A stretch of 64,000 nt of DNA, from contig CAVZJV010000014.1 in NCBI GenBank assembly GCA_963775685.1, positions 1,152,001 to 1,216,000 of the forward strand, read 5' to 3'. Both the position numbers and the translations under genes were made by a program. Every line of letters begins with the position of its first letter. Position 1 is the first letter of the stretch. Source of the DNA: Candidatus Bathyarchaeota archaeon (GTDB lineage Archaea; Thermoproteota; Bathyarchaeia; Bathyarchaeales; Bathycorpusculaceae). Positions 1 to 64,000 of this stretch are shown one piece after another. Under the pieces are notes generated by a model. It had not been told where the DNA came from and did no database searches. It worked only from the letters and a program-made list of their open reading frames with translations.

Positions 1-7
1 TGCTGAG

Positions 8-300
8 TTACCCTCGGCTCTTACGCGCTGCTAAAAGAATGATTTCACCGGGAACAGCTTTTTTCAGGCTGCCGTGAACTTTCAGAAGAAGTATCAGTTC
101 ACTATGTGTGTTTAGGACCTTCCGACCATGCGGAGTGATTTTGTAGCTATCTTACATGTCTTTTTTGCATTGGGTTGAGAAGTCTGTTTTTAACAAGACT
201 GATAAGGTATCCTTTAGCTAAGTAAAGCTTAGGTTTGCTTTTTTCATTATTTGGTTTTTCAGAGGGGGTCTTTGACTATTTCTAAGATGTCAGAATTCAT
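8..300 (-). pseudogene. Decayed archaeal winged-HTH regulator remnant
   Basis: Manual translation gives MNSDILEIVKDPL*KTK / MKKANLSFT*LKDTLSVLL / YKITPHGRKVL, the ILE..KT.IM.KANLS..Y.IT..G pattern of small archaeal wHTH proteins, broken by stops and a frameshift; boundaries approximate. Confidence 0.45.
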
Positions 301-504
301 GCGAGTTTGGTCTAAACGTCTAGAGCTATAGCTTGTTATTGTCCACTTCTTTTTTGGATGCTGTTTAGCTAAAAATTTGAAACAGGATGGATGGTTGCTT
401 AGCAAAATTCAAGATATTGGAACAAGTTTGTTTCAAATATTGTCTTCAATACGGCATAGAAAGACTTTAGTTAGGCAGGGAGAAAAAAACACTAGTGAAA
501 TCAC

Positions 505-1002
505 GTGTTAATTGGCGCAATTTCAGATACGCATGATAATTTGCCTCTCGTAGAAAAAGCCGTACAAGTTTTTAATGACCAGAAGGTTGGATTGGTGCTT
601 CATGCAGGTGACTTTGTCGCTGGTTTTGTCGTTCCACGACTGGCTAAACTGAACTGCCCCCTCATTGGTGTATTCGGAAACAACGACGGCGACCACGAAC
701 TCCTGAAAAAACGCTTTGGCGAAACCACAAATTGTACCATCCACGACCGTTTCGCCCAAGTAACTGTCGGAGGTTATCGAATTGCCCTCCTCCATGGGCA
801 CGAAACCGAACTCTTAACCGCCATTGTTGACAGCGGATACTTTAACGCGGTAATTCACGGACACTCACATAATATGAGCGTCGAATGTAAAGGCAACACT
901 TTAGCAATTAACCCTGGAGAGCTTTGTGGGTACTTGACTGGAAAATCCAGCATAGCCTTCTTGGACACGGAAAAAAACGAGGCAAGAATATTCAATCTAT
1001 AA
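505..1002 (+). CDS. Metallophosphoesterase (YfcE/MJ0936 family)
   Basis: SDTH, HAGD, GNND, HG and GHSH motifs, NPGE near C-terminus. Confidence 0.92.
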   Translation: MLIGAISDTHDNLPLVEKAVQVFNDQKVGLVLHAGDFVAGFVVPRLAKLNCPLIGVFGNNDGDHELLKKRFGETTNCTIHDRFAQVTVGGYRIALLHGHETELLTAIVDSGYFNAVIHGHSHNMSVECKGNTLAINPGELCGYLTGKSSIAFLDTEKNEARIFNL

Positions 1003-1090
1003 ATCACCGGTGGGAAAGGCAATTTTGCCTGTTTTTAGGCAAAGCTTTTAAACCTCATAACGCCGTTATGGATTGTTGAGCGCGAAAAAA

Positions 1091-1308
1091 TTGGAAAAAA
1101 CCAAACAAAAGAAAACCAAAGAACTGCGCAACAAAATTGACCTAAAAGTTATAGACCTGCTCCAAAAAGAAACCAAGGAGCTAAAACCCTACAGGAAATA
1201 GCCAACAAAACAGGTGAAGCACCCCAAAAAATTGCAAAAACTCTCTGCAGGCTCCTGGCCCAACACGAGAAACTACTAAACGAAATGTGGCTGCAGATCT
1301 ACCTATAA
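1091..1308 (+). pseudogene. Small HTH protein, frameshifted
   Basis: LEKTKQKK..IDLKVIDLLQKE then, in another frame, TLQEIANKTGEAPQKIAKTLCRL (HTH-like); frame break near 1185. Confidence 0.4.
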
Positions 1309-1508
1309 AAAACATACCATTTATATCAAAAGCTATTTTTCCGGCGTTTAGAATGGTTGTTTCTTTGTCAAGCCTAAACCTTCAGAGCCATTTTTGTCAA
1401 CGTACCTTATAAAACCAGGCGTTTTTCTGGGCTTTTTTTGCACTCTTCAAGGCGATTAGCTATAAATCAATTATCCGATGTATTTGGCACACACAGTTAA
1501 CGAAGGTT

Positions 1509-2285
1509 ATGCGGAGACTTGGAGGCATGCTTCACTCAAAAAGTGGCGATTCATCGACATTCATAACTGCCGCCGCTAAACTCAAAGAAGCGGTATCTTA
1601 CGAAGGAGCCGGAAAATACGAGAGCGCCCTAATGTCACTTGATGAAGCGATACAACTTCAGAACGATTACGTTGACGCTTGGATTATAAAAGGCATAATT
1701 TTAAGCAAGATAGGCAAATGCAGCGAAGCCATCAAGTGCTATGACAAGGTCATCGAGCTTGAAACAAACTCTGCCGATGCATGGCGTCTAAAATCAGCAG
1801 TTTACACTTCACAGAACCTGAATCAAAAATCAGTCGAATGCCTGGAAAAAGCAGTTGAGTTGAACCCGAATAGTTTGGAGTTCCGTCTAAGCTTAGCCAA
1901 TGCCCTTCAAAGGCTTAAGCGGTTTGAAGATGCCCTCAAATGCTACGCACAGGCAAAGATGCAGATGCCAAATGACCCGCTAATCGACTACTACATCGGC
2001 GTAATGTGGGGAAACATGGCAGACTATGAGAAAGCATTAGCGTCTTTCGAGATAGCGCTAAGGCTCAAACCTGATTTTACCGATGCCATGTTGGGCAAAG
2101 GGATCATGCTGGCAAAAATGGGTAGAAGCGAGGAAGCCAAAGCATGCGCCAACAAACTTCTGGAAATCAAGGGCAACACAGACCAAGATAGGACGGTTTC
2201 GACCAAATCCGTAAATGAATTCATCAGGGAAGAATACAACGCTGCTCAAAAAAGGTTCAAATCGAAATTTTCCGCAGCCAAATAA
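1509..2285 (+). CDS. Tetratricopeptide repeat protein
   Basis: Repeated AW..KG..L...G...EA..CY.K.IEL TPR units. Confidence 0.9.
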   Translation: MRRLGGMLHSKSGDSSTFITAAAKLKEAVSYEGAGKYESALMSLDEAIQLQNDYVDAWIIKGIILSKIGKCSEAIKCYDKVIELETNSADAWRLKSAVYTSQNLNQKSVECLEKAVELNPNSLEFRLSLANALQRLKRFEDALKCYAQAKMQMPNDPLIDYYIGVMWGNMADYEKALASFEIALRLKPDFTDAMLGKGIMLAKMGRSEEAKACANKLLEIKGNTDQDRTVSTKSVNEFIREEYNAAQKRFKSKFSAAK

Positions 2286-2294
2286 AGTAAGGCC

Positions 2295-3230
2295 CTATTT
2301 GCTTTTGTTGTATGGGTCTCTTAGCGAATTCGCCTTAACAAACAAGTGCTTTAATTCTTCATTGCTTGCTCCTTGGCGAATTGGCGTTAAAATATCTGTC
2401 AGGTTGTCGTTTCTCATGAGGCAGGGTTTGAGTTTGCCGTCGCTGGTCACGCGCATACGGGTACAGTGCATACAAAAGTCGGTGTTCTCTATGGGTTTGA
2501 CGACCTCGACAGTTGCGTTTGGCAGGTGGTAAATTAGGCGGTTATGCATGAAAGGGCGTTTCTCTATTGACATAGCTTTTTTCTTAAGAATTTCTTCTTG
2601 CTCATCAAGGCTGCGGTGGTGTTCTTTATAGTAGTTGTCGCCGACGTTGACGGGGTCAAGCTCGATAAGCTGCAAAACAACGTTGTTATTTCCAGCATAC
2701 TCTATAAGGTCAGGCACATCAACAACGTTAACGCCCTCTAAAACAACCGTGTTCAGTTTGACCGGACAAAAGCCAGCTTCAATGGCAGCTTTGACGCCCT
2801 CTAAAGCGGCTTCTAACTTGCCTCCTGTTAGTTTATGGTAAGTTTCTGGGTTTAAGGAAGGCAAGCTAATGTTTACCCTCTTAAGCCCAAAGTCGCGAAG
2901 CTTCTTTGCCATGCCGCCAACAAGAAGCACCCCATTAGTAGTTAATGACAAATCCCTCAACATGGGGATTTGAGCTATTCCAGAAATGATTTCTGGCAGG
3001 TCCTTGCGCATGAGCGGTTCTCCTCCAGTCAACTTTATCCTTGCAATCCCTAAGCACATGGCGATTTTTGCTATGCGTACGATTTCCTCCACCGACATTA
3101 GTTCTGCAGAGCGATTTGCCCGTTGCACTTCGCCTTCCCGGTGGCAATATGCACAGCGGTTGTTGCATCGCTGGGTTATCGATATCCGTAGGTTAAGTAG
3201 TGGTCTGCCGCAGTTGTCTGTTAAACTCAT
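2295..3230 (-). CDS. moaA: GTP 3',8-cyclase MoaA
   Basis: LRISIT.RCNNRCAYC radical SAM motif, TGGEPL, C-terminal FCMHC.R.R.TSDGKLKPCL; next to moaB/moaC. Confidence 0.96.
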   Translation of the reverse strand: MSLTDNCGRPLLNLRISITQRCNNRCAYCHREGEVQRANRSAELMSVEEIVRIAKIAMCLGIARIKLTGGEPLMRKDLPEIISGIAQIPMLRDLSLTTNGVLLVGGMAKKLRDFGLKRVNISLPSLNPETYHKLTGGKLEAALEGVKAAIEAGFCPVKLNTVVLEGVNVVDVPDLIEYAGNNNVVLQLIELDPVNVGDNYYKEHHRSLDEQEEILKKKAMSIEKRPFMHNRLIYHLPNATVEVVKPIENTDFCMHCTRMRVTSDGKLKPCLMRNDNLTDILTPIRQGASNEELKHLFVKANSLRDPYNKSK

Positions 3231-3772
3231 CGTTGTTCCCGTACGTGCTTAACGATGTGAGGAGCCTCGGGCAAAATAAGCATTTCTACCGAAGTTTTCA
3301 CAGCGTCAGGCGAACCTGGAATGCAAAAGATTGCCTTGTCCTTTGCCACGCCTGCGACTGCGCGCGACAAGACAGCTGCAGAACCCAATGTGTCATAGCT
3401 AATTCTGCGGAAAAACTCGCCGAACCCAGGTAAAGTTTTATCAAAAAATGGCGTCACTGTTTCGATAGTTATGTCTGTAGGGGTTATGCCTGTACCACCT
3501 GAAAAGATCGCGACATCCAAATCTGCTTTGCCCATAACATACATAACCGCATCTTGAATCTGGGTTTCATCGTCGGCGATTATCGTTTTAAAGAGAACGT
3601 TCTGCCCACCGTTCTTAAGCAAATCTACAATAGTGTCTCCGCCGACGTCGCTGATTTCTTTCTCGCCTTGCTCGATTTGGTTGTAGCGGGAAGTGCTGCA
3701 AATATAAATGCCAAAATTCAAGACTTTAAGTGCCTTAGATTTGTGTTGTTTAGAACTTTTACTCATAATCAT
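3227..3772 (-). CDS. moaB: Molybdopterin adenylyltransferase MoaB/MogA family
   Basis: GGTGITPTDIT.E, LPGFGE.FR, SRA.AG and PGSP motifs. Confidence 0.93.
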   Translation of the reverse strand: MIMSKSSKQHKSKALKVLNFGIYICSTSRYNQIEQGEKEISDVGGDTIVDLLKNGGQNVLFKTIIADDETQIQDAVMYVMGKADLDVAIFSGGTGITPTDITIETVTPFFDKTLPGFGEFFRRISYDTLGSAAVLSRAVAGVAKDKAIFCIPGSPDAVKTSVEMLILPEAPHIVKHVREQR

Positions 3773-4206
3773 GCCTGCTTAAACTTTTTGATAACATGAA
3801 TATTCTCAATATTCGTCGACGGATACTGGCCTGCAGCGTCTTTTTCGTATTGCTTAGTCATGTCCCAAACCGTCAACAACGCTGCAGAAACAGCGGTCAG
3901 GGCCTCCATTTCTACACCCGTCTGAGCTTTTGTTTTAACAGTTGCTGTAGCTTCAACCGTGGTTTTATCTGAGACTTTCACAGTTACCTCAACATTCGTA
4001 AGGGGCAAGGGATGACAAAGAGGAATCAGATCACTCGTCTTCTTAGCTGCTAACACACCAGCAATTTTGGCGGTGTAGAGTGGATCGCCTTTTGCGATTT
4101 TCCCAGACGAAACTAAACCAATCGTTTCTTGTTTGAGTTTTATTATTCCGGTTGCGGTTGCTTCCCTATAGATTTCTGCTTTTCCCGAAACATCAACCAT
4201 AGCCAT
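3769..4206 (-). CDS. moaC: Cyclic pyranopterin monophosphate synthase MoaC
   Basis: MVDVS.K, LIPLCH, TGVEMEAL and DM.K motifs. Confidence 0.96.
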   Translation of the reverse strand: MAMVDVSGKAEIYREATATGIIKLKQETIGLVSSGKIAKGDPLYTAKIAGVLAAKKTSDLIPLCHPLPLTNVEVTVKVSDKTTVEATATVKTKAQTGVEMEALTAVSAALLTVWDMTKQYEKDAAGQYPSTNIENIHVIKKFKQA

Positions 4207-4212
4207 GCTAAA

Positions 4213-4482
4213 TCACCTTTTGTTCTGATCCCAAACGTCTATTAGGTTTTGCACTGCTTTAGCTTTTGCTGAACCCTCATCAAACCGGTACATTCTAACC
4301 CGCCCATACGTACGCTCCTGCAAGATATCCTCGGCTTCCAAAACTTTCAAGTGTAACGAAGTCGAAGCGAAATTCATCTTGAGCCTACGTGCAATGTCGG
4401 AAACATTAAGCTGTCCCAGTTTGTAGATGAGTTTTAGGATTTTCATGCGGGATTTCGAAGAGAAAACTTCTTCCAGTTCCAT
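4213..4482 (-). CDS. ArsR-like winged-HTH protein
   Basis: FSSKSRMKIL..LNVSDIARRL..HLKVLE pattern, 89 aa. Confidence 0.8.
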   Translation of the reverse strand: MELEEVFSSKSRMKILKLIYKLGQLNVSDIARRLKMNFASTSLHLKVLEAEDILQERTYGRVRMYRFDEGSAKAKAVQNLIDVWDQNKR

Positions 4483-4485
4483 GTT

Positions 4486-5676
4486 TTACGCTCGCCTTTT
4501 TTCTTGTTGCAAACTCGCGGTCAATTCCTTCTCCAACTCGCTTGCAGGAATTGTTGGGAGCGAAAGCCGGGTTGTCCGCCCACGCGTCTCGGCTGAAGAG
4601 ACCTCTGTTTTCAGTACGCCTAACCTGGAGAAGTACTGGGCATAGTTCCAAATTTGAGTATGACCATTAGGAGTTTCATCGAACTCTTCGCAGGCGACGC
4701 CATAGGCTTTTTGAACTTCAGATAGCGAAGCGTAAGCTTGCAAGTTTTCTTTGAAATACCTCGCAACTGCCAGAAGGAAAAGTTTCTGGTGTAAACCCAA
4801 AGATGCCAAGTCACTGCGCCTCAAGCCAGGAATAATACTAGAAACCGCCATTCTAACAAACTCCGGCTCAACACTACCCGAATCCTGGGCATCAGCATAT
4901 TTGCCCGAACGCCACAAAAGCTCGATCCCGAAGCGAGCGTTCCCAGTTTCAGTGAAAGCTAAACTAGCAATCAGATCTACAACATCTTCCGGCACTACCC
5001 CCGAGTCAAAGGCCATGTCGACTCGGTCGTTTAAGATGTCGACGAGTTGCGGTTTGTCGTAGCGTTCAAGGGTTATGATGCTGCGTTGAAGGGTGCTCTT
5101 GGCACTCTCATCTAGCTGCTCAACTGCCTGCAAATCACGCATAATGAAAATTAATGACAGCCTCTGGGGTTCGCCCTGTCGCATCTCCTGCAGCCGTGTA
5201 AGTTTATAGACGGCATCTGCACCCTCTTTCTCGATTAAGCTATCAAACTCATCAAGAGTTAGTATCATGAAGACGTTTTCTTCATCCAGAACCTGCATCA
5301 ATGTCGAGAGGATTTCTTCGGCGCTATAACCCCGTGCGGGGTAGTTGGGGCGGAAAACAGTGACGACTCGGTGAAGAATCGGCTGGAGGCTTCCACGGTA
5401 CTCACGACAGTTAACGTGTACGTATCGGAATTTTATACCCCGTTTGTTGGATTCTGATGTAATGGAGGCCCCGAAGCGCTGGGCAAGTGCTGTTTTTCCC
5501 GTGCCCACATCTCCTGTCAAGATGACGCGTTGAGCCATTTTTTCTGGGCAGCGCAAAATAAAGTTGAAAAATTCCAACAAGAGGCGATGTTGGGTTTCCC
5601 TGTGCGGGAGCTTCTGCGGAATGTAGTTTATATCAAGTTTTGATTCGTCTTTGAATACGCTTAGACTCCGCACCAA
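4486..5676 (-). CDS. cdc6: Orc1/Cdc6 replication initiator
   Basis: YIP..LPHRE, Walker A GDVGTGKT, VNCR, Walker B LDEFD, GNAR sensor, C-terminal wH ending GRTT. Confidence 0.93.
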   Translation of the reverse strand: MVRSLSVFKDESKLDINYIPQKLPHRETQHRLLLEFFNFILRCPEKMAQRVILTGDVGTGKTALAQRFGASITSESNKRGIKFRYVHVNCREYRGSLQPILHRVVTVFRPNYPARGYSAEEILSTLMQVLDEENVFMILTLDEFDSLIEKEGADAVYKLTRLQEMRQGEPQRLSLIFIMRDLQAVEQLDESAKSTLQRSIITLERYDKPQLVDILNDRVDMAFDSGVVPEDVVDLIASLAFTETGNARFGIELLWRSGKYADAQDSGSVEPEFVRMAVSSIIPGLRRSDLASLGLHQKLFLLAVARYFKENLQAYASLSEVQKAYGVACEEFDETPNGHTQIWNYAQYFSRLGVLKTEVSSAETRGRTTRLSLPTIPASELEKELTASLQQEKRRA

Positions 5677-5780
5677 CTGTTTTTCCTCAATGATTAGAGC
5701 ATATTGTTTTTGGGGGTAATATTATGTTTTAAAACAAAAGGCTAATAAATGCATTCTGCAATCCTATTTCCGACACTAAC

Positions 5781-6344
5781 ATGATACCAAAATACTTCTT
5801 TTTCACTAAAGGAGTTGGTAAACATAAAGAGCAACTCCAATCATTTGAATTAGCCTTGCGAGACGCAGGCATACAGATGTGCAATCTCGTCAGTGTATCC
5901 AGCATCGTGCCACCTGGCTGTGAGCTGGTAACACGGGAGAAAGGCTTAAAAATGATTCATCCAGGCGAAATTACTTTTGTTGTTATAGCCCGCAACGCCA
6001 CTAACGAACCTCATAGACTTGTAGCGTCATCCATCGGCGTAGCTATCCCCTCAGGTAAAAATCAATACGGCTACCTAAGTGAACATCACAGCTTTGGGCA
6101 AACTGATGAAACTGCTGGCGACTATGCAGAAGACCTCGCTGCGACCATGCTTGCGACAACCATGGGTATTCAATTTGATCCTGAAATCGCGTGGGACGAA
6201 CGCAAACAACTCTTCAAAACCACTGGGTTAATAATCAAGACCGCTAACACAACCCAGTCTGCGGCAGGCGACAAAAATGGACTCTGGACCACCACCGTTG
6301 CGGCAGCAGTTTTGGTACCTGAAGAAAACGGCAAAAACAAATAA
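5781..6344 (+). CDS. pdaD: Pyruvoyl-dependent arginine decarboxylase
   Basis: [18 protein letters not shown] (Ser-Ser autocleavage site), GYLSEHH, WTT..AAAV. Confidence 0.92.
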
Positions 6345-6604
6345 ACCAGAAGCCAAGTTTTCGAAGGCTTACAACAATTGTTTTTTTAAACTATTTTAAG
6401 GAATTGAGTTAGCTCTGCTTAACCTTACGGTCCAGTTCTAATATAATCACAAATGAGAAATACGCCGTTATACTGTTTAACTTAAATTATAACATTTTTC
6501 TGAAAAACGTCTCCTTCGAAGCTGACTCCATCGAGAGTTTGGGAAGCTTAACAGGTCGTTCAGTATCGACAAACGTTGAATGAATGTAAGATTAAGTTAT
6601 GCTG

Positions 6605-7381
6605 TTAAAAGAAGGATTCAAGTTTTGAAGTTTCAGACTTCTTAAGCACTTCCGCGCAGATTTTGGGGTCAAGCGCCTTAAATTCCAAGCCAAGCGTCAC
6701 CAACAACCGCTGCACGTCCTTCCCAAGGCTCGGTGCAACCAAAATAGCGCGGACTTCACGGTTAACTTTGGCTTTGATGGGTTCAATGTACTTTGCCAAT
6801 TGCAACGCTGCCTCTTTGGAAGCAGTTTTTCGTTTCACTTCAACGATAACAAGTTTCCCGTTTTTGTCCTCTCCATAAATGTCCACAAAGCCTGGCTCAA
6901 CTTTTTTCTCCCAGCTAATCGGTTTGAAGCCTTCTTCGAGAAGTTCAGGCTTGACCAGAATCGCGCGGTGCATGTCGTCTTCACTGGCATATAACAGAAA
7001 ATCTCCTGCATCCATCAGGTTAAGCGCGGAAGCCATGTAGACATTGCTGAATGCTACTTTCACAATTTCCCGCGGTTTCTGGCGAACGCCATGAACCTCC
7101 AACTCGCCATCTTTGACTTGAACATGGAAGACGCTACCTGCTGGTTGCCAATTGACTGGTTCGTAGCCGACGGGACGATGAACAAGCAAGGACCCATCAG
7201 ACTTTATGATTAAAAGACGTTCGCCGGGTTCAAGAGTTGAGCGTGCCCTTCCAACATAATGCACATGGCAGATCCCTGCGACGACAAGGGTTCTGCGTTG
7301 CACGAACGCTTTTCCAATAAGCACAGCAGCTTCGGCTAAGTTGGGTTCGGTTAATACTGCGAGTTTTTTGTTCTCTTGCAT
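6605..7381 (-). CDS. nucS: Mismatch endonuclease NucS/EndoMS
   Basis: Y.GRA.S.L, K.DGS.LVH..GYEPVNW, VDI...D..G..VIVEVKR, QL.KY motifs. Confidence 0.94.
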   Translation of the reverse strand: MQENKKLAVLTEPNLAEAAVLIGKAFVQRRTLVVAGICHVHYVGRARSTLEPGERLLIIKSDGSLLVHRPVGYEPVNWQPAGSVFHVQVKDGELEVHGVRQKPREIVKVAFSNVYMASALNLMDAGDFLLYASEDDMHRAILVKPELLEEGFKPISWEKKVEPGFVDIYGEDKNGKLVIVEVKRKTASKEAALQLAKYIEPIKAKVNREVRAILVAPSLGKDVQRLLVTLGLEFKALDPKICAEVLKKSETSKLESFF

Positions 7382-7431
7382 TTTTGATTTTCGCCAACTA
7401 TTTTAGTCAGGCATTGGGTACATAAGATTTC

Positions 7432-7998
7432 TTGAAGGAAACGCAGTTGTCAACCTGGAAAGATAAACGCAAAGTTATGCAGAGCTATAATGTAACAGCA
7501 GAAATGTACGAGGAAAGGTATGCAGATGAGCAGAATAGAAAATACGAAAAAGCTTTGGAAAAAATCGATGTTTCCGGCAAGGCGTTGTTGGATGCTGGTT
7601 GCGGTTCAGGGCTTTTCTTTTGCAAAGTTGCTTCATTTGCAGAGGTGGTTGTTGGAGTGGACGTTTCACGCCAATTACTCCTTAAGGCAAAAGGACAAGC
7701 AAAGGCTTTTCTAAACGCTTTCGTGCTCCAAGCAGACGCAGATCACATGCCATTTAAGAATGGAGCTTTTGATAACGTCTTTGCTTTTACCATACTTCAA
7801 AACATGCCTGAACCCAATGATACACTGAAAGAACTAAAACGGGTTGTTAAGCCGGTTGGCAACGTTGTGGTAACTGGGTTAAAGAAAGCGTTTCCGCTTG
7901 AAAGGTTCATGGATGTTTTGGAAAATAGTGGTTTGCAGGTAACCGCGTTTATGGACGATGAAGACTCCAATTGTTATATTACAGTGTTAGCTGTTTAG
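7432..7998 (+). CDS. Class I SAM-dependent methyltransferase
   Basis: LLDAGCGSG motif I, ADA.HMPF..GAFD, ELKRVVKP. Confidence 0.9.
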   Translation: MKETQLSTWKDKRKVMQSYNVTAEMYEERYADEQNRKYEKALEKIDVSGKALLDAGCGSGLFFCKVASFAEVVVGVDVSRQLLLKAKGQAKAFLNAFVLQADADHMPFKNGAFDNVFAFTILQNMPEPNDTLKELKRVVKPVGNVVVTGLKKAFPLERFMDVLENSGLQVTAFMDDEDSNCYITVLAV

Positions 7999-8004
7999 CG
8001 GTAG

Positions 8005-8673
8005 TTACTTCTCTTCTTCGGATATGGGTTCTTCCTCTGCGTTCTGTTCCTCTTCTGGCTTGGGTTCAGCTGCCTCTTCTTTTTGTTTTTCCACATTAAG
8101 TAACATGTTGATTAAAGCTTTCTGGTCAACTTCAGCACGTGTACGCCAATCCAAGTACATCAGACCTTTATCATCCTGCATAAAGTAACCATAGCGAATG
8201 TAGCGGTCAAGGTTTAAGCCAATTTTCCAGTTAGGCATCTTCTCACCCAAAAGTTTCTCGACCTCTTTGCGTGCTGCTTGCCCCTTCTTGCTGACAATGT
8301 AGCTTATAGTTATGGCTAATCCTGCCAAATCGTCAACTCGCCAACCCATCAACTTTTCTTTGGTCACTGAGCCGTTGGATAGTGCAATAAAGAAGCGCGC
8401 CTTATCCAACTCCTCTATGGTTGGTTTTTCTGGGGCTTTTTCCTCTTCAAAAATCACTTTAACCTGCAAATCCATCGGTTTTAGGTAGTCTTCTAATAAG
8501 TCAACAACTTTGGGATAATCGGAACCCAACGCTTTGTGGAGTTCCCAGCCTTTTACTCCTGGTTTCTGATGTCTTTTATAGAAGAGCATTTGGGTTGCCT
8601 TCTTGATTTTAGCTGCATAGACCCCCCTTTTTTTCGCACTCATTTTAGTTCGCCTCTTCTCCATTTCTGCCAA
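8005..8673 (-). CDS. Putative kite-like (tandem winged-helix) SMC accessory subunit
   Basis: Third gene of the SMC operon, overlaps the previous gene; two wH-like halves (GVKGWELHKALG; RKEVEKLL..LDRYIRYGY), acidic tail; assignment inferred from context. Confidence 0.5.
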   Translation of the reverse strand: MAEMEKRRTKMSAKKRGVYAAKIKKATQMLFYKRHQKPGVKGWELHKALGSDYPKVVDLLEDYLKPMDLQVKVIFEEEKAPEKPTIEELDKARFFIALSNGSVTKEKLMGWRVDDLAGLAITISYIVSKKGQAARKEVEKLLGEKMPNWKIGLNLDRYIRYGYFMQDDKGLMYLDWRTRAEVDQKALINMLLNVEKQKEEAAEPKPEEEQNAEEEPISEEEK

Positions 8674-9464
8674 TCTGCACAGGAAACCGCGATTGGAACC
8701 GATGTAGACTGCTGTGTTAAAGCTTCCTTATGGGGTTTATCAAAGGGCAGAATGAATACAGTCTCTTCAAGTCTATCAATTTCCAACGTCGCATAACCGT
8801 AAGTTACCAGAAAAGCAGTTAAGAAAGCGCGTTGCACTGTTTCTTCGTAGGTACCCGCACCGATAAAATCCCAGTATACAATTTTTCCACCGATACTTTT
8901 TTCCTCGGCTTTGTTTTTGAGTTCCAACCAATAACACTCCAGTTCTTCCGAAAATTCGCGGTCACTTAAAACGCGCTGCTTAATAAGCTCCTCACGGCTC
9001 ACTGAACCCATAGCAACCGGGGAAACATCTATGTCTTTCCATCGGTCTCCAAGAGGAGCCAAAGCATCCCAATACAGCATTCCCTGCGCTAAGCTATGTA
9101 GGTTAATCTGTTCAAACTCAACCAGCGGACTCCAAGCACCCAGAAAAACCTCAACTATCCCCTGCTTGCTGGTCTGACGTATTTTTTCCTCCAGCAAAAA
9201 TGGGTCAGTATAGAGCGAGCTTGAACGTCGTTTTATCCATTCACTTTGCATTTTGATGACCGTGGCTAAGTGGTGAAGCGCTTCGGCGTCAAGTTTTAGT
9301 TCCTCAGGTTTTTCCCAATGCGGGAAATACTCCTTGACAATCTTGATAATATCATCTACATTAAGGGTGAAGGGATCAACAGTGTGGTTTTCAATAGCGA
9401 TGCACATTTCTATGATGCGTTCCAGCCGTTCTTTGCCCAGCTTTTTGCCTTCTTTAGTTGGCAT
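8640..9464 (-). CDS. Putative kleisin (ScpA-like)
   Basis: N-terminal VDPFTLNVDDII resembles archaeal ScpA DPWDIDI; C-terminal F...AFLV.YG...L wH-like cap; overlaps the SMC stop. Confidence 0.62.
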   Translation of the reverse strand: MPTKEGKKLGKERLERIIEMCIAIENHTVDPFTLNVDDIIKIVKEYFPHWEKPEELKLDAEALHHLATVIKMQSEWIKRRSSSLYTDPFLLEEKIRQTSKQGIVEVFLGAWSPLVEFEQINLHSLAQGMLYWDALAPLGDRWKDIDVSPVAMGSVSREELIKQRVLSDREFSEELECYWLELKNKAEEKSIGGKIVYWDFIGAGTYEETVQRAFLTAFLVTYGYATLEIDRLEETVFILPFDKPHKEALTQQSTSVPIAVSCADWQKWRRGELK

Positions 9465-11380
9465 TAGGCGACCTCACGCACAACTGATTTGCCCTCAAGG
9501 TTCTGAACTGTAATAACGTTAGCATCTTGCTGTGCAAAAGTAATTTGGCTGGGCGTAATCACAACGTATTGGGCACTGGCATCCTTAATCATCGAAACCA
9601 GAACCTTCGCAATCATCTCGCGATTTTTGGGATCCATGTGAATGTCGTATTCGTCGACTGCGCGGAAAGGCGAACGCACATGCTGTTGCAACGCCAGCAG
9701 AAAACCCATCGTCGCTGTGGTTCGTTCGCCGCCACTTTGAGTGTAAGCATCCAAGGCTACGGGTTTGCTTCCCTTAAACCCAACATAAATGTCAAGTCCA
9801 GCCGTCTCAATATTCTGTGTAGCGGAAAGTTTGACTTCGCCGGTTGCAAGGGTTTGGTTCATGATTTTTTGGTATTCAACGTTAACGCGTTCCAGCAGGT
9901 TCTCCATTACGGTGCGCCACGACAGCATGCGGGTTTTGACTTCTTCAAGGGTTTTCTCGCGGTTCTCAGCAACAAGTTGGGCTTTCTCTTTAAGTTCCAA
10001 GTAAAGTTTTGAGTACGATTCATATTGGCGCTCAATATCTTCAGATACGTCTGCAAGAGCAGTCAGGTGACCTTTCGTTAAGCCGATTTCATCTTGGATT
10101 TCAACATTGGTCTTAAGGACTGCTATACGTTCGCCAGATTGCTGTGCCTTCTGGATTGCTACGCTGAGGTTTTCTTCAGCATCCCTTAACTGCTTCTCAA
10201 GGGTTTTCATCTCAGTGATAGCATTGGCTCGTTTAAACTCAAGCAACCCCAAAAAAACGCGTTTATCCAAAGATGCAGAGGATACTTTTTCAGATGAATC
10301 TTCCAACTTTGCCATTATTTTCTGGGTTTCTTTTATTTCTTCACCTGAGTTCTCAATTTGGTGTTTGGAAGTTTCTACTATTTTTTGGAGATTTTCCCTT
10401 CGGAGAAACTTAAACTGGCTTTTGTTCGCGAGGGTTTCTATGGCTTGAAATTCGTTAAGCAACTGCTTAACAAAAGATAAAGTCGATTCGTTTTGAGCGA
10501 TTTCACGCTCCAGAGATAGACGCTGTTCAAAAATTTCTTTAGCTTTCCCTTTAAGAATCTGCTGTTGAGTCTGTTGACTATCGATTTGGCCAATTATTTC
10601 TTGCCGCTCGTCTTCAATCTTGCCAAGTGACTGCTGGTTCCTGTTAAACTTCGCCTGTAACTCTTTGATTGCAGCCTCTCGTTTTTCGACTTCTGCCCAA
10701 ACCAGTTCACGGTCCAAAAACCGCCGTTTAAGCTGTAATTGCTTTTTCTCTTGGTACTTCTCATACTGTTCGCGCCAATAGTTGAGGGTTTGTTGGGCTT
10801 GCTCAAAGAGTTTGCTGACTGACTCTTCTTGACTTAGGATACGTGTAAGTTTGGTTTTGGCTTGCACGACGTTTTCACGGAAAGGCTCCAAACCAACCGC
10901 TGCTTCAACCATCCGCAACTTTTCTACGTTGCTTAGAACACTAAACTGCTCCACCATGTTCTGATGCATTATGATTAACATATTATCTGGGTCAACACCG
11001 AACTTTCCTAGCAGTCGTTCAATGTCCTGCTTGCTAGCGACACGATTTTCGAGCTCAAAAAAGTATTTGCCATCCCGGCGTAAAACCCGAGTAAGGAAAA
11101 GTTGGTCTTTGCTGTATTTTGACACGGGTCGCTTGGTACCTTGTTTGCTATTGTCTAATATGAGTGTGACTCGTGCTTGGTCTTGTCCCCAGCGAATTAA
11201 GTCACTAAGTTTTCTGGAACGTTCAGTATAGGTTTGCCCCAAACCAACCGAGATGGCGAGTAAAAGGGAGGATTTTCCTGCACCGTTTGGCCCACCAATT
11301 ATGTTTACGCCTTGTTTGAAAGGCACTCTGGCGTATTCGTAGCTCATGAAATTTTCAAGGATAACTTCTTGGATTAACAT
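9464..11380 (-). CDS. Short SMC-family ATPase, SMC5/6- or coalescin-like
   Basis: LENFMSY, Walker A GPNGAGKSS, MHQ Q-loop, coiled coil, QSGGERT signature, PFRAVDEYDIHMD Walker B/D-loop, QYVVITP; only 638 aa. Confidence 0.88.
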   Translation of the reverse strand: MLIQEVILENFMSYEYARVPFKQGVNIIGGPNGAGKSSLLLAISVGLGQTYTERSRKLSDLIRWGQDQARVTLILDNSKQGTKRPVSKYSKDQLFLTRVLRRDGKYFFELENRVASKQDIERLLGKFGVDPDNMLIIMHQNMVEQFSVLSNVEKLRMVEAAVGLEPFRENVVQAKTKLTRILSQEESVSKLFEQAQQTLNYWREQYEKYQEKKQLQLKRRFLDRELVWAEVEKREAAIKELQAKFNRNQQSLGKIEDERQEIIGQIDSQQTQQQILKGKAKEIFEQRLSLEREIAQNESTLSFVKQLLNEFQAIETLANKSQFKFLRRENLQKIVETSKHQIENSGEEIKETQKIMAKLEDSSEKVSSASLDKRVFLGLLEFKRANAITEMKTLEKQLRDAEENLSVAIQKAQQSGERIAVLKTNVEIQDEIGLTKGHLTALADVSEDIERQYESYSKLYLELKEKAQLVAENREKTLEEVKTRMLSWRTVMENLLERVNVEYQKIMNQTLATGEVKLSATQNIETAGLDIYVGFKGSKPVALDAYTQSGGERTTATMGFLLALQQHVRSPFRAVDEYDIHMDPKNREMIAKVLVSMIKDASAQYVVITPSQITFAQQDANVITVQNLEGKSVVREVA

Positions 11381-11698
11381 TAACGGTTCTTTGCCTCTAT
11401 TTTTGAAGCGTTCAACCTATTGAAGGGCGTCTTATTAAAACAATTTGACATCTTTAAGTTGATTATCCTTGTTGTGGAGTTGATCTAAATTTGTAAATCA
11501 GTGTTTCATTGGCAGATTATAAAAATGTGATGTTTATATACCCATACTTTGGAGGAACTCGGGAACTTTGTAGGAAACGCTCGACCTCTAAGTTACATAG
11601 CCGTCTTCCTTATACGTAGAACCGAAAACACGCTTAATTCAGTCAATTTTAACATGCAAAAACTGTATTCAGGCTAAAGCCTTTTAATTAAAGCTTAC

Positions 11699-11968
11699 AT
11701 GAGTATTATTGGGTTAACTATGAAATTTGGAGAAATCGCAATCTTACTCAGAGAAATCGTTGACAGGTGTCCAGGCTTAGATGGATCAACCATTACGTTG
11801 ATACCACAAAAAGCCATGTATCCTCTTTACCAAGGATACCACATAAACATTAAGGCTAATCTTTCCAAGGAAACAATGGGTGGCTTACGGAAGATAGTGG
11901 AGGGGCATGACCTAGTCATGCAGATTAAATCTGATTGCGTAATTGTTTACGAAACCAGATCAACTTAA
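11699..11968 (+). CDS. Hypothetical protein
   Basis: 89-aa ORF in otherwise empty intergenic space; no motif recognised. Confidence 0.55.
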   Translation: MSIIGLTMKFGEIAILLREIVDRCPGLDGSTITLIPQKAMYPLYQGYHINIKANLSKETMGGLRKIVEGHDLVMQIKSDCVIVYETRST

Positions 11969-11978
11969 CCTAAATAAT

Positions 11979-13271
11979 CTATATTTCTACGCTGGTGCTT
12001 AACAGTTGCACATCCGACACTTCTCCAGTGTCAGCGTAGATTCCAACTGCAACTTCATTATAGCCTCCTGCATAAGTTTGAGTAAGGCTCATTTCAATGT
12101 ACCAATAGGGAATGAGCAGGACTGAATTGCCTCTTGGATGTGGGATAAGTTGAACAGACACTGGTGGGTCTATAACGCTAAAACCAGAAGTTGGTTTGTT
12201 CTCTATTGAATAAGTCAATGTTTTCACATAACTTCTAGCAGTGTTTACAGCTTGTTGTTGAGTAATGCCCATGTAAGTGCTGCCGACGGTAAATAGGAAA
12301 TAGCCGTCTGACAAAATGGTTAATACATTATTTTTAAAGGTCATCTGTAAGCCCTTGGCTTGGTAATCTATCCCCCTTTCAGTGTACATCCAAAGAAAAG
12401 TAATGGTATCTCCTGAAACGGAAATCTGCAACTTCATGTTGCCCTGAGTAACGTTTGTGTTACTTATCATGCTAACGGTGGCTAAAAGGTTAGTCATATT
12501 TGTTAAATATGAATCACCAGAGAGTGTTTTGTATCGCGAGAGTACATATTTTACGTTTTGTAAGACATCGTTGGGCTGGATCTGTGAGTAGATTGGCGAG
12601 CTTTCAATCATGTTAAGTTCATACCTTGAGAAGTGATTATTTCGATAACGCAAATAGACGTTTAGGTCGCTTATGCTACTCTTTAGTGAATATTGTGTGA
12701 CTTCTTCAGCGACACCCCCAAAATCTCTTCGCCACTGCATTGTATCACTCATAAGTGAAATTGTGTAATTTCTAGTTTCAATTTGCGTAAGATTTGCAAG
12801 AAAATTGGCTACTTTGTCCACACCTATTCCCCAAGACAATAATTGCTGGTTTTCAAGGGAAAGCGAGTTATGATTGCTAGAAAGTTGGTTAATAGAGTAA
12901 TATTCAATGGTAACTATGCTAGACAGAAGCAAAATCGAAACCAGCAGCGCCACAGAAACTACTTTCCACCTTGAAGAAACTGAATGACGCTTTGGCTCGC
13001 TTTCACGAACTTCTTCGACGCCCTTCATGGCACTTACAGTGGCTAATCCAAAAGATGACAATTTGTACTGACCATCATCCATCTTAGAAACCAATTCGCC
13101 AAGGTTTTCAAGGTGATAGGTCAGATGAGGAGTTGAAACGCCAAGTTCCTCAACCATCTCCATAAAACTCATAGACTTGTTTCCAAGCATTCTGAGAATT
13201 TTACGCCTGACAGGATGCTTAAGTGAACTAAACATAGTTGAGTAGATTTCATCTTCGTGCGAGGCAGGCAT
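11979..13271 (-). CDS. Membrane-anchored ArsR-type wHTH protein with large C-terminal domain
   Basis: LKHPVRRKIL..LTYHLE.L wHTH, hydrophobic TM around aa 104-122, Ser/Thr/Asn-rich C-terminal region. Confidence 0.82.
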   Translation of the reverse strand: MPASHEDEIYSTMFSSLKHPVRRKILRMLGNKSMSFMEMVEELGVSTPHLTYHLENLGELVSKMDDGQYKLSSFGLATVSAMKGVEEVRESEPKRHSVSSRWKVVSVALLVSILLLSSIVTIEYYSINQLSSNHNSLSLENQQLLSWGIGVDKVANFLANLTQIETRNYTISLMSDTMQWRRDFGGVAEEVTQYSLKSSISDLNVYLRYRNNHFSRYELNMIESSPIYSQIQPNDVLQNVKYVLSRYKTLSGDSYLTNMTNLLATVSMISNTNVTQGNMKLQISVSGDTITFLWMYTERGIDYQAKGLQMTFKNNVLTILSDGYFLFTVGSTYMGITQQQAVNTARSYVKTLTYSIENKPTSGFSVIDPPVSVQLIPHPRGNSVLLIPYWYIEMSLTQTYAGGYNEVAVGIYADTGEVSDVQLLSTSVEI

Positions 13272-13529
13272 ATGGACCCACTTACAAATACACGGCTCAT
13301 TCCTATAAAATTTACATATTAAGAATTCATAAAAAGATGGATGTAGTTTCTATCAGAAAAACATCGACAGCATTTTTATTTAATTTCTTTTAATCCTTGC
13401 TGACCTCCTTTGCATATTTCTATTTTTCTTAAACCCCCTATCGGTACCTGCATCTTGATAGAGAAAACCGTTAACTATTGCGGGCGAAAAATAGGTGAGT
13501 TGCCTGTAAAAAAAGACCAGATAAGTGCT

Positions 13530-13962
13530 TCATTTGTTTCATTAAGTGCGTAGATGTAGCCATAATACGATCAGATGTCTACGACACCGTTAACTACCGC
13601 AGAAAGATTCCGCTGAACTGGCAACAGCACTGTACTTCCAGATTACTGAGCCAGTTACGGCATTCAAAGCGTAGACATAACCATCAGTTGAGCCCTGATA
13701 AACAACGCCATTAGCGATGACTGGAGAGGAACGGATTTTATCACCAGTGTTGAATCGCCAAAAGCAAGTACCATCAGAGGCTCGTGAATATGAGGTGCCG
13801 GCGCGGTCCAAGTTTTGGCGAAACATTGACCAGCCAGTGTTTTGGGATTCAGTCTTAACTGTTTGTAAAGAAATACCCGAAACTAATACAGTAAGAAATT
13901 AATACATTAAACAGAAGTAATGTCAAAAAAGCAAAAACAAAAATGCAATCTTTGGGGTACAT
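13530..13962 (-). pseudogene. PQQ-like beta-propeller repeat protein remnant
   Basis: WSMFRQNLDRAG, W.F.TG..IRSSPVIANGVVY.GS.DGYVYALNA.TG..IWKY repeat, signal-like start, truncated and disrupted. Confidence 0.65.
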
Positions 13963-14172
13963 CTGTTTTCCCAAAATTACCAAATTAACTATTTCAATAA
14001 AAGAGTTCTCGTAAAAATTTGTTGACTAAAGTCAGTGAAGGTTTCTAGACTAATAGTCAAGGCTATAGGAGATCATACTATGAAATCCTCAGGGTGTCTA
14101 CTATTCGTAGTTTAACTTCGTTAAATACAAGCAAGCAACGTTTTCATCGCCTAATAGCCAATTACGGACCAC

Positions 14173-14610
14173 TTAGGAGATGCTTACGTTCTGAATGTCG
14201 AAGTACCGTTTTGCCAAAAAACGCAAACGTTCGGCGTTCTTGCCGTTTTTACCTATTGCGACGCCCTTATCCTTAGGGTTGACGGTTATTACTGCCATTT
14301 TTTTGCCATCAGTGCGTTCGGTGACACGTATTTCACGGACTGCTGCGGGCTTTAGTGCGTTTTTCATGAATGTTGCTGGATCTTCGCTGTACTCGATGAT
14401 TTCGTGTTTTTTGCCTGTCATTCGTTCAAGAGTATGGATGTTTCGTCCGCCCTTACCTATGGCAACACCAACTTGGCCTTGGTTTACAATGAATATAGCG
14501 CGTTGCTCGACTTCGTCGACAATACAGTCTTTTACGCTAGCGCCGCTGATGCTTTCAAATAAGGCAATGTATCGCATTTCGTCGCAGGTAATTTTTATCC
14601 CAGTTGTTAT
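14173..14610 (-). CDS. nusA: Transcription factor NusA (archaeal, KH-only)
   Basis: AIGKGG.NI, IIEYSED and AIGKNG.N motifs; follows rpl30e. Frame is open 11 codons upstream of ATG 14577, to an ATA at 14610 preceded by GGAGG. Confidence 0.93.
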   Translation of the reverse strand: MTTGIKITCDEMRYIALFESISGASVKDCIVDEVEQRAIFIVNQGQVGVAIGKGGRNIHTLERMTGKKHEIIEYSEDPATFMKNALKPAAVREIRVTERTDGKKMAVITVNPKDKGVAIGKNGKNAERLRFLAKRYFDIQNVSIS

Positions 14611-14627
14611 TTTTTTTCCTCCATTTT

Positions 14628-14945
14628 TTATTCTTGTACCTGAGTTTCCTCAGTAACTTTGAGAATGTCTGAGTCCCCTGTTTCGCGGATGCTTAAGGCT
14701 GATATAATAAAGAGCTTTTTGCAAACTTCCGCTAAATCCATTGATCCACCTTTATATGTTATGACGGGAACTTTAGAGATTTCTCCATAGTATTCAATTT
14801 GTTCTTTTATGTCTTTTGGACAGTTTGAAGCTAAAACAATCATCTTAGCTTTGCCGGTTTTGGCGTTTTGCAATGCAACATTGGATCCAAAGGAAACCTT
14901 ACCTGTTTTCACTGCGGACGCTAACGCTTTATCTATGTCTATCAT
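14628..14945 (-). CDS. rpl30e: 50S ribosomal protein L30e
   Basis: AVKTGKV.FG, GKAKMIVLASNCP, G.S.DL; canonical position after rpoA. Confidence 0.95.
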   Translation of the reverse strand: MIDIDKALASAVKTGKVSFGSNVALQNAKTGKAKMIVLASNCPKDIKEQIEYYGEISKVPVITYKGGSMDLAEVCKKLFIISALSIRETGDSDILKVTEETQVQE

Positions 14946-17900
14946 GATTCTGTTTTTCCTCCATCTTTTTCCTGACGCTCGAACGTTGACATGTAAAGTT
15001 CAACTAAGCCTGTGCCGATTGGTATAGATTGCCCAACTATAACGTTTTCTGTTACTCCAGCAAGAGGATCACTTTCACCTTTGACAGCTGCTTCAACAAT
15101 GTTGGGAACGGTGATTTCGAATGCGGCGCGCGCGAGAACACTGGCTTTCTTGCCGCTGATGCCATGCCTGCCGATTTGCTGAACGTCGCCTGTTGTAGTC
15201 ATCATGTCTGCTACAAGCATTACGTGCCTCACATCCACGTCTAAGCCTTGATCTTCGAGAACACCTTTTGCTTCGTTAACAAGTGCGTTTCTTGAAGCTT
15301 CTACGCCGAGGGTCTTAGCGATTTCGTGAATGTTGTTTGTAGTTGTCCGAGAAGTATCGACGCCTATGACTTCGAGGACTTTAGATAGGTTTGAACCGTC
15401 AGTACGTATAACCCATTCACCACTTTCCTCGGTGACTAGGACCCGTTTGATGTCTGGAACACCTTTAACCTGGAAACCTGGAACTTTAGTCAGCATACGT
15501 TTCAGTTGTTCGGCTTTCTTGGGTTTAATTTCAACTGTTGTGTCAGTCACTGTCACGGTGGCGTTCTGTAACTCCATTCGATCTTTAAGTTCATCCATAG
15601 TTATGGCTCTGTCATCCATCATTTGCTTGTTGAGTTCAATTATGATTTCTTCTCTTACTGGGTCTTCATATATTGCTGAAGCCAAGTTTTCAACTGTTGT
15701 GTAGATGATATTGCGTGCGACTTCAACGGCGCCTTCTTTACTTTTTGCGTGTTCGCCCTTTAAGTAGATAGTCATGATTGGAGTTGAGGGAATTCGGCGT
15801 GCGTCTACGATTTCGATTAGTCGCGGTAAGCCTAAGGTGACGTTTTGTTCTTTGACACCAGCGTAGTGGAAGGTTCTAAGAGTCATCTGGGTACCTGGTT
15901 CACCAATTGATTGAGCAGCAACAATGCCAACGGCTTCGCCCGGCTCCATCAGGGCGCGTTTGTATTGTTCAGCTGTTTGAGTTGCTGCTTTGGTTACGCC
16001 TTTAGCGGTAAGCTTGTTCTTTGCAAGGTTGGTTTTAAGTTGGTTCAACAGGATGGGCGTTATTTGGTTTTCAACGTTCTTGAGTTGTTTTTTGATGTGT
16101 TCTGAGGATGCAACTTCGCCTTTCTCTTCACCGATTTTTATCTGATCGATTAGTCTGCTGACGTTGACTGCCTTGCCATGGTCACTTTTCGCGGGGTCAA
16201 CACCGTCTTCTCCATAGCGGAATTGGATTATGTCGCCTGCGGAGTCACGCACAGTATTGTCGTATTCAAGACGGATGTGTTCGAGTGCGTTGATTAATCG
16301 TCTTTGCATATAACCGCTTTGTTGAGTTCGGACAGCTGTGTCGACTAGACCTTCTCTACCACCCATAGCGTGGAAGAAGAATTCAATCGCGTCAAGACCC
16401 GTTTGGTAGGAGTTATAGACAAAACCTCGTGCTCTTGGGCTTGGGTCGCCATCAACAAAATGTGGCAGTGCTCTTCCAGCGTAGCCTCTTAGGATACGTT
16501 TGCCTCGGACGGATTGTTGCCCAACGCAAGCTGCCATTTGACCAATGTTTAAGCTTGAGCCTCTGGCACCTGCTCTTGTCATTACTATGCCTGCGTTTTC
16601 CAATGTAAAGTCGTCATCTGCTATTTTGCCTGATTCGTCTCTGGCTACTGCAAGTTCGTGCATAACGTAGATTTCAAAGGATTCTTCAAGGGTTTGACCA
16701 GGTAAGCGTGGTAATGTTCCATTGCGGTAGTTTTGGATGTGTTCGTCGATTTTCTTTTGGATGCGATCCATTGTCTTTGCCATGCGAGTGCGGGCTCTAG
16801 GCGAGAGGACCAGTTCGTCGTAAGTGTAGCTGAAGCCTCGCATAGAAATGAATTGTTTGAGCAGATGTGTGATTTTGTTTAAAAATTCTCTACCTGCTTG
16901 TGTCCCATAGTCTTTGATGATCCGGTGAAGCAAACTTTCAGATTGTTCAGAGCCAATAGAGCGTCTGTCGATTATACCTGAAACAAGCTGACCATTCTTT
17001 ACAACTACATAAGCGTCATGTTTGCATTCTTCTTCTTCACATTTCGTGCAACCTTGGCAGATGTTGGCTTTAAGAGAGTAATTGAGCGTTTTAGGCAGGT
17101 ATAAACTAAAGATTTGTTTGCCTGACCATAGAGGTTCGGGTGTATTGATTTCCGGTTCTGGTACTGCACCAGTATAGTTTGTAGCGGTTAGAAGCCGATT
17201 AACTTGGCTTCTGGTCACGTAGTTGCCTTTTCTGGTGAAATAGTAAGCGCTTGTAACGAAGTCTCTGATGGCGCCGATGATCGGTCCGCCGAATCTAGGT
17301 GACAGAATTTGGTCTTGAACCTGCATTAGAAGTAAACTTTCAGTTCGGGCTTCCTCGCTCTGTGGAACGTGGAGGTTCATTTCGTCACCGTCAAAGTCAG
17401 CGTTATATGGTGGACAAACGCAAAGGTGCAGTCGAAAAGTCTTGTATGGCAAAACCCTAACATAGTGCGCCATGATTGACATGCGGTGAAGCGAAGGCTG
17501 ACGATTAAAGATAGCAATATCACCGTTCTTTAAATGGCGTTCAACAATGAATCCTAATTCCACTGCTTCCGCGATTTTAGTGCGGTCAACGACGAATTCG
17601 AGTCTGATGCGTTTCCCGTCTGGGCGGATGATGTATAGAGCACCCGGATAGTTTTCTGGACCGTTAACCACGAGCTTCTTCATTTCTTCAATGTTCCAGG
17701 CTGTTACTTTTTCTGGGACTGAGAGCCGCATAGCTACGTCTTGGGGGACACCGACTTCGTTTATGTCAAGGTTAGGGTCTGGAGAGATGACTGTACGGGC
17801 TGAGAAGTCGACACGTTTGCCTGAGAGGTTGCTTCTGAATCGCCCTTCTTTGCCTTTGAGGCGTTGAGAAAGAGTTTTTAGGGCTCTACCGCTACGGTGC

Positions 17901-18775
17901 CTTGCGGGCGGAATACCTGATGCCTCGTTGTTGAAGTATGTGGTGACGTGGTACTGGAGTAGTTCGGAGAGGTCTTGGATGATAAGGGTTGGAGCGCCTG
18001 CTTCCATGTTTTCTTTCAAACGCTGGTTAATTCTGATGATGTCGACGAGTTTGTGGGTTAAGTCGTCTTCTGAGCGGATACCTGATTCCAATGTGATTGA
18101 GGGTCGCACGTAAACTGGTGGAACAGGGAGAACTTGAAGAACCATCCATTCAGGGCGGGCCACCTTGGGGTTGAAACCTAAAATTTCCAGATCTTCGTCT
18201 GAGACACGTTCAAGTCGTTCGCGTATCATGCTTGGAGTTAGAGGTTCGGAGCCTGCTTCAGTTTGCTCGATGAACTTTGTTGGTTTCTCAAAGGTAATTT
18301 TGAATTGGGCGGCTGCACAGTAGGGGCATTGTTTTGCTTTTATATCTGTCAAGATTTCCTTGTAAACTTCGTCTGGGATTGTTCCTAAGAGATCATTGAA
18401 CCTTTCAATTCTTTGGCGTGCTTTTTTGGAAGCTTCCTCGGAGAGGAGAATGCGACCACATGTGCGGCAAGTTGCTTTCAAGAGGTCAAAAATTATCTTC
18501 GTAAATTCAATGTGAACTATTGGTACAGCAAGTTCGATGTGTCCAAAGTGTCCTGGGCAGCGGATGGCTGTGTTTCCGCAAGTTTTGCATCTTTGTCTTG
18601 GTTCAAGAGTACCTAGTCTGCCGTCCATTAAGCCTGCGGTGATTGGTGCGCCATCTTCGTCATAGGTATCTGGAGTTTGGATTTCCACGACGGATTGTTT
18701 ACGTAGATCTTTAGGTGAGATTAATCCGAATGAGATTTCGTCAACTATTTTATGTATCAATTCTTCCTGGGACAT
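14942..18775 (-). CDS. rpoA: RNA polymerase largest subunit Rpo1 (A' and A'' in one ORF)
   Basis: CPGHFGHIEL, NADFDGDEMN catalytic motif, AQSIGEPGTQMTL, ENVIVGQ..P.GTG; 1277 aa unsplit. Confidence 0.98.
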   Translation of the reverse strand: MSQEELIHKIVDEISFGLISPKDLRKQSVVEIQTPDTYDEDGAPITAGLMDGRLGTLEPRQRCKTCGNTAIRCPGHFGHIELAVPIVHIEFTKIIFDLLKATCRTCGRILLSEEASKKARQRIERFNDLLGTIPDEVYKEILTDIKAKQCPYCAAAQFKITFEKPTKFIEQTEAGSEPLTPSMIRERLERVSDEDLEILGFNPKVARPEWMVLQVLPVPPVYVRPSITLESGIRSEDDLTHKLVDIIRINQRLKENMEAGAPTLIIQDLSELLQYHVTTYFNNEASGIPPARHRSGRALKTLSQRLKGKEGRFRSNLSGKRVDFSARTVISPDPNLDINEVGVPQDVAMRLSVPEKVTAWNIEEMKKLVVNGPENYPGALYIIRPDGKRIRLEFVVDRTKIAEAVELGFIVERHLKNGDIAIFNRQPSLHRMSIMAHYVRVLPYKTFRLHLCVCPPYNADFDGDEMNLHVPQSEEARTESLLLMQVQDQILSPRFGGPIIGAIRDFVTSAYYFTRKGNYVTRSQVNRLLTATNYTGAVPEPEINTPEPLWSGKQIFSLYLPKTLNYSLKANICQGCTKCEEEECKHDAYVVVKNGQLVSGIIDRRSIGSEQSESLLHRIIKDYGTQAGREFLNKITHLLKQFISMRGFSYTYDELVLSPRARTRMAKTMDRIQKKIDEHIQNYRNGTLPRLPGQTLEESFEIYVMHELAVARDESGKIADDDFTLENAGIVMTRAGARGSSLNIGQMAACVGQQSVRGKRILRGYAGRALPHFVDGDPSPRARGFVYNSYQTGLDAIEFFFHAMGGREGLVDTAVRTQQSGYMQRRLINALEHIRLEYDNTVRDSAGDIIQFRYGEDGVDPAKSDHGKAVNVSRLIDQIKIGEEKGEVASSEHIKKQLKNVENQITPILLNQLKTNLAKNKLTAKGVTKAATQTAEQYKRALMEPGEAVGIVAAQSIGEPGTQMTLRTFHYAGVKEQNVTLGLPRLIEIVDARRIPSTPIMTIYLKGEHAKSKEGAVEVARNIIYTTVENLASAIYEDPVREEIIIELNKQMMDDRAITMDELKDRMELQNATVTVTDTTVEIKPKKAEQLKRMLTKVPGFQVKGVPDIKRVLVTEESGEWVIRTDGSNLSKVLEVIGVDTSRTTTNNIHEIAKTLGVEASRNALVNEAKGVLEDQGLDVDVRHVMLVADMMTTTGDVQQIGRHGISGKKASVLARAAFEITVPNIVEAAVKGESDPLAGVTENVIVGQSIPIGTGLVELYMSTFERQEKDGGKTES

Positions 18776-18776
18776 T

Positions 18777-21700
18777 TTATGCCTTCTCCTTTAGTCTTAA
18801 TTTTGGTGTAATGCATAAACTCTGAAGCTCTTGCAACAAAAGCTTGAAAGCATAAGATACGATAACTGGGGCAATCTTGGCTTTCTCATCGCAAATCTTG
18901 CAGACGTAACGCCTTTGCTTCATGTCAAAGTAAGCGATTTGTCCGCAGTTTTCGCAGATGTAGAGTGTGTACTTGTCAGATTCTTCCAGCAACCTATCTC
19001 TAAGCAACATAGCGGCTCCGTGTCCTATGAGGCAGTCTCGTTCCATTTCTCCGAACCGAAGACCACCGCCCCTTGCTCGACCTTCAGTTGGCTGGCGGGT
19101 GAGCATTTGCACTTGACCGCGGGCTCTGGCGTGAATTTTGTCAGCAACCATGTGGTGAAGTTTCTGGTAGTAGACTATGCCAACGAATATATCTGCGACG
19201 AATTTTTCTCCTGTGGTGCCGTTGTAGAAGACTTCGCTTCCGGTTTGGCTGAATCCGAGTTTGACTAGGTTTTTGCGTACTTCGTCGGGTCCTTCGTTCG
19301 AGAAGGGTGTGCCGTCGCCGGGTTTGCCTCTTGCGCAGGCTGCTTTGCCTGAGAGTGATTCGATGAATTGTCCGATGGTCATTCTTGAGGGGATTGCGTG
19401 TGGGTTGATTATTAGGTCTGGAACCATTCCATCGTCTGTAAAAGGCAGGTCTTCTTGTGCAACTATTAAGCCGATGACTCCTTTCTGTCCGTGGCGTGAA
19501 GCGAATTTGTCGCCTAGTTCAGGGACTCTTTGGTCTCTTACTCGGACTTTTACGAGTTGGCTTCCTTCGCCTGACATCGTTACGAATATGCCGTCGACGA
19601 TTCCTGTTTCGGAAGGCCGCATGTCTACTGACGTGTCCCGCATTGAGGGTCCTTTAACTTCAAATTCTTTGTACTCTTCTAAAAATCTTGGAGGGCTAAT
19701 TCTACCGATCAAAACGTCTCCGCCGACCACTTGGGATTCTAAGCCAATTATTCCATCGGGTTCAAGTAAACGGTAGTATTGTTCACCTCGGTAACCGCGT
19801 GTGCCTGGTTCTGGAACGGTAAATTTGTCTTTTAATCCTCCTAAATATTGGCGGCATTCAGCTTCGTAGATACGGTAGAAAGTTGATCGGGCTAATCCTC
19901 GTTCAATGGATGCTTTGTTGAATATGATTGCGTCTTCCATGTTGTAGCCTTCGAAGCTAAGCACTGCAACAACACAGTTTTGTCCCGTGGGACGTTGTTT
20001 GTAACCCATAACATCCATGTTTTCAGTTTGTACCATAGGAACTTGTGGGTAGTGTAAGATGTGTGAACGTGAGTCAACGCGGTGGTGGAAGTTTGTGCCA
20101 TAAACTCCCAGCGCCTGTTTAGCCATGGCAGCTTGGTACGAGTTACGTGGTGACTGGTTGTGTTCCGGATATGGAATGGTTGAGGCACAAATTCCTAGAA
20201 TGGTAAAGGTTGCAATTTCCACGTGTGAGGACTTTGGTTCGACACCATCATATGAGAGTGCTATGTAAGTGTTTTCTTCTTCTTCAGCATCCAAATACTC
20301 AACTAAACCGTTCTTAACGAGATCTTCCCAAGTCCATTCACCTAAACCGATTTTCTCGAAGTGCTTGTTGCCGAGTTTTGGAACGCCGTTTTCTACAATT
20401 ATGAGAGGACGTCTGACTCTGCCTTCGTCGCAGTTTGCGTGTACTTCTTCGGTTTCTGTTTGAGCTTTGGAAAAGTAAGTTACGTTAACTTCAGTGGATA
20501 TTTCTCCTGTGCGCCTTTTTTGGCGGAATGACTGCACCAATTCTTGCGGGTTATTGCAGTAGCCGATTATGTTTCCGTCGACAAAGACTTTGGCGCCTGA
20601 AATACGCAACTCAATGGTGACCTCGTATGCTGGTACAGTGCCCATTTCAAAGAGTAACTGCTTAATTTTGTCCGGGTTCACTCCCACTGCGATGGAGGCT
20701 GATAAGGCGAGGTTTTTGACGAGCCCGCAGTTTGAACCTTCAGGAGTTTCATTGGGGCATAATCGTCCCCAGTGGGTTGGGTGTAAGTCTCGGGCTTCGA
20801 AGTTAGGTTGGCTTCTACTCAATGGTGATTGGAGTCGTCTAAGGTGGCTGAGGGTGGATATGTAGTTTGTGCGATCAAGGAGTTGGGTTATACCGACTCT
20901 GCCTCTTCCCCAGTTGCCCGTTGCTAATGCATGCTGGAAACGTTCAGTTATGATACCTGGGCGGACTGCGGCTGAGACAGTTATGATTGGGCCTTTAACG
21001 CCGATGCGTTCAAGTTGGTATTTTATGTCTCGTGTCAAGTTGCGGAATGAGACGCGGAAAAGGTCTGCTAGAAGGGGACCACCGAGTCTTAGACGTTTGT
21101 TTTTGAAGTGGTCTTTATCGTCGGGTTGGCGTCTGCCTGTTTTTAGTTGGATAACACGGTATGCCATTTCGCCAAGGAAGATGGCTTTTTCTTTGCGGTT
21201 TTTGTCACTTCTTCCAAGGTGTGGCAGAAAGTTTTTGTCTAAGGCGGTTTCGGCTTTTTGAAGTCGGTATTCTTCGACTTGCCCATGAGCCACACGGTTG
21301 CCGATGAATAGGATGGCATCGCTGGGAGTGTCTACACCGATCGCTTTTTCGAATGATGCCGAGAGTTGTGTTTGGGTTTCGCTATCGAGTGTAACAGCCT
21401 CGGCTATGTCTTTATCTTTTTCCATTGTTAATGCGCGCATGATAACAACGAAGGGAATTTCTGTTGGGACTCCGGGCATTGTTACGTAGATTGCGTCGTC
21501 AGATTTGAGTTTGAGTTCGATTCTGGCTCGGAACCCGACTGTAGTTGAGAAAATCTTTGCTTGATAGACTGGAGAGGTTCCTTTTTCGTCTATGTCAACG
21601 ATTACGCGGTTTGGAGCCAAGTCTTCCATGGCAACGATAACGCGTTCTGAACCATTAACTACAAAGTATCCACCTGGGTCATCGGGGTCTTCACCCGCCG

Positions 21701-22142
21701 CAATCAGTTCTTCTTTGGACAACTGGCTAAGGAAGCAAAGTTTGCTCTTCAGCATAACAGGGATGTTCCCAATGTAGACCAGCTCAGTATCCTGCTCTCT
21801 TCCATCCACAACAGGAGTCATTTCAAGAGCTATGGGCGCTGAATACGCCAAGTTTCTCAGTCGGGCTTCCATTGGGTAAATTTCATGTTTTGTTCCATCT
21901 ACCTCTGTGGCATATGGTCCTGTGATTCTTGATTGTGGGTCGATTACCCAGATTTGTCCGAGTTTGACTTTGTAGGGACTTTCTGGAACCTCGATAGGGA
22001 TTTCAGCCACTTCGTCGACGACTTCTTGGAGCCCGTGGTCGATGAATTCGTTGTAGCTGTCAAGGTGCTGGCGAACAAGGCCTTTTTCGCTGAAGAAAGT
22101 TTTCAGTAGATCATGGATATCTTCTTTTTGTACATTCGTCAA
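18777..22142 (-). CDS. rpoB: RNA polymerase subunit Rpo2 (B, unsplit)
   Basis: ETPEG.NCGL, GDKFASRHGQKG, GGLRFGEMERD, C-terminal Zn ribbon. Confidence 0.98.
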   Translation of the reverse strand: MTNVQKEDIHDLLKTFFSEKGLVRQHLDSYNEFIDHGLQEVVDEVAEIPIEVPESPYKVKLGQIWVIDPQSRITGPYATEVDGTKHEIYPMEARLRNLAYSAPIALEMTPVVDGREQDTELVYIGNIPVMLKSKLCFLSQLSKEELIAAGEDPDDPGGYFVVNGSERVIVAMEDLAPNRVIVDIDEKGTSPVYQAKIFSTTVGFRARIELKLKSDDAIYVTMPGVPTEIPFVVIMRALTMEKDKDIAEAVTLDSETQTQLSASFEKAIGVDTPSDAILFIGNRVAHGQVEEYRLQKAETALDKNFLPHLGRSDKNRKEKAIFLGEMAYRVIQLKTGRRQPDDKDHFKNKRLRLGGPLLADLFRVSFRNLTRDIKYQLERIGVKGPIITVSAAVRPGIITERFQHALATGNWGRGRVGITQLLDRTNYISTLSHLRRLQSPLSRSQPNFEARDLHPTHWGRLCPNETPEGSNCGLVKNLALSASIAVGVNPDKIKQLLFEMGTVPAYEVTIELRISGAKVFVDGNIIGYCNNPQELVQSFRQKRRTGEISTEVNVTYFSKAQTETEEVHANCDEGRVRRPLIIVENGVPKLGNKHFEKIGLGEWTWEDLVKNGLVEYLDAEEEENTYIALSYDGVEPKSSHVEIATFTILGICASTIPYPEHNQSPRNSYQAAMAKQALGVYGTNFHHRVDSRSHILHYPQVPMVQTENMDVMGYKQRPTGQNCVVAVLSFEGYNMEDAIIFNKASIERGLARSTFYRIYEAECRQYLGGLKDKFTVPEPGTRGYRGEQYYRLLEPDGIIGLESQVVGGDVLIGRISPPRFLEEYKEFEVKGPSMRDTSVDMRPSETGIVDGIFVTMSGEGSQLVKVRVRDQRVPELGDKFASRHGQKGVIGLIVAQEDLPFTDDGMVPDLIINPHAIPSRMTIGQFIESLSGKAACARGKPGDGTPFSNEGPDEVRKNLVKLGFSQTGSEVFYNGTTGEKFVADIFVGIVYYQKLHHMVADKIHARARGQVQMLTRQPTEGRARGGGLRFGEMERDCLIGHGAAMLLRDRLLEESDKYTLYICENCGQIAYFDMKQRRYVCKICDEKAKIAPVIVSYAFKLLLQELQSLCITPKLRLKEKA

Positions 22143-22682
22143 ATTTTCAAATCTCCCATAAATTTAACATAGAAATATGATGATTGTGATTTTTTGACTG
22201 GGTTAACTGGGTTTGTTTCACTCTTTCATTTCCTCCGATATTGGGTAGTCCAATTCGAAAAAGGGTTTCATCTAAGTTTTCTAAGAGCACAAACAGAAGC
22301 CGCATACCTTGCATATAAACTTTATTATGCACATCGCATTTAAAGTTAAAGGACTGTTAAACGTTCATAGAGTAATCTGTTAAAGAACCTTTGGCTTTGC
22401 TTTGAATTTAGTAAAAAAAAATTGTTCAAAATGTTTTCTAATATCCTGAAGGTACCATAACTGGATTTTGATTGTCTGTTAGAAGTACATTAAATCCGTT
22501 TTTCATCAAATTTCGTAGATTTATTTTTTCTCAGCAGCCGTTGTTCAAGATTACTTGCAAAACAACTTTTAGAAGACTGCCCCAGAATATGGCTTTTTTA
22601 CGTCTTAAAATTGTTTAAGTTGCAACTGATGTGCATATTCAGATGCAGTGGGTAACTACAACAGCAATAACCTATGCGCAAA

Positions 22683-23000
22683 CTAGTAATTGACAACTCT
22701 GTAACGGTTACGACCCAACCGACTCTGCCTCTCCTGTTGGGTCTTAGTCACATTTGAATTTTCCGTCTTCACCTCAAAAACTGTCGGTTCCCCAACCTTT
22801 TCACCAAAAAAATCCCGCTTCTGAACAACAAAATCGCCACCTTCCCGAATTTTTTGGCAATCATGACCCTGCATAGTCTGATCAAACGCAAAGCGATCTC
22901 GGGCAATCTCACCCTTCTGGCATCTTTCCGATTGGCTGAATCTTCGGGAAGTGTTGCCAAATCCCATGCGTTTTCTGGGGTCTGAGTTTTTTATAACCAA
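22683..23000 (-). CDS. Small putative PD-(D/E)XK nuclease-fold protein
   Basis: GDFVV...(13 aa)..VFEVKT resembles the D..EXK catalytic pattern; 105 aa. Confidence 0.5.
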   Translation of the reverse strand: MVIKNSDPRKRMGFGNTSRRFSQSERCQKGEIARDRFAFDQTMQGHDCQKIREGGDFVVQKRDFFGEKVGEPTVFEVKTENSNVTKTQQERQSRLGRNRYRVVNY

Positions 23001-23061
23001 TTAAGCTTTAACCTTTTGCCTTATAATAGCGAGGGGTGTAAATAAAAATTTGCCAAATTTT

Positions 23062-23949
23062 TCAACGTTTAATAATATCTACGTTTGAGCCTTCAGGTCT
23101 GCAGTCAACTGTTTTCTTGGAAATCAAAGTAAGCAAATTAGCATCTACTTCATAGCCAACGCTACTGCGTTCATTTTTCATTGCAATCTTTGTGGTTGTA
23201 CCTGAGCCTAGGAATGGATCGAGAACCATTTCGCCTTTGACACTAAACATTTTGATTAGGCGTTCTGCGATTTCTTCAGGGTACGCTGCGGTTCTGCGTT
23301 CCAGTTCGCTTGCGGTTTGCCTTGTTCCTTTCAGCGACCAGATTTGGCTAAACCACTCATCCCGCTGCTTTTTGGTGAAGGCACTCTCATAACGCAAGGC
23401 ATCTTTGGGTTGGAATTTGCGCAGACTTCTCTTCCTAAACAGCAAAATAAACTCGCAATCCAACGTAACATAGGCGTTTGGAGGAAGGAATCCTGAGCCT
23501 AAAAATGCTCCTTTGCCCTTGTAGGCTGGCTTGTTTGTAGGTTTTTTCCAAAGAATGTACGGAAGGGTGGTGAATCCGATTTTTTCGCAAATCTCGGTGA
23601 TTCGTGAGTGATTTGGATAGAGTTGGAATTTGGCGTTGATGCTACGGGTTGCGTCACCGATGTTTATACACGCGATTCCGCCGTCGACAAGTACGCGGTG
23701 GGTTTCAGCCCAAACTTTAGCCAAGTTTTCATGCATAGCTGTGTAGATTTGCCGCACAATTTCCATGCTGCCTTCTGAGTCCATTTTTTTGAATAATTTC
23801 GCTATTTTAGGATCAGCCCTGCAGAACAGTTCGTCCCACATGGCTATCATGGGGTAAGGCGGAGAAGTTACCATCAAATGGACACTGCCGTCGGCTAGCT
23901 CGGGCATTTGTTGGCTATTACCAACTATTATTTTGTGCTGGGTCTGCAT
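23062..23949 (-). CDS. Site-specific DNA methyltransferase (N4-C/N6-A, beta-type motif order)
   Basis: VTSPPY catalytic motif N-terminal, LDPFLGSGTT SAM motif C-terminal. Confidence 0.92.
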   Translation of the reverse strand: MQTQHKIIVGNSQQMPELADGSVHLMVTSPPYPMIAMWDELFCRADPKIAKLFKKMDSEGSMEIVRQIYTAMHENLAKVWAETHRVLVDGGIACINIGDATRSINAKFQLYPNHSRITEICEKIGFTTLPYILWKKPTNKPAYKGKGAFLGSGFLPPNAYVTLDCEFILLFRKRSLRKFQPKDALRYESAFTKKQRDEWFSQIWSLKGTRQTASELERRTAAYPEEIAERLIKMFSVKGEMVLDPFLGSGTTTKIAMKNERSSVGYEVDANLLTLISKKTVDCRPEGSNVDIIKR

Positions 23950-24043
23950 TGTCTCTATCTATCATCAGTTGCTTGTTTTTACTTTTGTGGTAGACGGGAA
24001 ATGATTAATAAGACCGAGCCAAACAGTTTTCTATCCGAAACTT

Positions 24044-24193
24044 GCTACGGTAACCAAGCTAGGTCAAAGGTGAAAGAGCGCATTTAGGTGCGTTCCACTA
24101 AGGACTCAAGATCTCGACGCTTTGACTCAAGCGCCCAAATGGGAAATCCTTTCCCTCAGGGGTTCGCAGGTTCAAATCCTGCCCGTAGCACCA
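24044..24193 (+). tRNA. tRNA-Leu(CAA) with two introns (24075-24101 at position 28/29; 24111-24145 at canonical 37/38)
   Basis: Acceptor GCTACGG/CCGTAGC plus ACCA, T arm GCAGG-TTCAAAT-CCTGC, long variable arm; after splicing the anticodon stem is AAGGA/TCCTT with CT-CAA-GA; both introns have BHB-like 4-bp helices with 3-nt bulges. Confidence 0.9.
24173..24193 (+). repeat. attL (tRNA 3' end)
   Basis: CAAATCCTGCCCGTAGCACCA, identical to 44015-44035. Confidence 0.9.
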
Positions 24194-24349
24194 TTCCAGA
24201 TAAGCATTTTTACGTCTCCGCGGCTTTGCGAAGTATATCCCTAAGTTGCACCGTGAGAACCGATAATTGATGATTCTCAATTTCTCCAACTGCTGATATG
24301 TTGCCCATTGAAAGAGCTTCTCTGGACAGCAGTTGCTCAGGGTTTTCGC

Positions 24350-25060
24350 CTAGCGCCGTATCATTTCTTTGATGGTGTCAAGTTTGCTGATTTGGGTTTT
24401 CTTTCGTATTGCCAATCCTGCTGCGGCATATATGGCTCGCATTCTGTCGATGCCTAAGCTCTGAATATCGTGGTAAGTGTCAACCGTGTGTCCCATAAAG
24501 TAGTCAACGTAATCGGGTTGTACACCTAAAGCAAGCATTTGAGTTTTGAAGAATTTGCGAATGCTGTGGACTCTGAGATCATACATGGTTCCAGTTTTGT
24601 TAGGTTTAATGAAGCCTGCCTTGACGTAGAGGTCGTGGACGGTTTTTCTTAGCTGTTTTGTGCTGATGCCTTTGGGTTTTCTGCGGGTTTCATCTATAAG
24701 CCAATAAAACCGCGTGTAGAACACCCAGTTAGCCATAGGGTCTTTTAGCGTTACAAAAGTATCTGTGAAGACTTGGAAAATCTCCAGTATCCTAGCCATA
24801 AAGCGACGATTCGCTGCGTCCACGATTGCTTGGTCGCTTGACGACAGCGGAGTATAAGCGGTTTCCCCCCGTGATAGTGCTTCCTGCATTTCTTCCGCGT
24901 GAGCCTCTAAGATTTGAGTCGCTCGTCTATGTAATTCGGTTTCGGCTCGATCTAACTCTATGTCCCCGTTTTCCCATGTTATTTTAGTTGTACCTTTTTC
25001 GGGAAGTTCAGGCAACACGTTTTTTTCTAATTCATGCAGTCTCTTGCTTAAGATATTCAT
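24350..25060 (-). pseudogene. Chimeric ORF: element protein N-terminus fused to a tyrosine integrase C-terminus
   Basis: First ~126 aa match 40131-40631; then LRVHSIRKFF (HxxR), MGH..DTY (H, catalytic Y); a frameshift near 24356 hides the ALGENPEQLLSREAL tail. Confidence 0.8.
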
Positions 25061-25341
25061 TTTTTCTTTTCCTCTGATTTCGGTATCAATATGCTGTTCT
25101 TGAGCTGCTCCTCCAAGGCTATCACCCGAAACTCCAAATCCTCATCCTTGAGCAAACCGCCGTAGGTTGAGACGGCTGAAACTAGAACTCTCGCCCAACC
25201 CTGCTTAGCTCGGTCACTGTTGCCAGCACCATGAATTTTTTTGTGAGACAGGCTTAAAACACCGTCTAAAACGCGAAATAACGTGTTTCCGCGATCCTTT
25301 GTAGAACGGCTTGATGTTGGTTTCTTCACAGTTTCAGTCAT
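25057..25341 (-). CDS. Element-encoded hypothetical protein (paralog of 40628-40912)
   Basis: Near-identical 94-aa paralog; C-terminal LE.RV..LEE.LK coil. Confidence 0.75.
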   Translation of the reverse strand: MTETVKKPTSSRSTKDRGNTLFRVLDGVLSLSHKKIHGAGNSDRAKQGWARVLVSAVSTYGGLLKDEDLEFRVIALEEQLKNSILIPKSEEKKK

Positions 25342-25344
25342 TGG

Positions 25345-25473
25345 TTATGGGCTCCTTTTCTTCGCTTGGGCTCTTTGCTTACGCTTCACAAACCGCCAAT
25401 ACTCACGCAACTCAGCCGAATGCTTGAACAATTTCTCGATGTCCATGACATTGGCTATTTCACGTCTACCCAT
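25345..25473 (-). CDS. Small basic protein (paralog of 40905-41015)
   Basis: FKHSAELREYWR..KRKQRA conserved in both repeat copies; below the ORF-track cutoff. Confidence 0.5.
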   Translation of the reverse strand: MGRREIANVMDIEKLFKHSAELREYWRFVKRKQRAQAKKRSP

Positions 25474-25775
25474 TTAAGAACTGAATAATAATTGTAAGAA
25501 ATTCCAAGTCAGATGTTGGAAGATAGAAAGAAAGTTACCGCAGAAAAAGGGCAGGCAACCGTTTGGCAAAACTCACGCAAGCGAATAAGACGGCAATTTT
25601 AGGGGTTGCTGAGGCTCTGGAACCGAATATAGGAGAAAAGAGGAAAATGCATAGCCTCTTTTGATTGCAGCTTTAATAATTCAAATTTTATCCAGAGCCT
25701 ACTCAACCCGTTTTATTCCAATGCATTTGTTCAAAACTAAAAAAATGGAAGGTGTTGTTGTTTGGTTGCTTTTAC

Positions 25776-28310
25776 TTATACCCGTCTCTTTGTGACAAGC
25801 AACGCAAGCACTATACCAACTACTGCAATAGCAACAATAATTGCTGCTACGCTGGGTAGTAGGTATGTGTCAGCCATGGATTCAACTGGAACTGCTGTTG
25901 GTGTTGGGGTTGGCGATGATGGGTCAACAGCGAAGGCTGTGACTGCATGCGACGGATAGTAGGAGCTGCTGCCTGCGAAAGAAACGGTGATAATGTATTT
26001 GCCTGGAACTTGAGGAGTGAACACGGCGCTGTAGAAGCCGTTTGTATCGCTTGTGGTTGTGCCTACCTCATAGTAATTATTGTTCGGGTCAAGTACAGTT
26101 ATGATAACATCAACACCTGTCGCGTTTGTAGGCTTAATCTGCTGCTGGTAGGCGTACTCCATCCATGCTTCCATGCTATCCTCAGACACAGCTGGAAGAC
26201 CATCTGCAAAACGTGTTGTGATTACATCCTGCGTCGTGCCTCCAGATGTGTCCATAACCGTACCCTTAACGAGTACGCTGCCGCCATTTACCGAAACCTC
26301 CGGAGAATACTGAAACTGTGGTGACAGTTGGTCCCATGCCGAAGCTATATATCTGGTTGTCAAAGCTATTCCATGAAATCAAGTAGCCGTCGCCTACTGG
26401 ACCATTAGTTGTACTGCTGTACTGTAGTATTTTCCACACTAAACTTCCATCAGTGCAGTTTATGGCAAGTCGATAGCTCGGATGTAATGGCGGAGTGTAC
26501 ATGATGCCTTCTGAGAGGAATAGTTTTCCATCTGCAATATTATGTCGATTGTAGCCGAAAATTGGGTAGCTTTCGAAAGGAGTGTCATAGCCTGCGTCTC
26601 CAGCATAATATCCATGCGATCTTTCCTGTCTCAAGGTCGATGGCGTTTACGTAGCCTCCGAGGTCGAAGATGTAGACTTTGCCATAAGCGATTTCACCAT
26701 CACGCCAAACAGCACTGTCGCCGCCTCCTTTCAGTTGAACTGGACCCCATAACATTTGACCGGTTGTTAGACTATAGCCCCAAGCCACATCCCTATCCTT
26801 GTTATGCATCACGTAGTAGCCGTCGCGCGCAAAGTACACTTGTGTCTTCATATGCGGGAGAGTTTGGTTTATTGGTCCCCACAGTTTAGCGCCTGTCTTT
26901 GCATCGTAGCCTGCGACGTATTGATAGCCCAAAGTCATTCCTTGATACGAAACCGCCCCGGGCACTTGGCGCATAAGTATTACTTCAGGGGTTACTGCAG
27001 CAATGCTAAGGCTGATGGTGTCACCGTTGATTGTAGTTGGAAGCTCCGTTTTCCACTCTGTAGCCGCTGGCATGGAACCGTTAATGGTACCGCTTACGCG
27101 AATGAATGTGCCTGTGGATATCAATTTGGTGTAGTTGTACATGCACAGATTGCCACCAGAAACGTAGTAGCCGATAATTGCTCCCTGCAGATCTGACTCA
27201 TAATCAACTAGCCTGCTTGTACTAATAGTATTAGTAACGTTTGCCAAAAAGTTTCCAGTATATGCATCGTATATTCCCATCCAGTTCGCTGCAAACGAGA
27301 AGGCCCCGCCGGCTCCCGGCGAACTATATAGGAATGCATTTGATCCGAACTCCTGATAGTTATTGTAGTTCACTATTTGACCCCATGCAATTGTCTCGAT
27401 GCCTGATATACCCGCAGGTTTGTCCCACAGTACTTTTCCTGTGTGAACGTCTACGGCTCTCCAGCCTAACACATTAGAATTTGGACTACCGTCATATACA
27501 TTGTAATAGAGTATTCCGTTGAGGATGCATATTGGGTGAAAGTACGATTGAATTAGCGAGACCGAACTGTAAGCAGTGGATGAATCGCTGGCGATGGGTG
27601 ATCCTGGTTGGCCTCCGAATTGGGTTGGTTTCGTCCACACGATATGGGCAGAGTTTGGTGCTTGACCAGATGGCAGGACGTTTCCATAGCATCGTATGCC
27701 CCTTGACCGCCTACTCCAAACCAGTTAGACCCTATTTGTCCCCATTGCCAGTTAGTTGCATATATTGGGCGCGTCCAGAATTCAGTTGGAAGAGGAGGAG
27801 TCTGATATATTGGTTCTATTGGCTCTGTCGTTACTATCAGGGTCTTTATATTGCTTTCAGATGGCAACATTTTACTGCCAATCAGATTTTGGCTACTGCT
27901 ACTGAGGGTGGGATTATTTGGATTATTGCCTGTTAATACTTGTCCAGGATAAAAGGCTTGGAGAGTGTAATTGCCGACTTTATCGGGTGTAAAGTTAAGC
28001 ACTGCGCCTGCGACCGGGCTTGCAAGGTATGGTCCGTAAGTGGTTATATGTCCGTCAGGGTCTGTTATGTCGAGGGTTATGTCTTCATAGAGATCGCCTG
28101 TGTAACCCGCGCCTGTTGGTGTGGGTTTGCTGAAAGTGATGCCGACATAAACGTTTTGGCCAAGCCTACAGGGTCAGGTGAAGCGGTTACAAATAAGAAT
28201 GTTGGAATATCAATTGCTTGCGCAGGAGCAAGAGTAATCATAACAGGTAATGTCAACAGTAGAATCAAAGCAATAGTAGAAAGTTGCGTTTTTTTCTTTA
28301 TTAATAACAT
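25776..28310 (-). pseudogene. Secreted, C-terminally anchored PQQ-like beta-propeller surface protein, multiply frameshifted
   Basis: Signal peptide (28077-28310 fragment), AID..TG...W propeller repeats, PT-rich linker and TM + KRR tail (25776-26363); at least five ORF fragments in different frames. Confidence 0.8.
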
Positions 28311-28571
28311 TTTTTTCTCCTTCGTTTTAGATCTATAAGAATATAGACGATTTCATATTTCCCAAGATAGCGCTAATATAATTTTGTCTTAACACTCTAA
28401 TAATACAGAAAACTGTAAACTTGATAGTCGTACAGAGAGGTGACATTTTTGCTTAAAGATACGGATGTTATGTTTCTAGACTTGCCAGTTAAGGACCGCA
28501 TAGCAAGCTATCATTAGTTAATTTAATATACCGAAATTAACGATAAGAGTCTTGGAGATTTCTTACAAAAT

Positions 28572-29371
28572 TTGGAGAATGTAATGGATGCAAAAACATC
28601 GAAAAACGAAGCCTTACAGTATTTAATCCAGCTTGGTCTAACCCGGATACAGGCCAAAATATACCTTACTCTTTTGCTTTATGGCAAAGCTGAAGCTCGC
28701 ATTATCGCCCACTGGTCAAAGTCCCCAAGAACAGAAGTCTATAGAGCACTGAATGAACTTCAAGAAAACGGTTTGGTCGATAGAGAATTAAGTTGCCCAT
28801 TAAAATTCATCGCGGTGCCTCCCTCCCTGGGATTAAAAGCCTTTATCGACCACAAACTCCACGAAATTAACCAAATGCAAAAAACCCTAGAAAATTTTCT
28901 CTGAAGTTTGAAAGCAACCAAGAGCCAGACACAGAAAAAGAATACAAGATAACTTCAATCGAAGGGAGGAAAAGAATTATAACAAAAATCAAGCAACAGC
29001 ATGACTCAGCTAATTTATCTATCGATATTATATCATTTTTACCAAGATTTCTTTACATTGCTAGTGAATGCATGGAAAATTATAAAAAAGCCATAAAAAG
29101 AGGCGTAAAATACAGAATACTCCTTGGGAGACCTAATGACTCGCAAGACCTATCCCGCGAAATAAAAGAAGCGCATAAAAATGAAAACACCATAGTAAAA
29201 AAAGTTGTCGGATGTCTTCGAGAAAACTCAGCAATTTTTGACCAAAAACACATAAGCTTCAGCTACTACCCCGATAGACATATTGTAGAATCGCCATTAA
29301 TACTAACAAATCATCCGTGTCTAGTTTGGTTTGCACTGAACTCATTTCAAAGAACTTGGGATTCAACTTAA
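28572..29371 (+). pseudogene. TrmB-family transcriptional regulator, frameshifted
   Basis: LGLT..QAKIYL.LL..G...R.EVYR.L..L...GLV HTH; sensing domain continues in another frame after ~28900. Confidence 0.8.
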
Positions 29372-29404
29372 GCGCATTAATCCAGCGAGCATTGTTTTAT
29401 ATCA

Positions 29405-29695
29405 TTAAAAAAAGGGGTTTGCAGGATATGTCTCCAGAAAACTAAGGGTCCGTACTAGACGACGCGCCAACAATGTTGGACTACGGTAGTACGTACCTAA
29501 ATATGAAGTTTTTAGTTTGCGGAACAGTTTAGCTTCGTTAATCTCTGTCACGTATTGGAATCCGGCTTCTATGAGTTGCGTTGCTTCTTCCACAGTTTTG
29601 GCGGCTTTGCAGATGTATTCTTCGTTTTGTGGTAGTGCGAGCAGTTGAGTATAGCGAAGTGTCGTTTTTATGTTTCTGTGACCGAGCAGTTCTTG
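29405..29695 (-). pseudogene. Second tyrosine recombinase C-terminal remnant
   Basis: In-frame upstream extension QELLGHRNIKTTLRYTQL (LGH...T..Y motif) followed by AKTVEEATQLIEAGFQYV. Confidence 0.8.
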
Positions 29696-30082
29696 ATATT
29701 TGGCTCTTTTGTTTGGGGTTCTGTTTGTAAGTGTTTTCGAAAGGCTTCAAAGAATGGGAAATAAGGAACTGCCGCGGTTTGGTTAAATGCAGTTCTTTCA
29801 AGTTTGTTTTCACAAGTAACGTTTATTTCAGTCTTAGAAACTGTTGCGGAAATATTTTTCTCTAGACACCCTGAAAATTTAGGCAGTTCCAATCCTAAAA
29901 AAGATGTAGTCGCCGTCTGGGCTGTTTAATATTGTATCAAAAACTTCTTCAAACATAGTCTTAACTCAAAGAATTTAGTAGGGAAATGTTCTCCTTTCTC
30001 CAAGACTAAGTTGATCGGTTAGTTTAAGAAGGATATTCCAAAAACGGCAATATAACCCAGGAGGGCAGCAGACAAGTTTTGC

Positions 30083-30385
30083 TTATCTTGCCCAGCAGGG
30101 TCCATAGCCATATCGGTTGCCATAGCCGCCTTGATAGGGAGTTGGAGTTGGAACTGTGCCATCTGTGGGCGCTTGAGGTGCTACATACTGGCTTCCGTAA
30201 CCTTGGTTTACTCCGTAGCCAAAGCAGTTGCCAATCCATCCCCAAAATCCATTGTTTGGAGCTTGATCAGGGCTTGTGGTTGTGTATGGTTGGTTTGCGG
30301 CGATTTGGGCTGAAGCCAACCCAACAGCGACCAAGGTCAGCGCCGCCACAGCGACCAAGGCAAATATAATTTTTGTTTTTTGCAT
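30083..30385 (-). CDS. Small secreted Gly/Tyr/Pro-rich protein
   Basis: Signal peptide then low-complexity GYG repeats ending GPCW. Confidence 0.65.
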   Translation of the reverse strand: MQKTKIIFALVAVAALTLVAVGLASAQIAANQPYTTTSPDQAPNNGFWGWIGNCFGYGVNQGYGSQYVAPQAPTDGTVPTPTPYQGGYGNRYGYGPCWAR

Positions 30386-30767
30386 GTGTTTATCACCATA
30401 TTACCATATGTGCATGGGGGCTTATGGTAATTGGCTGAAACAAAACTGAAACAGTTTTGAAACAGAATTGAACCATCATTTCTGCATTTAATGAGCCCCA
30501 CCTTTAGTTTTTTATCCATCAAAAACAGGTTTTGTGTTTATCTGTTGTACAGTTGACTTTGGGACAATAAATATTGATTTTGACGACATATTTTACGTAT
30601 TGATTTGTATTTGTGTTGAACATTTAGATCCCGAAGCAGGTTTTGGTATGCTTGGGTTATGTGCGAGGGTTTATGTGGCGGTTTACGCACTATGAAGTCA
30701 GAAGAAATATGTCTTAAAAAGACACATTGTATTTCTGCACAACACAACAACAGGAGAAAAACAATAC

Positions 30768-31166
30768 ATGAATAAAAACTGCCAACAACAAGTCCAAACA
30801 AAACTCGCCAAAGGCCTCTTAGACATGATAATTCTGCAATTCCTTGGACACGAGTCCATGCACGGATACCAACTTATCACTAAAATCCGCAAGAGCTTCG
30901 GCGTCTACTTTGGACCAAGCACAATATACCCTTTGCTAGGACTACTGGAGAAAAAGGGATGCGTGAAGAGTGCTTGGAATATGGACTCAGAAAGGCCCCG
31001 AAAAGTATACAGCCTAACTAACGAAGGCAAAAGTCGTCTAAGCTTCACCGAAAGTTCCCTCAACTTAATCTGCAAAAATTTGGAAATCGACAATAAAATC
31101 CAATTAAAGACAGCCTCTATATTTGTCTGTGAGGTAAACGCCTTACATAGAACGCCTCACGTCTAA
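30768..31166 (+). CDS. PadR-family transcriptional regulator
   Basis: GLLDMIIL, MHGY.L, STIYP.L..LEK.G, RPRKVYSLT.EG. Confidence 0.9.
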   Translation: MNKNCQQQVQTKLAKGLLDMIILQFLGHESMHGYQLITKIRKSFGVYFGPSTIYPLLGLLEKKGCVKSAWNMDSERPRKVYSLTNEGKSRLSFTESSLNLICKNLEIDNKIQLKTASIFVCEVNALHRTPHV

Positions 31167-31343
31167 AGTAGGGATTTCGATTATTTTTTAGTTTCTTTAG
31201 CCTTGTGGATTTTCGGTAAAATTACCTGAATCTCTCTTCACTTTCAAATCAGCCCCCACTAGTGAACAAGGTAGTTTTGGGCGACAGTTTAAGAGCCAAA
31301 AACTGCCTTTTGCCATCCTTCAACATTTAGGAGAATTATCAAA

Positions 31344-32169
31344 TTGACTCAAAACTTAGTAGTCAAGCCTTCGCTATCTCAACCAGTTTTTCCATTGAAC
31401 ATAAGAGTTGTTAACGAGGTTTTTCCGGGATTCGCGGTGGGAGATTTTGCAGTTCTACAAGGCCCCGTTTCATCTTTGACATCTCTTTTATGTGTAAGAG
31501 CACAGCTTCCAACTCAATTAGGCGGGTTGAATAGTAATGTCATTTTTATCGACGGGGGGAACAGCTTTAGGCTTTATCAAATTGCCCAGTTAGCCCGGAT
31601 TCATCGCCTTAACCCAAAAAAAGTCTTGGATAACATTTACATTTCAAGAGCCTTTACAGCCTATCAAGTGGCTTCACTCGTTAAGCATTACCTTAAAGAA
31701 ACCATTAGAGAAATACAGCGCTAAGCTTGTGATAATTTAAGATATTGCCGGTTTCTTTCTAGACAAAGATATTCCTGAAGATGAAGCACAAAGAATCTTT
31801 GGTCAAGTAGCGACTTTTCTTTCAAATTTTGCCCGAGAATCCCAAACAATAATCATTGCAACCTACCCACAACACGCGAAGAGGCCAAGAAACGATCTGC
31901 TCCACTACCAAACAACCCGAAAAGCAAACGTTGTATTGTCCTTAAGAAAGACAAGTTACGCCCGGCAGTTTGTACCTAAAAAGCATCCCTATCTTTCCTC
32001 GGGCGTTGCTGAGTTGCCAGTAGAGGACTTGACGTTAGAAGATTTTGTGGAGGCGAATGCTGTTATTCCAGTTTTCGTTACCTGCAAAACGGAAAACGGT
32101 TTAGTTCCATTAACTGACTATGATTGTCTAATTTCTAAATTTGAGGATTCGCAGAAACAAATTGCATAG
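31344..32169 (+). pseudogene. Degenerate RadA/RecA-like protein lacking Walker A, disrupted
   Basis: QLP..LGGL.S.V.FIDGGN.F, I.ISRAFTAYQ; no GKT; stop/frameshift near 31724-31740 with continuation DI..FFLD. Confidence 0.7.
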
Positions 32170-32234
32170 AAACAGTTATGCATTTTCGTCTCAGACTGCT
32201 CCGTATTTCATAGACAACAAACACTCTTTTAATA

Positions 32235-32435
32235 TTAAAGATCGCTTTTGATGCTGTGCAACCGTCGATAAAAAAGCATATCCACAAGCACCAATAATAC
32301 TAATGCGATCAAAACCACAGCCAAGTATTCGGGGCGTCCACTGCCTGTTGAAACACGAATACCCAATTCTATACCATAAACTCCAATGATGATTGTCACG
32401 ATTACGGTTACTAAAAATCCTATTTTTGCGTTCAA
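32235..32435 (-). CDS. Small two-TM membrane protein
   Basis: Two hydrophobic helices, 66 aa. Confidence 0.5.
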   Translation of the reverse strand: MNAKIGFLVTVIVTIIIGVYGIELGIRVSTGSGRPEYLAVVLIALVLLVLVDMLFYRRLHSIKSDL

Positions 32436-32648
32436 AGCGGCTTCTTCTAATATTTACGTTTGCGTTCACTTATTTCTCTTTCTGAATATAAACATTCTAA
32501 GTCTCACAAAGAAGAGGGAAAAACCGATAGGAAGGCTTAAAGAAACAAGTCAATATTAAACTAAAGGAGCAAAGAAATTTGAAAAAACACAGCGACAACT
32601 TATTCACTCTTGACTTTTTCGGAGAAGCTTGGTTTTAGGTGAAAATAT

Positions 32649-32822
32649 ATGAAAGATTTTAAGTGTCCAATATGTGGCGGACCAACTGAAAAGGTTTGGG
32701 AAAACGCAACCAGAACAAGATATGGAATGAGATGCATAAAAGGCCACGAAAACACAAGTAACAAATCAGATGGTTCAAAACAGTACCCGGTAATTCTTGT
32801 TTCAAGTGAAGATCTTGTCTAG
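32649..32822 (+). CDS. CPxCG zinc-finger microprotein (57 aa)
   Basis: MKDFKCPICGG...RCIKGH; GGTGA ribosome-binding motif upstream; below the ORF-track cutoff. Confidence 0.6.
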   Translation: MKDFKCPICGGPTEKVWENATRTRYGMRCIKGHENTSNKSDGSKQYPVILVSSEDLV

Positions 32823-32918
32823 TTAAGAATGGCTGCCTTTTTTGCTGGAAAATACTGCAGGGAAATTGTTATTTGATTTCTGCTGACTTCCGCGTATTTT
32901 GTTATTGATTCTTGCATC

Positions 32919-33911
32919 TTATTTTCGGAATATTGGATCTGGATCGTTTAGGCTGCCATATAGTGCGTGTGCAGATTCTCTGCAGCCTCCCTTGCATTTG
33001 CCAATTTTGTCGCATCCTATGCACATCTTGGGTGTGTAACGCAATTCCACAAATCCTTTGATATAATCGGAGTTTTCATAAATTTCTTTAGGATTTGATT
33101 CCAAACAATTACCCAAAACTTGAGGAGAATGATTGCAAACTCTAAGACCCCCCGAAGGATCGATGGCGCAGTGAATACCTTTTCCTGCCATGCAGCCTTC
33201 TTTAAGAAGGAACTTGTAATTTCGCAATCCCTCAAGACATAACGGTGTTGGAGTACCCACCAGAGCAGGAATGCCATATTCATCACTTGCTTCCTCTGTA
33301 AGATTTAACATTTGCAAAAGCTCATTTTCATTAAAAGCCAAGTCAGTATTCTCTAGTCCTTTTCCACCAGGTAGGAAGCGATTTACCAAAACGGAGTTCA
33401 TGTCCAATCCAGCGGCAAGTGCAATAGTATCTTTTAGTTCAAAAAGGTTTAACCGATTAACGACAACAACAGCCGAGACTGAAACCTTGTAATCCATCAA
33501 GGCTGTTCTTCCCAGAATTGCTTTCTGAAAGTTGCCTATTTTGCCGGTTAGTTTATCATGAGTTGCCTGCAGTCCTTGCAGAGAAATCTGAACGACTTCA
33601 AAGTTCTGGGCTATTTGGCTGGAGAATTTTGATGCGAGTATTCCGTTAGTTAATAGAGAATTTTTAAAACCATTCGCTTTTGCGTATGCCGCTATTTCAA
33701 ACAGGTCTGGGTTTAGGAGGGGTTCTCCGCCGGAAAAACCCAGGGTATCTACGCCCCATTGTTTTAGTTTATCGATAATGGAAAAAAAGGAGGTTTTTGA
33801 GAGAACTTTTTCTTGGGGGTACTGGTGTTTGTTGGAGGTTCGCCAGGCGTTGTAGCAGAATTTGCATGCGGCATTGCATGAGTAGCCGACTTCCAAGATG
33901 ACGAATTTCAA
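32919..33911 (-). CDS. Radical SAM/SPASM protein (rSAM-3)
   Basis: CNAACKFC, SGGEPL, SPASM CMAG..C.IDP.G..RVC and CIGC-x5-CKGGC. Confidence 0.92.
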   Translation of the reverse strand: MKFVILEVGYSCNAACKFCYNAWRTSNKHQYPQEKVLSKTSFFSIIDKLKQWGVDTLGFSGGEPLLNPDLFEIAAYAKANGFKNSLLTNGILASKFSSQIAQNFEVVQISLQGLQATHDKLTGKIGNFQKAILGRTALMDYKVSVSAVVVVNRLNLFELKDTIALAAGLDMNSVLVNRFLPGGKGLENTDLAFNENELLQMLNLTEEASDEYGIPALVGTPTPLCLEGLRNYKFLLKEGCMAGKGIHCAIDPSGGLRVCNHSPQVLGNCLESNPKEIYENSDYIKGFVELRYTPKMCIGCDKIGKCKGGCRESAHALYGSLNDPDPIFRK

Positions 33912-34199
33912 TTAGCACTTCGCCTGAAGAGCAGCGATCTCTTTTAGGTGGGCTTCAAAGTGTGTGATGGCAACCTTGGCAAGTTTCGGGTCTAGTTTTT
34001 TGTTTTCAGCGAGTCGTTTTATTATGTTGATGCGTTCATTGAGGTGTTTCGCTATTACCCAAGGATGAGGGTCGGGTTCAGCAACGACCGTTTTGGCGAT
34101 TTCTGCATGATCAATTCCTTTGTTTAGGACTAGTTCCCACATTGGCGGAAAATAACAGATTGGCGGGCGGATGCGTATTCTATCAAAATTTTCGCTCAT
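33912..34199 (-). CDS. Small protein abutting rSAM-3, candidate substrate or partner
   Basis: Stop codon directly adjacent to the rSAM-3 start; PPICYFPP and EPDPHPW motifs. Confidence 0.65.
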   Translation of the reverse strand: MSENFDRIRIRPPICYFPPMWELVLNKGIDHAEIAKTVVAEPDPHPWVIAKHLNERINIIKRLAENKKLDPKLAKVAITHFEAHLKEIAALQAKC

Positions 34200-34867
34200 A
34201 AAAACCGCGTTAAATAAAATGCTTCATCTAAATATTAAAGCTTGAGGTTTCCGATTTCTTGATTGCAACCAAGCTCGATAAGTTAAACTCTCAAAGTGAT
34301 AGCCCTGAATTTTAACATGCCTCCTAAGGATTGGAAAGTCAATTCAGTTTTTGGTTTTAGTTCACTTTTGTTTGTTCATACATCATTGAGACGGTTATGC
34401 GTTTTCGGCTGAGACTACTGCAGATTTCGTTATTTATTCTTGTATCTTCTCTACCTTTGCTTTGCGTAATGAAAAAGAACGAATTTCCAGTTCTTCATTC
34501 TCCTCTAATTATCTGAGGGATAACTTGCTGAGCTGTAGACGGGTATTTTTGTATTGGAAGCTTTAAGCTTGCATATGGAAGTTCCACGGTTACTCGAGTT
34601 TTCCACCTCACATGGGGCATCTTCTCTTTATTGTATTTGAATTGTTGGAAGTTGGAGCGAGAAGTAGAAACAGAAGTAAATCTGGCGTTTTTATAGCAAT
34701 AGAAGCCACTGACAATGTTTCTGCCGCAACTGTCGCAAGGACATAGATAAATCAACCATAAAATTCGTTAACTTATCGTTCCTCGATTTTAAAAACAGCA
34801 TATTAAGGAAAATGGCTATTTTGGTTAGCTAACCGTTCTATTTGTGTTTGAGGCTTTTTAGAATAAT

Positions 34868-36068
34868 CTAAAAGATTGGTTTTATTTTTGAAAATAGGTA
34901 TTCTTGTAAGTTCGGCTGAAAAATATCTTGATTCTCAAAATAATTTTCTGCATAACACCCTCCAAGATAATCTCCTGCTATTCCTTTTTTTGAACAAGCA
35001 GACCGTAGCTTTAATCCAGAAACAAAGTCTAAGCGGCTATTTAAATTATAAATACCGTATTTAGTATCACCAAGTTTGGATAGTAATTGGCGATTATTCA
35101 AAGCTAAAACCCTACCACAGGCTGATATTTCTCCATTTGTATTCACACAAATCCGGCTTGTACCCGCTTCACAAACAAAAGAATTACTTTTTTTTAATTG
35201 CTCATGTTCGCCAATTTGTATGTCCCCACTTAACTTTATGTCGTTGCGCGACGAGTTTTTGTACCACATATACAATTTTTCTAAATTATGAACAAATTTT
35301 TCTCGGTCAATTAAAGGCCATTCCACACCGGTGGCATGCCCGATGATAAAGTCATTTACGCCTAACTTGTAAAGCCCTAAGACATCATCATATAGATTGG
35401 GAACGTTTTGGGGGGATACTGTCATTTTTGTGCCAATCCAGGGCTGACTTTCTTTTAATAATTGCATGTTTTTTATAGCTTTTTCGAAAGTACCTCTTCC
35501 AGATTTATCAATTCTGAATCTGTCATGAGATTCTTTTAAACCATCAATACTCAAAAGAACTTTAATTTTATGGGAAGAGAAAAAATCTGTCATTTCGTTA
35601 TTCAACAATAGGCCATTGGATGTCATGTCAAATTCAATTGATTTTTGTCTAACTGCAGCCCTCTCTTCGGCATAAATAGTTATTTCTTTTATAAGATCAA
35701 ATTCAAGAGTTGGTTCTCCTCCAAAAAAGAGAATAGTTAGATTCGTTTCATTTGCAGAATAATCAAGAAGAAGGTCTACAGCAGATTTAGCGATTGTTTT
35801 TTCCATGGATTCAGATGTTCTACAATTTTTTTCAAAACAATATTTGCAGGCTAATTGCACCTATTTGTTAGAATCAAGTCAAGTTTTGTTATAGGTGGAA
35901 AAATAGAAGAATTTGTATATAATATAATTTTGTAGAGTAATCTTTGACTTTCTTCGGATGAAATTCCTAGCTCCTCTCTTAATTTGCATATTAAGTCGTT
36001 CGTATCAGGAGAAGAACCAGCAAAAAACTCCTAGAAATCTGTTCGATAAAAAGTTCTCTGTCTATCAT
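34868..36068 (-). pseudogene. Radical SAM protein (rSAM-2), two apparent frameshifts
   Basis: LDLILTNRCN|LACKYC restores CxxxCxxC with one added base near 35853; second break near 36031; FFGGEPT, TSNG, SIDG..HD..R motifs. Confidence 0.82.
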
Positions 36069-36085
36069 GAATTAGATCTAGCCAT

Positions 36086-36298
36086 CTAAGGATGTAGTTT
36101 GTGGGTATAAGCATCGCTTGAGCACTTGTGAGGAGCCACGCAGTTATATACGTTCGAGCATTTGAATTTTAGAGTACACTTAAAGCCAAGAGCTCCGCTC
36201 TCCGCGATAGCCTTGACCGTTTCATCAGAACTCCCTATCTTTGCTGCAATACTTTTGGCAATTTTTTCTAATTCTTCCTCAGAAATTTTTTTTGACAA
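36086..36298 (-). CDS. Cys-rich candidate RiPP precursor (70 aa)
   Basis: Helical leader ISEEELEKIAKSIAAKI; core FKC-FKC-YNC-HKC with strict C-x5-C spacing; between rSAM genes. Confidence 0.8.
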   Translation of the reverse strand: MSKKISEEELEKIAKSIAAKIGSSDETVKAIAESGALGFKCTLKFKCSNVYNCVAPHKCSSDAYTHKLHP

Positions 36299-36302
36299 TG
36301 TC

Positions 36303-36536
36303 TTACCTCATAAGTTTTTTTGTAAACCCAGTAAAGCTATTCGAGCATTCAAAGTCATCACTACAAGAAAACAAACTAGCTTGGCAAGTAAAAGAACTAG
36401 CGTCACATGTATACTTAGAAGGTGTGTTACATGGGGTTGGTAATTCGCCTGCACGAAGGGCAACTGTTCCAATTTTTCCTTTTAGTTTCTCTGCAACTCT
36501 CGAAGCTATACGGTCAATTTCTTCGTCGGAAAGCAT
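36303..36536 (-). CDS. Cys-rich candidate RiPP precursor (77 aa)
   Basis: Leader LSDEEIDRIASRVAEKL; core YTC-FTC-FSC-FEC; ATG 36536 follows GGTGA. Confidence 0.8.
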   Translation of the reverse strand: MLSDEEIDRIASRVAEKLKGKIGTVALRAGELPTPCNTPSKYTCDASSFTCQASLFSCSDDFECSNSFTGFTKKLMR

Positions 36537-36788
36537 TTTTCTCACCTTTAATGTTAATCTTAATTAATTTATCTCATCCTTGACTTTAAGGAATTGTTGT
36601 TGTAAAAGCACAGTCACATCGTCTTTTATCTTTAATCGTATTTATTATGAAACAGGTCGTGCGGTTTTATCGAAGGCTACGGAGAAGAAAACGTAGAGAG
36701 TGAAGAAATTGATCCAAAAGGTTTCAGCTGCTTTGAAGAGGGCAAAGAAAAAGGGAAGGGAAAAGGCCTTACCTAACTCTAAGTAGCA

Positions 36789-37370
36789 CTAGGCACCTTT
36801 TCCTATTTCATTGGCTACGTCTTTGAGTTGTTTCTTAACTATATTGCGCATTTGGACCTCGCTAACTATTATTCCACTCTCTTTTGCAACAGCATCAGCT
36901 AAAGTAAGACCTATCGCGGCACTCATGGCAGCATTAATAACCGCTTTAGAAACCTTGTTTGCGATCTTATCAATTGACGAAGTAAAGTCACCATTATCAC
37001 ACTTATCACATGCTGGAGTGGGACCTGTACCACACGACCAACATGCTGGAGTGGGACCTGTACCACACGACCAACATGCTGGTTGAGGGCAATCTTCTGC
37101 TACAAGAGTCTCGCCGAAAGCTTGATTTAACCATTCCACATATTCAGGCATCGTTTTTTCAACGGCTTCATGTATGGCTGATTGCAGTTTTGTATACATT
37201 TGAGGATCAATCTTTTCAATTGAAGGGCTCCTCGAAAGGAGTTCCCGAAAACGTTTACTTTGCGCTTCAGTGAGTTTTTTAGCAGAAACTTTTGAGACCG
37301 ATTTTTTTGTTGAACGAGAAACACCTTGTCTTTTTAATTTTGCTTTAAGCGCTTTTTTAACTTTTGCCAA
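36789..37370 (-). CDS. 193-aa protein with internal Cys-rich repeat, candidate rSAM substrate
   Basis: Lys-rich N-terminus, CPQPACWSCGTGPTPACWSCGTGPTPACDKC core, then SIDKIANKVSKAV. Confidence 0.72.
   Translation of the reverse strand: MAKVKKALKAKLKRQGVSRSTKKSVSKVSAKKLTEAQSKRFRELLSRSPSIEKIDPQMYTKLQSAIHEAVEKTMPEYVEWLNQAFGETLVAEDCPQPACWSCGTGPTPACWSCGTGPTPACDKCDNGDFTSSIDKIANKVSKAVINAAMSAAIGLTLADAVAKESGIIVSEVQMRNIVKKQLKDVANEIGKGA
37008..37082. repeat. Perfect 33-bp tandem repeat (~2.3 copies), in frame
   Basis: ACATGCTGGAGTGGGACCTGTACCACACGACCA x2 plus ACATGCTGG; encodes PACWSCGTGPT on the minus strand. Confidence 0.95.
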
Positions 37371-37563
37371 AAATAATCACTAATATGACCTATGAAATGT
37401 CAGTTATTTATATTTATTGTTAATGCAACCTGCTCCAGAAATCAGGCTGCCGACCCTTCAATTTTTGGCTTCTATTGAATAACTTTACTGATTCTAACGT
37501 CAGCGTTCTTTATCGAAATCATTCAAAACAAATCCTTGAAGCAAAACGTTAGAGAAGGCATTG

Positions 37564-39048
37564 TTAGAGTTTGCGTTGTATTCGCTTCCGATTCTTTCTT
37601 TTGGAACTATTTTGTGATTTTGTTAGAAAATCATACGCCAATAACAATTTCAAAATTTCATTTTGGAAAGCACAGAAATAGTCTTCTTTTATGCCTAATT
37701 GACCAGTTTTGATATAGACATCGTATGCGCATGCACCACCGCATATTCCAAGTGCAGGGCAATTCATACATTCTTTGTTCTTTAGAGTCCCAAATTCAAA
37801 CCATTTATAAAAAAGTGGTTCTTCTTGAACTTTTAAATCATCTTTAATTGGAATTTGATATTTCCCCGACGGGTAGAAGGCTTGGCAAGGTCCAATTGTT
37901 CCTGAGGGAGAAAAGAATATTTGCTGACCAAATGCCGGGCAATCATATACGTGGAACATCTCTCTAAAGAAATATCTCGCCCTTCGCTTGTCTATCCGAT
38001 CTTCAAACATATGCAATTCTTTTGCTTTTAAGTACGCCTTAAAGAGATGATGAGCAAGTTGTTTTGGATCTGGCACTTCGAATTCAGTAGAGTCCTTGAT
38101 TCTAGTAAGCAAGTTAAAACCTAAACTCTTAATTCCCAATTTGTGAAAGAAATCTACTATTTCCTCCGCATATTCATAGTTCTGCTTGGTAATCGTGCAG
38201 GATATTCCCACATTTACGCTAGCTTCATTCAAGAGAGTTAGAGCTCTGAGTGTAGAATTGAAGGTTTCGATTCCTTCAGTAAAAACACGATTCCTATTAA
38301 TTCCATACCAACCATCAAGAGATAAGCCAACACTAACATTGTTTTCTTTAAGTTTTTTCGCTAATTCCTTCGTTACAAAGCTTCCATTCGTTACGCATGA
38401 AAAGGTAAACTTATTCTTGACTGCCCTCTCAAGCCTTTCGATTATATAAAAGATGATTTCGCTACTACTAAGAGGTTCACCTCCGTAAAATGTGACTTTG
38501 TACTCCTTAACTTCTTTTGCTGCTGTAATCAGAGCATTTATGACTTTGTCGGCTACCTCCTTAGACATTTTTACGCTCGGTCCTTTAAGAGAATTCTCTA
38601 TGAAGCAATAGCCGCATCTAAAGTTGCAGTAATCCGTTACTAAAACGTAGGATAGAAATGGAGACGGCGTCTTTCTAAGCATTTTGTCTGCCAATGTGCA
38701 AAAAACTCTCTCTCGATCAAAGCTTTGGGGCACAATAAATTCGAGATTAAGTAAGCTCTTTACAGATTCGCTAAGGCTATCCGTAGCCAGACCGGTTAAT
38801 ACAGAGATATATTCATCATTTTTTAGGTATACTTTCTTTAACGTCAAAGAATGGAAAAGACACTTCGTATCGTCATTTATGTTAAATATGTGAACGAACG
38901 GAGAAAACGTTAATTGATCAGATCCTTCTCGATGCGATTGCTCAATTGTCGCCTTTGCATTCAAAAGAGAACCATGATCTTTCTTAAGTTGCTTTTTGCT
39001 CGAGTTAGAAAGCGGAAAAGAAACCACCATGAATTCCAAAACCCTCAA
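37564..39048 (-). CDS. Radical SAM/SPASM peptide-maturase-like protein (rSAM-1) with N-terminal extension
   Basis: CNFRCGYC, FYGGEPL, SLDG, SPASM CPAFG..GPC and CMNC-x5-CGGAC..FC; ~130-aa N-terminal extension; true start may be downstream. Confidence 0.92.
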   Translation of the reverse strand: MRVLEFMVVSFPLSNSSKKQLKKDHGSLLNAKATIEQSHREGSDQLTFSPFVHIFNINDDTKCLFHSLTLKKVYLKNDEYISVLTGLATDSLSESVKSLLNLEFIVPQSFDRERVFCTLADKMLRKTPSPFLSYVLVTDYCNFRCGYCFIENSLKGPSVKMSKEVADKVINALITAAKEVKEYKVTFYGGEPLSSSEIIFYIIERLERAVKNKFTFSCVTNGSFVTKELAKKLKENNVSVGLSLDGWYGINRNRVFTEGIETFNSTLRALTLLNEASVNVGISCTITKQNYEYAEEIVDFFHKLGIKSLGFNLLTRIKDSTEFEVPDPKQLAHHLFKAYLKAKELHMFEDRIDKRRARYFFREMFHVYDCPAFGQQIFFSPSGTIGPCQAFYPSGKYQIPIKDDLKVQEEPLFYKWFEFGTLKNKECMNCPALGICGGACAYDVYIKTGQLGIKEDYFCAFQNEILKLLLAYDFLTKSQNSSKRKNRKRIQRKL

Positions 39049-39256
39049 ATTATTAAAAGTTTTCCCAAGGTTCTTAAAGCAATTTCAGTTATGACAAATG
39101 CAGTTTTCGATTACTTTTCCTTCTATCATATTTTTTCTTTGAAAATCCTCAAGAGGCAGAGAACCGCTAAACCGCTTCTCCAACTTTACTTCATTTAGAG
39201 TATAGCTACCTATACCACACTTAGTGACCGAAAACTATCCGCTTGGTCCCAACGTT

Positions 39257-39766
39257 TTACAATGTCAAAATCCGTAACTTGTAACCCTCCAGTTTCAACT
39301 TTTCAAAGATGCGTTTCTGATCAGCCTCATCTCTACACTCAATTATTATCTCATAGGTTCCAGGGATAGATACCGGAATCTCATGGTCATCCAAATCCTC
39401 AGGAATTTTCTCGCCGACGGATTCAAGGAGCGACTTCAAATCTTCTTTTTCGCCTTGTTCAATTATGCGCAGATATTCGGCGCTGTCCAACTCTTTGTTG
39501 TGTTTACCCCTTAGCTTGTTGAGCACCTGCCGCAGAAGCCGGCGATCAACATCTTTAACTGGCAAGCGAATGACGCTGCACTCAGTCATGCCAAGCTCCT
39601 TCATAGCGGTAACACGCTGCTGCCCATCTGCCACCAAAAGCTCACTGTTGGTGACGACGGGAACGATGTCCCCCCATCGCTTAATTGAAGCTTTCAAGCG
39701 GTCAAGCTGCGCCAAGCTCATCATGTTAGGATTGTCTTGGTCAAACTTGAGATCGCTGATTTTCAC
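39257..39766 (-). CDS. ParB/Srx N-terminal domain protein (virus-associated type)
   Basis: I.DLK....NPN.M, L..SI.RWG...PVV, VADGQQR..A..ELG. Confidence 0.8.
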   Translation of the reverse strand: MKISDLKFDQDNPNMMSLAQLDRLKASIKRWGDIVPVVTNSELLVADGQQRVTAMKELGMTECSVIRLPVKDVDRRLLRQVLNKLRGKHNKELDSAEYLRIIEQGEKEDLKSLLESVGEKIPEDLDDHEIPVSIPGTYEIIIECRDEADQKRIFEKLKLEGYKLRILTL

Positions 39767-39959
39767 TGCGCTCCGACATGGGAATCGGAATTTCTTTTCG
39801 ATTTTCGCTCGGTTTCACTTGCTCGGTCACTCATATTTTCAGATTCTCCGTAACGTTTTCTGTTGTCAGCAATTGGTTAATTTGGACATTTTGGGATATT
39901 TTCTTAAACCAGTCGCACTGGTTCCGCACACGTCGGACATTTTTCTTTAAGGTAACGTG

Positions 39960-40631
39960 CGTTACGTGCGTCAGTCTCCGCGTTTTCCGCTTGTTTCTTG
40001 CTGTTCTTCTAACTCTTCTTGCCTAGCTTGCTCGGGTGTCCTGTTAGCGATAAACTGTTGAATGTCCTCGGTTGTTTTGAAAACGTGATGTTGGTCACAG
40101 TAGCGTTGAAAACTCTCAGGAGTAAATAGGTCATGGTTCCAAGTTTGCATAAACGGGAGCTAAACGCCTTTCCTGTTCGCCTTCGCATAGTTCCCAATAG
40201 CCAGGCGTGTTAAAGACTGCTTCTTCCGCGTCAAATTGCTCTTTGAACTTGCGGGTTTCTTCTATAAGCCAATAAAACCGCGTGTAGAACACCCAATTAG
40301 CCATAGGGTCTTTATACGTTACAAAAGCATCCGTGAAGGTTTGGAAAATCTCCAGTATCCTAGCCATAAAGCGATGGTTGGCTGCGTCCACAATTGCTTG
40401 GTCGTCTGAAGATAACGGGATATAAGCGGTTTCTCCCCGTGATAATGGCTTGCCTGCATTTCTTCTGCGTGAGCATTGCAAGATTTGAGTTGCTCGTCTA
40501 TGTAATTCGTTTTCGGCTCGATCTAACTCTGTGTCTCCGTTTTCCCATGTTATTCTTGTTGTGCCTTCTTCGGGAAGTTCAGGTAACACATTTTTTTCTA
40601 ATTCATGCAGTTTCCTGCTTAGAATGTTCAT
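39960..40631 (-). pseudogene. Element hypothetical protein, frameshifted (paralog of 24350-25060 N-terminus)
   Basis: ORF 40131-40631 continues past a frame break near 40140 (WNHDLFTPESFQRYC...); a short off-frame patch versus copy 1; end approximate. Confidence 0.62.
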
Positions 40632-41113
40632 TTCTTCTTATCCTCCGGTTTCGGTATTAATATGCTGTTCTTGAGCTTCTCCTCTAACGTTAACACCCGA
40701 AGCTCCAACTCCTCATCCTTTAGCAAGGGACCGTAGGCTGAGACTGCTGAAACTAAAACTCTTGCCCAACCCTGCTTAGCTCGGTCACTGTTTCCGCCTG
40801 TATGAATTTTTTTGTGGGACAGGCTTAATACACCGTCTAAAACGCGAAATAACGTGTTTCTGCGATCCTTTGTTGAGCGGTTTGATGTTGGTTTCTTCGC
40901 AGCTTCAGCCATAGCTCACACCTTCTTCTCTCCCTCGTGCTCTTTGCTTACGCTTCGCAAGCCGCCAATACTCACGCAACTCAGCCGAATGCTTAAAGCT
41001 CTTGCAATTGTCCATGACAAATGCTGGTTCAGTTGAACCATTTAAAAACAGAATAATAATTGTAAGAATGCCAAGTCAGAAGTTAGAAGAGAGGGCAAGT
41101 TACAGCAGAAAAA
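40250..41113. repeat. Diverged direct repeat copy 2
   Basis: Aligns to 24682-25548. Confidence 0.88.
40628..40912 (-). CDS. Element-encoded hypothetical protein (paralog of 25057-25341)
   Basis: 94-aa near-identical paralog. Confidence 0.75.
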   Translation of the reverse strand: MAEAAKKPTSNRSTKDRRNTLFRVLDGVLSLSHKKIHTGGNSDRAKQGWARVLVSAVSAYGPLLKDEELELRVLTLEEKLKNSILIPKPEDKKK

Positions 41114-41284
41114 CAGTAGAGTCTTTTTCCTTAGCGCGCTTACCGCTTTTTCCAGAGCTGCCTACACGAAATAGCCCTATCTTAAAAAAGCCCTTATAAG
41201 AATTAACATATAACATAGGTACGAATCCATCGAACCCGCCAATCTACGGTTTTCCCGCCTCTTTATATCAAACAATCGTTTTAA

Positions 41285-42275
41285 TTGAGTATTGAGAACC
41301 CAAAGTCTGTATGCTTCTCAACAGCAGAATTGAAGCTGAGGATGGTGTTTGGCATGATAGAGACTGAGAACCTTACCAGAAAGTTCGGGAACCTAACTGC
41401 GGTCAACAATCTAACCCTTCGCGTAGACGAGGGTGAAGTCTTCGGTTTACTTGGACCCAACGGGGCAGGAAAAACCACCACGGTGAGAATGTTCTGCTGC
41501 CTGATATCTAAGACAAGCGGCACTGCCAAGGTTGGCGGTTACGAGGTCGGCAGTGAAGAAAATGCCCGGAAGATTAGAAAAATCATCGGGCTCGTCCCAG
41601 ACAACGTAGGGCTCTACGAATCGCTCACTGCCTACGAAAACCTGGACTACTACGGAACACTTTACAGGCGAACTGACACCCAGCGCAAAGAAAGCAATGA
41701 GTACTTCCTGAAGCTGCTTGGGCTTTGGGAGAAAAGAGACGTTCTTGCGGGAGCATTCTCCAAGGGAATGAAACAGAAGCTCGCTATAGCCCGCGCTAGT
41801 CCACGACCCCCAGATAATTTTCATGGATGAGCCGACTGCAAACCTCGATCCCGAATCCGCTAAAAAAGTGAGGGAATTCATTCTCTCCCTGAAGAAGGAA
41901 AAGAAAACCATCTTCCTCAATACGCACAACCTCGATGAAGCCCAGAGAATCTGTAATAGAATCGGTATCTTAAATACCCGCCTGATGGCAGTGGGCTCCC
42001 CTCAAGAACTCGAACAATCCATCCATGGAAGGAAGACGGTGATCCAGCTCAGACAAGTGAACGAAGCGATTCTGGATTCCCTCAACCGACTCAAAATAAA
42101 GAACTTGGTTCGGGAAGGTAACAAGTTAACTGTCGATGTCGCCAATCCCCAAGAGGAGAACCCAGAAATGATAAATGCAATTGTTAAGGCTGAAGGACGC
42201 ATCGAGACGGTAACAGTGACTAGCAGTTCGCTGGAAGACACGTACTTGAAACTAGTAAAGGAGAACCCCCAATGA
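41285..42275 (+). pseudogene. ABC-2 type exporter ATPase, single frameshift near 41797
   Basis: GPNGAGKTT, FSKGMKQK, then ARA|LVHDPQIIFMDEPT across frames; likely start near 41341-41354. Confidence 0.88.
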
Positions 42276-43003
42276 CCGCTTGGTTACCATGGAAGATAGC
42301 ACAGAAAGAACTCAAAGTAATCAGACGAAAGAAAAGCATTATCTTCTATACTGTTGGGCTTCCCCTCCTAATCGCAATTGTTTTCTCACTTGTCCTTAAG
42401 AGCCAAACAGCCAACGGAATTCCTAATACAATCGCACTAGGCGCTGACTCAATCGTTTACCTCTTCGTTATTTTAGCAACAGTCCTTCCCAGCACGATTG
42501 CAGCATACAGCATAGTGGGGGAAAAAGTCGAAAAGACATTGGAACCGTTGCTGGCGACTCCGACGACTGATGGCGAGATTCTGCTGGGAAAAAGCATCGC
42601 CGCCTTCATACCGCCTATTCTGTCCACATGGACAGGGGCATCAATCTTCATGGCAGCAACGGACTATTTCTTGCACAATCCAGGGTTAGGCTACTACTAT
42701 TTTCCCAACTGGAACGCCGGCGTTATGCTGTTGCTTCTGGCGCCGCTTGCAGCGGTTCTTAGTATTGAAGTAGCAGTGATTGCATCCGCGCGGGTAAGCG
42801 ATGTTCGGGGTGCAAACCAGATTGCAGGTCTCATGTTTATTCCGTTTGTCGCTGTCTTCTTTGTGGGAGTCGAAGGGATTTTCTCATTCAGTATCGGTAA
42901 CCTATTGATCTTCGCCGCCGTTGTTTTGATCGCTGACATAATTCTGTTCTTCTTAAGTAAATCTACATTCAAGCGAGAAGAGATACTAACAAAATGGAAG
43001 TAG
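42272..43003 (+). CDS. ABC-2 type exporter permease
   Basis: KELK, SIVGEK.EKTLEPLLATP..D.EILLGK, about six TMs, FKRE.IL. Confidence 0.9.
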   Translation: MTAWLPWKIAQKELKVIRRKKSIIFYTVGLPLLIAIVFSLVLKSQTANGIPNTIALGADSIVYLFVILATVLPSTIAAYSIVGEKVEKTLEPLLATPTTDGEILLGKSIAAFIPPILSTWTGASIFMAATDYFLHNPGLGYYYFPNWNAGVMLLLLAPLAAVLSIEVAVIASARVSDVRGANQIAGLMFIPFVAVFFVGVEGIFSFSIGNLLIFAAVVLIADIILFFLSKSTFKREEILTKWK

Positions 43004-43031
43004 CAAAGTTAGAGAAGGGAGGTTCAAAAAA

Positions 43032-43235
43032 ATGACAAAAGTAAAGTTTGAAATAGGCGAGACTGAAAAACATACCATTATTCTTAATGTGAACCCTCTT
43101 CTAAAATACACCGCCATAGAAATGGATGGCAAAAAAATCATTAATGAATCACACTTTTTGTCATTGCCAAAAAAGTTCCAGGTTGAAGTAATAAACACCG
43201 AAAAAAATTACGCTAGGCTAAATGGAAGTATTTAG
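43032..43235 (+). CDS. Hypothetical protein, possibly truncated
   Basis: GGAGG upstream; FEIGE.EKH motif; 67 aa. Confidence 0.45.
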   Translation: MTKVKFEIGETEKHTIILNVNPLLKYTAIEMDGKKIINESHFLSLPKKFQVEVINTEKNYARLNGSI

Positions 43236-43520
43236 ACTTAGACACTAAAAATAGAGGTGAGAGTAACGACTGAAGTAACAGCTGTGATAATTATCGTTGT
43301 AACCATTGCTATGATAGTAATAGGTTATTTTCTTATAGGACCACCTGGTAACCGCAGATGGAATAAGAGAAAAAATTAATACTGAACCGTTCTCGTCTAC
43401 CCAAGTCACTGCAGATGGCAAAACTGTAGATGGCAAACACACTCAAAAAGCCTGAAAGTGCATCGCTAGCCCAAAAGGTTGAAATTTAGCCAACTAACCG
43501 GTAATCTTTTCCGCTGAACG

Positions 43521-43673
43521 CTATTGGGAAAAAGCAGCGCGCACTTTAGCGCCGAACAACAAACAAAACGGCTTCTCCTCAGCTGCAAACGGCAAACTAT
43601 ACCGCAGGGCATCGGTCGCATGATCATTTTCCTTGACGTCTTCTCGATACTCCAACAACTCAATGATAAGGTT
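43521..43673 (-). pseudogene. Terminase large subunit C-terminal remnant
   Basis: Unannotated frame reads NLIIELLEYREDVKENDHATDALRYSL, matching the LI.EL..Y...K.NDH..DALRY end of TerL nuclease domains. Confidence 0.68.
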
Positions 43674-43720
43674 ATAAGGTAAGAAAAATGATTTGCAAGA
43701 ATACCTGAAGCTAACCTTGA

Positions 43721-43933
43721 CTATTGGTTTTTTGAATCATTAACCGCTTTTTCTAAATCAACTAAGTCTAAGAGAATACGGTTAGTTATAGAGTTAAACT
43801 TCTCAGGATGACGCTTCTTAAACTGAGTAAATCGATAACGGTAACGCATAAGGCTGTTCCAGCTTTTCTTTTCTGTTGTGCTGCCATCGACAAGTAAGCT
43901 TGGAAGCTTACGCTTAACCCTATCAGCATTCAA
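43721..43933 (-). CDS. Hypothetical protein
   Basis: GGAGG upstream of TTG; 70 aa. Confidence 0.5.
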   Translation of the reverse strand: MNADRVKRKLPSLLVDGSTTEKKSWNSLMRYRYRFTQFKKRHPEKFNSITNRILLDLVDLEKAVNDSKNQ

Positions 43934-44014
43934 GAAAGAAAAACCTCCTTAATAGTCATGACAGGTGGAAGAGAAAAAAGGGGAAAGTATAGTAAAAATA
44001 CTTGTCTGGAGGGG

Positions 44015-44035
44015 CAAATCCTGCCCGTAGCACCA
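44015..44035 (+). repeat. attR (duplicated tRNA-Leu 3' end)
   Basis: CAAATCCTGCCCGTAGCACCA identical to 24173-24193. Confidence 0.9.
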
Positions 44036-44102
44036 CTAATCTCAAGATTTTTAGGGAAATTTTAATACAGCCCATCGTTTGTAAATTGTAATCTTTAATT
44101 GG

Positions 44103-44348
44103 GTGGCTTGGTTGATTATAACAGTTTTCACGTACGAGGAAAAGATAAGACTCAGGGGCATATCTTCGGAACTCAGGGAAATCCGCAAGCTCATCGATGA
44201 ACTCGCTGAAAAATCGGTAATACTAAGTGACAAAGAATTGATGAAAAGTTTCGATGCAAGCCAAATAGACCTTAAAGAAAACGAAGTTCTCAGATGCAGA
44301 GAAAAGCTGCAAGAAAAAGTAGACAACGCTGAAAAAGAACTCAGTTGA
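44103..44348 (+). CDS. Small helical protein, antitoxin-like
   Basis: E...ILSDKELMKS...S..D..E resembles archaeal antitoxin tails; weak. Confidence 0.4.
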   Translation: MAWLIITVFTYEEKIRLRGISSELREIRKLIDELAEKSVILSDKELMKSFDASQIDLKENEVLRCREKLQEKVDNAEKELS

Positions 44349-44428
44349 GTTCAATGAATTTAAAAGAGATGCGAAAAGCAAATAGGTTGCAGTGACCACC
44401 ATAGTTATTTTAATGGAGTTCTTATAAC

Positions 44429-44644
44429 ATGACTTGTTGGAAATGGTTTGGAACCCTTTTGAAAGAGGCGGGAGTAGAACTAAACGCCAGCAACAAAGAA
44501 AAAATTGATGATATTATACACAAGTACATAAGCGAGCAATCAAGCTATGGACGTTGCTCTGGAGACTGGAAAAAAGCCCGAAAGGAAATTGTAGCCGACG
44601 AAAAAATGAAACAAGAACTAATAGGACAACTCAAAACTCTATAG
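44429..44644 (+). CDS. Hypothetical protein
   Basis: 71-aa ORF with ATG and a T-rich tract downstream. Confidence 0.6.
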   Translation: MTCWKWFGTLLKEAGVELNASNKEKIDDIIHKYISEQSSYGRCSGDWKKARKEIVADEKMKQELIGQLKTL

Positions 44645-44963
44645 TAACATTTTTCCTTTGTTTGCTTTACGGAAAACGAATCGCCTCAAAGGTCCTAAGG
44701 CAATCTATGCTTATTATTTAAAAGAATAAGAATTGCTTTATGTTGATTCACCCTGAAAGTTGATTAAAATTGCAAGAAAATAAGAAAACAAAGTGACTTT
44801 CTGAACGATAATATGAAACTATCCATAACACCATTCAAACACCGAGTTGCCACAGGAACAGTTAATACCCAGTTAGCGTTTCCAAATGTTAGACGAAAAA
44901 GCGGTTTCTGTAAGTTAACATAAATTCGCATTTTTAGTTGAACCATTTCAAGGAGGATAAATA

Positions 44964-45161
44964 ATGAAAAAAATATCTACGATCAAGTTTACATGTCCAG
45001 TATGCCACGTAAGCTTCGAGTTCGACTCCGTGGGAGCATATGAGTTTGTTCCCTGTCCAGTCTGCGGAACCGACTACGTGACAATAAAAAAAGGCAACAA
45101 AATAAAGCTGCAAGCTTTCGATCTAGACCAAATGCGTGAAGCACCATTAATTATGGCTTAA
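44964..45161 (+). CDS. Zinc-ribbon microprotein
   Basis: Two CPVC knuckles; GGAGG upstream. Confidence 0.75.
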   Translation: MKKISTIKFTCPVCHVSFEFDSVGAYEFVPCPVCGTDYVTIKKGNKIKLQAFDLDQMREAPLIMA

Positions 45162-45231
45162 TTAAAAGCTTATTAAACACTATTCCAGGGGAGCAACAAT
45201 AATGCAAAATAACCCCAAACAAAATAGCTAA

Positions 45232-47019
45232 TTGAAGGTAAATCAAATGAGCACAACATGGAATCTAACAGAACTTTTCTCAGATATAAAGGACCCCAAG
45301 ATCAACCAAGCAATAGCAGAATCCACATCAGCCGCGGACTCCTTTGAGAAAGCTTACCGAGACAAAATAACCCAGCTCTCAGCAGATGGTTTGCTCAGGT
45401 GTATTAAGGATATTGAGTTGTTTGAAGCAAAATTCAGCGACTTAACCTTGTTCTCAAGCCTTTCTTTTTCTGCAGATATGGCGTATCCTCAAACGCAAGC
45501 GCTAAATGATAGAGTTGATAAGCTCTCAGCAAGCATCGGAAAACAATTAGCATTTTATTCTTTGGAACTTGGAAAACTGGTGAAAGCAAAGCCGGAACTC
45601 ATACAAGAGCCTTCTTTAGCTAATTACAGGCACATGCTCGAACGCGTTCAGCGCCGCGTGAAACACCAATTATCCGAGGTAGAAGAGCAACTAATCATAG
45701 AGAAAGACCAGTTTGGCGTAAACGCTTGGGAAGAGTTGCAAAGCAAATGGCTAAACACCCGCCTCTTCGAAATAAGCGTTTTAGGCGAAAAGAAGACACT
45801 CAGCTATGGCGAAGCGAATGGTTTGCTGCCTCATCCTGACAGCACAACAAGAGAATCCGCTTACAAGTCCATCTATGGGTTGTTGGGAAAAGATGGCGAA
45901 GTCTTCTCCGCGGCGCTACGCAGCATCTGCAACGATTGGGTCACAATCTCAAAACGCAGAAAATACGCAACTCCCATGGAATCCAGCTTAATCAACAACG
46001 ACATCCAGGGGGAAATAATCGGCAACTTGCTCAAAACAATAGAGGAAGGCTCGGGTACTTATCGACGTTATCTTAAGGTGAAAGCCAAATTGATGGGCTT
46101 ACCGGAACTGAGCAACCACGACATTATTGCACCCTTGCCCGATGCACCAGAACTGAAATTCAGCTTCCAGCAAGCGCAAGACCTAGTTACTCAAGCCTAC
46201 AGCCGCTTCGACCCAACCTATGCCTCGGCAGTAAAAGATATGTTTCAAAAACACCACATAGACGCCTCTCCGAGGTTTGGCAAACGCAATGGTGCCTTTT
46301 GTGCAAGCTACTTCAACGGCAAATCCGCGTACATCTTGCAGAGCTTCAACGGCACATTAACTGATGTTTTCACGTTGGCACATGAACTGGGGCACGCGAC
46401 CCACGACTGGTATGCATCAAGAAGCCAAACCCTGCTAAACATGCACATTCCTTCATCTGTGGCGGAGACGGCTTCGATTTTTGGCGAGTTACTGGTGACA
46501 GATTTGCTTTTGGATGAGGCGAAATCTGACGCAGAACGGAGATCATTGCTTTGTATGGTTTTGGATGAGGCGGGCATAACTACTTTCCAAGTTACTGCAC
46601 GGGCGTGGTTTGAGCAGGCACTCTACGCTTCAATAGATAAGGGCGAATATTTGGATTATCTGACAATTTGCAGTCATTGGACTAAAGCGCGGGACCATAT
46701 CTTTGGCGATGCTGTCACCTGGTTCCCCGAAATGCAAGCGGAATGGACAATGAAACCCCATTATTTTATGGCAAACTACCGCTTCTACAACTACCCCTAC
46801 GTCTACGCACAAATGTTTGTCTACGCCCTCTATACAAGCTACCTTCAGGAGGGCAAGGAGTTTGTACCCAAGTTGGTTGAGATGCTATCTGCAGGTGGTA
46901 GCAGGTCACCACTAGAAATCGGCGAAATTGTGGGCTTAAACGTTACAAAACCCAACTTTTGGAAGAGCGGTTTAAAGGTGTTTGAACACTTCATTGGCGA
47001 TTTAGAAAAAATCATTTAA
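45232..47019 (+). CDS. pepF: Oligoendopeptidase F (M3B)
   Basis: W.L..LF, GKRNGAFC, TLAHELGHA.H, AETASIFGE, HYF...FYNYPY; likely start ATG 45247. Confidence 0.93.
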   Translation: MKVNQMSTTWNLTELFSDIKDPKINQAIAESTSAADSFEKAYRDKITQLSADGLLRCIKDIELFEAKFSDLTLFSSLSFSADMAYPQTQALNDRVDKLSASIGKQLAFYSLELGKLVKAKPELIQEPSLANYRHMLERVQRRVKHQLSEVEEQLIIEKDQFGVNAWEELQSKWLNTRLFEISVLGEKKTLSYGEANGLLPHPDSTTRESAYKSIYGLLGKDGEVFSAALRSICNDWVTISKRRKYATPMESSLINNDIQGEIIGNLLKTIEEGSGTYRRYLKVKAKLMGLPELSNHDIIAPLPDAPELKFSFQQAQDLVTQAYSRFDPTYASAVKDMFQKHHIDASPRFGKRNGAFCASYFNGKSAYILQSFNGTLTDVFTLAHELGHATHDWYASRSQTLLNMHIPSSVAETASIFGELLVTDLLLDEAKSDAERRSLLCMVLDEAGITTFQVTARAWFEQALYASIDKGEYLDYLTICSHWTKARDHIFGDAVTWFPEMQAEWTMKPHYFMANYRFYNYPYVYAQMFVYALYTSYLQEGKEFVPKLVEMLSAGGSRSPLEIGEIVGLNVTKPNFWKSGLKVFEHFIGDLEKII

Positions 47020-47302
47020 ACCAACTCATTTTTCAAAAATAAAAAAATACTTTAATAAATTTTTATTCTTTAGCAGATGAGTTTCCAACCATTTGATAAA
47101 CCATTTAAAACTGCCACATTCAGCGTTAGAAGGGCAGAATAAACACGGAAATTCTTCTCCAGCTAAATTGATTACCTCGAGAATTTTCTGCCGATTTATC
47201 ATCGGTTATTCTTTTTATTTGGTTCTCAAATTCACCTCACAACAACTGATCTTCTTTTGATGTTTTCTGTTCGAATAGTTTTTATCAATTTGGATTAACT
47301 AA

Positions 47303-48106
47303 CTAGAACCCTAAGAACGCCAAAATTATCAAAATAACTCCGAGAGCAAACGTGTAGACAGCAAAGAAATGGAATCTTTTGTTTAACACCAGCTGCTTCA
47401 CCAACACTATTGCAAAGTAGCCTGTAGCAACCGTAATCACTAAACCTACCGCAAGATTAAGCGGGCTAATTCCTACGCCTTCAGAAACCAAGGTTCCCCC
47501 CTGCAAGTACGCTTCAACGCCTAAGTCGCCCACTATTGCCGGGATAGAAAGCAGAAAAGAAAATTTGAAAACCATCTCTCGCTTGACATCCTGCAAAAGT
47601 CCTGTTGAAATTGTTGAACCACTTCTAGAAAGCCCTGGAAAAATCGCAGCGCCTTGAGCAACACCCATAACCAGTGCCCGTCTATAGGAGATTTGAGTTT
47701 GATTTCCCTTTCCGTATTTGGAGAAAAACAGCAGGATAGCGCCGAAAAGGAAAGTTAAACCGATAATTAGAATTGTCTGGTACGTGTCGGCTAGAAACTT
47801 GTCATAGAGTAGTCCTATTATCCCAGTGGGGATGGTTGCTACAATAATAAGGGGGATAAATCTGCCATACTCAGAATGGAAATCCCGATGTACCAAAGCG
47901 GTTAGAATAATTTTGATGTCGTGCCTGAAGTAGAAAACGACCACCCCGAGTGTGCCTATGTGTAAAAACACATTGAAGAGGGGTGTGGCCTGAAAACCCA
48001 AGAAATGCTCTGTAATTCTCAGATGAGCAGTGCTGGAGATGGGCAGCCACTCGGACAATCCTTGAATTAAACCGAGGATTATTGTGGTGAGGAATTGGTC
48101 AAGCAA
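47303..48106 (-). CDS. uppP: Undecaprenyl-diphosphate phosphatase (BacA/UppP family)
   Basis: QGLSEWLPISSTAH, PGLSRSGSTI, FSFLLSIPA. Confidence 0.93.
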   Translation of the reverse strand: MLDQFLTTIILGLIQGLSEWLPISSTAHLRITEHFLGFQATPLFNVFLHIGTLGVVVFYFRHDIKIILTALVHRDFHSEYGRFIPLIIVATIPTGIIGLLYDKFLADTYQTILIIGLTFLFGAILLFFSKYGKGNQTQISYRRALVMGVAQGAAIFPGLSRSGSTISTGLLQDVKREMVFKFSFLLSIPAIVGDLGVEAYLQGGTLVSEGVGISPLNLAVGLVITVATGYFAIVLVKQLVLNKRFHFFAVYTFALGVILIILAFLGF

Positions 48107-48408
48107 ACGATAGGCACCTTGTAAACAGGATAGTTTATGGAAGTGTTAAAAGGTTATTATTGATAGGTTTTATAGAAAAATGCGCACAGCCAAAAAATGA
48201 TGGATAATATTTTAAGAGCACAAAGATTTTGTTTAATTTGTTCTATTTTTTTGGCATTCCCATGTGAAAACGCTGATGTCGCTGTATCGAAAGTTTATAG
48301 TGTTACCATAAACAAGTATGAGAATTACTTGGAAATGCTGGCTAAATGGAGCTCCGTTTGGTTTTAAAGCTTTTCTTTAGCCAATCCATTGTAGGGGTGT
48401 GAAATACG

Positions 48409-48744
48409 TTGGAGAGAGCAAGACAGACAACGCAGGCTGTTCATGAACTAATCGAAACCTATAATGAGGTTCACAGGGCAATGAAAACTACGACAAAAAT
48501 GACAGCCAAAACAAAGAAGCTTTGGCGTGAAGGCAACAAATCTAACCTTATAAAAATCGGGGTAGCTTGCATTATGTTTCCTGACCCCTCACCCGTTGGC
48601 GAAATAATTGGTGCAGGCTTCTTGGTAGCAGGAGCTGTACAAATGGGGATTCAGAACAGAGCAGTCTACGTTGGCGACATCAACAAGAACCTTCAAAGCA
48701 CGATCAAAGAACTAAACACAATGCAATGCAACTTGAAAACTTGA
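48409..48744 (+). CDS. Hypothetical membrane-associated protein
   Basis: Hydrophobic hairpin around FPDPSP. Confidence 0.6.
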   Translation: MERARQTTQAVHELIETYNEVHRAMKTTTKMTAKTKKLWREGNKSNLIKIGVACIMFPDPSPVGEIIGAGFLVAGAVQMGIQNRAVYVGDINKNLQSTIKELNTMQCNLKT

Positions 48745-49173
48745 AGCTTTAAAAAAAGACTATTAAAAGTCATTCTCAGTTAAGTCTTTTAAATAATCCC
48801 TTGCTGAAGTAAATTTTGGTCCCAAAGAGGAGGACAGTATTGGGTTTCATAAAACCATTTGAAAATTTAGGCGAGGGTTTGTTGGTTTAGCACCGTCACA
48901 AAACTTAAGAATAGTATGCTAACTAGAAAACTTGTTTCTAAAAAGATATCCGAGAGGTAGATTTGTTAGAACCTTAAAGGGCTAACAAGCTCTGAACCAA
49001 AAAAGAATACCAGCCACAAATACCTGAGCCCAACCTAAAATCAAGAGTACGACATCAATGAGGATTATGAAGCTCATTGCTCCGAGAACCATCCTGGTTA
49101 AATGTAATTGGTTAAGTTAGTTAATTTGTGTTTTTAAGAATCCAGTTGAACGGGCTTAAAATTCGCCCTTATT

Positions 49174-49665
49174 TTACTCTTTTTCCTGGAAGAGTTTCTT
49201 GATTGCGCCAATTCTTGCTTTCTGCGCCAACACATCGCTTGTAACTACAGTTATGGCTTCTTCAGGACACCATTTGACACATTGAGGTCCCTCGGGTTTG
49301 TCCTTGCACATATCACAAACATAGACGACTTTGGTTTCTGGATGCAACATTATGGCCCCATAGTCGCAGGCTTCGATGCACCACCCGCAGCCGTTGCATT
49401 TGTCTTTGTCTAATTCGATGTTGCCTGTGTCTTTTGATTGCTTTAGTGCGTCTCTGGGGCATGCTGCAACGCAAGCTGGCTCTTCGCAGAGGCGGCACGT
49501 AACGGCCATATTAGCTAGCTGATTAACTCTAACTACGCGGATGCGTGACTTGAGCGGGTTGAAGGCTTTTTCTTTGGTAAATGAGCAAGCGTACTCGCAT
49601 ATTTGGCAGCCGACACATTTTTCAGGGTCGGTGGAAACGAATTTTCTTTCATGAATGTTGACCAT
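49174..49665 (-). CDS. 4Fe-4S dicluster protein (AOR partner)
   Basis: Four Cys clusters, DmsB/HycB-like; directly downstream of AOR. Confidence 0.92.
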   Translation of the reverse strand: MVNIHERKFVSTDPEKCVGCQICEYACSFTKEKAFNPLKSRIRVVRVNQLANMAVTCRLCEEPACVAACPRDALKQSKDTGNIELDKDKCNGCGWCIEACDYGAIMLHPETKVVYVCDMCKDKPEGPQCVKWCPEEAITVVTSDVLAQKARIGAIKKLFQEKE

Positions 49666-49668
49666 TGT

Positions 49669-51525
49669 TTAAGCCTCTTTGGTTTCAATTATGCTTTGGT
49701 AATCTTGAATGCCTAATTCTTGAAGTTTAGCTTTTGTGGGTATGCCTTCGACTGTCCAACCGCGGGCCTGATAGTAGTCGTCAAGCATAAGGTCGAGTTC
49801 GTCTTGACTTACGACAGCTCCTTTTGCGGGTCCATCGTCGGTGATTGGTTGGTTCATGACTTTCCACGGAAGAATGTCATCTTTTCTCCCTAGTCCTTCT
49901 CGGACATTGATGAGTTTCGCTAATGTGTTTACCCTTTCGCCTGCAACGCCAAGCTCTTCTGCGGTCATGTCGACGCCCGTGACTAGACTGTAGAGTTTAG
50001 CCATGTCGACAAGCTCCTTGTAGAGTGTGCCTTTGGCATTCTTACAAATAATAAGTGAATCAATCAATGCATAGACATCTTCAGCATCTTTGACAATTTT
50101 GCCCCTTCCTTTTTCAGCCTTTAAGCGGTCAACTCCACCTTTCAAATCGATAGTGTAAGCACCGCTTCTGTTCTGATCTGCGCCACGGAAAGACACGGCA
50201 GAAGCTAAAGCCGCAGTTTTGAGGCAACGTAAATCGTAGCCTGTGGCTTCTAAGCCTTTGATTTGCTGAGCAAGCTTCATTGAGTCTTTGCCAATTTTTT
50301 GGGCAGCAACCTTAACCCCGTCAGCAAGCAAATCGCCAATTCCTTCGCGTTTGCCGATTTTTTCGATTAGTTGTATGAGTACTTCCGCGTTTCCGAAGTG
50401 AGCATCTAATCCACCAAGCTCCTCGTGTGTTAGGATGCCTTTTTCATGGCAATCCATTAAGAAGCTGACGACTACACCCGCACTTGTGGCGTCGAGGCCG
50501 TAGTAGTTGCAGAGTTCAGCAGCCTTGATTATTGCGTCAAGTTTGTCTATGCCACAGTTTGGTCCTAAAGCCCAAATGTTGTCGTATTCCATGCGTGCTA
50601 AAGTGCCCTTATAGGGACCTTCGCGGATAACGGCTTCGTGTTCGCACCGCATTGCGCATGAGTTGCAAGCGATGATTTTTGCTATATAACGTTCGTTTAG
50701 TGTTTCACCGCTGACTTTTTCAGCATTCTCAAAATGGGCATTGTTGAAATTTCGTGTAGGCATGCAGTAAAGTGAATTTGTTATCATGATGTTTTCGGAT
50801 GTCCCGAGTGTTCGATATTTCTGTGCTGCTGGACCTTTCATTCGTTCGTGGAACTCTTTGACCACTTCCATGAATTCGTCTGGTTTGGCGACTGTTATGT
50901 CGCGTGTTCCTCGGACAGCGATGGCTTTAAGGTTTTTACTGCCCATAACTGCGCCCAGCCCTGTTCTTCCTGCTGCGCGGGTTTTCTCGTTAATTATGTT
51001 GGCGATTTTTGAGAGTTTTTCGCCTGCTTCGCCGATAGATGCAACTCGAACGTAATAGTCGCCGAGTTCTGATTTAATGGCGTCTTCGGTTTCAAAGGGT
51101 GATTTGCCCCAAATATTCGACGCATCAAGAAGTTGGACTGAGGTGTCGTCAATCCAGAGGTAAACTGGCTTTTCAGCCTTGCCAGTTAAGATTAATGCGT
51201 CGTAACCTGCCCGCTTTAGTTCTGCTCCAAAGGTGCCATGGCTCACAGCTTCTCCGACACCATTTGTTTCAGGTGACTTGGATATGAACGCATGACCGTT
51301 TCCGCCTGTCGGGAACATAGTTCCTGAGACTGGACCGAGCGTTAGGACAAGCGGGTTTTCTGCGCTTAGTGGGTCAACGCCTGCTTTTGAGTTGGATAAG
51401 TAAAGTTTCATTCCAAGGCCGATGCCGCCGATGTATTTTTTGGCGTCATCTTCGCTTAATTTTTCCGTGCGAGTTTTGCCTGTGGTTAAATCAACATATA
51501 AGATTGTTCCTGCGTAACCTAGCAA
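49669..51525 (-). CDS. Aldehyde:ferredoxin oxidoreductase family protein (divergent copy)
   Basis: GYAG.IL.VDL, KSP.T, AGR.G.GAVMGSKNLKAI, CxxCxxxC, DSL..C; TTG 51525 after GGAGG. Confidence 0.93.
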   Translation of the reverse strand: MLGYAGTILYVDLTTGKTRTEKLSEDDAKKYIGGIGLGMKLYLSNSKAGVDPLSAENPLVLTLGPVSGTMFPTGGNGHAFISKSPETNGVGEAVSHGTFGAELKRAGYDALILTGKAEKPVYLWIDDTSVQLLDASNIWGKSPFETEDAIKSELGDYYVRVASIGEAGEKLSKIANIINEKTRAAGRTGLGAVMGSKNLKAIAVRGTRDITVAKPDEFMEVVKEFHERMKGPAAQKYRTLGTSENIMITNSLYCMPTRNFNNAHFENAEKVSGETLNERYIAKIIACNSCAMRCEHEAVIREGPYKGTLARMEYDNIWALGPNCGIDKLDAIIKAAELCNYYGLDATSAGVVVSFLMDCHEKGILTHEELGGLDAHFGNAEVLIQLIEKIGKREGIGDLLADGVKVAAQKIGKDSMKLAQQIKGLEATGYDLRCLKTAALASAVSFRGADQNRSGAYTIDLKGGVDRLKAEKGRGKIVKDAEDVYALIDSLIICKNAKGTLYKELVDMAKLYSLVTGVDMTAEELGVAGERVNTLAKLINVREGLGRKDDILPWKVMNQPITDDGPAKGAVVSQDELDLMLDDYYQARGWTVEGIPTKAKLQELGIQDYQSIIETKEA

Positions 51526-51571
51526 ACCTTGTTCCTCCAAGAGTTTTAAAGTATTTAGTGGTTTTGAACAA

Positions 51572-51620
51572 TATATTAAGTTAATGGGTTCTTTATTTAA
51601 AAATTCATGACTTATCACGA
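51572..51620 (-). promoter_or_regulatory. Promoter element shared by both AOR operons
   Basis: 37/49 ungapped identity to 54951-54999, includes a TTTTTAAA TATA-like box on the minus strand. Confidence 0.6.
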
Positions 51621-51741
51621 TTTTTCCAATTGCGTCAGGTACATACAGACATAACAGTTATCAAGGTAAAACCTTGGCAGTCAGAGAAAAGAAATATGAG
51701 AACCCAAAAACAATCATTAACATAAGCAGGGGCGAAGAAAA

Positions 51742-52029
51742 ATGCAGGTCAAAGTACACTATATTAGCCTGGTAAAATCATATACAAATAAGAGCATAGA
51801 TGAATTCACCCTCCCGAACGACAGCATATTATCGGATTTGCTTGACAAAATCGCAGAGTCCTATAGCAAACAGTTCATCCAGGAAGTCTATGATCCAGCA
51901 AAAAAAGAGATGAAAGCAACTTTCGTCGCCATGGTAAACGGCGTTCTAATGGACCAGCTAAAAGGCGTAAACACACAGCTCAAAGAGGGTGACAGCGTAA
52001 TTTTAATGTCGTTGATGACAGGTGGCTAA
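51742..52029 (+). CDS. MoaD/ThiS/SAMP-family ubiquitin-like protein
   Basis: VNG..L.EGD.V, C-terminal GG; between AOR genes. Confidence 0.88.
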   Translation: MQVKVHYISLVKSYTNKSIDEFTLPNDSILSDLLDKIAESYSKQFIQEVYDPAKKEMKATFVAMVNGVLMDQLKGVNTQLKEGDSVILMSLMTGG

Positions 52030-52476
52030 ACATCAAAACAGTTCACCTTAAAAGCAAACACCAGCTTGTTTTCGAAGCGAAAATGACAAAAAGACACATA
52101 CTTGCTTTGCACTGCATTCTCGACCGCTATCTAACCTATTGGTTACAACTATACCTTTGGGTTTAGGGACCCTTTGGTCAAACATCTTTTCACGCTTGTT
52201 TTTTGCTTTAGGCGTAGTTATACCTTATACTGAAGCAGCATTTTAGACGCTTAAGTAAGAAAGAGAAGGAGCGAATAATTTCTCAAAAACAAAATAACCG
52301 TTGTTACTACAATCGAGGGTACACCCCAGCGGACTAAACGGAACTGTACTATCAAATTGAGCGAATTAAAAAAAAGGAAATATTCAAAAAACCATCATTA
52401 ATCTTTTGCCCTAGAAATACTTTTGGCAAATTATAAAAAAATACCAGATGATTACCCATAAAAGAGATAGGGGAGT

Positions 52477-52992
52477 TTATTTTGTCTTGTTGGCTTCTGC
52501 CTCAGCTGTTTGGAACAGGTTTTTGACAGCTTTCTGACGGTACTTTTGTGCTAAGGTTTCTGCTGTAACGTATGTTAAAGCTTCTTCAGGGCACCATTTG
52601 ACACATTGAGGCTCTTTGGTTTCGTTGTCTGTGCAGCTGTTGCATGTAAATACAATTTTTTTGTCTGGATGCATGTTCATGGCACCGAATTGGCATGCGC
52701 TGATGCACCATCCGCAACCGTTGCAAGCATTTTCGTCGACACGAATTATGCCAGTATCACATTCCTGTTTCAAGGCGTCTCTTGGGCAAGCAGCTACACA
52801 CGCAGGGTCTTCGCAGTGCCTGCAGGTAACTGCAAGATTTACCAGAGGACCAAGACGCATAGCGCGTATGCGTGACTTGTTCGGGTTGAAAGTATTCTCA
52901 TTGACCATACTGCAGGCGTATTCGCAAACACAGCAGCCGATGCACTTGTCTGGGTCGGCAGTTACGAATTTTCTGTCTTGTGGTCGCACCAT
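52477..52992 (-). CDS. 4Fe-4S dicluster protein (AOR partner)
   Basis: Paralog of 49174-49665; four Cys clusters. Confidence 0.92.
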   Translation of the reverse strand: MVRPQDRKFVTADPDKCIGCCVCEYACSMVNENTFNPNKSRIRAMRLGPLVNLAVTCRHCEDPACVAACPRDALKQECDTGIIRVDENACNGCGWCISACQFGAMNMHPDKKIVFTCNSCTDNETKEPQCVKWCPEEALTYVTAETLAQKYRQKAVKNLFQTAEAEANKTK

Positions 52993-52993
52993 C

Positions 52994-54907
52994 TTAGTTT
53001 CCTCCTACAGTTGCGACCACCGCTTGAGGCTTGGCTTCTTTAGCGGCTTTCATTGCGTTTTCGGCAATATAAGCCAAGTCACCTAAACCAACTTGGTTTA
53101 GCCGTTCGATAGTTGGTATACCGTCAGCGGTCCATCCTCGTGAAGCGTAGTAGTCATCCAAGCCTATGGCCATTTCCTCATCATTAACGCAGACGCCTTT
53201 TGCTGGTCCTTCGTCGGGAACTGGGAAATTCTTTATTTTGTATGGGACATCATCGAATTTGCGTGTACCTTTACCTTCGCGTATGTTAAAGAGACGTGCA
53301 AGGTTTTCGATTCTGTCGCCGTCTTGCGCCATCTCCTCTGGAGTAATCGGAATACCTGTGGCCAATGTGTAGTAGTTGGTTAGGTCTTTCCAGCCGTCGT
53401 AGTATGTGCCTCTACTGAATTTGCAAACGATAAGTGAGTCGATGATGTTGTACATCAAACTCTCGTCAGTAATCATTTTACCACGGCCTTTCTCGATTTT
53501 GAAGCGGTTAACTTTGCCTTTAACGTCAGGTGAGTAAGCGCCGTTCCGAAGGTGGCAAGCACCTCGGAATGACACCGAGAAGCCCAAAGCTGCAGTCTTT
53601 AAAGTTCTCAGGTCGTAGCCGGGTAGTTCTAAGCCTTTAATGTGGCAAGCGTATTTGTATGCATCTCCGCCGATTAATTCAGCAGCTTTTGCAACCCCTT
53701 CTGCAAGGATGTTGCCCAACCAACCTTCACGTTTTCCAATCTTATGGATAATTGCAATTAAGGCTTCGGCATTACCGAACTTGAGGTCTATTCCGTCGGT
53801 TTGTTCCTTGGTGATTACTCCGTGCTCATAGAGGTCCATAGCAAATGCGACAACTACGCCGATTGAGATGCCGTCCATGCCGTACTCGTTTACTATGCGC
53901 ATGGCTTCGATAACTGCGTCAAGTCGGTCAACTCCACAGAGCGGTCCCATGCTCCAGAGACACTCGAATTCAAGCCTAGAAGTTGAGCCTTTGTATGGTC
54001 CTTCTGGTACAACTGCAATATGGTCGCAACGCATACCGCATGTTGCGCAGCCCACAATTTTTTTGACATAATGTTCGTTTAAGTATTCGCCGCTAACTTT
54101 GTTGGCACCTTCAAAAGTGGCGTTTGTCCAGTTCCTTGTTGCCAGCGCTGAAAGCGAATTAAGAACAAGGACGTTTTCAGGTGTACCTAAAGTCTTGTAT
54201 TTCTTGGTTGCTGGACCTTTCATACGTTCATGGATCATTTTGATGTATTCTTTAAAGCCTTCCATGTTGGCTACGTTAACATCTTTTGTTCCTCGAACCG
54301 TCACCGCTTTAAGGTTTTTACTACCCATAACTGCCCCCATACCTGTGCGACCGATGGCACGAAACTCGTCGTTTATGATTGCAGCAAACCTGCAGAGTTT
54401 TTCGCCTGCTTCGCCGATGGCTGATACACGAATATAGAAGTCTCCGAGTTCATCTCGGATTTTGTTATCGGTATCGTTAACAGTGGCATTCTTTAGGTAT
54501 TCGGCGTTTCGGATTTCCACTTTATCATCATCAATCCAAAGGTACGACAATTTGGGTGCTTTACCAGTTATGACAACAGCGTCGTATCCTGCGCGTTTCA
54601 GGTCGGGACCAAAAAATCCGTGGGCTTTAGATTCGCCGACTCCCCCTGTGGCGGGGGATTTGGAGACTACGGCGTAACCGTTGCCGGCTGTCGGACCCAT
54701 TGTGCCGCTTAGCGGACCGGTACAGTAGATTATCGGGTTATCTGGGTGGAACGGGTCTGTGCCGGGTTTTGAGTTGTCCATAAGTAGACGTATGCCTAAA
54801 CCAATGCCGCCGATGTAGCTTTTAGCCATTTGTTCACTTAATGGCTCGGTTCTTGTTTCTCCTGTTGTGAGGTTAACATGTAAAATTTTTCCCGCGTAAG
54901 CAAACAT
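52994..54907 (-). CDS. aor: Aldehyde:ferredoxin oxidoreductase
   Basis: GAVMGSKNLKA, CATCGMRC, EFE, D..GMD-like, RGACH, DSLIVC. Confidence 0.94.
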   Translation of the reverse strand: MFAYAGKILHVNLTTGETRTEPLSEQMAKSYIGGIGLGIRLLMDNSKPGTDPFHPDNPIIYCTGPLSGTMGPTAGNGYAVVSKSPATGGVGESKAHGFFGPDLKRAGYDAVVITGKAPKLSYLWIDDDKVEIRNAEYLKNATVNDTDNKIRDELGDFYIRVSAIGEAGEKLCRFAAIINDEFRAIGRTGMGAVMGSKNLKAVTVRGTKDVNVANMEGFKEYIKMIHERMKGPATKKYKTLGTPENVLVLNSLSALATRNWTNATFEGANKVSGEYLNEHYVKKIVGCATCGMRCDHIAVVPEGPYKGSTSRLEFECLWSMGPLCGVDRLDAVIEAMRIVNEYGMDGISIGVVVAFAMDLYEHGVITKEQTDGIDLKFGNAEALIAIIHKIGKREGWLGNILAEGVAKAAELIGGDAYKYACHIKGLELPGYDLRTLKTAALGFSVSFRGACHLRNGAYSPDVKGKVNRFKIEKGRGKMITDESLMYNIIDSLIVCKFSRGTYYDGWKDLTNYYTLATGIPITPEEMAQDGDRIENLARLFNIREGKGTRKFDDVPYKIKNFPVPDEGPAKGVCVNDEEMAIGLDDYYASRGWTADGIPTIERLNQVGLGDLAYIAENAMKAAKEAKPQAVVATVGGN

Positions 54908-54950
54908 GCTTTTTTACCCCTCAGTATGGAATAATTAGGTAATTGAAAAG

Positions 54951-54999
54951 TATATTAACATAATGGCTTTTCTGTTTAAAAATTCACGGCTAAATTCGA
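54951..54999 (-). promoter_or_regulatory. Promoter element shared by both AOR operons
   Basis: Matches 51572-51620. Confidence 0.6.
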
Positions 55000-55102
55000 C
55001 TTGTTTTTCAATTCATAACGCAAAAAAAACGCCGCCAAACCAACTCAGAAGCGAAAACTTAAACCCACACCAAACCAAATCCATTCAAAGAAGCCAAAAG
55101 CC

Positions 55103-56170
55103 TTGAACCGCTCAAATGCCCTAAAACAAACAGCAGTCAAACAGGGTAAACCATCTAACTTTCTAATAGTCAACCAAACAAACATTGTTTATTTCGCTAA
55201 TTTTTCAGGTGCAACTGCGATGCTCATACCCGAGCAAGGCGAAAACGTCCTCTACGTTTCACCAGTCAACTATGAACAGGCAAAAGAAGAAGCCAAAGAC
55301 GTAACTGTGGAATTGTTAAAACGGGGAGAAAACGTATTTGAAAAAATCGTTAACCAATCATCGGCTAAAAATTTTTGCGCCGACGATTTATCAATTGAAA
55401 GTTGGCATCGACTTGCCAGAATAACCGGTGGAGAGGAAAAAATTGAATCCGCAAACAAACTAATCCGTGACTTACGTAAAATCAAGGATGAAAACGAAGT
55501 CGGTCTCATCAGGCAAGCCTGCAAATTAGCAAACCTTGGCATTCAAACTGCTTCAAAGATCATTTGTCCAGGCATAAAAGAAAAGGAGGTAGCAGCCGAG
55601 GTTGAGTATGCCATGCGAAAAGCAGGTTCAGACGGGACTGCTTTTGACACAATCTTAGCCTCAGGTTACTGCAGTGCATATCCTCATGGAACGTTTTTGG
55701 AAAAAAAGATACAAGAAGACGATTTAGTAGTTGTTGATTTGGGGGCGACATACAAGTTTTACCGTTCAGACATAACTCGAACATTCATCGCTGGAAAACC
55801 AACGGAAAAACAGAGAAAAATCTACACAACCGTAAAGTCGGCGCATCATATGGCTCTCGAAGCCATAAAACCAGGCGTTTCGGCAAGCGTTGTAGACGCA
55901 GCAGCAAGAGGGGTGATTGAGGAGGCAGGGTTTGGCGATTTCTTTGTCCACAACCTTGGGCACGGCGTTGGCTTAGAGGTTCACGAAGCACCAGTCTTGA
56001 GCCCCGACAGCAAAGATGTTCTGACAACGGGGAACGTTGTTACCGTCGAGCCAGGAATTTACCTGCCAGGTTTTGGGGGAGTCAGAATCGAAGATACAAT
56101 CCAAGTCACACGGGATGGCGCTGAGAAATTAACTTCTGCGCCCTATTTGTTTCAAGATAAAACTAAATAA
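55103..56170 (+). CDS. Xaa-Pro aminopeptidase/prolidase (M24B)
   Basis: PHG, D.G....Y.SDITRT, HNLGHGVGLEVHE, EPGIY, GVRIED. Confidence 0.93.
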   Translation: MNRSNALKQTAVKQGKPSNFLIVNQTNIVYFANFSGATAMLIPEQGENVLYVSPVNYEQAKEEAKDVTVELLKRGENVFEKIVNQSSAKNFCADDLSIESWHRLARITGGEEKIESANKLIRDLRKIKDENEVGLIRQACKLANLGIQTASKIICPGIKEKEVAAEVEYAMRKAGSDGTAFDTILASGYCSAYPHGTFLEKKIQEDDLVVVDLGATYKFYRSDITRTFIAGKPTEKQRKIYTTVKSAHHMALEAIKPGVSASVVDAAARGVIEEAGFGDFFVHNLGHGVGLEVHEAPVLSPDSKDVLTTGNVVTVEPGIYLPGFGGVRIEDTIQVTRDGAEKLTSAPYLFQDKTK

Positions 56171-56204
56171 GCTCTCTGCGGTTTTTCTAGTTGAGAGTGA
56201 ATTT

Positions 56205-56771
56205 TTGATAAATAATCCAGCAGTAGTTCTTATTGATGTGCAAAACGATTTTTTCACTGGACCCCTAAAAACAAAAAGAGCCAAGAACGTAATTGAGCCA
56301 CTTCAGAGGCTCATGGTGGCAGCAAGAAAAAACGAGGTGCCCATTCTCTACAGCATTGACGCCCACTATCCCCAAGATGTTGAGGTAGTTCGGAAATGGG
56401 GCAGCCACTCTATTAAAGGCACGCAGGGCGCCCAAGTTATAGATGAGCTAAAACCCCAAGAAGGTATTGATTACATTGTGGAGAAACGTACCTACAGTGG
56501 CTTCTATGAGACAGGACTAGATCCGCTACTGCGCAGCTTATACAAGGGCGACGGCGTAAAAACCGTAATTCTTGGCGGCTTACATACAAACATGTGCATA
56601 CGCCACACTTCAGCAGACGCATTTTTCCGTGGCTACTACATCATTATCGCTAAGGATGGCGTCGAAGCTTTCACCTCCGAAGAGCAAACTGAGGGCCTAA
56701 AATATTTAGAGTATTTATATAACGCAAAAATAATGGAAACTAATAGTATAATACAGAAAATTGTAAAGTGA
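56205..56771 (+). CDS. Isochorismatase/nicotinamidase-family cysteine hydrolase
   Basis: IDVQNDF, EKRTYSGF, GL.TNMC. Confidence 0.9.
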   Translation: MINNPAVVLIDVQNDFFTGPLKTKRAKNVIEPLQRLMVAARKNEVPILYSIDAHYPQDVEVVRKWGSHSIKGTQGAQVIDELKPQEGIDYIVEKRTYSGFYETGLDPLLRSLYKGDGVKTVILGGLHTNMCIRHTSADAFFRGYYIIIAKDGVEAFTSEEQTEGLKYLEYLYNAKIMETNSIIQKIVK

Positions 56772-56777
56772 AAGAGC

Positions 56778-57260
56778 ATGCCGAAAATTTTAGTTGTTTA
56801 TGATTCTAAGACTGGAAACACCGAGACCATGGCGATGGCTGTGGCTAAAGGCGCAGAGGAAGCAGGTGATTTGGAAATTACAGTGAAAAGAGCCGAAGAG
56901 ACTACGCCAAATGATTTGTTTGAGGCTGCTGGTATAATCATGGGGTCTCCGACATATTTTGGGCAGATGTCCGCTAAACTCAAAGCTCTCATCGACCAAT
57001 CCGTCCTAGTTCACAAGCAGCTAAGCGGCAAAGTCGGCGGGGCATTCACCGGCAGCATCGGAACCGCCTCAGGAGCTGAAACCACTTTACTCTCCATCGT
57101 GAATGTGATGTTGATTCATGGGATGATAGTGCAGGGCAGAGCAGACGATGCCCACTATGGCGTTGCAGCGCGTGGGGCACCAAAGAAAGAAGAGCTAATC
57201 GAATGCGAGAACCTGGGCAAAACCGTTGCTAATTTAGTTTTAAATTTACATATTTGCTAA
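56778..57260 (+). CDS. Flavodoxin-like protein (WrbA family)
   Basis: YDSKTGNT, GSPTYFG, GKVGGAF. Confidence 0.9.
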   Translation: MPKILVVYDSKTGNTETMAMAVAKGAEEAGDLEITVKRAEETTPNDLFEAAGIIMGSPTYFGQMSAKLKALIDQSVLVHKQLSGKVGGAFTGSIGTASGAETTLLSIVNVMLIHGMIVQGRADDAHYGVAARGAPKKEELIECENLGKTVANLVLNLHIC

Positions 57261-57490
57261 ACCAAGTTTGGTTTGTTTTCTGTGACAAAGGCGCCCACAA
57301 GTACGGGCCTATGCCTTACAGTTACAGATGCTATGGCAAAGGTTTCATAGTGCAGGTCTCCGATTTGAAACCAAATCCCAAACGTGACCTTTTGCTTAAA
57401 CAGAATCAAAAAAGCTAAAACAAAGAATACACCGGCTATTAGCACTGCTACCCAACGATTACTCGCCAAAACACTACAAATAAGAGGCAA
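57257..57490 (-). CDS. Small membrane protein
   Basis: Hydrophobic helices, WFQI.DLH.E; C-terminus may be frameshifted. Confidence 0.45.
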   Translation of the reverse strand: MPLICSVLASNRWVAVLIAGVFFVLAFLILFKQKVTFGIWFQIGDLHYETFAIASVTVRHRPVLVGAFVTENKPNLV

Positions 57491-57840
57491 TTCAAGAGTT
57501 TAAAGGTAATTGTTAGCTTGCGGTTGGATGTTCTCTAGTAGAACAAACTCGTTCGTGAGAGAGAATTATATGACTCCTGTCTTTGATATTAGCAATATAA
57601 CATGCTCACAATTGTGGTTTTCCGGCGCCTTAGGTCCAAGAAAACCAAAAACTTACCCCGTCGTCAACGTGCAGGGTTAAGTTGTTTACTTTATTAGGTT
57701 GCCGAATTTGCGGCTTAGGTTTTAGTGTCAATCATTTTAAATCGCAAAACATTGAACAACCGCAACCAACAAGCCTCAAATACCATAATCAACTGGCTAA
57801 AAAAACAAACCAAACAATAGTAATTCATATGGCATGATAG

Positions 57841-57914
57841 TGGGCCCGAGGTGATTTGAACACCTGACCAACAGATTATGAGTCTGGCGCTCTACCTAAC
57901 TGAGCTACGGGCCC
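57841..57914 (-). tRNA. tRNA with CAT anticodon, most likely tRNA-Ile2
   Basis: GGGCCCG/CGGGCCC-A acceptor typical of archaeal tRNA-Ile, GCTC/GAGC D arm, CT-CAT-AA loop, AGGTG-TTCAAAT-CACCT T arm; no intron. Confidence 0.88.
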
Positions 57915-57997
57915 AAACCGTTGCACTCTAATACTGCTGTTTCTGAAAAGATTTAAACATTTTCCGATTGCTGTCAAACAACCTAACGGCCAAGAAG

Positions 57998-58285
57998 TCA
58001 AGCTTTCCCAAACCATTTCTCGTACCATGCGTTGAACATTGATAAGCACTCTTTTTGATAGGCTTCTTCGCTTTCTTCTTTGAGGCAGCTGGCGAGCTCT
58101 AAGTTAAGCGTGATTTCTGCTTTGGCTTCTTGGAGCAATACTTCGACGTCATCGAGCATATCGTTGCCGCCCGCAGAATAATCTTTCATCGCTTGTCTTA
58201 GAAAAACTCTTTTTTGCTTGATTAACTGGTTAATTTTGCCCTCACTCATAGGTTGCACCTGTAGGAAGATGCTTTCTGTCGCCAT
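57998..58285 (-). CDS. Hypothetical protein
   Basis: ATG 58285 just after the glycosylase stop; ends WYEKWFG. Confidence 0.6.
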   Translation of the reverse strand: MATESIFLQVQPMSEGKINQLIKQKRVFLRQAMKDYSAGGNDMLDDVEVLLQEAKAEITLNLELASCLKEESEEAYQKECLSMFNAWYEKWFGKA

Positions 58286-58286
58286 T

Positions 58287-59147
58287 TTAACATTGTGTTC
58301 GCTCATAGTGGTAGAGGTATTCTTGGGCGTAGCCTGCGTAACCTCCGAAGTAGCTTCGGGCGAACTCGCCAATTTTTAGGTATTCACCGTTGGTTAGGGA
58401 ATTATGGTTTTCCATCTTTTTGACTGCTTCTTTTGAGAAATGTTCCGCGTAATGATTCAAGATAACACGTTTAACCCAAACATCTACTGGGAAAGCATCC
58501 ATTTTTTCAAGCGAAAAAAGAAGCACACAATCCGCCACTTTTAAGCCAACCCCCGGAAACTCAAGAAGCACTTTTCTGGCTTCCAAATATGGAAAGCATT
58601 TTAAGCTTTCAAGGTTAATTTTTTCGTCAAGAATTTTTTTTGCGGTTGCATGCACATATTCAGCTCTATAACCTAACCCGCACTCCCGCAGCCCGTTATC
58701 ACTTGCTTTGGCTAAAGTCTCCACAGTGGGAAATAAGTAAAAATCGTATCCGCCAAAAAACTGTTTGTCCCCATATTTCTCGGATAGTTTTGTGAGCATC
58801 AGCTCGATTGCTACAATGTTCTTGTATGTGGAGCAAATAAAGCCGATAAGGCACGCCCAAGGTTCCTGACGAACAAGCCGCAGGCCCTCAAACCTGCGCA
58901 ATGCTTTGCGGATATGGGCATCTTTGTCGATGCATTGACTGATTTGCTCTAAATCGTCGTTTAAACCAAAGTAGTGCCGCACAAACTCTTCACAAACACC
59001 CTCAAACTCCAAATCGCTTCCGCGTTGTCGAACCTTAAAAACATGGTCCCCGGCAACGCCGTACCACCATCCTCCGAGCTTTTTCCACCTAAATACTTGC
59101 CCGCAACAAAGCGAAAAATCCAAATCAAAAGGCACATCAAGTTGCAT
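58287..59147 (-). CDS. 8-oxoguanine DNA glycosylase (OGG1-type HhH-GPD)
   Basis: L.CGQVFRW, RQEPW, GLGYRA, GVG.KVADC, FPVDVW, AGYAQEYLY. Confidence 0.9.
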   Translation of the reverse strand: MQLDVPFDLDFSLCCGQVFRWKKLGGWWYGVAGDHVFKVRQRGSDLEFEGVCEEFVRHYFGLNDDLEQISQCIDKDAHIRKALRRFEGLRLVRQEPWACLIGFICSTYKNIVAIELMLTKLSEKYGDKQFFGGYDFYLFPTVETLAKASDNGLRECGLGYRAEYVHATAKKILDEKINLESLKCFPYLEARKVLLEFPGVGLKVADCVLLFSLEKMDAFPVDVWVKRVILNHYAEHFSKEAVKKMENHNSLTNGEYLKIGEFARSYFGGYAGYAQEYLYHYERTQC

Positions 59148-61276
59148 TATTGTTGCTCCATGAATTTTTCTGGTTTAGGAACTTCGGGTGCTAAGCCTTT
59201 GCGCCTCCGCAAATCAGCAATAACCGCTAAGGATAGTTTTTTGGGCATCTTTTCCCAGTGGTCAAAGAATGTTTGCCAAAATGCCCGCCCTGAAGTTGCT
59301 GATCGCAAATCTTTTGAGAAGCCAAAAGTTTCTGAGACGGGAATAAAGCCGCTGATTGTGGTCAGGAGCCCTTTTTGTTCGAATAGGATGACTTTTCCGC
59401 GTCTTGTGTTTAGGATTCTTGAGGATTCCCCAGATAGTTCGGTGGCGACGGATATGATTATTTTATAAATAGGCTCCAAAAGGAAGGGGTCAGCAGTTAG
59501 GAAGCTGCCGAACACTGCTTTGCTGACACCATGCATTATTTCTGAGCCTTCAACTTCGTTGATGCACTTTTGTAAATCCACAAGGCGCACCAACAAATGC
59601 CGCACCGGTTCCCCGCAGAGTGGACCCGCCCTGCAAGTATACTCGAACCCCGCAATAATTGCTTCCAATTCTTCTTCGGAAACCGCTTGGGTTTTGGCGC
59701 TACAATCTAAAAGCACATTCCGATGCTCATCAACCGAAAGAACACTGACCGAACCCTCCTCAGCATAGGCATTGGCTTCTTCGCTTTCAGGCATAACCTG
59801 CACCCAAAAATAATTCTGCTTATTAGGGCTCTTTCCCAAGGCTACAACTCCTTCTTTCTGCACGCTTTCCATGTAAACAACTCTTGGCGAGGAGACTTCA
59901 ATTTCGATGCCACAAAGGCTCTTTAACTGCTTTAGTGCAATTTCCAAATGTAACTCACCCATCCCGCTTAGAAGATACTCGCCCGTTTCCTTGTCTATTG
60001 CCAACTTTAGGTTCGGATCTTCCCTTGCAAGTTTTTCAAGTGCCTCGAGCAAAGCCGGAAGATTCTGGGGGGTTTTAGGTTCAATCGCCAAAGTTACTAC
60101 AGGCTCAGAAACGTAACATATGCCCTCAAAAGGCACCATATCCTCTTTATGTGCCACGTCAACAAGAGTTTCTCCAATCTTGACCGTCCCAGCCAAAGTT
60201 AACGAAGCCAAAAGACCAGCTGAAACCTCACCGACTTCTTCCCTAAATACGCCCATTTCAATGTAAACTTCTATTACCTCAGTTTCAGCTAAAGCGCCCA
60301 CAAGATGTAACCTGGTGCCTTCGTTAATTTTGCCGGAAAAAACTCTTCCAGTTGCAATCGTGTCACCATTTAAGTCAGAACGCACATTTGTAATAAAAAG
60401 AACGGCTGGTCCATCATCCCTACAATTAAACAGCGCATCGCCAATCTTGGAGTTGATGTTTCCTTCCCAAATCTTCTCTATTCTGTACGCTTGAGCTTCT
60501 CGCGGGTTCGGAACCACCTTGATGACCATTTCAAAAACTGCTTGGTAAACTGGCAATGCATTTTTCAGTTTCTCATGCTCACTGTTAACGTAGGCTTTTA
60601 TTACGTCTGAGAACTTGATACCTTGCTGTTTTGCCAAGTTCATGGTGAACCCCCAACCATGCAAGGCTGAACCGAAAGCTACGTTGCCCAGTGAACCAGC
60701 AATTTTCCATTGGTTCTTGAACGGGGGATCTGCGTAGAGTTCGATGAGGTCGTTGAATCTACTGATTATGTTGTCGAGTTTTTTTTGGATTTGCTCCTCG
60801 TTTAGCTGCAACTCAGTTATTAGACGATCTACTTTGTTGATGAAGAGAACTGGTCTGACTCGCTCTTCGAGGGCTTGTTTTGTGACGATTTCGGTTTGCG
60901 CCATGATTTCTTCCACGGCATCAACCACAACAACTGCGCCGTCGATAACTCTGATGGCTCTGGTGACTTTGCCCGTGAAATCCACATGCCCCGGAGTGTC
61001 AACAAGGTTTATGATGTAGGGTATGCTCGCGGCTTTGTAGAGAAGACTAATGTTGGCTGTTTTTATGGTAATTTTACGTTTCATTTCTTCGTCGAGATAA
61101 TCCAGCACCCTTGCCGTCCCTGCCATCTTGGTCGACAACAAACCTGCCCCAGCTAGCAAGGAATCAGCAAGAGTGGTTTTGCCATGATCAATATGTGCAA
61201 TGATGCCTACGTTGCGGATTATCTCTTTGTTGCTCATTAACTGCTGGATTTCCTGTATTTGTTTGAACCGCGGCAT
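59147..61276 (-). CDS. Elongation factor EF-2 paralog lacking the diphthamide motif
   Basis: AHIDHGKTT, DTPGHVDF, NKVD, GMGELHLE, GPLCGEP, LRSATSGRA; no HxDxxHRG loop. Confidence 0.88.
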   Translation of the reverse strand: MPRFKQIQEIQQLMSNKEIIRNVGIIAHIDHGKTTLADSLLAGAGLLSTKMAGTARVLDYLDEEMKRKITIKTANISLLYKAASIPYIINLVDTPGHVDFTGKVTRAIRVIDGAVVVVDAVEEIMAQTEIVTKQALEERVRPVLFINKVDRLITELQLNEEQIQKKLDNIISRFNDLIELYADPPFKNQWKIAGSLGNVAFGSALHGWGFTMNLAKQQGIKFSDVIKAYVNSEHEKLKNALPVYQAVFEMVIKVVPNPREAQAYRIEKIWEGNINSKIGDALFNCRDDGPAVLFITNVRSDLNGDTIATGRVFSGKINEGTRLHLVGALAETEVIEVYIEMGVFREEVGEVSAGLLASLTLAGTVKIGETLVDVAHKEDMVPFEGICYVSEPVVTLAIEPKTPQNLPALLEALEKLAREDPNLKLAIDKETGEYLLSGMGELHLEIALKQLKSLCGIEIEVSSPRVVYMESVQKEGVVALGKSPNKQNYFWVQVMPESEEANAYAEEGSVSVLSVDEHRNVLLDCSAKTQAVSEEELEAIIAGFEYTCRAGPLCGEPVRHLLVRLVDLQKCINEVEGSEIMHGVSKAVFGSFLTADPFLLEPIYKIIISVATELSGESSRILNTRRGKVILFEQKGLLTTISGFIPVSETFGFSKDLRSATSGRAFWQTFFDHWEKMPKKLSLAVIADLRRRKGLAPEVPKPEKFMEQQ

Positions 61277-61365
61277 CGTAACCCCTGTAGGATAAGTTTA
61301 TGTTGGAACTAAAGGTTCCTATTAAATTAAAAGCTTAATGCTTCATCACTAAGGACCCATAAAAT

Positions 61366-62133
61366 TTGAACCTCCTCACACCCACAACTATACCTGTCGA
61401 AAGGCTCATCGAGGAACCCTACGCCTCAATTGTTTGTTACCCCAGAACACACCACGCTGAAATCCAAAACCGAATAGAGGAACTAAAGCAACTCAATGTT
61501 GAAGCACTTGAATTCTCAGGGAAAACCTCGGCGGCTAATGTTCCTGTCCTGGGCAAGGGTTATGTCGGCGTTGTTGTGGTTGGGTATGTTTGCGGGGTAA
61601 GGGTGGCTTTGAAGATGCGTCGCATAGACGCTGATCGAATCAGCTTGGAACATGAAGCAGAACTGCTCATCAGGGCCAATAACGTTAACGTGGGACCTAA
61701 ATTCTTGGATGTCAGTAAGAATTTTCTTTTGATGCAGCTAATTGATGGCGATTTGCTTGAGGATTGGCTTGAAACCCGAAGGGATAAAGAGCTAATTCGC
61801 ATGATTTTGGCTGAAATTTTGGAGCAGTGTTGGCGGCTGGATGAGTCAGGTTTGGATCATGGGGAACTAAGCAAAGCACCCAAACACTTGCTTGTGGAAA
61901 AAGCTGACAAGCCTTTCATTGTTGATTTTGAAACCGCTAGCTTGGAACGTAAGGTGATAAACGTTACGTCGGTCTGTCAATTCCTGTTTATGGGAAACAG
62001 CAGAGTGGCAAAGAAGTTGGAAGAAGCTTTCAGTAAAAAGAACAGGGTGGAATTGATTGCAGTCTTAAAAAATTTTAAGAAAAATGCAAATAGAAAAAAC
62101 TTTGAAGGCCTAGTCGAGATGTTCCTTTCATAA
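61366..62133 (+). CDS. Atypical Ser/Thr kinase-like protein (RIO/Bud32-related)
   Basis: LGKGYVGVV, ALKMRR, DHGELS, IVDFE. Confidence 0.8.
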   Translation: MNLLTPTTIPVERLIEEPYASIVCYPRTHHAEIQNRIEELKQLNVEALEFSGKTSAANVPVLGKGYVGVVVVGYVCGVRVALKMRRIDADRISLEHEAELLIRANNVNVGPKFLDVSKNFLLMQLIDGDLLEDWLETRRDKELIRMILAEILEQCWRLDESGLDHGELSKAPKHLLVEKADKPFIVDFETASLERKVINVTSVCQFLFMGNSRVAKKLEEAFSKKNRVELIAVLKNFKKNANRKNFEGLVEMFLS

Positions 62134-62136
62134 TGT

Positions 62137-63222
62137 TTAGGCCACAATGTCTTGCAACCGTTTCTGCTTGATTGCTTCTTTAAATTCCAAAGCTATGCGT
62201 CTGCCCATGTACATGTTCTCGCCATACTTGAGGTAAGCGTAGGGGGAGGTACCGATGCCAACGTTGGTTCCTGCAACGATGCGTGCGCTTATTTCGAATG
62301 TGTAGATTTTTGCTTCGTCTGTGATGACAGTTTCGAGGCAGAATGGCCCGATGATTCCTGGTGGAGCGAGTTCGCGGGCTTTTTTGTGGACATTGTCGCC
62401 CATACGCATGATTTCCGGGAGCAAGGATTCGCGGAGCACTATTGGGAAGTTGCCAACTACAGTGTAGGTGGGGTTTATGTCGATTTCGAGCTGTTGGCAG
62501 GCTGGGATTTTGCCTATAGAATCCACGGCGGATTCATAGCGTCTGTCCATGGCAAGCAACTCAACTTCGTCGTTTAGGATACTGCTAAAGTAGCTGGGGT
62601 AAACGTTAACGCCCAATGCGTACTCTTGGAGATGTATATTTGATAAATCATCTTCTTCTAACATACCGCGTTTGACCATTTCGTTGAATTGTTTGTGGAA
62701 GTTCTTGGGTGAGTTTGCGAGGAAGTAGCCTCTGCCGCCTTTGGCCCCTTGAAGTTTAGCGATTATTAGGCGGTCAATATCTTGTGGCGTTTTGAATGTT
62801 GCGGGAAGTCGGAGCCCCGCTTGGCGTAGCCATTCTTCTTGGGATTTGCGGTTTGCTTCCCAACGGAGAAGTTGACGGTTACCAAACATGGGAACGTAGA
62901 GACTGTCAGTTAACTCTTCTGTGCTCAGGTATGCTGTGAATGAGCCATGGGGAATCAAAACCACGTTTAAATTGCGTAGCTGCTCCTGCAATTTCTCCGT
63001 GAGCAACTCTGTGAAGTCTTTAACGATAATTAATTCATCAACCAAAGGATATTTCTGATACATTATAGCATCTTTTTCTTTGCAAATACAGACGGTTTTG
63101 AAGCCTTCTTCTCTGGCACCCTTGAAAATGTTAAGCGAACTATGTGAGCCCAAGGTGCCGATGGCGAGTTTTTTCTGATCATATTTACCTATGATTTTTC
63201 CAACATCTGTGCTTGTTATCAT
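62137..63222 (-). CDS. purP: PurP, FAICAR synthetase (ATP-grasp)
   Basis: TLGSHSSL, IPHGSF, GAKGGRGYF, DRRYE, FEISARIVAGTN. Confidence 0.92.
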   Translation of the reverse strand: MITSTDVGKIIGKYDQKKLAIGTLGSHSSLNIFKGAREEGFKTVCICKEKDAIMYQKYPLVDELIIVKDFTELLTEKLQEQLRNLNVVLIPHGSFTAYLSTEELTDSLYVPMFGNRQLLRWEANRKSQEEWLRQAGLRLPATFKTPQDIDRLIIAKLQGAKGGRGYFLANSPKNFHKQFNEMVKRGMLEEDDLSNIHLQEYALGVNVYPSYFSSILNDEVELLAMDRRYESAVDSIGKIPACQQLEIDINPTYTVVGNFPIVLRESLLPEIMRMGDNVHKKARELAPPGIIGPFCLETVITDEAKIYTFEISARIVAGTNVGIGTSPYAYLKYGENMYMGRRIALEFKEAIKQKRLQDIVA

Positions 63223-64000
63223 GTTACCACTTCGACAAGCCTGTGTTTTCTGATTGCGCGTTTAATTTCCATCGCCACCCGTTTGCCTGGACCGACCTCT
63301 ATGCCGTACTTGTATTTCATGTAGGGTGAAGTTGGCTCGACACAGGGGCAGCCTGGTACGCGGGGGCTAACGTCGAAAACTTTGAATTCCAAATCTTTGG
63401 TTACGGCGCCTTGGAGCGCAAAGAGTCCAATCATGCCTGGAGGGAACTCTTTTTTGCAGATTCCTACGAAACGTTCGGCGGCTTCGAAGATTTTTTCCAG
63501 TTGGCTCTCCCGCATTGTTGCCCCCATGTGACCGATTTCGATGTTCTGTGTGGATATATTGAGTTCAAGCTGTTCTTTAGCTGGTAGGTCAAGCACACCG
63601 TCCAGGTCAGTTTGGATTCGCCTATCGAAGCCGAGCAAGTCGATATCGTCGGTTAAGGGTGACCAGAAGTAGTTGGCGTTGAATTTGGCGCCGATAACGT
63701 ACTCTTCAATTACGGATTGGTTGAGGGCTTCATGGGTTATCATTCCTGCTTTTATTCGTTTTTGGGCCTCTTGCTCAAACTCTTCAGGTGTTGAAGCATA
63801 AAAAAATGCACGTTCAATTGCTCGGCCCTTCTCTGCAACTTTCACAATAGCCGGGCAATCGATATCGGCTGGGGACTGGAAGGCGCGGGGAAGTTTTATG
63901 CCTGCTTCTTTTAAGAGCCAAAGCTGATTTTTTGGCGCAGTGCGTTCCTCGGTTTTAAGCAGGTACCTGTTTCCCATCAAAGGGACAGCGAATTTCTGTT
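63219..64000 (-). CDS. PurP-family paralog (5' end beyond window)
   Basis: ERAFF, EEYVIG..FN.NYF, EIGH, RESQLE, DVSPRVPG.P. Confidence 0.88.
   Translation of the reverse strand, partial: QKFAVPLMGNRYLLKTEERTAPKNQLWLLKEAGIKLPRAFQSPADIDCPAIVKVAEKGRAIERAFFYASTPEEFEQEAQKRIKAGMITHEALNQSVIEEYVIGAKFNANYFWSPLTDDIDLLGFDRRIQTDLDGVLDLPAKEQLELNISTQNIEIGHMGATMRESQLEKIFEAAERFVGICKKEFPPGMIGLFALQGAVTKDLEFKVFDVSPRVPGCPCVEPTSPYMKYKYGIEVGPGKRVAMEIKRAIRKHRLVEVVT

What the first reader, a model, noticed from the sequence alone, without database searches (positions are those of the whole stretch)
32919..39048. Candidate new archaeal RiPP system: three radical SAM/SPASM enzymes with aromatic-X-Cys repeat precursors
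Seen: one strand, order rSAM-1, 193-aa, 77-aa, 70-aa, rSAM-2, gap, 95-aa, rSAM-3, in an AT-rich part of a mobile island. Ten Cys residues across three small proteins have F/Y/W/H two residues upstream (WSC x2; YTC, FTC, FSC, FEC; FKC, FKC, YNC, HKC). Known: rSAM/SPASM maturases make Cys thioethers (sacti-/ranthipeptides) or three-residue cyclophanes on aromatic-X-X motifs (triceptides); archaeal examples are poorly characterised. Inference: a multi-precursor, multi-maturase pathway installing serial crosslinks, possibly aryl-Cys three-residue rings. I do not recognise a named family and cannot confirm novelty without a search.
Basis: partly seen in the sequence, partly recalled or inferred. 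Interest (0 to 1): 0.9.

Follow-up and report, generated by a model that had tools for sequence, protein, structure and literature searches.

The report
Three separate radical-SAM peptide-modification cassettes
A soil archaeon carries side by side three independent gene sets, each a radical-SAM enzyme next to the small cysteine-bearing protein it probably cross-links; none fits a named family, and one set belongs to a widespread, undescribed peptide family with a strict cysteine-to-aromatic spacing.

Summary
They are not one pathway. They form three separable modules in a Bathyarchaeia genome.

- **Module A (36729-39153):** rSAM-1 plus a 193-aa Cys-repeat protein. The pair recurs in 25 of 27 related loci, always without the other genes.
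- **Module B (34865-36567):** 77/80-aa and 70-aa precursors plus rSAM-2, which is PapB-like. It recurs alone in one congener.
- **Module C (32927-34256):** a 95-aa protein plus rSAM-3. It recurs alone in three congeners.

The aromatic/Cys periodicity is real only in module B. Its precursor family (30 representative hits) matches no Pfam or NCBIfam model. C-x3-5-aromatic describes it better: 42 of 42 last Cys versus 23 of 42 first Cys. The Trp in the 193-aa protein is not conserved.

No enzyme reaches a curated family cut-off. rSAM-2 carries two 1-nt deletions in this assembly. A short-read contig contradicts one of them.

The most likely function is serial Cys thioether cross-linking, which is untested. 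I rate it a new variant of a known kind, of moderate to high interest.

The parts
36729..39153 (-). Module A block: rSAM-1 and the 193-aa protein with short flanks. This is the unit shared with a related genome.
   Evidence: blastn shows 94.8% identity over 2440 nt to L011 5895-8330, with unrelated sequence on both sides.
37564..39048 (-). rSAM-1, 494 aa: an N-terminal extension of about 130 aa, a radical-SAM core (CX3CX2C at 38605-38628) and a full SPASM motif (CX2CX5CX3C at 37729-37770).
   Evidence: Pfam Radical_SAM 73.7 bits. The best NCBIfam hit is FibroRumin TIGR04136 at 180 bits against a cut-off of 400. The nearest solved structure is CteB 5WGG, E 4.8e-23.
36789..37370 (-). 193-aa Cys-repeat protein, the candidate substrate of rSAM-1. 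It has a basic N-terminus, a conserved helical leader-like region (about residues 30-90), two CWSCGTGPxPA repeats plus CDKC, and a helical C-terminal region.
   Evidence: A homologue starts within about 300 bp downstream of the rSAM-1 homologue in 25 of 27 loci. Only 9 relatives were found among 5.8 billion clustered proteins. The alignment is A1. The AF2 model is poor, with mean pLDDT 44.
37008..37082 (.). Perfect 33-bp tandem repeat, 2.3 copies, that encodes the duplicated PACWSCGTGPT units.
   Evidence: Tandem Repeats Finder reports 100% matches.
34865..36567 (-). Module B block: two precursor genes plus rSAM-2.
   Evidence: blastn shows 74.5% identity over 1722 nt to G381 (L045 8475-10153). 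Flanks differ.
36303..36545 (-). 80-aa precursor (77 aa from the ATG at 36536). The leader reads S-D-E-E-I-x-x-I-A-x-x-V-A. The core has 5 Cys, each followed 4-6 residues later by Tyr or Phe, and ends in F-T-G-F.
   Evidence: The G381 orthologue is 54% identical.
36086..36298 (-). 70-aa precursor with the same leader type. The core is GFKC-x5-C-x5-C-VAPH-x-C-x4-Y, with 4 Cys spaced every sixth residue.
   Evidence: The G381 orthologue is 47% identical.
34868..36068 (-). rSAM-2 (PapB-like, about 400 aa if read through). In this assembly it is interrupted by two 1-nt deletions, near 36030 and near 35855; the second lies inside the CX3CX2C motif. The listed ORF is 34868-35860.
   Evidence: A short-read contig of run X3 has an extra G after 36030 that restores the frame there; the second site is not covered. 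NCBIfam PapB NF047865 scores 202 bits against a cut-off of 340. The SPASM 4-Cys motif is reduced to C-x12-C.
34485..34766 (.). Conserved element of about 285 bp, overlapping an 86-aa Cys-bearing ORF at 34495-34755 (-). It also lies near module B in G381, but on the other side of the module.
   Evidence: blastn shows 70.9% identity to L045 11788-12069. The alignment is A8. There is no Pfam hit and no Rfam hit. Its function is unknown.
32927..34256 (-). Module C block: the 95-aa protein plus rSAM-3.
   Evidence: blastn shows 78.6% identity over 1332 nt to G369 (L051 8161-9491). Flanks differ.
33912..34199 (-). 95-aa partner of rSAM-3. The N-terminus is invariant and modelled as disordered (FDRIR-x-R-x-PICYFPP-x-WELVLNK, with one conserved Cys). 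The C-terminus forms a helical hairpin.
   Evidence: It lies directly upstream of rSAM-3 in 4 of 4 genomes that have it, with two tandem copies in G461. The alignment is A6. The AF2 model has pLDDT below 50 for residues 1-16 and helices at 46-65 and 71-94.
32919..33911 (-). rSAM-3, 330 aa, with no N-terminal extension. It has CX3CX2C at 33855-33878 and a full SPASM motif at 32982-33023.
   Evidence: Pfam Radical_SAM 67.3 bits. The best NCBIfam hit is GeoRSP TIGR04303 at 109.5 bits against a cut-off of 400, followed by NirJ, AhbD and PqqE. The nearest structures are SkfB 6EFN (E 2.8e-12) and PqqE 6C8V (E 1.9e-11).

Best explanation
The region holds three independent, horizontally shuffled modules. 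Each pairs a radical-SAM enzyme with the ribosomally made peptide or small protein that it most likely cross-links. They happen to lie next to each other in this Bathyarchaeia genome.

**Module B**
- It is a minimal cassette of precursors plus maturase, similar in layout to SCIFF.
- An acidic helical leader (S-x-E-E-I-x-x-I-A-x-x-V-A) is proposed to dock on the roughly 60-aa N-terminal domain of the PapB-like rSAM-2.
- The enzyme is proposed to join each Cys sulfur to the aromatic residue 4-6 positions downstream, most likely at its benzylic beta carbon. This would give a ladder of 4-5 small thioether rings per core.

**Module A**
- rSAM-1 acts on the variable-number Cys repeats of a family of 140-193-aa proteins with a long conserved leader-like N-terminal region.
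- This resembles the way CrpC cross-links the Cys-repeat protein CrpA.
- In most relatives a B12-radical-SAM enzyme and a leader-methyltransferase fusion add further steps. The window copy lacks both.

**Module C**
- rSAM-3 binds the C-terminal helical hairpin of the 95-aa protein and modifies its invariant, disordered N-terminus.

**Shown:** gene pairing, separability of the modules, motif conservation and family distances.
**Inferred:** every chemical step, leader docking in modules A and B, and which residues are linked.
For: **Separability**
- 25 of 27 close rSAM-1 loci have a homologue of the 193-aa protein starting within about 300 bp downstream. One more (L035) has it about 2.5 kb away, and L029 has none. 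None of the 27 has the 80-aa, 70-aa or 95-aa proteins, and none has a close rSAM-2 or rSAM-3.
- DNA identity to the 94%-identical relative L011 ends about 60-100 bp outside module A on both sides.
- Module B was found in 2 of 401 class genomes and 2 of 120 genus genomes (G000 and G381). In G381 it has no module A or C beside it.
- Module C was found in 4 of 120 genus genomes, always as the 95-aa gene directly upstream of rSAM-3.
- The module A precursor family was found in 22 of 120 genus genomes, usually in several copies.

**Module B motif**
- In 27 homologous precursors, 159 of 184 Cys have F, Y or H at -2. The shuffle mean is 26.7 and the maximum over 1000 shuffles is 41.
- In 42 Cys runs, the last Cys has an aromatic at +4 to +6 in 42 of 42 cases. 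The first Cys has one at -2 in only 23 of 42.
- 9 of the 17 metagenome loci examined, out of 80 fetched, have such peptides beside the rSAM-2 homologue. Among loci at 40% identity or more the count is 6 of 7.

**Enzyme affinities**
- rSAM-2 best matches the PapB model (202 to 228 bits) and the CteB structure (E 1.9e-29).
- 4 of the 6 'catalytic proximity' positions of CteB are identical. This is my reading of the alignment against the positions named in PMC10288494.

**Module A**
- The repeat number varies from 1 to 5 units.
- The common repeat contains C-x-x-[D/Q/E]. PMC13692751 reports a C-X-X-Q/D motif for CrpA and CrpB.

**Module C**
- The complex model scores ipSAE 0.82 against a best control of 0.00. 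In the tool's calibration, 58 of 80 solved complexes and 2 of 110 mismatched pairs reached the mark; because my own alignments were used, these counts hold only roughly.
- The runs agree in at least 42% of contacts, and the partner's pLDDT is at least 59.
- Residues 53-81 of the 95-aa protein contact rSAM-3 residues 114-170 and 212.
Against: - No chemistry was tested.
- No enzyme reaches any curated family cut-off.
- The rSAM-2 family keeps only 2 of the 4 Cys of the SPASM motif. Its auxiliary-cluster content, and therefore a PapB-like mechanism, is uncertain.
- I know of no precedent for a beta-thioether to an aromatic residue, and my searches found none. The opposite pairing (aromatic-x-C) still fits 166 of 190 Cys.
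- The precursor homologues were found with a profile built from motif-bearing sequences, so the family-wide motif count is partly circular.
- The window's rSAM-2 may be a pseudogene, because the second frameshift is unresolved.
- Adjacency of three rare modules on one strand in an AT-rich stretch could still reflect co-selection. In G461, modules A and C lie about 17 kb apart on one contig.
- The 193-aa protein has no confident fold. Its CxxC and CP motifs could instead bind metal.
- No dedicated protease or exporter is conserved with any module.
Confidence: 0.7

Rival explanations
1. One reading: the seven genes form one pathway in which three maturases act in series on several precursors.
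For: - All genes are on one strand within 6.1 kb of AT-rich DNA.
- Each module is rare in the genus: 22, 2 and 4 of 120 genomes. Only G000 has all three.
Against: - Each module occurs without the others elsewhere and has unrelated flanks.
- The gaps between modules are 243 and 668 nt, against 0-17 nt between genes within modules B and C.
- The leaders of the 193-aa protein, the 70/80-aa peptides and the 95-aa protein are unrelated to each other.
Confidence: 0.08
2. Module B makes three-residue rings on aromatic-x-Cys. The link would be either a triceptide-like C-C bond from the aromatic ring to the Cys beta carbon, or an aryl-sulfur bond. It would not be a Cys-to-downstream-aromatic thioether.
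For: - F, Y or H stands two residues before 166 of 190 run Cys.
- The allowed set F/Y/H matches, from my recall, the aromatic set of three-residue cyclophane motifs.
Against: - The first Cys of a run lacks the upstream aromatic in 19 of 42 runs, while every last Cys (42 of 42) has a downstream one.
- Cyclophane-maturase models score far lower than PapB on the listed ORF: YhhB 78, FxsB 62, AmcB 62, GrrM 57 and XyeB 54 bits against 202.
Confidence: 0.2
3. The small Cys proteins of module A are metal- or Fe-S-binding proteins, or their CxxC/CP repeats form disulfides. rSAM-1 would then be a neighbour with another substrate.
For: - The repeats read C-P-x-x-x-C-S-x-C, which looks like a metal ligand set.
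- PMC13692751 notes that many archaeal Cys-rich proteins are predicted to bind metal cofactors.
Against: - The pairing with rSAM-1 is tight: 25 of 27 loci directly adjacent.
- The repeat number varies from 1 to 5.
- Genomes carry several copies.
- The leader-like region also occurs fused to a methyltransferase in the same cassettes.
- rSAM-1 has the N-terminal extension typical of peptide maturases: NCBIfam maturase models align from about residue 47.
Confidence: 0.12
4. Module B is a decaying remnant in this genome. rSAM-2 would be a true pseudogene and the two peptides would go unmodified.
For: - There are two 1-nt deletions within 175 nt, one of them inside CX3CX2C.
- GC is the lowest of the three modules, at 0.349.
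Against: - An independent short-read contig (run X3, 180 nt, 1 mismatch) carries the missing base at the first site.
- The assembly shows other single-base frame breaks, such as the ABC ATPase at 41285-42275.
- 7 of 27 related long-contig MAG loci have a split rSAM-1, which fits indel errors.
- The rest of the gene is open for 330 codons.
Confidence: 0.25

Closest known systems
PapB/PapA (freyrasin) ranthipeptide system, NCBIfam NF047865
   Same: It is the best-scoring curated model for rSAM-2 (202 bits for the window ORF, 228 for the intact G381 orthologue). The precursor has serial, regularly spaced Cys, each with a fixed partner a few residues downstream. The comparison with PapA's C-x3-D repeats is from my recall.
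   Different: The score is below the cut-off of 340. The partner residue is aromatic (F/Y/H), not Asp. The spacing is x3 to x5. The SPASM 4-Cys motif is reduced to two Cys. The leader is unrelated to any curated precursor model.
CteB/CteA and the SCIFF two-gene system (PDB 5WGG/5WHY; TIGR03974)
   Same: It is the nearest solved structure for rSAM-2 (E 1.9e-29) and rSAM-1 (E 4.8e-23). It is a minimal precursor-plus-maturase cassette among housekeeping genes, as seen at L061. The SCIFF layout is from my recall.
   Different: TIGR03974 scores 125-138 bits against a cut-off of 425. The core motif differs. Two of the six CteB proximity positions differ (H-Q becomes G-R).
CrpA/CrpC of Methanococcus voltae (TIGR04463; Dieter et al. 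2026, PMC13692751)
   Same: It is an archaeal SPASM radical-SAM enzyme beside a protein-sized substrate that has a conserved N-terminal leader-like part and repeated Cys motifs containing C-x-x-Q/D. Ranthionine cross-links were shown by MS. The common repeat of module A contains C-x-N-[D/Q] and C-P-x-[E/Q].
   Different: rSAM-1 scores 109.6 bits against a cut-off of 525. The substrates are shorter (140-193 aa, 1-5 repeats of 11-12 residues) and have a helical C-terminal part. The window variant (CWSCGTGP) lacks the D/Q. At 3.6% Cys, the 193-aa protein would fall below that paper's 10% Cys filter; this is my inference.
Three-residue cyclophane (triceptide) maturases: XyeB, YhhB, GrrM/OscB, FxsB, AmcB
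   Same: The substrate motif can be written aromatic-x-X, and the aromatic set includes His. The triceptide motif is from my recall.
   Different: All models score 54-94 bits against cut-offs of 310-450. Position 3 is always Cys. The run-end statistics favour Cys-to-downstream-aromatic pairing.
PqqE/PqqA, MftC/MftA, SkfB/SkfA and GeoRSP (short SPASM enzymes acting on small peptides)
   Same: rSAM-3 is a 330-aa SPASM enzyme without an N-terminal recognition domain. Its best matches are GeoRSP, NirJ/AhbD and PqqE, and the SkfB and PqqE structures. It sits beside a small conserved protein.
   Different: All scores are below cut-off: GeoRSP 109.5/400, PqqE 96.5/381, MftC 83/265. There is no separate PqqD-like gene. 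The partner is 95 aa with the conserved candidate core at its N-terminus and a predicted C-terminal docking hairpin.

Membership tests
Radical SAM superfamily (PF04055) | Pfam gathering score reached and a CX3CX2C cluster motif present | tested here: met
   Scores are 73.7, 42.9 and 67.3 bits against a cut-off of 29.5. CX3CX2C is present in rSAM-1 and rSAM-3. In rSAM-2 the motif is split by a 1-nt deletion in this assembly but is intact in the G381 orthologue.
SPASM subfamily | C-terminal CX9-15GX4C plus CX2CX5CX3C (seven-Cys pattern; the definition is from my recall) | tested here: met
   This holds for rSAM-1 and rSAM-3: both motifs were found. Pfam SPASM itself gave no hit at E <= 0.01.
SPASM subfamily (rSAM-2) | CX2CX5CX3C motif | tested here: not met
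   Only C-x12-C stands at that place. The two middle Cys are absent in the window, in G381 and in the 18-member family consensus. CX9-15GX4C is present.
PapB family ranthipeptide maturase (NF047865) | NCBIfam curated cut-off of 340 bits | tested here: not met
   The window ORF scores 202.0 bits. The intact G381 orthologue scores 227.7, and three other family members score 204-226.
PapB family ranthipeptide system | Precursor with repeated C-x3-D (recalled) | tested here: not met
   The cores show C-x3-5-[F/Y/H], not C-x3-D.
SCIFF maturase (TIGR03974) | Curated cut-off of 425 bits | tested here: not met
   rSAM-2 scores 125-138 bits and rSAM-1 scores 90.6.
TIGR04463 (CrpC family) | Curated cut-off of 525 bits | tested here: not met
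   rSAM-1 scores 109.6 bits and rSAM-2 scores 71-76.
FibroRumin system maturase (TIGR04136) | Curated cut-off of 400 bits | tested here: not met
   rSAM-1 scores 180.4 bits. This is its best hit and covers residues 48-463.
Three-residue cyclophane maturases (XyeB TIGR04496, YhhB NF041707, GrrM TIGR04261, FxsB TIGR04269, AmcB NF041718) | Curated cut-offs of 310-450 bits | tested here: not met
   rSAM-2 scores 53.5, 78-94, 56.8, 61.7 and 61.6-79 bits respectively.
Three-residue cyclophane (triceptide) precursors | Repeated aromatic-x-X motif whose aromatic ring is linked to the beta carbon of residue 3 | not testable with these tools
   The motif aromatic-x-C is formally present at 166 of 190 Cys. 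The bond itself needs MS or NMR.
PqqE (TIGR02109), MftC (TIGR03962), GeoRSP (TIGR04303) | Curated cut-offs of 381, 265 and 400 bits | tested here: not met
   rSAM-3 scores 96.5, 83.2 and 109.5 bits.
RiPP system in general | Leader or follower recognised by the enzyme, core modified, then released | tested here: inconclusive
   Conserved leader-like regions and variable cores are seen. The predicted docking passed its controls for module C only. No conserved protease or exporter was found. Modification and cleavage were not tested.

The most novel reading that the evidence does not exclude
Module B represents an undescribed class of radical-SAM RiPP, spread across bacteria and archaea. A PapB-related enzyme with a reduced SPASM domain would install a ladder of cysteine-to-aromatic cross-links, most likely a thioether to the benzylic carbon of Phe, Tyr or His 4-6 residues downstream. 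That bond type is not known from sactipeptides or ranthipeptides.

Modules A and C would add two further new substrate architectures:
- a leader / Cys-repeat / helical-tail protein family whose leader is also fused to a methyltransferase;
- a precursor with an N-terminal core that docks through a C-terminal helical hairpin on an enzyme lacking a recognition domain.
Probability: 0.35. Interest if true: 0.8.

Novelty: new variant of a known kind. Interest (0 to 1): 0.6.

Why it matters
- **New cross-link chemistry.** Radical-SAM peptide maturases are a main source of new cross-link chemistry. A precursor family with an almost invariant Cys/aromatic register points to a specific, testable bond that is not in the curated catalogues. 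Across 27 homologues, 159 of 184 Cys carry the aromatic at -2. In the 42 Cys runs of these plus the window's two peptides, every last Cys has a downstream aromatic.
- **Tractable hosts.** Database names on enzyme homologues include cultured bacteria such as Bacillus toyonensis and Pelotomaculum propionicicum, so the chemistry could be studied outside an uncultured archaeon.
- **Protein-sized substrates.** Module A extends the recent finding that archaeal radical-SAM enzymes cross-link protein-sized Cys-repeat substrates (PMC13692751) to Bathyarchaeia. It adds an unusual fusion of the leader-like region to a methyltransferase.
- **Caution for genome mining.** Adjacent maturase genes need not form one pathway.

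Tried and rejected
- **One pathway.** Rejected on synteny.
- **Conserved Trp-x-Cys in the 193-aa family.** Rejected, because most homologues have Ser at that position.
- **C-terminal Cys of the 95-aa protein as a modification site.** Rejected, because it is not conserved in 4 orthologues.
- **Pfam DHquinase_II and NCBIfam dehydroquinase hits on the 193-aa protein.** These are below cut-off (18.4/23.3 and 16.5/130) and were ignored.
- **AF2 model of the 193-aa protein.** Mean pLDDT is 44, so no fold search was made.
- **AF2 model of the 95-aa protein.** It is a generic helical hairpin, so no fold search was made.
- **ESM Atlas search** with a family B precursor (P0255) gave no usable hit.
- **Rfam** on 30000-42000 gave no match at E <= 0.1.
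- **Sequencing runs.** No RNA holder was listed, so nothing can be said about expression. The runs laid (X1, X2, X3, X5) are short contigs with small shares, and 35837-35958 was not covered.
- **Literature.** Eight searches found no paper on these families.
  - The Hudson et al. 2019 ranthipeptide mapping paper is not in the library, so I could not compare its precursor groups.
  - I saw the abstract and sections 8 and 12 of PMC13692751, and only found-term passages of PMC10288494.
  - All other papers I saw only as search listings.
  - Supplements are closed. Figure S3, Table S4 and Supplemental Data set 1 of PMC13692751 may list related radical-SAM-associated Cys-rich proteins, and I could not see them.
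- **Catalytic-proximity profiling.** It was done only against CteB, with a +3 numbering offset that I inferred. No PapB or sactisynthase comparators were available.
- **Taxonomy.** It rests on the record titles of relatives. One locus, L012, is labelled Candidatus Sulfotelmatobacter, which is probably a binning error; I did not check this.

Full report
**What is in the sequence**

- rSAM-1 (494 aa)
- a 193-aa ORF
- an 80-aa ORF, or 77 aa from the ATG at 36536
- a 70-aa ORF
- rSAM-2 (listed ORF 330 aa)
- a 668-nt gap
- a 95-aa ORF
- rSAM-3 (330 aa)

All three enzymes pass Pfam Radical_SAM. The ten aromatic-x-Cys sites are exactly as listed. For the 70-aa and 80-aa proteins, 8 of 9 Cys carry the motif, and none of 100000 shuffles reached this. 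GC is 0.35-0.42 here against 0.43 for the window.

Three corrections to the observation:
- The two W-S-C sites of the 193-aa protein come from one perfect 33-bp tandem duplication.
- rSAM-1 and rSAM-3 have the full CX2CX5CX3C motif, but rSAM-2 has only C-x12-C there.
- rSAM-2 is frame-broken in this assembly.

**The state of rSAM-2**

The text 'KLDLILTNRCN' followed by a stop lies in one frame and 'LACKYC' in the next. An intact 401-aa orthologue exists in a congener, G381. Aligned to it, the window gene (34868-36068) has two single-base deletions, near 36030 and near 35855. The second lies inside CX3CX2C.

A 180-nt short-read contig from run X3 has one mismatch to the window and carries an extra G after 36030. 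From the sequence, this restores the frame and removes the in-frame TAG. The second site is not covered by any contig laid.

Other signs point to indel errors in these assemblies. The ABC ATPase gene at 41285-42275 is also split, and 7 of 27 related MAG loci show a split rSAM-1. So assembly error is likely at the first site, but a true pseudogene is not excluded.

**Organism**

Of the 27 close rSAM-1 loci from the genome collection, 26 are titled Candidatus Bathyarchaeota MAGs. One, L012, is titled Candidatus Sulfotelmatobacter. The window lies on a 2.47-Mb contig of a 3.06-Mb genome that is 97% complete.

**Three modules, not one cluster**

*Module A.* I ran tblastn with all seven proteins against the 27 close rSAM-1 loci.
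- A homologue of the 193-aa protein starts within about 300 bp downstream of the enzyme in 25 loci.
- In L035 it lies about 2.5 kb away, and in L029 there is none.
- None of the loci has the 80-aa, 70-aa or 95-aa proteins or a close rSAM-2 or rSAM-3. Only cross-hits among radical-SAM cores appear, at 33% identity or less, apart from a 60-residue segment at 48% in L035.

In L011 the enzyme is 94% identical to rSAM-1. Its DNA identity to the window covers only 36729-39153 and stops on both sides. There the neighbours are contractile-sheath, tube and AAA genes and a B12-radical-SAM gene.

*Module B.* Window 34865-36567 matches G381 at 74.5% identity with different flanks. G381 has the two precursors and the enzyme but neither of the other modules at that locus.

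*Module C.* Window 32927-34256 matches G369 at 78.6% identity. The 95-aa gene directly precedes rSAM-3 in all four genomes that have it, and G461 has two tandem copies.

*Counts.* Numbers include G000.

| Module (query) | Genus, of 120 genomes | Class sample, of 401 genomes |
|---|---|---|
| A precursor family | 22 | not searched |
| B | 2 | 2 |
| C | 4 | 2 |

Only G000 has all three modules. In G461, modules A and C lie about 17 kb apart on one contig.

**Module B in detail**

The two peptides share a leader, S-[DE]-E-E-[IL]-x-x-I-A-x-x-[IV]-A. Their G381 orthologues keep every Cys and every aromatic of the core. A profile of the four sequences found 30 proteins at E <= 0.001 among 1.84 billion representatives. 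Many of these fuse a '70-type' core (G-[YF]-x-C ... Y-[ND]-C-[VI]-A-P-H-x-C ... Y) to an '80-type' core (C-D-A-[ST]-S-[FY]-x-C ... F-x-C-x-N-K-F-T-G).

For the motif count I left out two long proteins that match the leader only (P0259, P0260) and the window's own sequence (P0251). The remaining 27 gave these results:
- 159 of 184 Cys have an aromatic at -2 (F 84, Y 56, H 19, W 0).
- The shuffle mean is 26.7 with SD 4.5, and the maximum over 1000 shuffles is 41.
- Cys spacing is 6 residues in 85 cases and 7 in 40.

The periodicity makes 'aromatic-x-C' and 'C-x3-5-aromatic' nearly equivalent, so only the ends of runs discriminate. In 42 Cys runs from 29 precursors:
- The last Cys is followed by an aromatic at +4 to +6 in 42 of 42 runs.
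- The first Cys has an aromatic at -2 in 23 of 42 runs.
- Over all run Cys, the counts are 182 of 190 against 166 of 190.

Two caveats apply. The +4 to +6 window is three positions wide, and the homologues were found with a motif-bearing profile. No Pfam or NCBIfam model matches ten of these precursors at a meaningful level.

The enzyme family is broad. 304 proteins matched at E <= 1e-20, and the best 120 listed are typically 44-52% identical. The source names on them span bacteria and archaea. Of the 80 metagenome loci fetched, I examined the first 17. Nine have such peptides beside the enzyme, and 6 of the 7 loci at 40% identity or more do; the miss has only 194 nt upstream. At L061 the neighbours are COQ7, DsbB, SpoU and LeuA-like genes, so the cassette is just peptide plus enzyme.

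The best curated model is PapB (202-228 bits, cut-off 340), followed by QhpD, CcpM, nif11 and SCIFF. Cyclophane formers score 54-94 bits. The nearest structure is CteB. At the six CteB 'proximity' positions named in PMC10288494, my reading of that alignment gives F, F, T, S identical and H-Q replaced by G-R.

I therefore favour serial thioethers from each Cys to the downstream aromatic residue. The geometry is like PapB's C-x3-D, which I recall rather than tested. The benzylic beta carbon is the most plausible site. All of this is inference.

**Module A in detail**

Only 9 relatives of the 193-aa protein were found among 5.8 billion clustered proteins. The genome itself has further copies.
- One lies in a full cassette at C14:460-465 kb. 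That cassette runs: rSAM-1 paralogue (67% identical), a 140-aa precursor, a B12-radical-SAM enzyme (529 aa), a second frame-broken precursor, and a 367-aa protein in which the leader-like region is fused to a class-I methyltransferase.
- This layout recurs widely: the B12 enzyme family is present in 23 of 28 loci analysed.

The family has a conserved region (K-L-T-x-x-Q ... D-P-x-x-Y-A-K-L-Q-S-x-I ... P-E-Y-x-x-W-L-N). It is followed by 1-5 repeats, commonly C-P-x-[EQ]-[LI]-C-S-[SA]-C-x-N-[DQ], and then a helical tail. The window and L011 variant reads C-W-S-C-G-T-G-P-x-P-A.

The common repeat contains C-x-x-[D/Q/E]. Dieter et al. point out a C-X-X-Q/D motif in CrpA and CrpB of Methanococcus voltae, where the SPASM enzyme CrpC installs ranthionine links on a protein-sized substrate (PMC13692751). 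rSAM-1 is not a CrpC-family member (109.6 bits against 525). Its best model is FibroRumin (180 against 400). Relatives at 35-48% identity are fused to GNAT domains, and some at about 30% identity to methyltransferases. The AF2 model of the 193-aa protein is unreliable, with pLDDT 44.

**Module C in detail**

rSAM-3 is a compact SPASM enzyme. Its nearest matches are GeoRSP, NirJ/AhbD and PqqE models, all below cut-off, and the SkfB and PqqE structures.

The 95-aa partner is invariant at residues 3-27 and has a single conserved Cys. Its C-terminal Cys in the window is not conserved. The AF2 model gives residues 1-16 pLDDT below 50, and a confident helical hairpin at 46-94.

The complex prediction supports binding but does not show it.
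- The score is 0.82 and the best of 3 controls is 0.00.
- In the tool's calibration the mark was reached by 58 of 80 solved complexes and 2 of 110 mismatched pairs. My own shallow alignments were used, so these counts hold only roughly.
- The runs agree in at least 42% of contacts, and the partner's pLDDT is at least 59.
- The hairpin (residues 53-81) sits on rSAM-3 residues 114-170 and 212. The N-terminus is left free.

I read this as a substrate docked by a C-terminal 'follower', with the core at the N-terminus. The reaction is unknown.

**Comparison and novelty**

The kind of system is known: a radical-SAM enzyme that cross-links a ribosomal peptide or protein. Membership in every named family I tested fails on the curated score, and for PapB also on the substrate motif. 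Eight literature searches gave no description of these families. The ranthipeptide mapping paper of 2019 and all supplements could not be consulted.

I rate the finding a new variant of a known kind. Module B is the most interesting part, because its conserved register predicts a specific new bond and the family is widespread.

Noticed in passing
G000:C14:460568-465983 (locus L009 7575-12983): A second, fuller copy of module A lies in the same genome. It runs: rSAM-1 paralogue (67% identical), a 140-aa precursor, a B12-radical-SAM enzyme (529 aa), a frame-broken second precursor, and a 367-aa protein that fuses the leader-like region to a class-I methyltransferase. Further precursor copies lie at C7:31511-31996 and C5:19179-19502. 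The C5 copy sits beside a degraded rSAM-1 copy with many stops.
   Followed up: partly
window 41285-42275: An ABC-transporter ATPase is split into two overlapping ORFs of 181 and 150 aa, followed by an ABC-2 permease at 42272-43003. This is another single-base frame break in the assembly, or a pseudogene.
   Followed up: no
window 34485-34766 and L045 11788-12069: A stretch of about 285 bp is conserved at 71% identity near module B in both genomes, but on opposite sides of the module. It overlaps an 86-aa Cys-bearing ORF with no Pfam or Rfam match.
   Followed up: partly
L011 8984-12002 and 621-2441: In the closest relative, module A sits next to contractile-injection-type genes: a sheath (PF04984/PF17482), a gp19-like tube (PF06841) and an AAA ATPase with a weak, sub-cut-off CIS_tube hit (21.9 bits against 27). 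A 606-aa B12-radical-SAM gene lies on the opposite strand.
   Followed up: partly
window 23062-25060, 30768-31724, 39257-39766: Several mobile-element-like or fragmentary genes flank the modules: a DNA methylase, an integrase-like fragment below the Pfam cut-off, a PadR regulator, a 126-aa Rad51-domain fragment and a ParB/GmrSD_N-like protein below cut-off.
   Followed up: no
proteins P0064, P0065, P0070, P0073-P0076, P0080, P0099, P0125: More distant relatives of rSAM-1 are fused to other domains: GNAT acetyltransferase domains at 35-48% identity, or methyltransferase domains at about 30% identity. This suggests that tailoring enzymes recurrently join this maturase clade.
   Followed up: no
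G461:C10:150944-171706: In one congener, module A genes (150.9-154.0 kb) and module C (two tandem 95-aa genes plus rSAM-3, 170.1-171.7 kb) lie about 17 kb apart on the same contig.
   Followed up: no
L012 (DATGZD010000010.1): A 10-kb contig carries a typical module A plus another radical-SAM gene and is filed under Candidatus Sulfotelmatobacter, an acidobacterium. All 26 other close loci are Bathyarchaeota, so mis-binning or transfer is possible.
   Followed up: no
window 45232-48106: An M3 oligopeptidase F-like gene (595 aa) and a BacA undecaprenyl-diphosphatase gene lie about 6 kb from rSAM-1 on the other side. They were not searched for at relatives' loci, so nothing links them to the modules. 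L011 shares DNA with the window only across 36729-39153.
   Followed up: no

Follow-up and report, generated by a model that had tools for sequence, protein, structure and literature searches.

Tandem aromatic- and cysteine-rich candidate RiPP precursors encoded beside a PapB-like radical SAM gene in Bathyarchaeota

Thioethers installed on peptides by radical SAM (rSAM) enzymes increasingly provide new enzyme chemistry and constrained scaffolds, and to our knowledge few of the peptides characterised so far are archaeal. SCIFF cassettes such as that of thermocellin (CteA-CteB) lack a protease and an exporter. Triceptides, the three-residue cyclophane RiPPs made by enzymes of the XyeB, GrrM, FxsB and YhhB families, have a three-residue motif of the form aromatic-x-x. 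The PqqD-like recognition element at the N-terminus of RRE-dependent RiPP maturases consists of three strands and three helices. In freyrasin, a ranthipeptide of Paenibacillus polymyxa, PapB installs six in-line Cys-x3-Asp/Glu thioethers on the precursor PapA (PMC9413430). The archaeal Crp system of Methanococcus voltae (CrpA/CrpB/CrpC) has two adjacent substrates, CrpA and CrpB, with a common N-terminus, different Cys repeats and thioethers installed by an rSAM enzyme; CrpA is large and carries C-x-x-Q/D motifs and a repeat of 17 residues (PMC13692751). Thuricin CD is likewise made of two separately encoded rSAM-cross-linked peptides, Trn-alpha plus Trn-beta, which act as a pair; the system has two rSAM enzymes, hairpin sactionine links and a Gram-positive host (PMC12093266).

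Here we describe a cassette of two small tandem genes, A and B, and an rSAM gene immediately downstream, within the window (the whole 64,000-nucleotide stretch of the Bathyarchaeota contig that was analysed). Its features are as follows.

36542-36546, minus strand: Shine-Dalgarno-like GGTGA, 5 nt upstream of the ATG of A
36303-36536, minus strand: precursor A (ORF 36536->36303), 77 aa from an ATG start to a TAA stop at 36303-36305; helical leader at about residues 1-30, A-type core with 5 Cys, and an end formed by N-x-F-T-G plus a 7-residue tail
36305-36309, minus strand: Shine-Dalgarno-like GAGGT, 6 nt upstream of the TTG of B and within the last codons of A
36086-36298, minus strand: precursor B (ORF 36298->36086), 70 aa from a TTG start to a TAG stop at 36086-36088; leader related to that of A, then a B-type core with 4 Cys and a conserved C-x-A-P-H-x-C
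34868-36068, minus strand: PapB-like radical SAM maturase, its reading frame split into three in this assembly by breaks, one near 36030 and the other at 35851-35860

Both precursor ORFs are unbroken and separated by 4 nt (36299-36302), so that the initial annotation, which placed the genes 4 bp apart and gave each a ribosome-binding motif, reads correctly on both counts. The position of GAGGT inside the last codons of A suggests coupled translation of the two genes. The cassette contains neither a protease nor an exporter, as in SCIFF systems, and no flanking repeats were found around it. A scan for sigma-70 promoters and terminators gave background levels only, with the sigma-70 model not being applicable to archaea. 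The cassette lies within a low-GC stretch (0.35-0.41, compared with 0.44-0.47), in which other genes are also split. Small shares of the stretch are present in four soil-metagenome runs from one study, and no RNA run was among those listed.

The second break in the maturase gene falls inside the CxxxCxxC motif. A tblastn comparison of an intact 400-aa homologue (P0031) with the window gives identities of 80% (frame -2), 95% (frame -1) and 97% (frame -3). A 97%-identical relative is thus unbroken, and an intact orthologue of 401 aa is found at 3788-4993 of locus L023. The frameshift at 36030 is contradicted by three independent sequences, a Logan contig, L029 and L023, each of which has one extra base at this site. 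The Logan contigs assembled from the soil runs span parts of the stretch, with 35851-35860 lying outside their cover.

Re-reading of the two precursors gives the Cys registers C-x7-C-x6-C-x6-C-x5-C for A and C-x5-C-x5-C-x5-C for B, identical to those first noted. As also stated in the initial annotation, each core contains four aromatic-x-Cys units and a final unit without Cys: YTC, FTC, FSC and FEC followed by FTG in A, and FKC, FKC, YNC and HKC followed by YTH in B. The first Cys of A (in TPC) is a fifth, with no aromatic residue at -2. When the cores were shuffled 100,000 times each, the observed number of aromatic-x-Cys units was matched in just 49 shuffles for A and 62 for B, placing the motif beyond chance. 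The Cys register is maintained in orthologues of 55-82% identity.

The two leaders can be aligned (A versus B by BLASTP: E=1e-4, 28% identity over 76 columns) and share an amphipathic helix of the form [DE]-E-[ILV]-x-x-[ILV]-A-x-x-[ILV]-A, bearing out the view that a common leader precedes diverging cores. Comparison of the window with L029 by the Nei-Gojobori method gave pN 0.054 and pS 0.245 for the leader of A, and 0.061 and 0.147 for that of B, as against pN 0.115 and pS 0.069 for the core of A, and 0.148 and 0.081 for that of B. In this pair of sequences, and with small substitution counts, the leaders are thus conserved while the cores vary at non-scaffold positions. The proposal that a conserved leader with a variable core marks these genes as RiPP precursors gains support from this pattern and from the rSAM neighbour.

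The precursors belong to a rare and uncatalogued peptide family. When 1.84 billion (1.84e9) cluster representatives were searched exhaustively with a profile, 25 matched, comprising about 21 true relatives and 4 false positives; the latter, the long matches P0007, P0020, P0024 and P0026, were dropped as repeat or zinc-finger proteins. Neither Pfam nor NCBIfam (E<=0.01) has a model for A or B, and eight further family members compared with NCBIfam at E<=0.1 had only two chance matches to unrelated models. A metagenome scan with A alone as query found no relative, the ESM Atlas gave no usable match to A, and word-index protein searches returned just 2 and 6 proteins. Across 200 genomes of the order A had weak matches only (E>=0.01), and a regular-expression check of 25 loci (L001-L025) recovered the motif in the window and L023 alone. 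Literature searches, supplements excluded, yielded no description of the family. Orthologues of A are P0002 (82% identity), L023 3338-3565 (55%) and L029 690-923; those of B are L023 3570-3764, which has an ATG start, L029 928-1140 and P0012, at 62 aa the smallest member. Some family members carry A alone or B alone, while others are leader-B-A or A-B fusions (P0017 and P0025 are fused examples). The A and B cores thus represent two conserved kinds of module, which also turn up fused within one peptide. A modules conserve D-A-x-S after the second Cys and an N ahead of the last Phe, and B modules conserve A-P-H.

Motif statistics were compiled for 28 family members with 192 Cys in total. An aromatic residue (F, Y, W or H) is found at -2 of 169/192 Cys, the 23 others being mainly the first Cys of A-type cores or of a multi-unit third type, and an aromatic occurs ahead of the next Cys in 189/192 cases. 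Counted from each Cys, the next aromatic is at +4 in 114 cases, +5 in 58 and +6 in 18. Gaps between Cys are mostly 5 (80 cases) or 6 (48 cases), and each peptide has 5-18 aromatic residues. None of the 28 members contains CxxC, CxC or CC, and no two Cys lie within 3 positions of each other. Such clusters, together with few aromatics, would be expected of small metallothionein-like or Fe-S-binding proteins; homologues resembling metallothioneins, which the initial annotation had named as an outcome that would speak against it, were not encountered.

At all those loci inspected, five that are distinct, the precursor gene or genes lie directly upstream of a homologous rSAM gene of ∼400 aa. These are the window, L023, L026/L027 (two records that share one sequence), L028 and L029, the contig of the last stopping 22 codons into the rSAM gene; those outside the window come from a second Bathyarchaeota MAG, from a close relative in metagenomes and, in two cases, from distant metagenome loci. 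Both distant loci have the two cores fused behind one leader, with B ahead of A. The arrangement is preserved between enzymes only 39-40% identical. Homologues without an rSAM neighbour, the other outcome that had been named as adverse, were not encountered among those with readable flanks. L023 and the window have unrelated flanks, so that the conserved unit is just A, B and the rSAM gene. The PapB-like enzyme is the one that stays with the precursors; the other two rSAM genes nearby do not. Enzyme homologues number at least 205 proteins at E<=1e-30, from archaea and bacteria, annotated merely as 'radical SAM protein'. There was no match at E<=1e-50 in 400 other genomes of the phylum (4 candidates scored per genome) and none in plasmids by tblastn, while 80 loci on viral contigs encode rSAM proteins at only 25-40% identity, with no family-like precursor and 2 chance matches to the regular expression.

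For each of the four enzymes compared, the top NCBIfam model is the PapB ranthipeptide maturase NF047865, which scores 192-228 bits, below its cutoff of 340 (202 for the largest frame piece of the window, 227.7 for L023, 195.7 for L027 and 191.8 for L028). QhpD, CcpM and SCIFF models follow. The closest solved relative is the SCIFF maturase CteB (5wgg; E=1.9e-29), with a structural match of Z 36.6 over 334 residues. Four of the six 'catalytic proximity' positions of CteB, as given in PMC10288494 and mapped by alignment, are identical in the enzyme. There are also differences from SCIFF systems: with TIGR03974 the maturase reaches 108-138 bits (cutoff 425), the precursors match no SCIFF model (TIGR03973 / TIGR03974), and structural matches span residues 54-401 only, leaving the CteB recognition element (chain residues 1-87) without an aligned counterpart. 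In the AF2 model, searched as the whole protein, the N-terminus is free of strands and forms three helices (residues 3-15, 23-34 and 38-55). A complex prediction of the L023 enzyme with precursor A' scored 0.71, not clearly apart from a control that reached 0.64.

The three Cys of CxxxCxxC (reference positions 70, 74 and 77) are present in 60/60 family rows, the motif of the window itself being cut by the second frameshift. Seven C-terminal Cys positions, the number expected for two auxiliary clusters, are occupied in 60, 60, 52, 59, 60, 37 and 27 of the 60 rows, and the window, L023, P0030, P0031 and P0032 have only 4 of them. Pfam reports no SPASM domain in the maturase. Judging from its Cys positions, the Bathyarchaeota clade of the enzyme may carry one auxiliary cluster, not two.

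Taken together, A and B are probably RiPP precursors whose leaders are recognised by the adjoining rSAM enzyme, which would turn the core Cys into cross-links, likely thioether rings. In this scheme an amphipathic helical leader precedes a core in which a Cys and an aromatic recur every 6-7 positions, and the enzyme encoded immediately downstream would bind that leader. The core Cys would then be converted to intramolecular cross-links, most probably ranthipeptide-like thioethers to a carbon other than the alpha carbon, giving a chain of small rings, 5 for A and 4 for B. The partner of each Cys would most likely be the aromatic residue 4-5 positions downstream; we favour this pairing because the ring size would match that of Cys-x3-Asp in PapB products and because a benzylic C-beta hydrogen should be easy for the 5'-deoxyadenosyl radical to abstract. 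Pairing each Cys with the aromatic that follows leaves 1 conserved residue per A and B pair as an orphan, compared with 3 for pairing within aromatic-x-Cys. Natural variants disagree on the matter: L028 lacks the first A-module Cys and keeps the Tyr that follows, while P0018 lacks both.

Freyrasin is a close parallel, with a minimal cassette and a core of tandem short Cys-containing repeats. The sub-cutoff enzyme score and the lack of Cys-x3-Asp/Glu in the cores nevertheless mean that PapB chemistry is not simply transferable: no Cys of A or B has Asp/Glu at +4, the residue at +4/+5 being Phe, Tyr or His, and the present system also differs in its two module types and two leaders, in the short three-helix bundle modelled at the N-terminus of the enzyme, and in the four instead of seven C-terminal Cys positions of the Bathyarchaeota clade. 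The Crp system is similarly archaeal, with two adjacent substrates, but CrpC belongs to TIGR04463, on which the enzymes described here reach only 71-79 bits (cutoff 525), and A and B have no sequence relation to its substrates. Because A and B modules are fused elsewhere, their two products probably act as a pair, for which thuricin CD may serve as a model by analogy, although the A/B locus has one enzyme and thuricin CD two.

An alternative that we consider unlikely is a RiPP with a three-residue ring inside each aromatic-x-Cys unit, closed either by an aryl-sulfur bond or, as in triceptides, as a cyclophane joining an aryl carbon to the third residue's C-beta. The strictly spaced, aromatic-first and many times repeated unit is shaped like the triceptide motif, its spacing being exact for the 169 Cys counted above while the distance from Cys to the next aromatic varies, and L028 retains Y-D-C even though its first A-module Cys is gone. 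The cyclophane-forming models YhhB, AmcB, XyeB, GrrM and FxsB do match the enzymes, but at 51-94 bits, far from both the PapB score and the cutoffs of 310-450 for the triceptide group. Three conserved elements would be orphaned in every A and B pair, namely A's first Cys and the F-x-G and Y units at the ends, and since the third residue is always Cys in this family, its invariance would be left unexplained if it were a simple C-beta donor.

Still less probable, in our judgement, are thioethers from sulfur to an alpha carbon (sactionines) or to non-aromatic acceptors, such as Asp, Ser or Asn in A modules and Ala-Pro-His in B modules. The conservation of these residues, the match of the RumMC sactisynthase model at 81-111 bits and the Asp, Glu, Thr, Asn and Met acceptors described in PMC9413430 and PMC13692751 are consistent with such links. 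However, the nearest similarity is to ranthisynthases (PapB, QhpD, CteB), donors and acceptors are not in a hairpin arrangement, and the aromatic is the sole residue that recurs once per Cys. We give almost no weight to unmodified small Cys-rich proteins that bind metal or form disulfides beside a coincidental rSAM gene, or to a dead remnant cassette in this genome, as the twice-broken maturase frame and the low-GC setting with its other split genes might suggest, against which stand the aromatic-rich cores free of close Cys pairs, the synteny held across divergent enzymes, the two unbroken precursor ORFs, the intact 97%-identical enzyme and the absence of the 36030 frameshift from the Logan contig, L029 and L023.

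Returning to Cys-aromatic thioethers, literature searches found neither a thioether to the beta carbon of an aromatic residue nor any Cys-aromatic rSAM cross-link. We can therefore only tentatively entertain the bolder proposal that the linkage is an undescribed thioether from Cys to the benzylic beta carbon of the Phe, Tyr or His at +4-5, producing 'beads on a string' of aryl-bearing rings, that A- and B-type strings are halves of one functional unit repeatedly fused, split and re-ordered between archaea and bacteria, and that the Bathyarchaeota enzymes use a single auxiliary cluster.

A, B and their rSAM enzyme are probably a variant of the rSAM-modified RiPPs already known. The peptide family offers a highly regular candidate substrate, in which Cys and aromatic each come once per 6-7 residues and which has no Pfam or NCBIfam family, beside a sizeable enzyme clade that extends through archaea and bacteria. 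As a small three-gene system it is amenable to testing by co-expression. Its split, fused and re-ordered module forms are natural experiments on the assembly of RiPP cores, and an aromatic acceptor, if true, would widen known thioether chemistry.

Both precursor genes are read from the minus strand, directly upstream of a gene for a PapB-like radical SAM (rSAM) maturase:

36536 to 36303, minus strand: gene A, ATG start, TAA stop, 77 residues; GGTGA (read from the sequence) 5 nt before the ATG
36298 to 36086, minus strand: gene B, TTG start, 70 residues; GAGGT (read from the sequence) 6 nt before the TTG, within the last codons of A
36068 (ATG) to 34868, minus strand: PapB-like rSAM, directly downstream of B after a 17 nt gap

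The initial annotation described two closely spaced genes, each with a ribosome-binding motif, and this was borne out, the TAA of A and the TTG of B being 4 nt apart. The Cys registers of the cores also differ exactly as stated (C-x7-C-x6-C-x6-C-x5-C in A, C-x5-C-x5-C-x5-C in B), and each core carries the aromatic-x-Cys unit four times and then one unit that lacks Cys (FTG in A, YTH in B). The additional Cys at the front of the A core has no aromatic at -2. When each core was shuffled 100,000 times, the observed aromatic-x-Cys count was matched in 49 (A) and 62 (B) shuffles. The proposed shared leader is supported by the N-terminal regions of A and B, which can be aligned (BLASTP E=1e-4, 28% identity). 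Neither A nor B matches a Pfam or NCBIfam model at E≤0.01, and eight more family members compared with NCBIfam at E≤0.1 gave just two chance matches, to unrelated models.

An exhaustive search of 1.84 billion cluster representatives, with a profile built from A, B and P0002 (82% identical to A), returned 25 matches at E≤1e-3, of which 21 are small peptides; the four long matches, repeat or zinc-finger proteins, were dropped. The 21 peptides can be broken down into a leader and core modules of two types. The A type, C-x5-7-Y-x-C-D-A-x-S-F-x-C-x3-4-F-x-C-x3-5-F-x-C-x-N-x-F-[TKS]-G, frequently sits at the C-terminus, and the B type reads [YF]-x-C-x3-5-F-x-C-x2-3-Y-x-C-x-A-P-H-x-C-x3-4-Y.

Arrangement of core modules in the precursor family (P, related proteins; L, related loci)
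Separate genes, each with its own leader, A then B: window, L023, L029
A-B read-through fusions, second leader kept (degenerate in P0004): P0003, P0004
Single leader, B, linker, A: P0008, P0009, P0015, P0017, P0018, P0019, P0025, P0027, L028 precursor
A only: P0011, P0013, P0014
B only: P0012, P0149
Third kind, 6-7 aromatic-x-Cys units: P0010, P0016, P0021, P0022, P0023

Among the 23 members that carry either module, A and B adjoin or are fused in 14; the remaining nine are A-only or B-only proteins seen without flanks. The products of the two modules are therefore expected to act together. Precursor peptides are rare among called proteins, with 1-2 members in each of ten clusters looked up. 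The precursors are an uncatalogued two-module Cys/aromatic family, served by a distinct clade of PapB-like enzymes.

The cassette recurs at loci in other sequence records:

L023, Bathyarchaeota MAG: A' (75 aa), B' (64 aa, ATG start), intact 401-aa rSAM
L029, 1.2-kb metagenome contig, 89% DNA identity: A, B and the initial 22 codons of the rSAM
L026 = L027, metagenome, high-GC genes on the flanks: single 113-aa precursor, then 413-aa rSAM
L028, groundwater metagenome: single 107-aa precursor, then 396-aa rSAM

Together with the window, these contents place an rSAM gene beside the precursor or precursors at every inspectable locus, and no homologue without such a neighbour was found where the surroundings could be read. 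Among named relatives, a 'Candidatus Bathyarchaeota' MAG carries the cassette closest to that of the window. The L023 rSAM is 80% identical to the largest piece of the window rSAM, and the flanks of the two loci are unrelated. The enzymes at L027 and L028 share no more than 39-40% identity with that of L023, and PapB is again their best model (192-196 bits). The fusion P0003 and the enzyme P0032 seem to share one contig (both records 7,243,441 nt), as do P0033 and the B-only P0012 (both 5,079 nt).

Among NCBIfam models, PapB ranthipeptide maturase scores highest on the window rSAM (202 bits, cutoff 340), ahead of QhpD, CcpM, the CXXX-repeat family and SCIFF. As assembled here, the gene is spread over three frames, with breaks near 36030 and at 35851-35860, the latter within the CxxxCxxC motif. 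The intact P0031 (400 aa, metagenome) is 80%, 95% and 97% identical to the three pieces, and the breaks correspond to its residues 13-15 and 72/73. Base-level comparison with other sequences covers the 36030 site of the two: one base missing in the window is present in a soil-metagenome short contig, L029 and L023, and L029 reads in frame through the equivalent site. Our reading is that the frameshifts arose in assembly or are very recent lesions; they are no sign that the system is old debris.

Motif statistics were taken from 28 members (20 rows of A6, the alignment of precursor family members, plus P0003, P0004, P0010, P0016, P0021, P0022, P0023 and P0149), a set that contains close relatives, so that rows are not independent. 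Of 192 Cys in total, 169 have F/Y/W/H at -2, the 23 others being mainly those that come first in an A-type core or in a peptide of the third, multi-unit kind, and 189 have an aromatic before the next Cys downstream. An aromatic stands at +4 in 114 cases and at +5 in 58. Gaps of 5, 6 and 7 between Cys number 80, 48 and 14. A metallothionein-like nature, the alternative raised initially, is disfavoured by the occurrence of CxxC, CxC or CC in 0 of the 28 peptides.

Nei-Gojobori values, window versus L029
A leader: pN 0.054, pS 0.245
B leader: pN 0.061, pS 0.147
A core: pN 0.115, pS 0.069
B core: pN 0.148, pS 0.081

The pN is low in leaders and higher in cores, with no change in the Cys and aromatic scaffold; on small counts, this is the pattern of RiPP precursors and supports the original reading of a conserved leader with a variable core. 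What is shown directly is the genes themselves, with their conserved scaffold and their constant position beside a single rSAM family.

The enzyme family is far larger than the peptide family, comprising at least 205 proteins at E≤1e-30, mostly of 44-51% identity and ~400 aa. The few named relatives are called just 'radical SAM protein', plus one 'anaerobic sulfatase-maturating enzyme', and sources include Methanosarcinales, Methanoperedens, Methanotrichaceae, Nitrososphaeraceae, Pelotomaculum, Bacillus toyonensis, Bryobacteraceae and Blastocatellia. The precursor family is served by the L027 and L028 enzymes, which are more distant; a good part of the homologues at 44-51% identity probably have the same role, alongside small ORFs that escaped gene calling.

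An AF2 model of the L023 enzyme (mean pLDDT 88.8) superposes best on the SCIFF maturase CteB (Z 36.6, 334 residues, model 54-401), also the best PDB match by sequence (E=1.9e-29). Six 'catalytic proximity' positions have been defined on CteB (PMC10288494); by alignment, the first four are identical here (F, F, T, S), and the last two are G and R, against H and Q in CteB. The N-terminal 55 residues of the model form three helices and no strands, unlike the canonical recognition element. The three cluster Cys are invariant across a 60-row enzyme alignment, and seven C-terminal Cys positions occur in most rows (filled in 60, 60, 52, 59, 60, 37 and 27 of 60), just four of them in the window, L023, P0030, P0031 and P0032. 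The Bathyarchaeota enzymes align without the second and third Cys of the CteB C-x2-C-x5-C-x3-C, a Pfam scan of the window enzyme found no SPASM domain, and these enzymes may carry one auxiliary cluster. The rSAM family is akin to thioether-forming maturases.

The system would operate much as the PapA/PapB and SCIFF thioether systems do, and in logic it resembles archaeal CrpA/CrpB/CrpC, with two substrates that have a common N-terminus and differing Cys repeats (PMC13692751). It is a member of none of these, because curated cutoffs are missed, the Cys-x3-Asp/Glu motif is absent and the precursors match no model. An archaeal RiPP cluster survey (PMC12144867) mentions ranthipeptide and sactipeptide clusters across archaea, without products. 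Literature searches, supplements excluded, found no paper on the precursor family.

The window is archaeal, encoding RNA polymerase A'/A'' and B, aEF-2 and Orc1/Cdc6. Other features are:

14942-18775, minus strand: RNA polymerase A' (residues 7-881) and A'' (908-1262) in one 1277-aa ORF
31344-31724, plus strand: Rad51/RecA-like ATPase fragment, 126 aa
31741-32169, plus strand: 142-aa open frame following that fragment
32919-33911, minus strand: rSAM/SPASM, 330 aa; weak best models GeoRSP, NirJ, PqqE (96-110 bits)
33912-34199, minus strand: 95-aa ORF of no family, preceding the 330-aa rSAM/SPASM
34378-34576 and 32153-32209 (L023 1397-1796; L029 2-412): GNAT acetyltransferase-like
36789-37370, minus strand: Lys-rich, helical-front protein, 193 aa, three 11-residue Cys repeats
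37564-39048, minus strand: rSAM/SPASM, 494 aa; best model FibroRumin maturase (180 bits, cutoff 400)
41285-41830 / 41823-42275, plus strand: ABC transporter ATPase split into two overlapping ORFs, frameshift upstream of 41790
42272-43003, plus strand: ABC-2 permease, after the split ATPase

A search of 200 further genomes from the order, of which 17 belong to the same genus, gave no credible match to precursor A, and the enzyme had none at E≤1e-50 among 400 further genomes of the phylum (4 candidates scored per genome). The cassette lies in a 12-kb low-GC stretch (28000-40000; GC 0.35-0.41 versus 0.46-0.47 in the flanks) with many short ORFs, a candidate integrated element. Genes for an integrase-like protein, a DNA methylase and a ParB/GmrSD-like protein lie at its borders or close by (23062-25060, 39257-39766). 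Low GC, these neighbours and presence in bacteria-like contigs point to horizontal spread. GNAT-like sequence lies upstream of A in L029 and L023 and downstream of the rSAM in the window. It is open over 136 readable codons in L029, where the contig start cuts it, and survives near the cassette as stop-containing remnants in the window and L023 (L023 1397-1678 matches window 34766-34485 at 71%); the remnant positions hint at a permuted mobile unit. The 193-aa protein, its repeats encoded by 33-nt direct repeats (36990-37088), lies directly downstream of the 494-aa rSAM/SPASM, probably as a separate substrate-enzyme pair, and the pair is absent beside the L023 cassette. Both rSAM/SPASM genes are outside the conserved precursor-rSAM unit, the ABC genes are not conserved with it, and the Rad51/RecA-like fragment and the 142-aa frame may be another split gene.

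As for the chemistry, the leader helix would dock on the enzyme, a 5'-deoxyadenosyl radical would take hydrogen from an acceptor residue, and the Cys sulfur would then capture the resulting carbon radical. We favour as likely acceptor the aromatic that follows each Cys at a distance of 4-5 residues, because no other residue recurs once per Cys and because hydrogen is readily abstracted from a benzylic C-beta. This pairing would also account for the conserved Cys that opens the A core and for the F-x-G and Y units without Cys that close the modules, and its ring size would equal that of the PapB motif Cys-x3-Asp (PMC9413430). A three-residue ring within the aromatic-x-Cys unit, in place of the downstream link, is a live alternative that fits the strictly fixed spacing of the unit, but it would leave three orphan conserved residues per A+B pair, compared with one for the downstream pairing. 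Natural variants conflict on this point, the L028 precursor lacking the first Cys and keeping the next Tyr, and P0018 lacking both. If proven, a thioether to the downstream aromatic acceptor would extend what is known of thioether chemistry.
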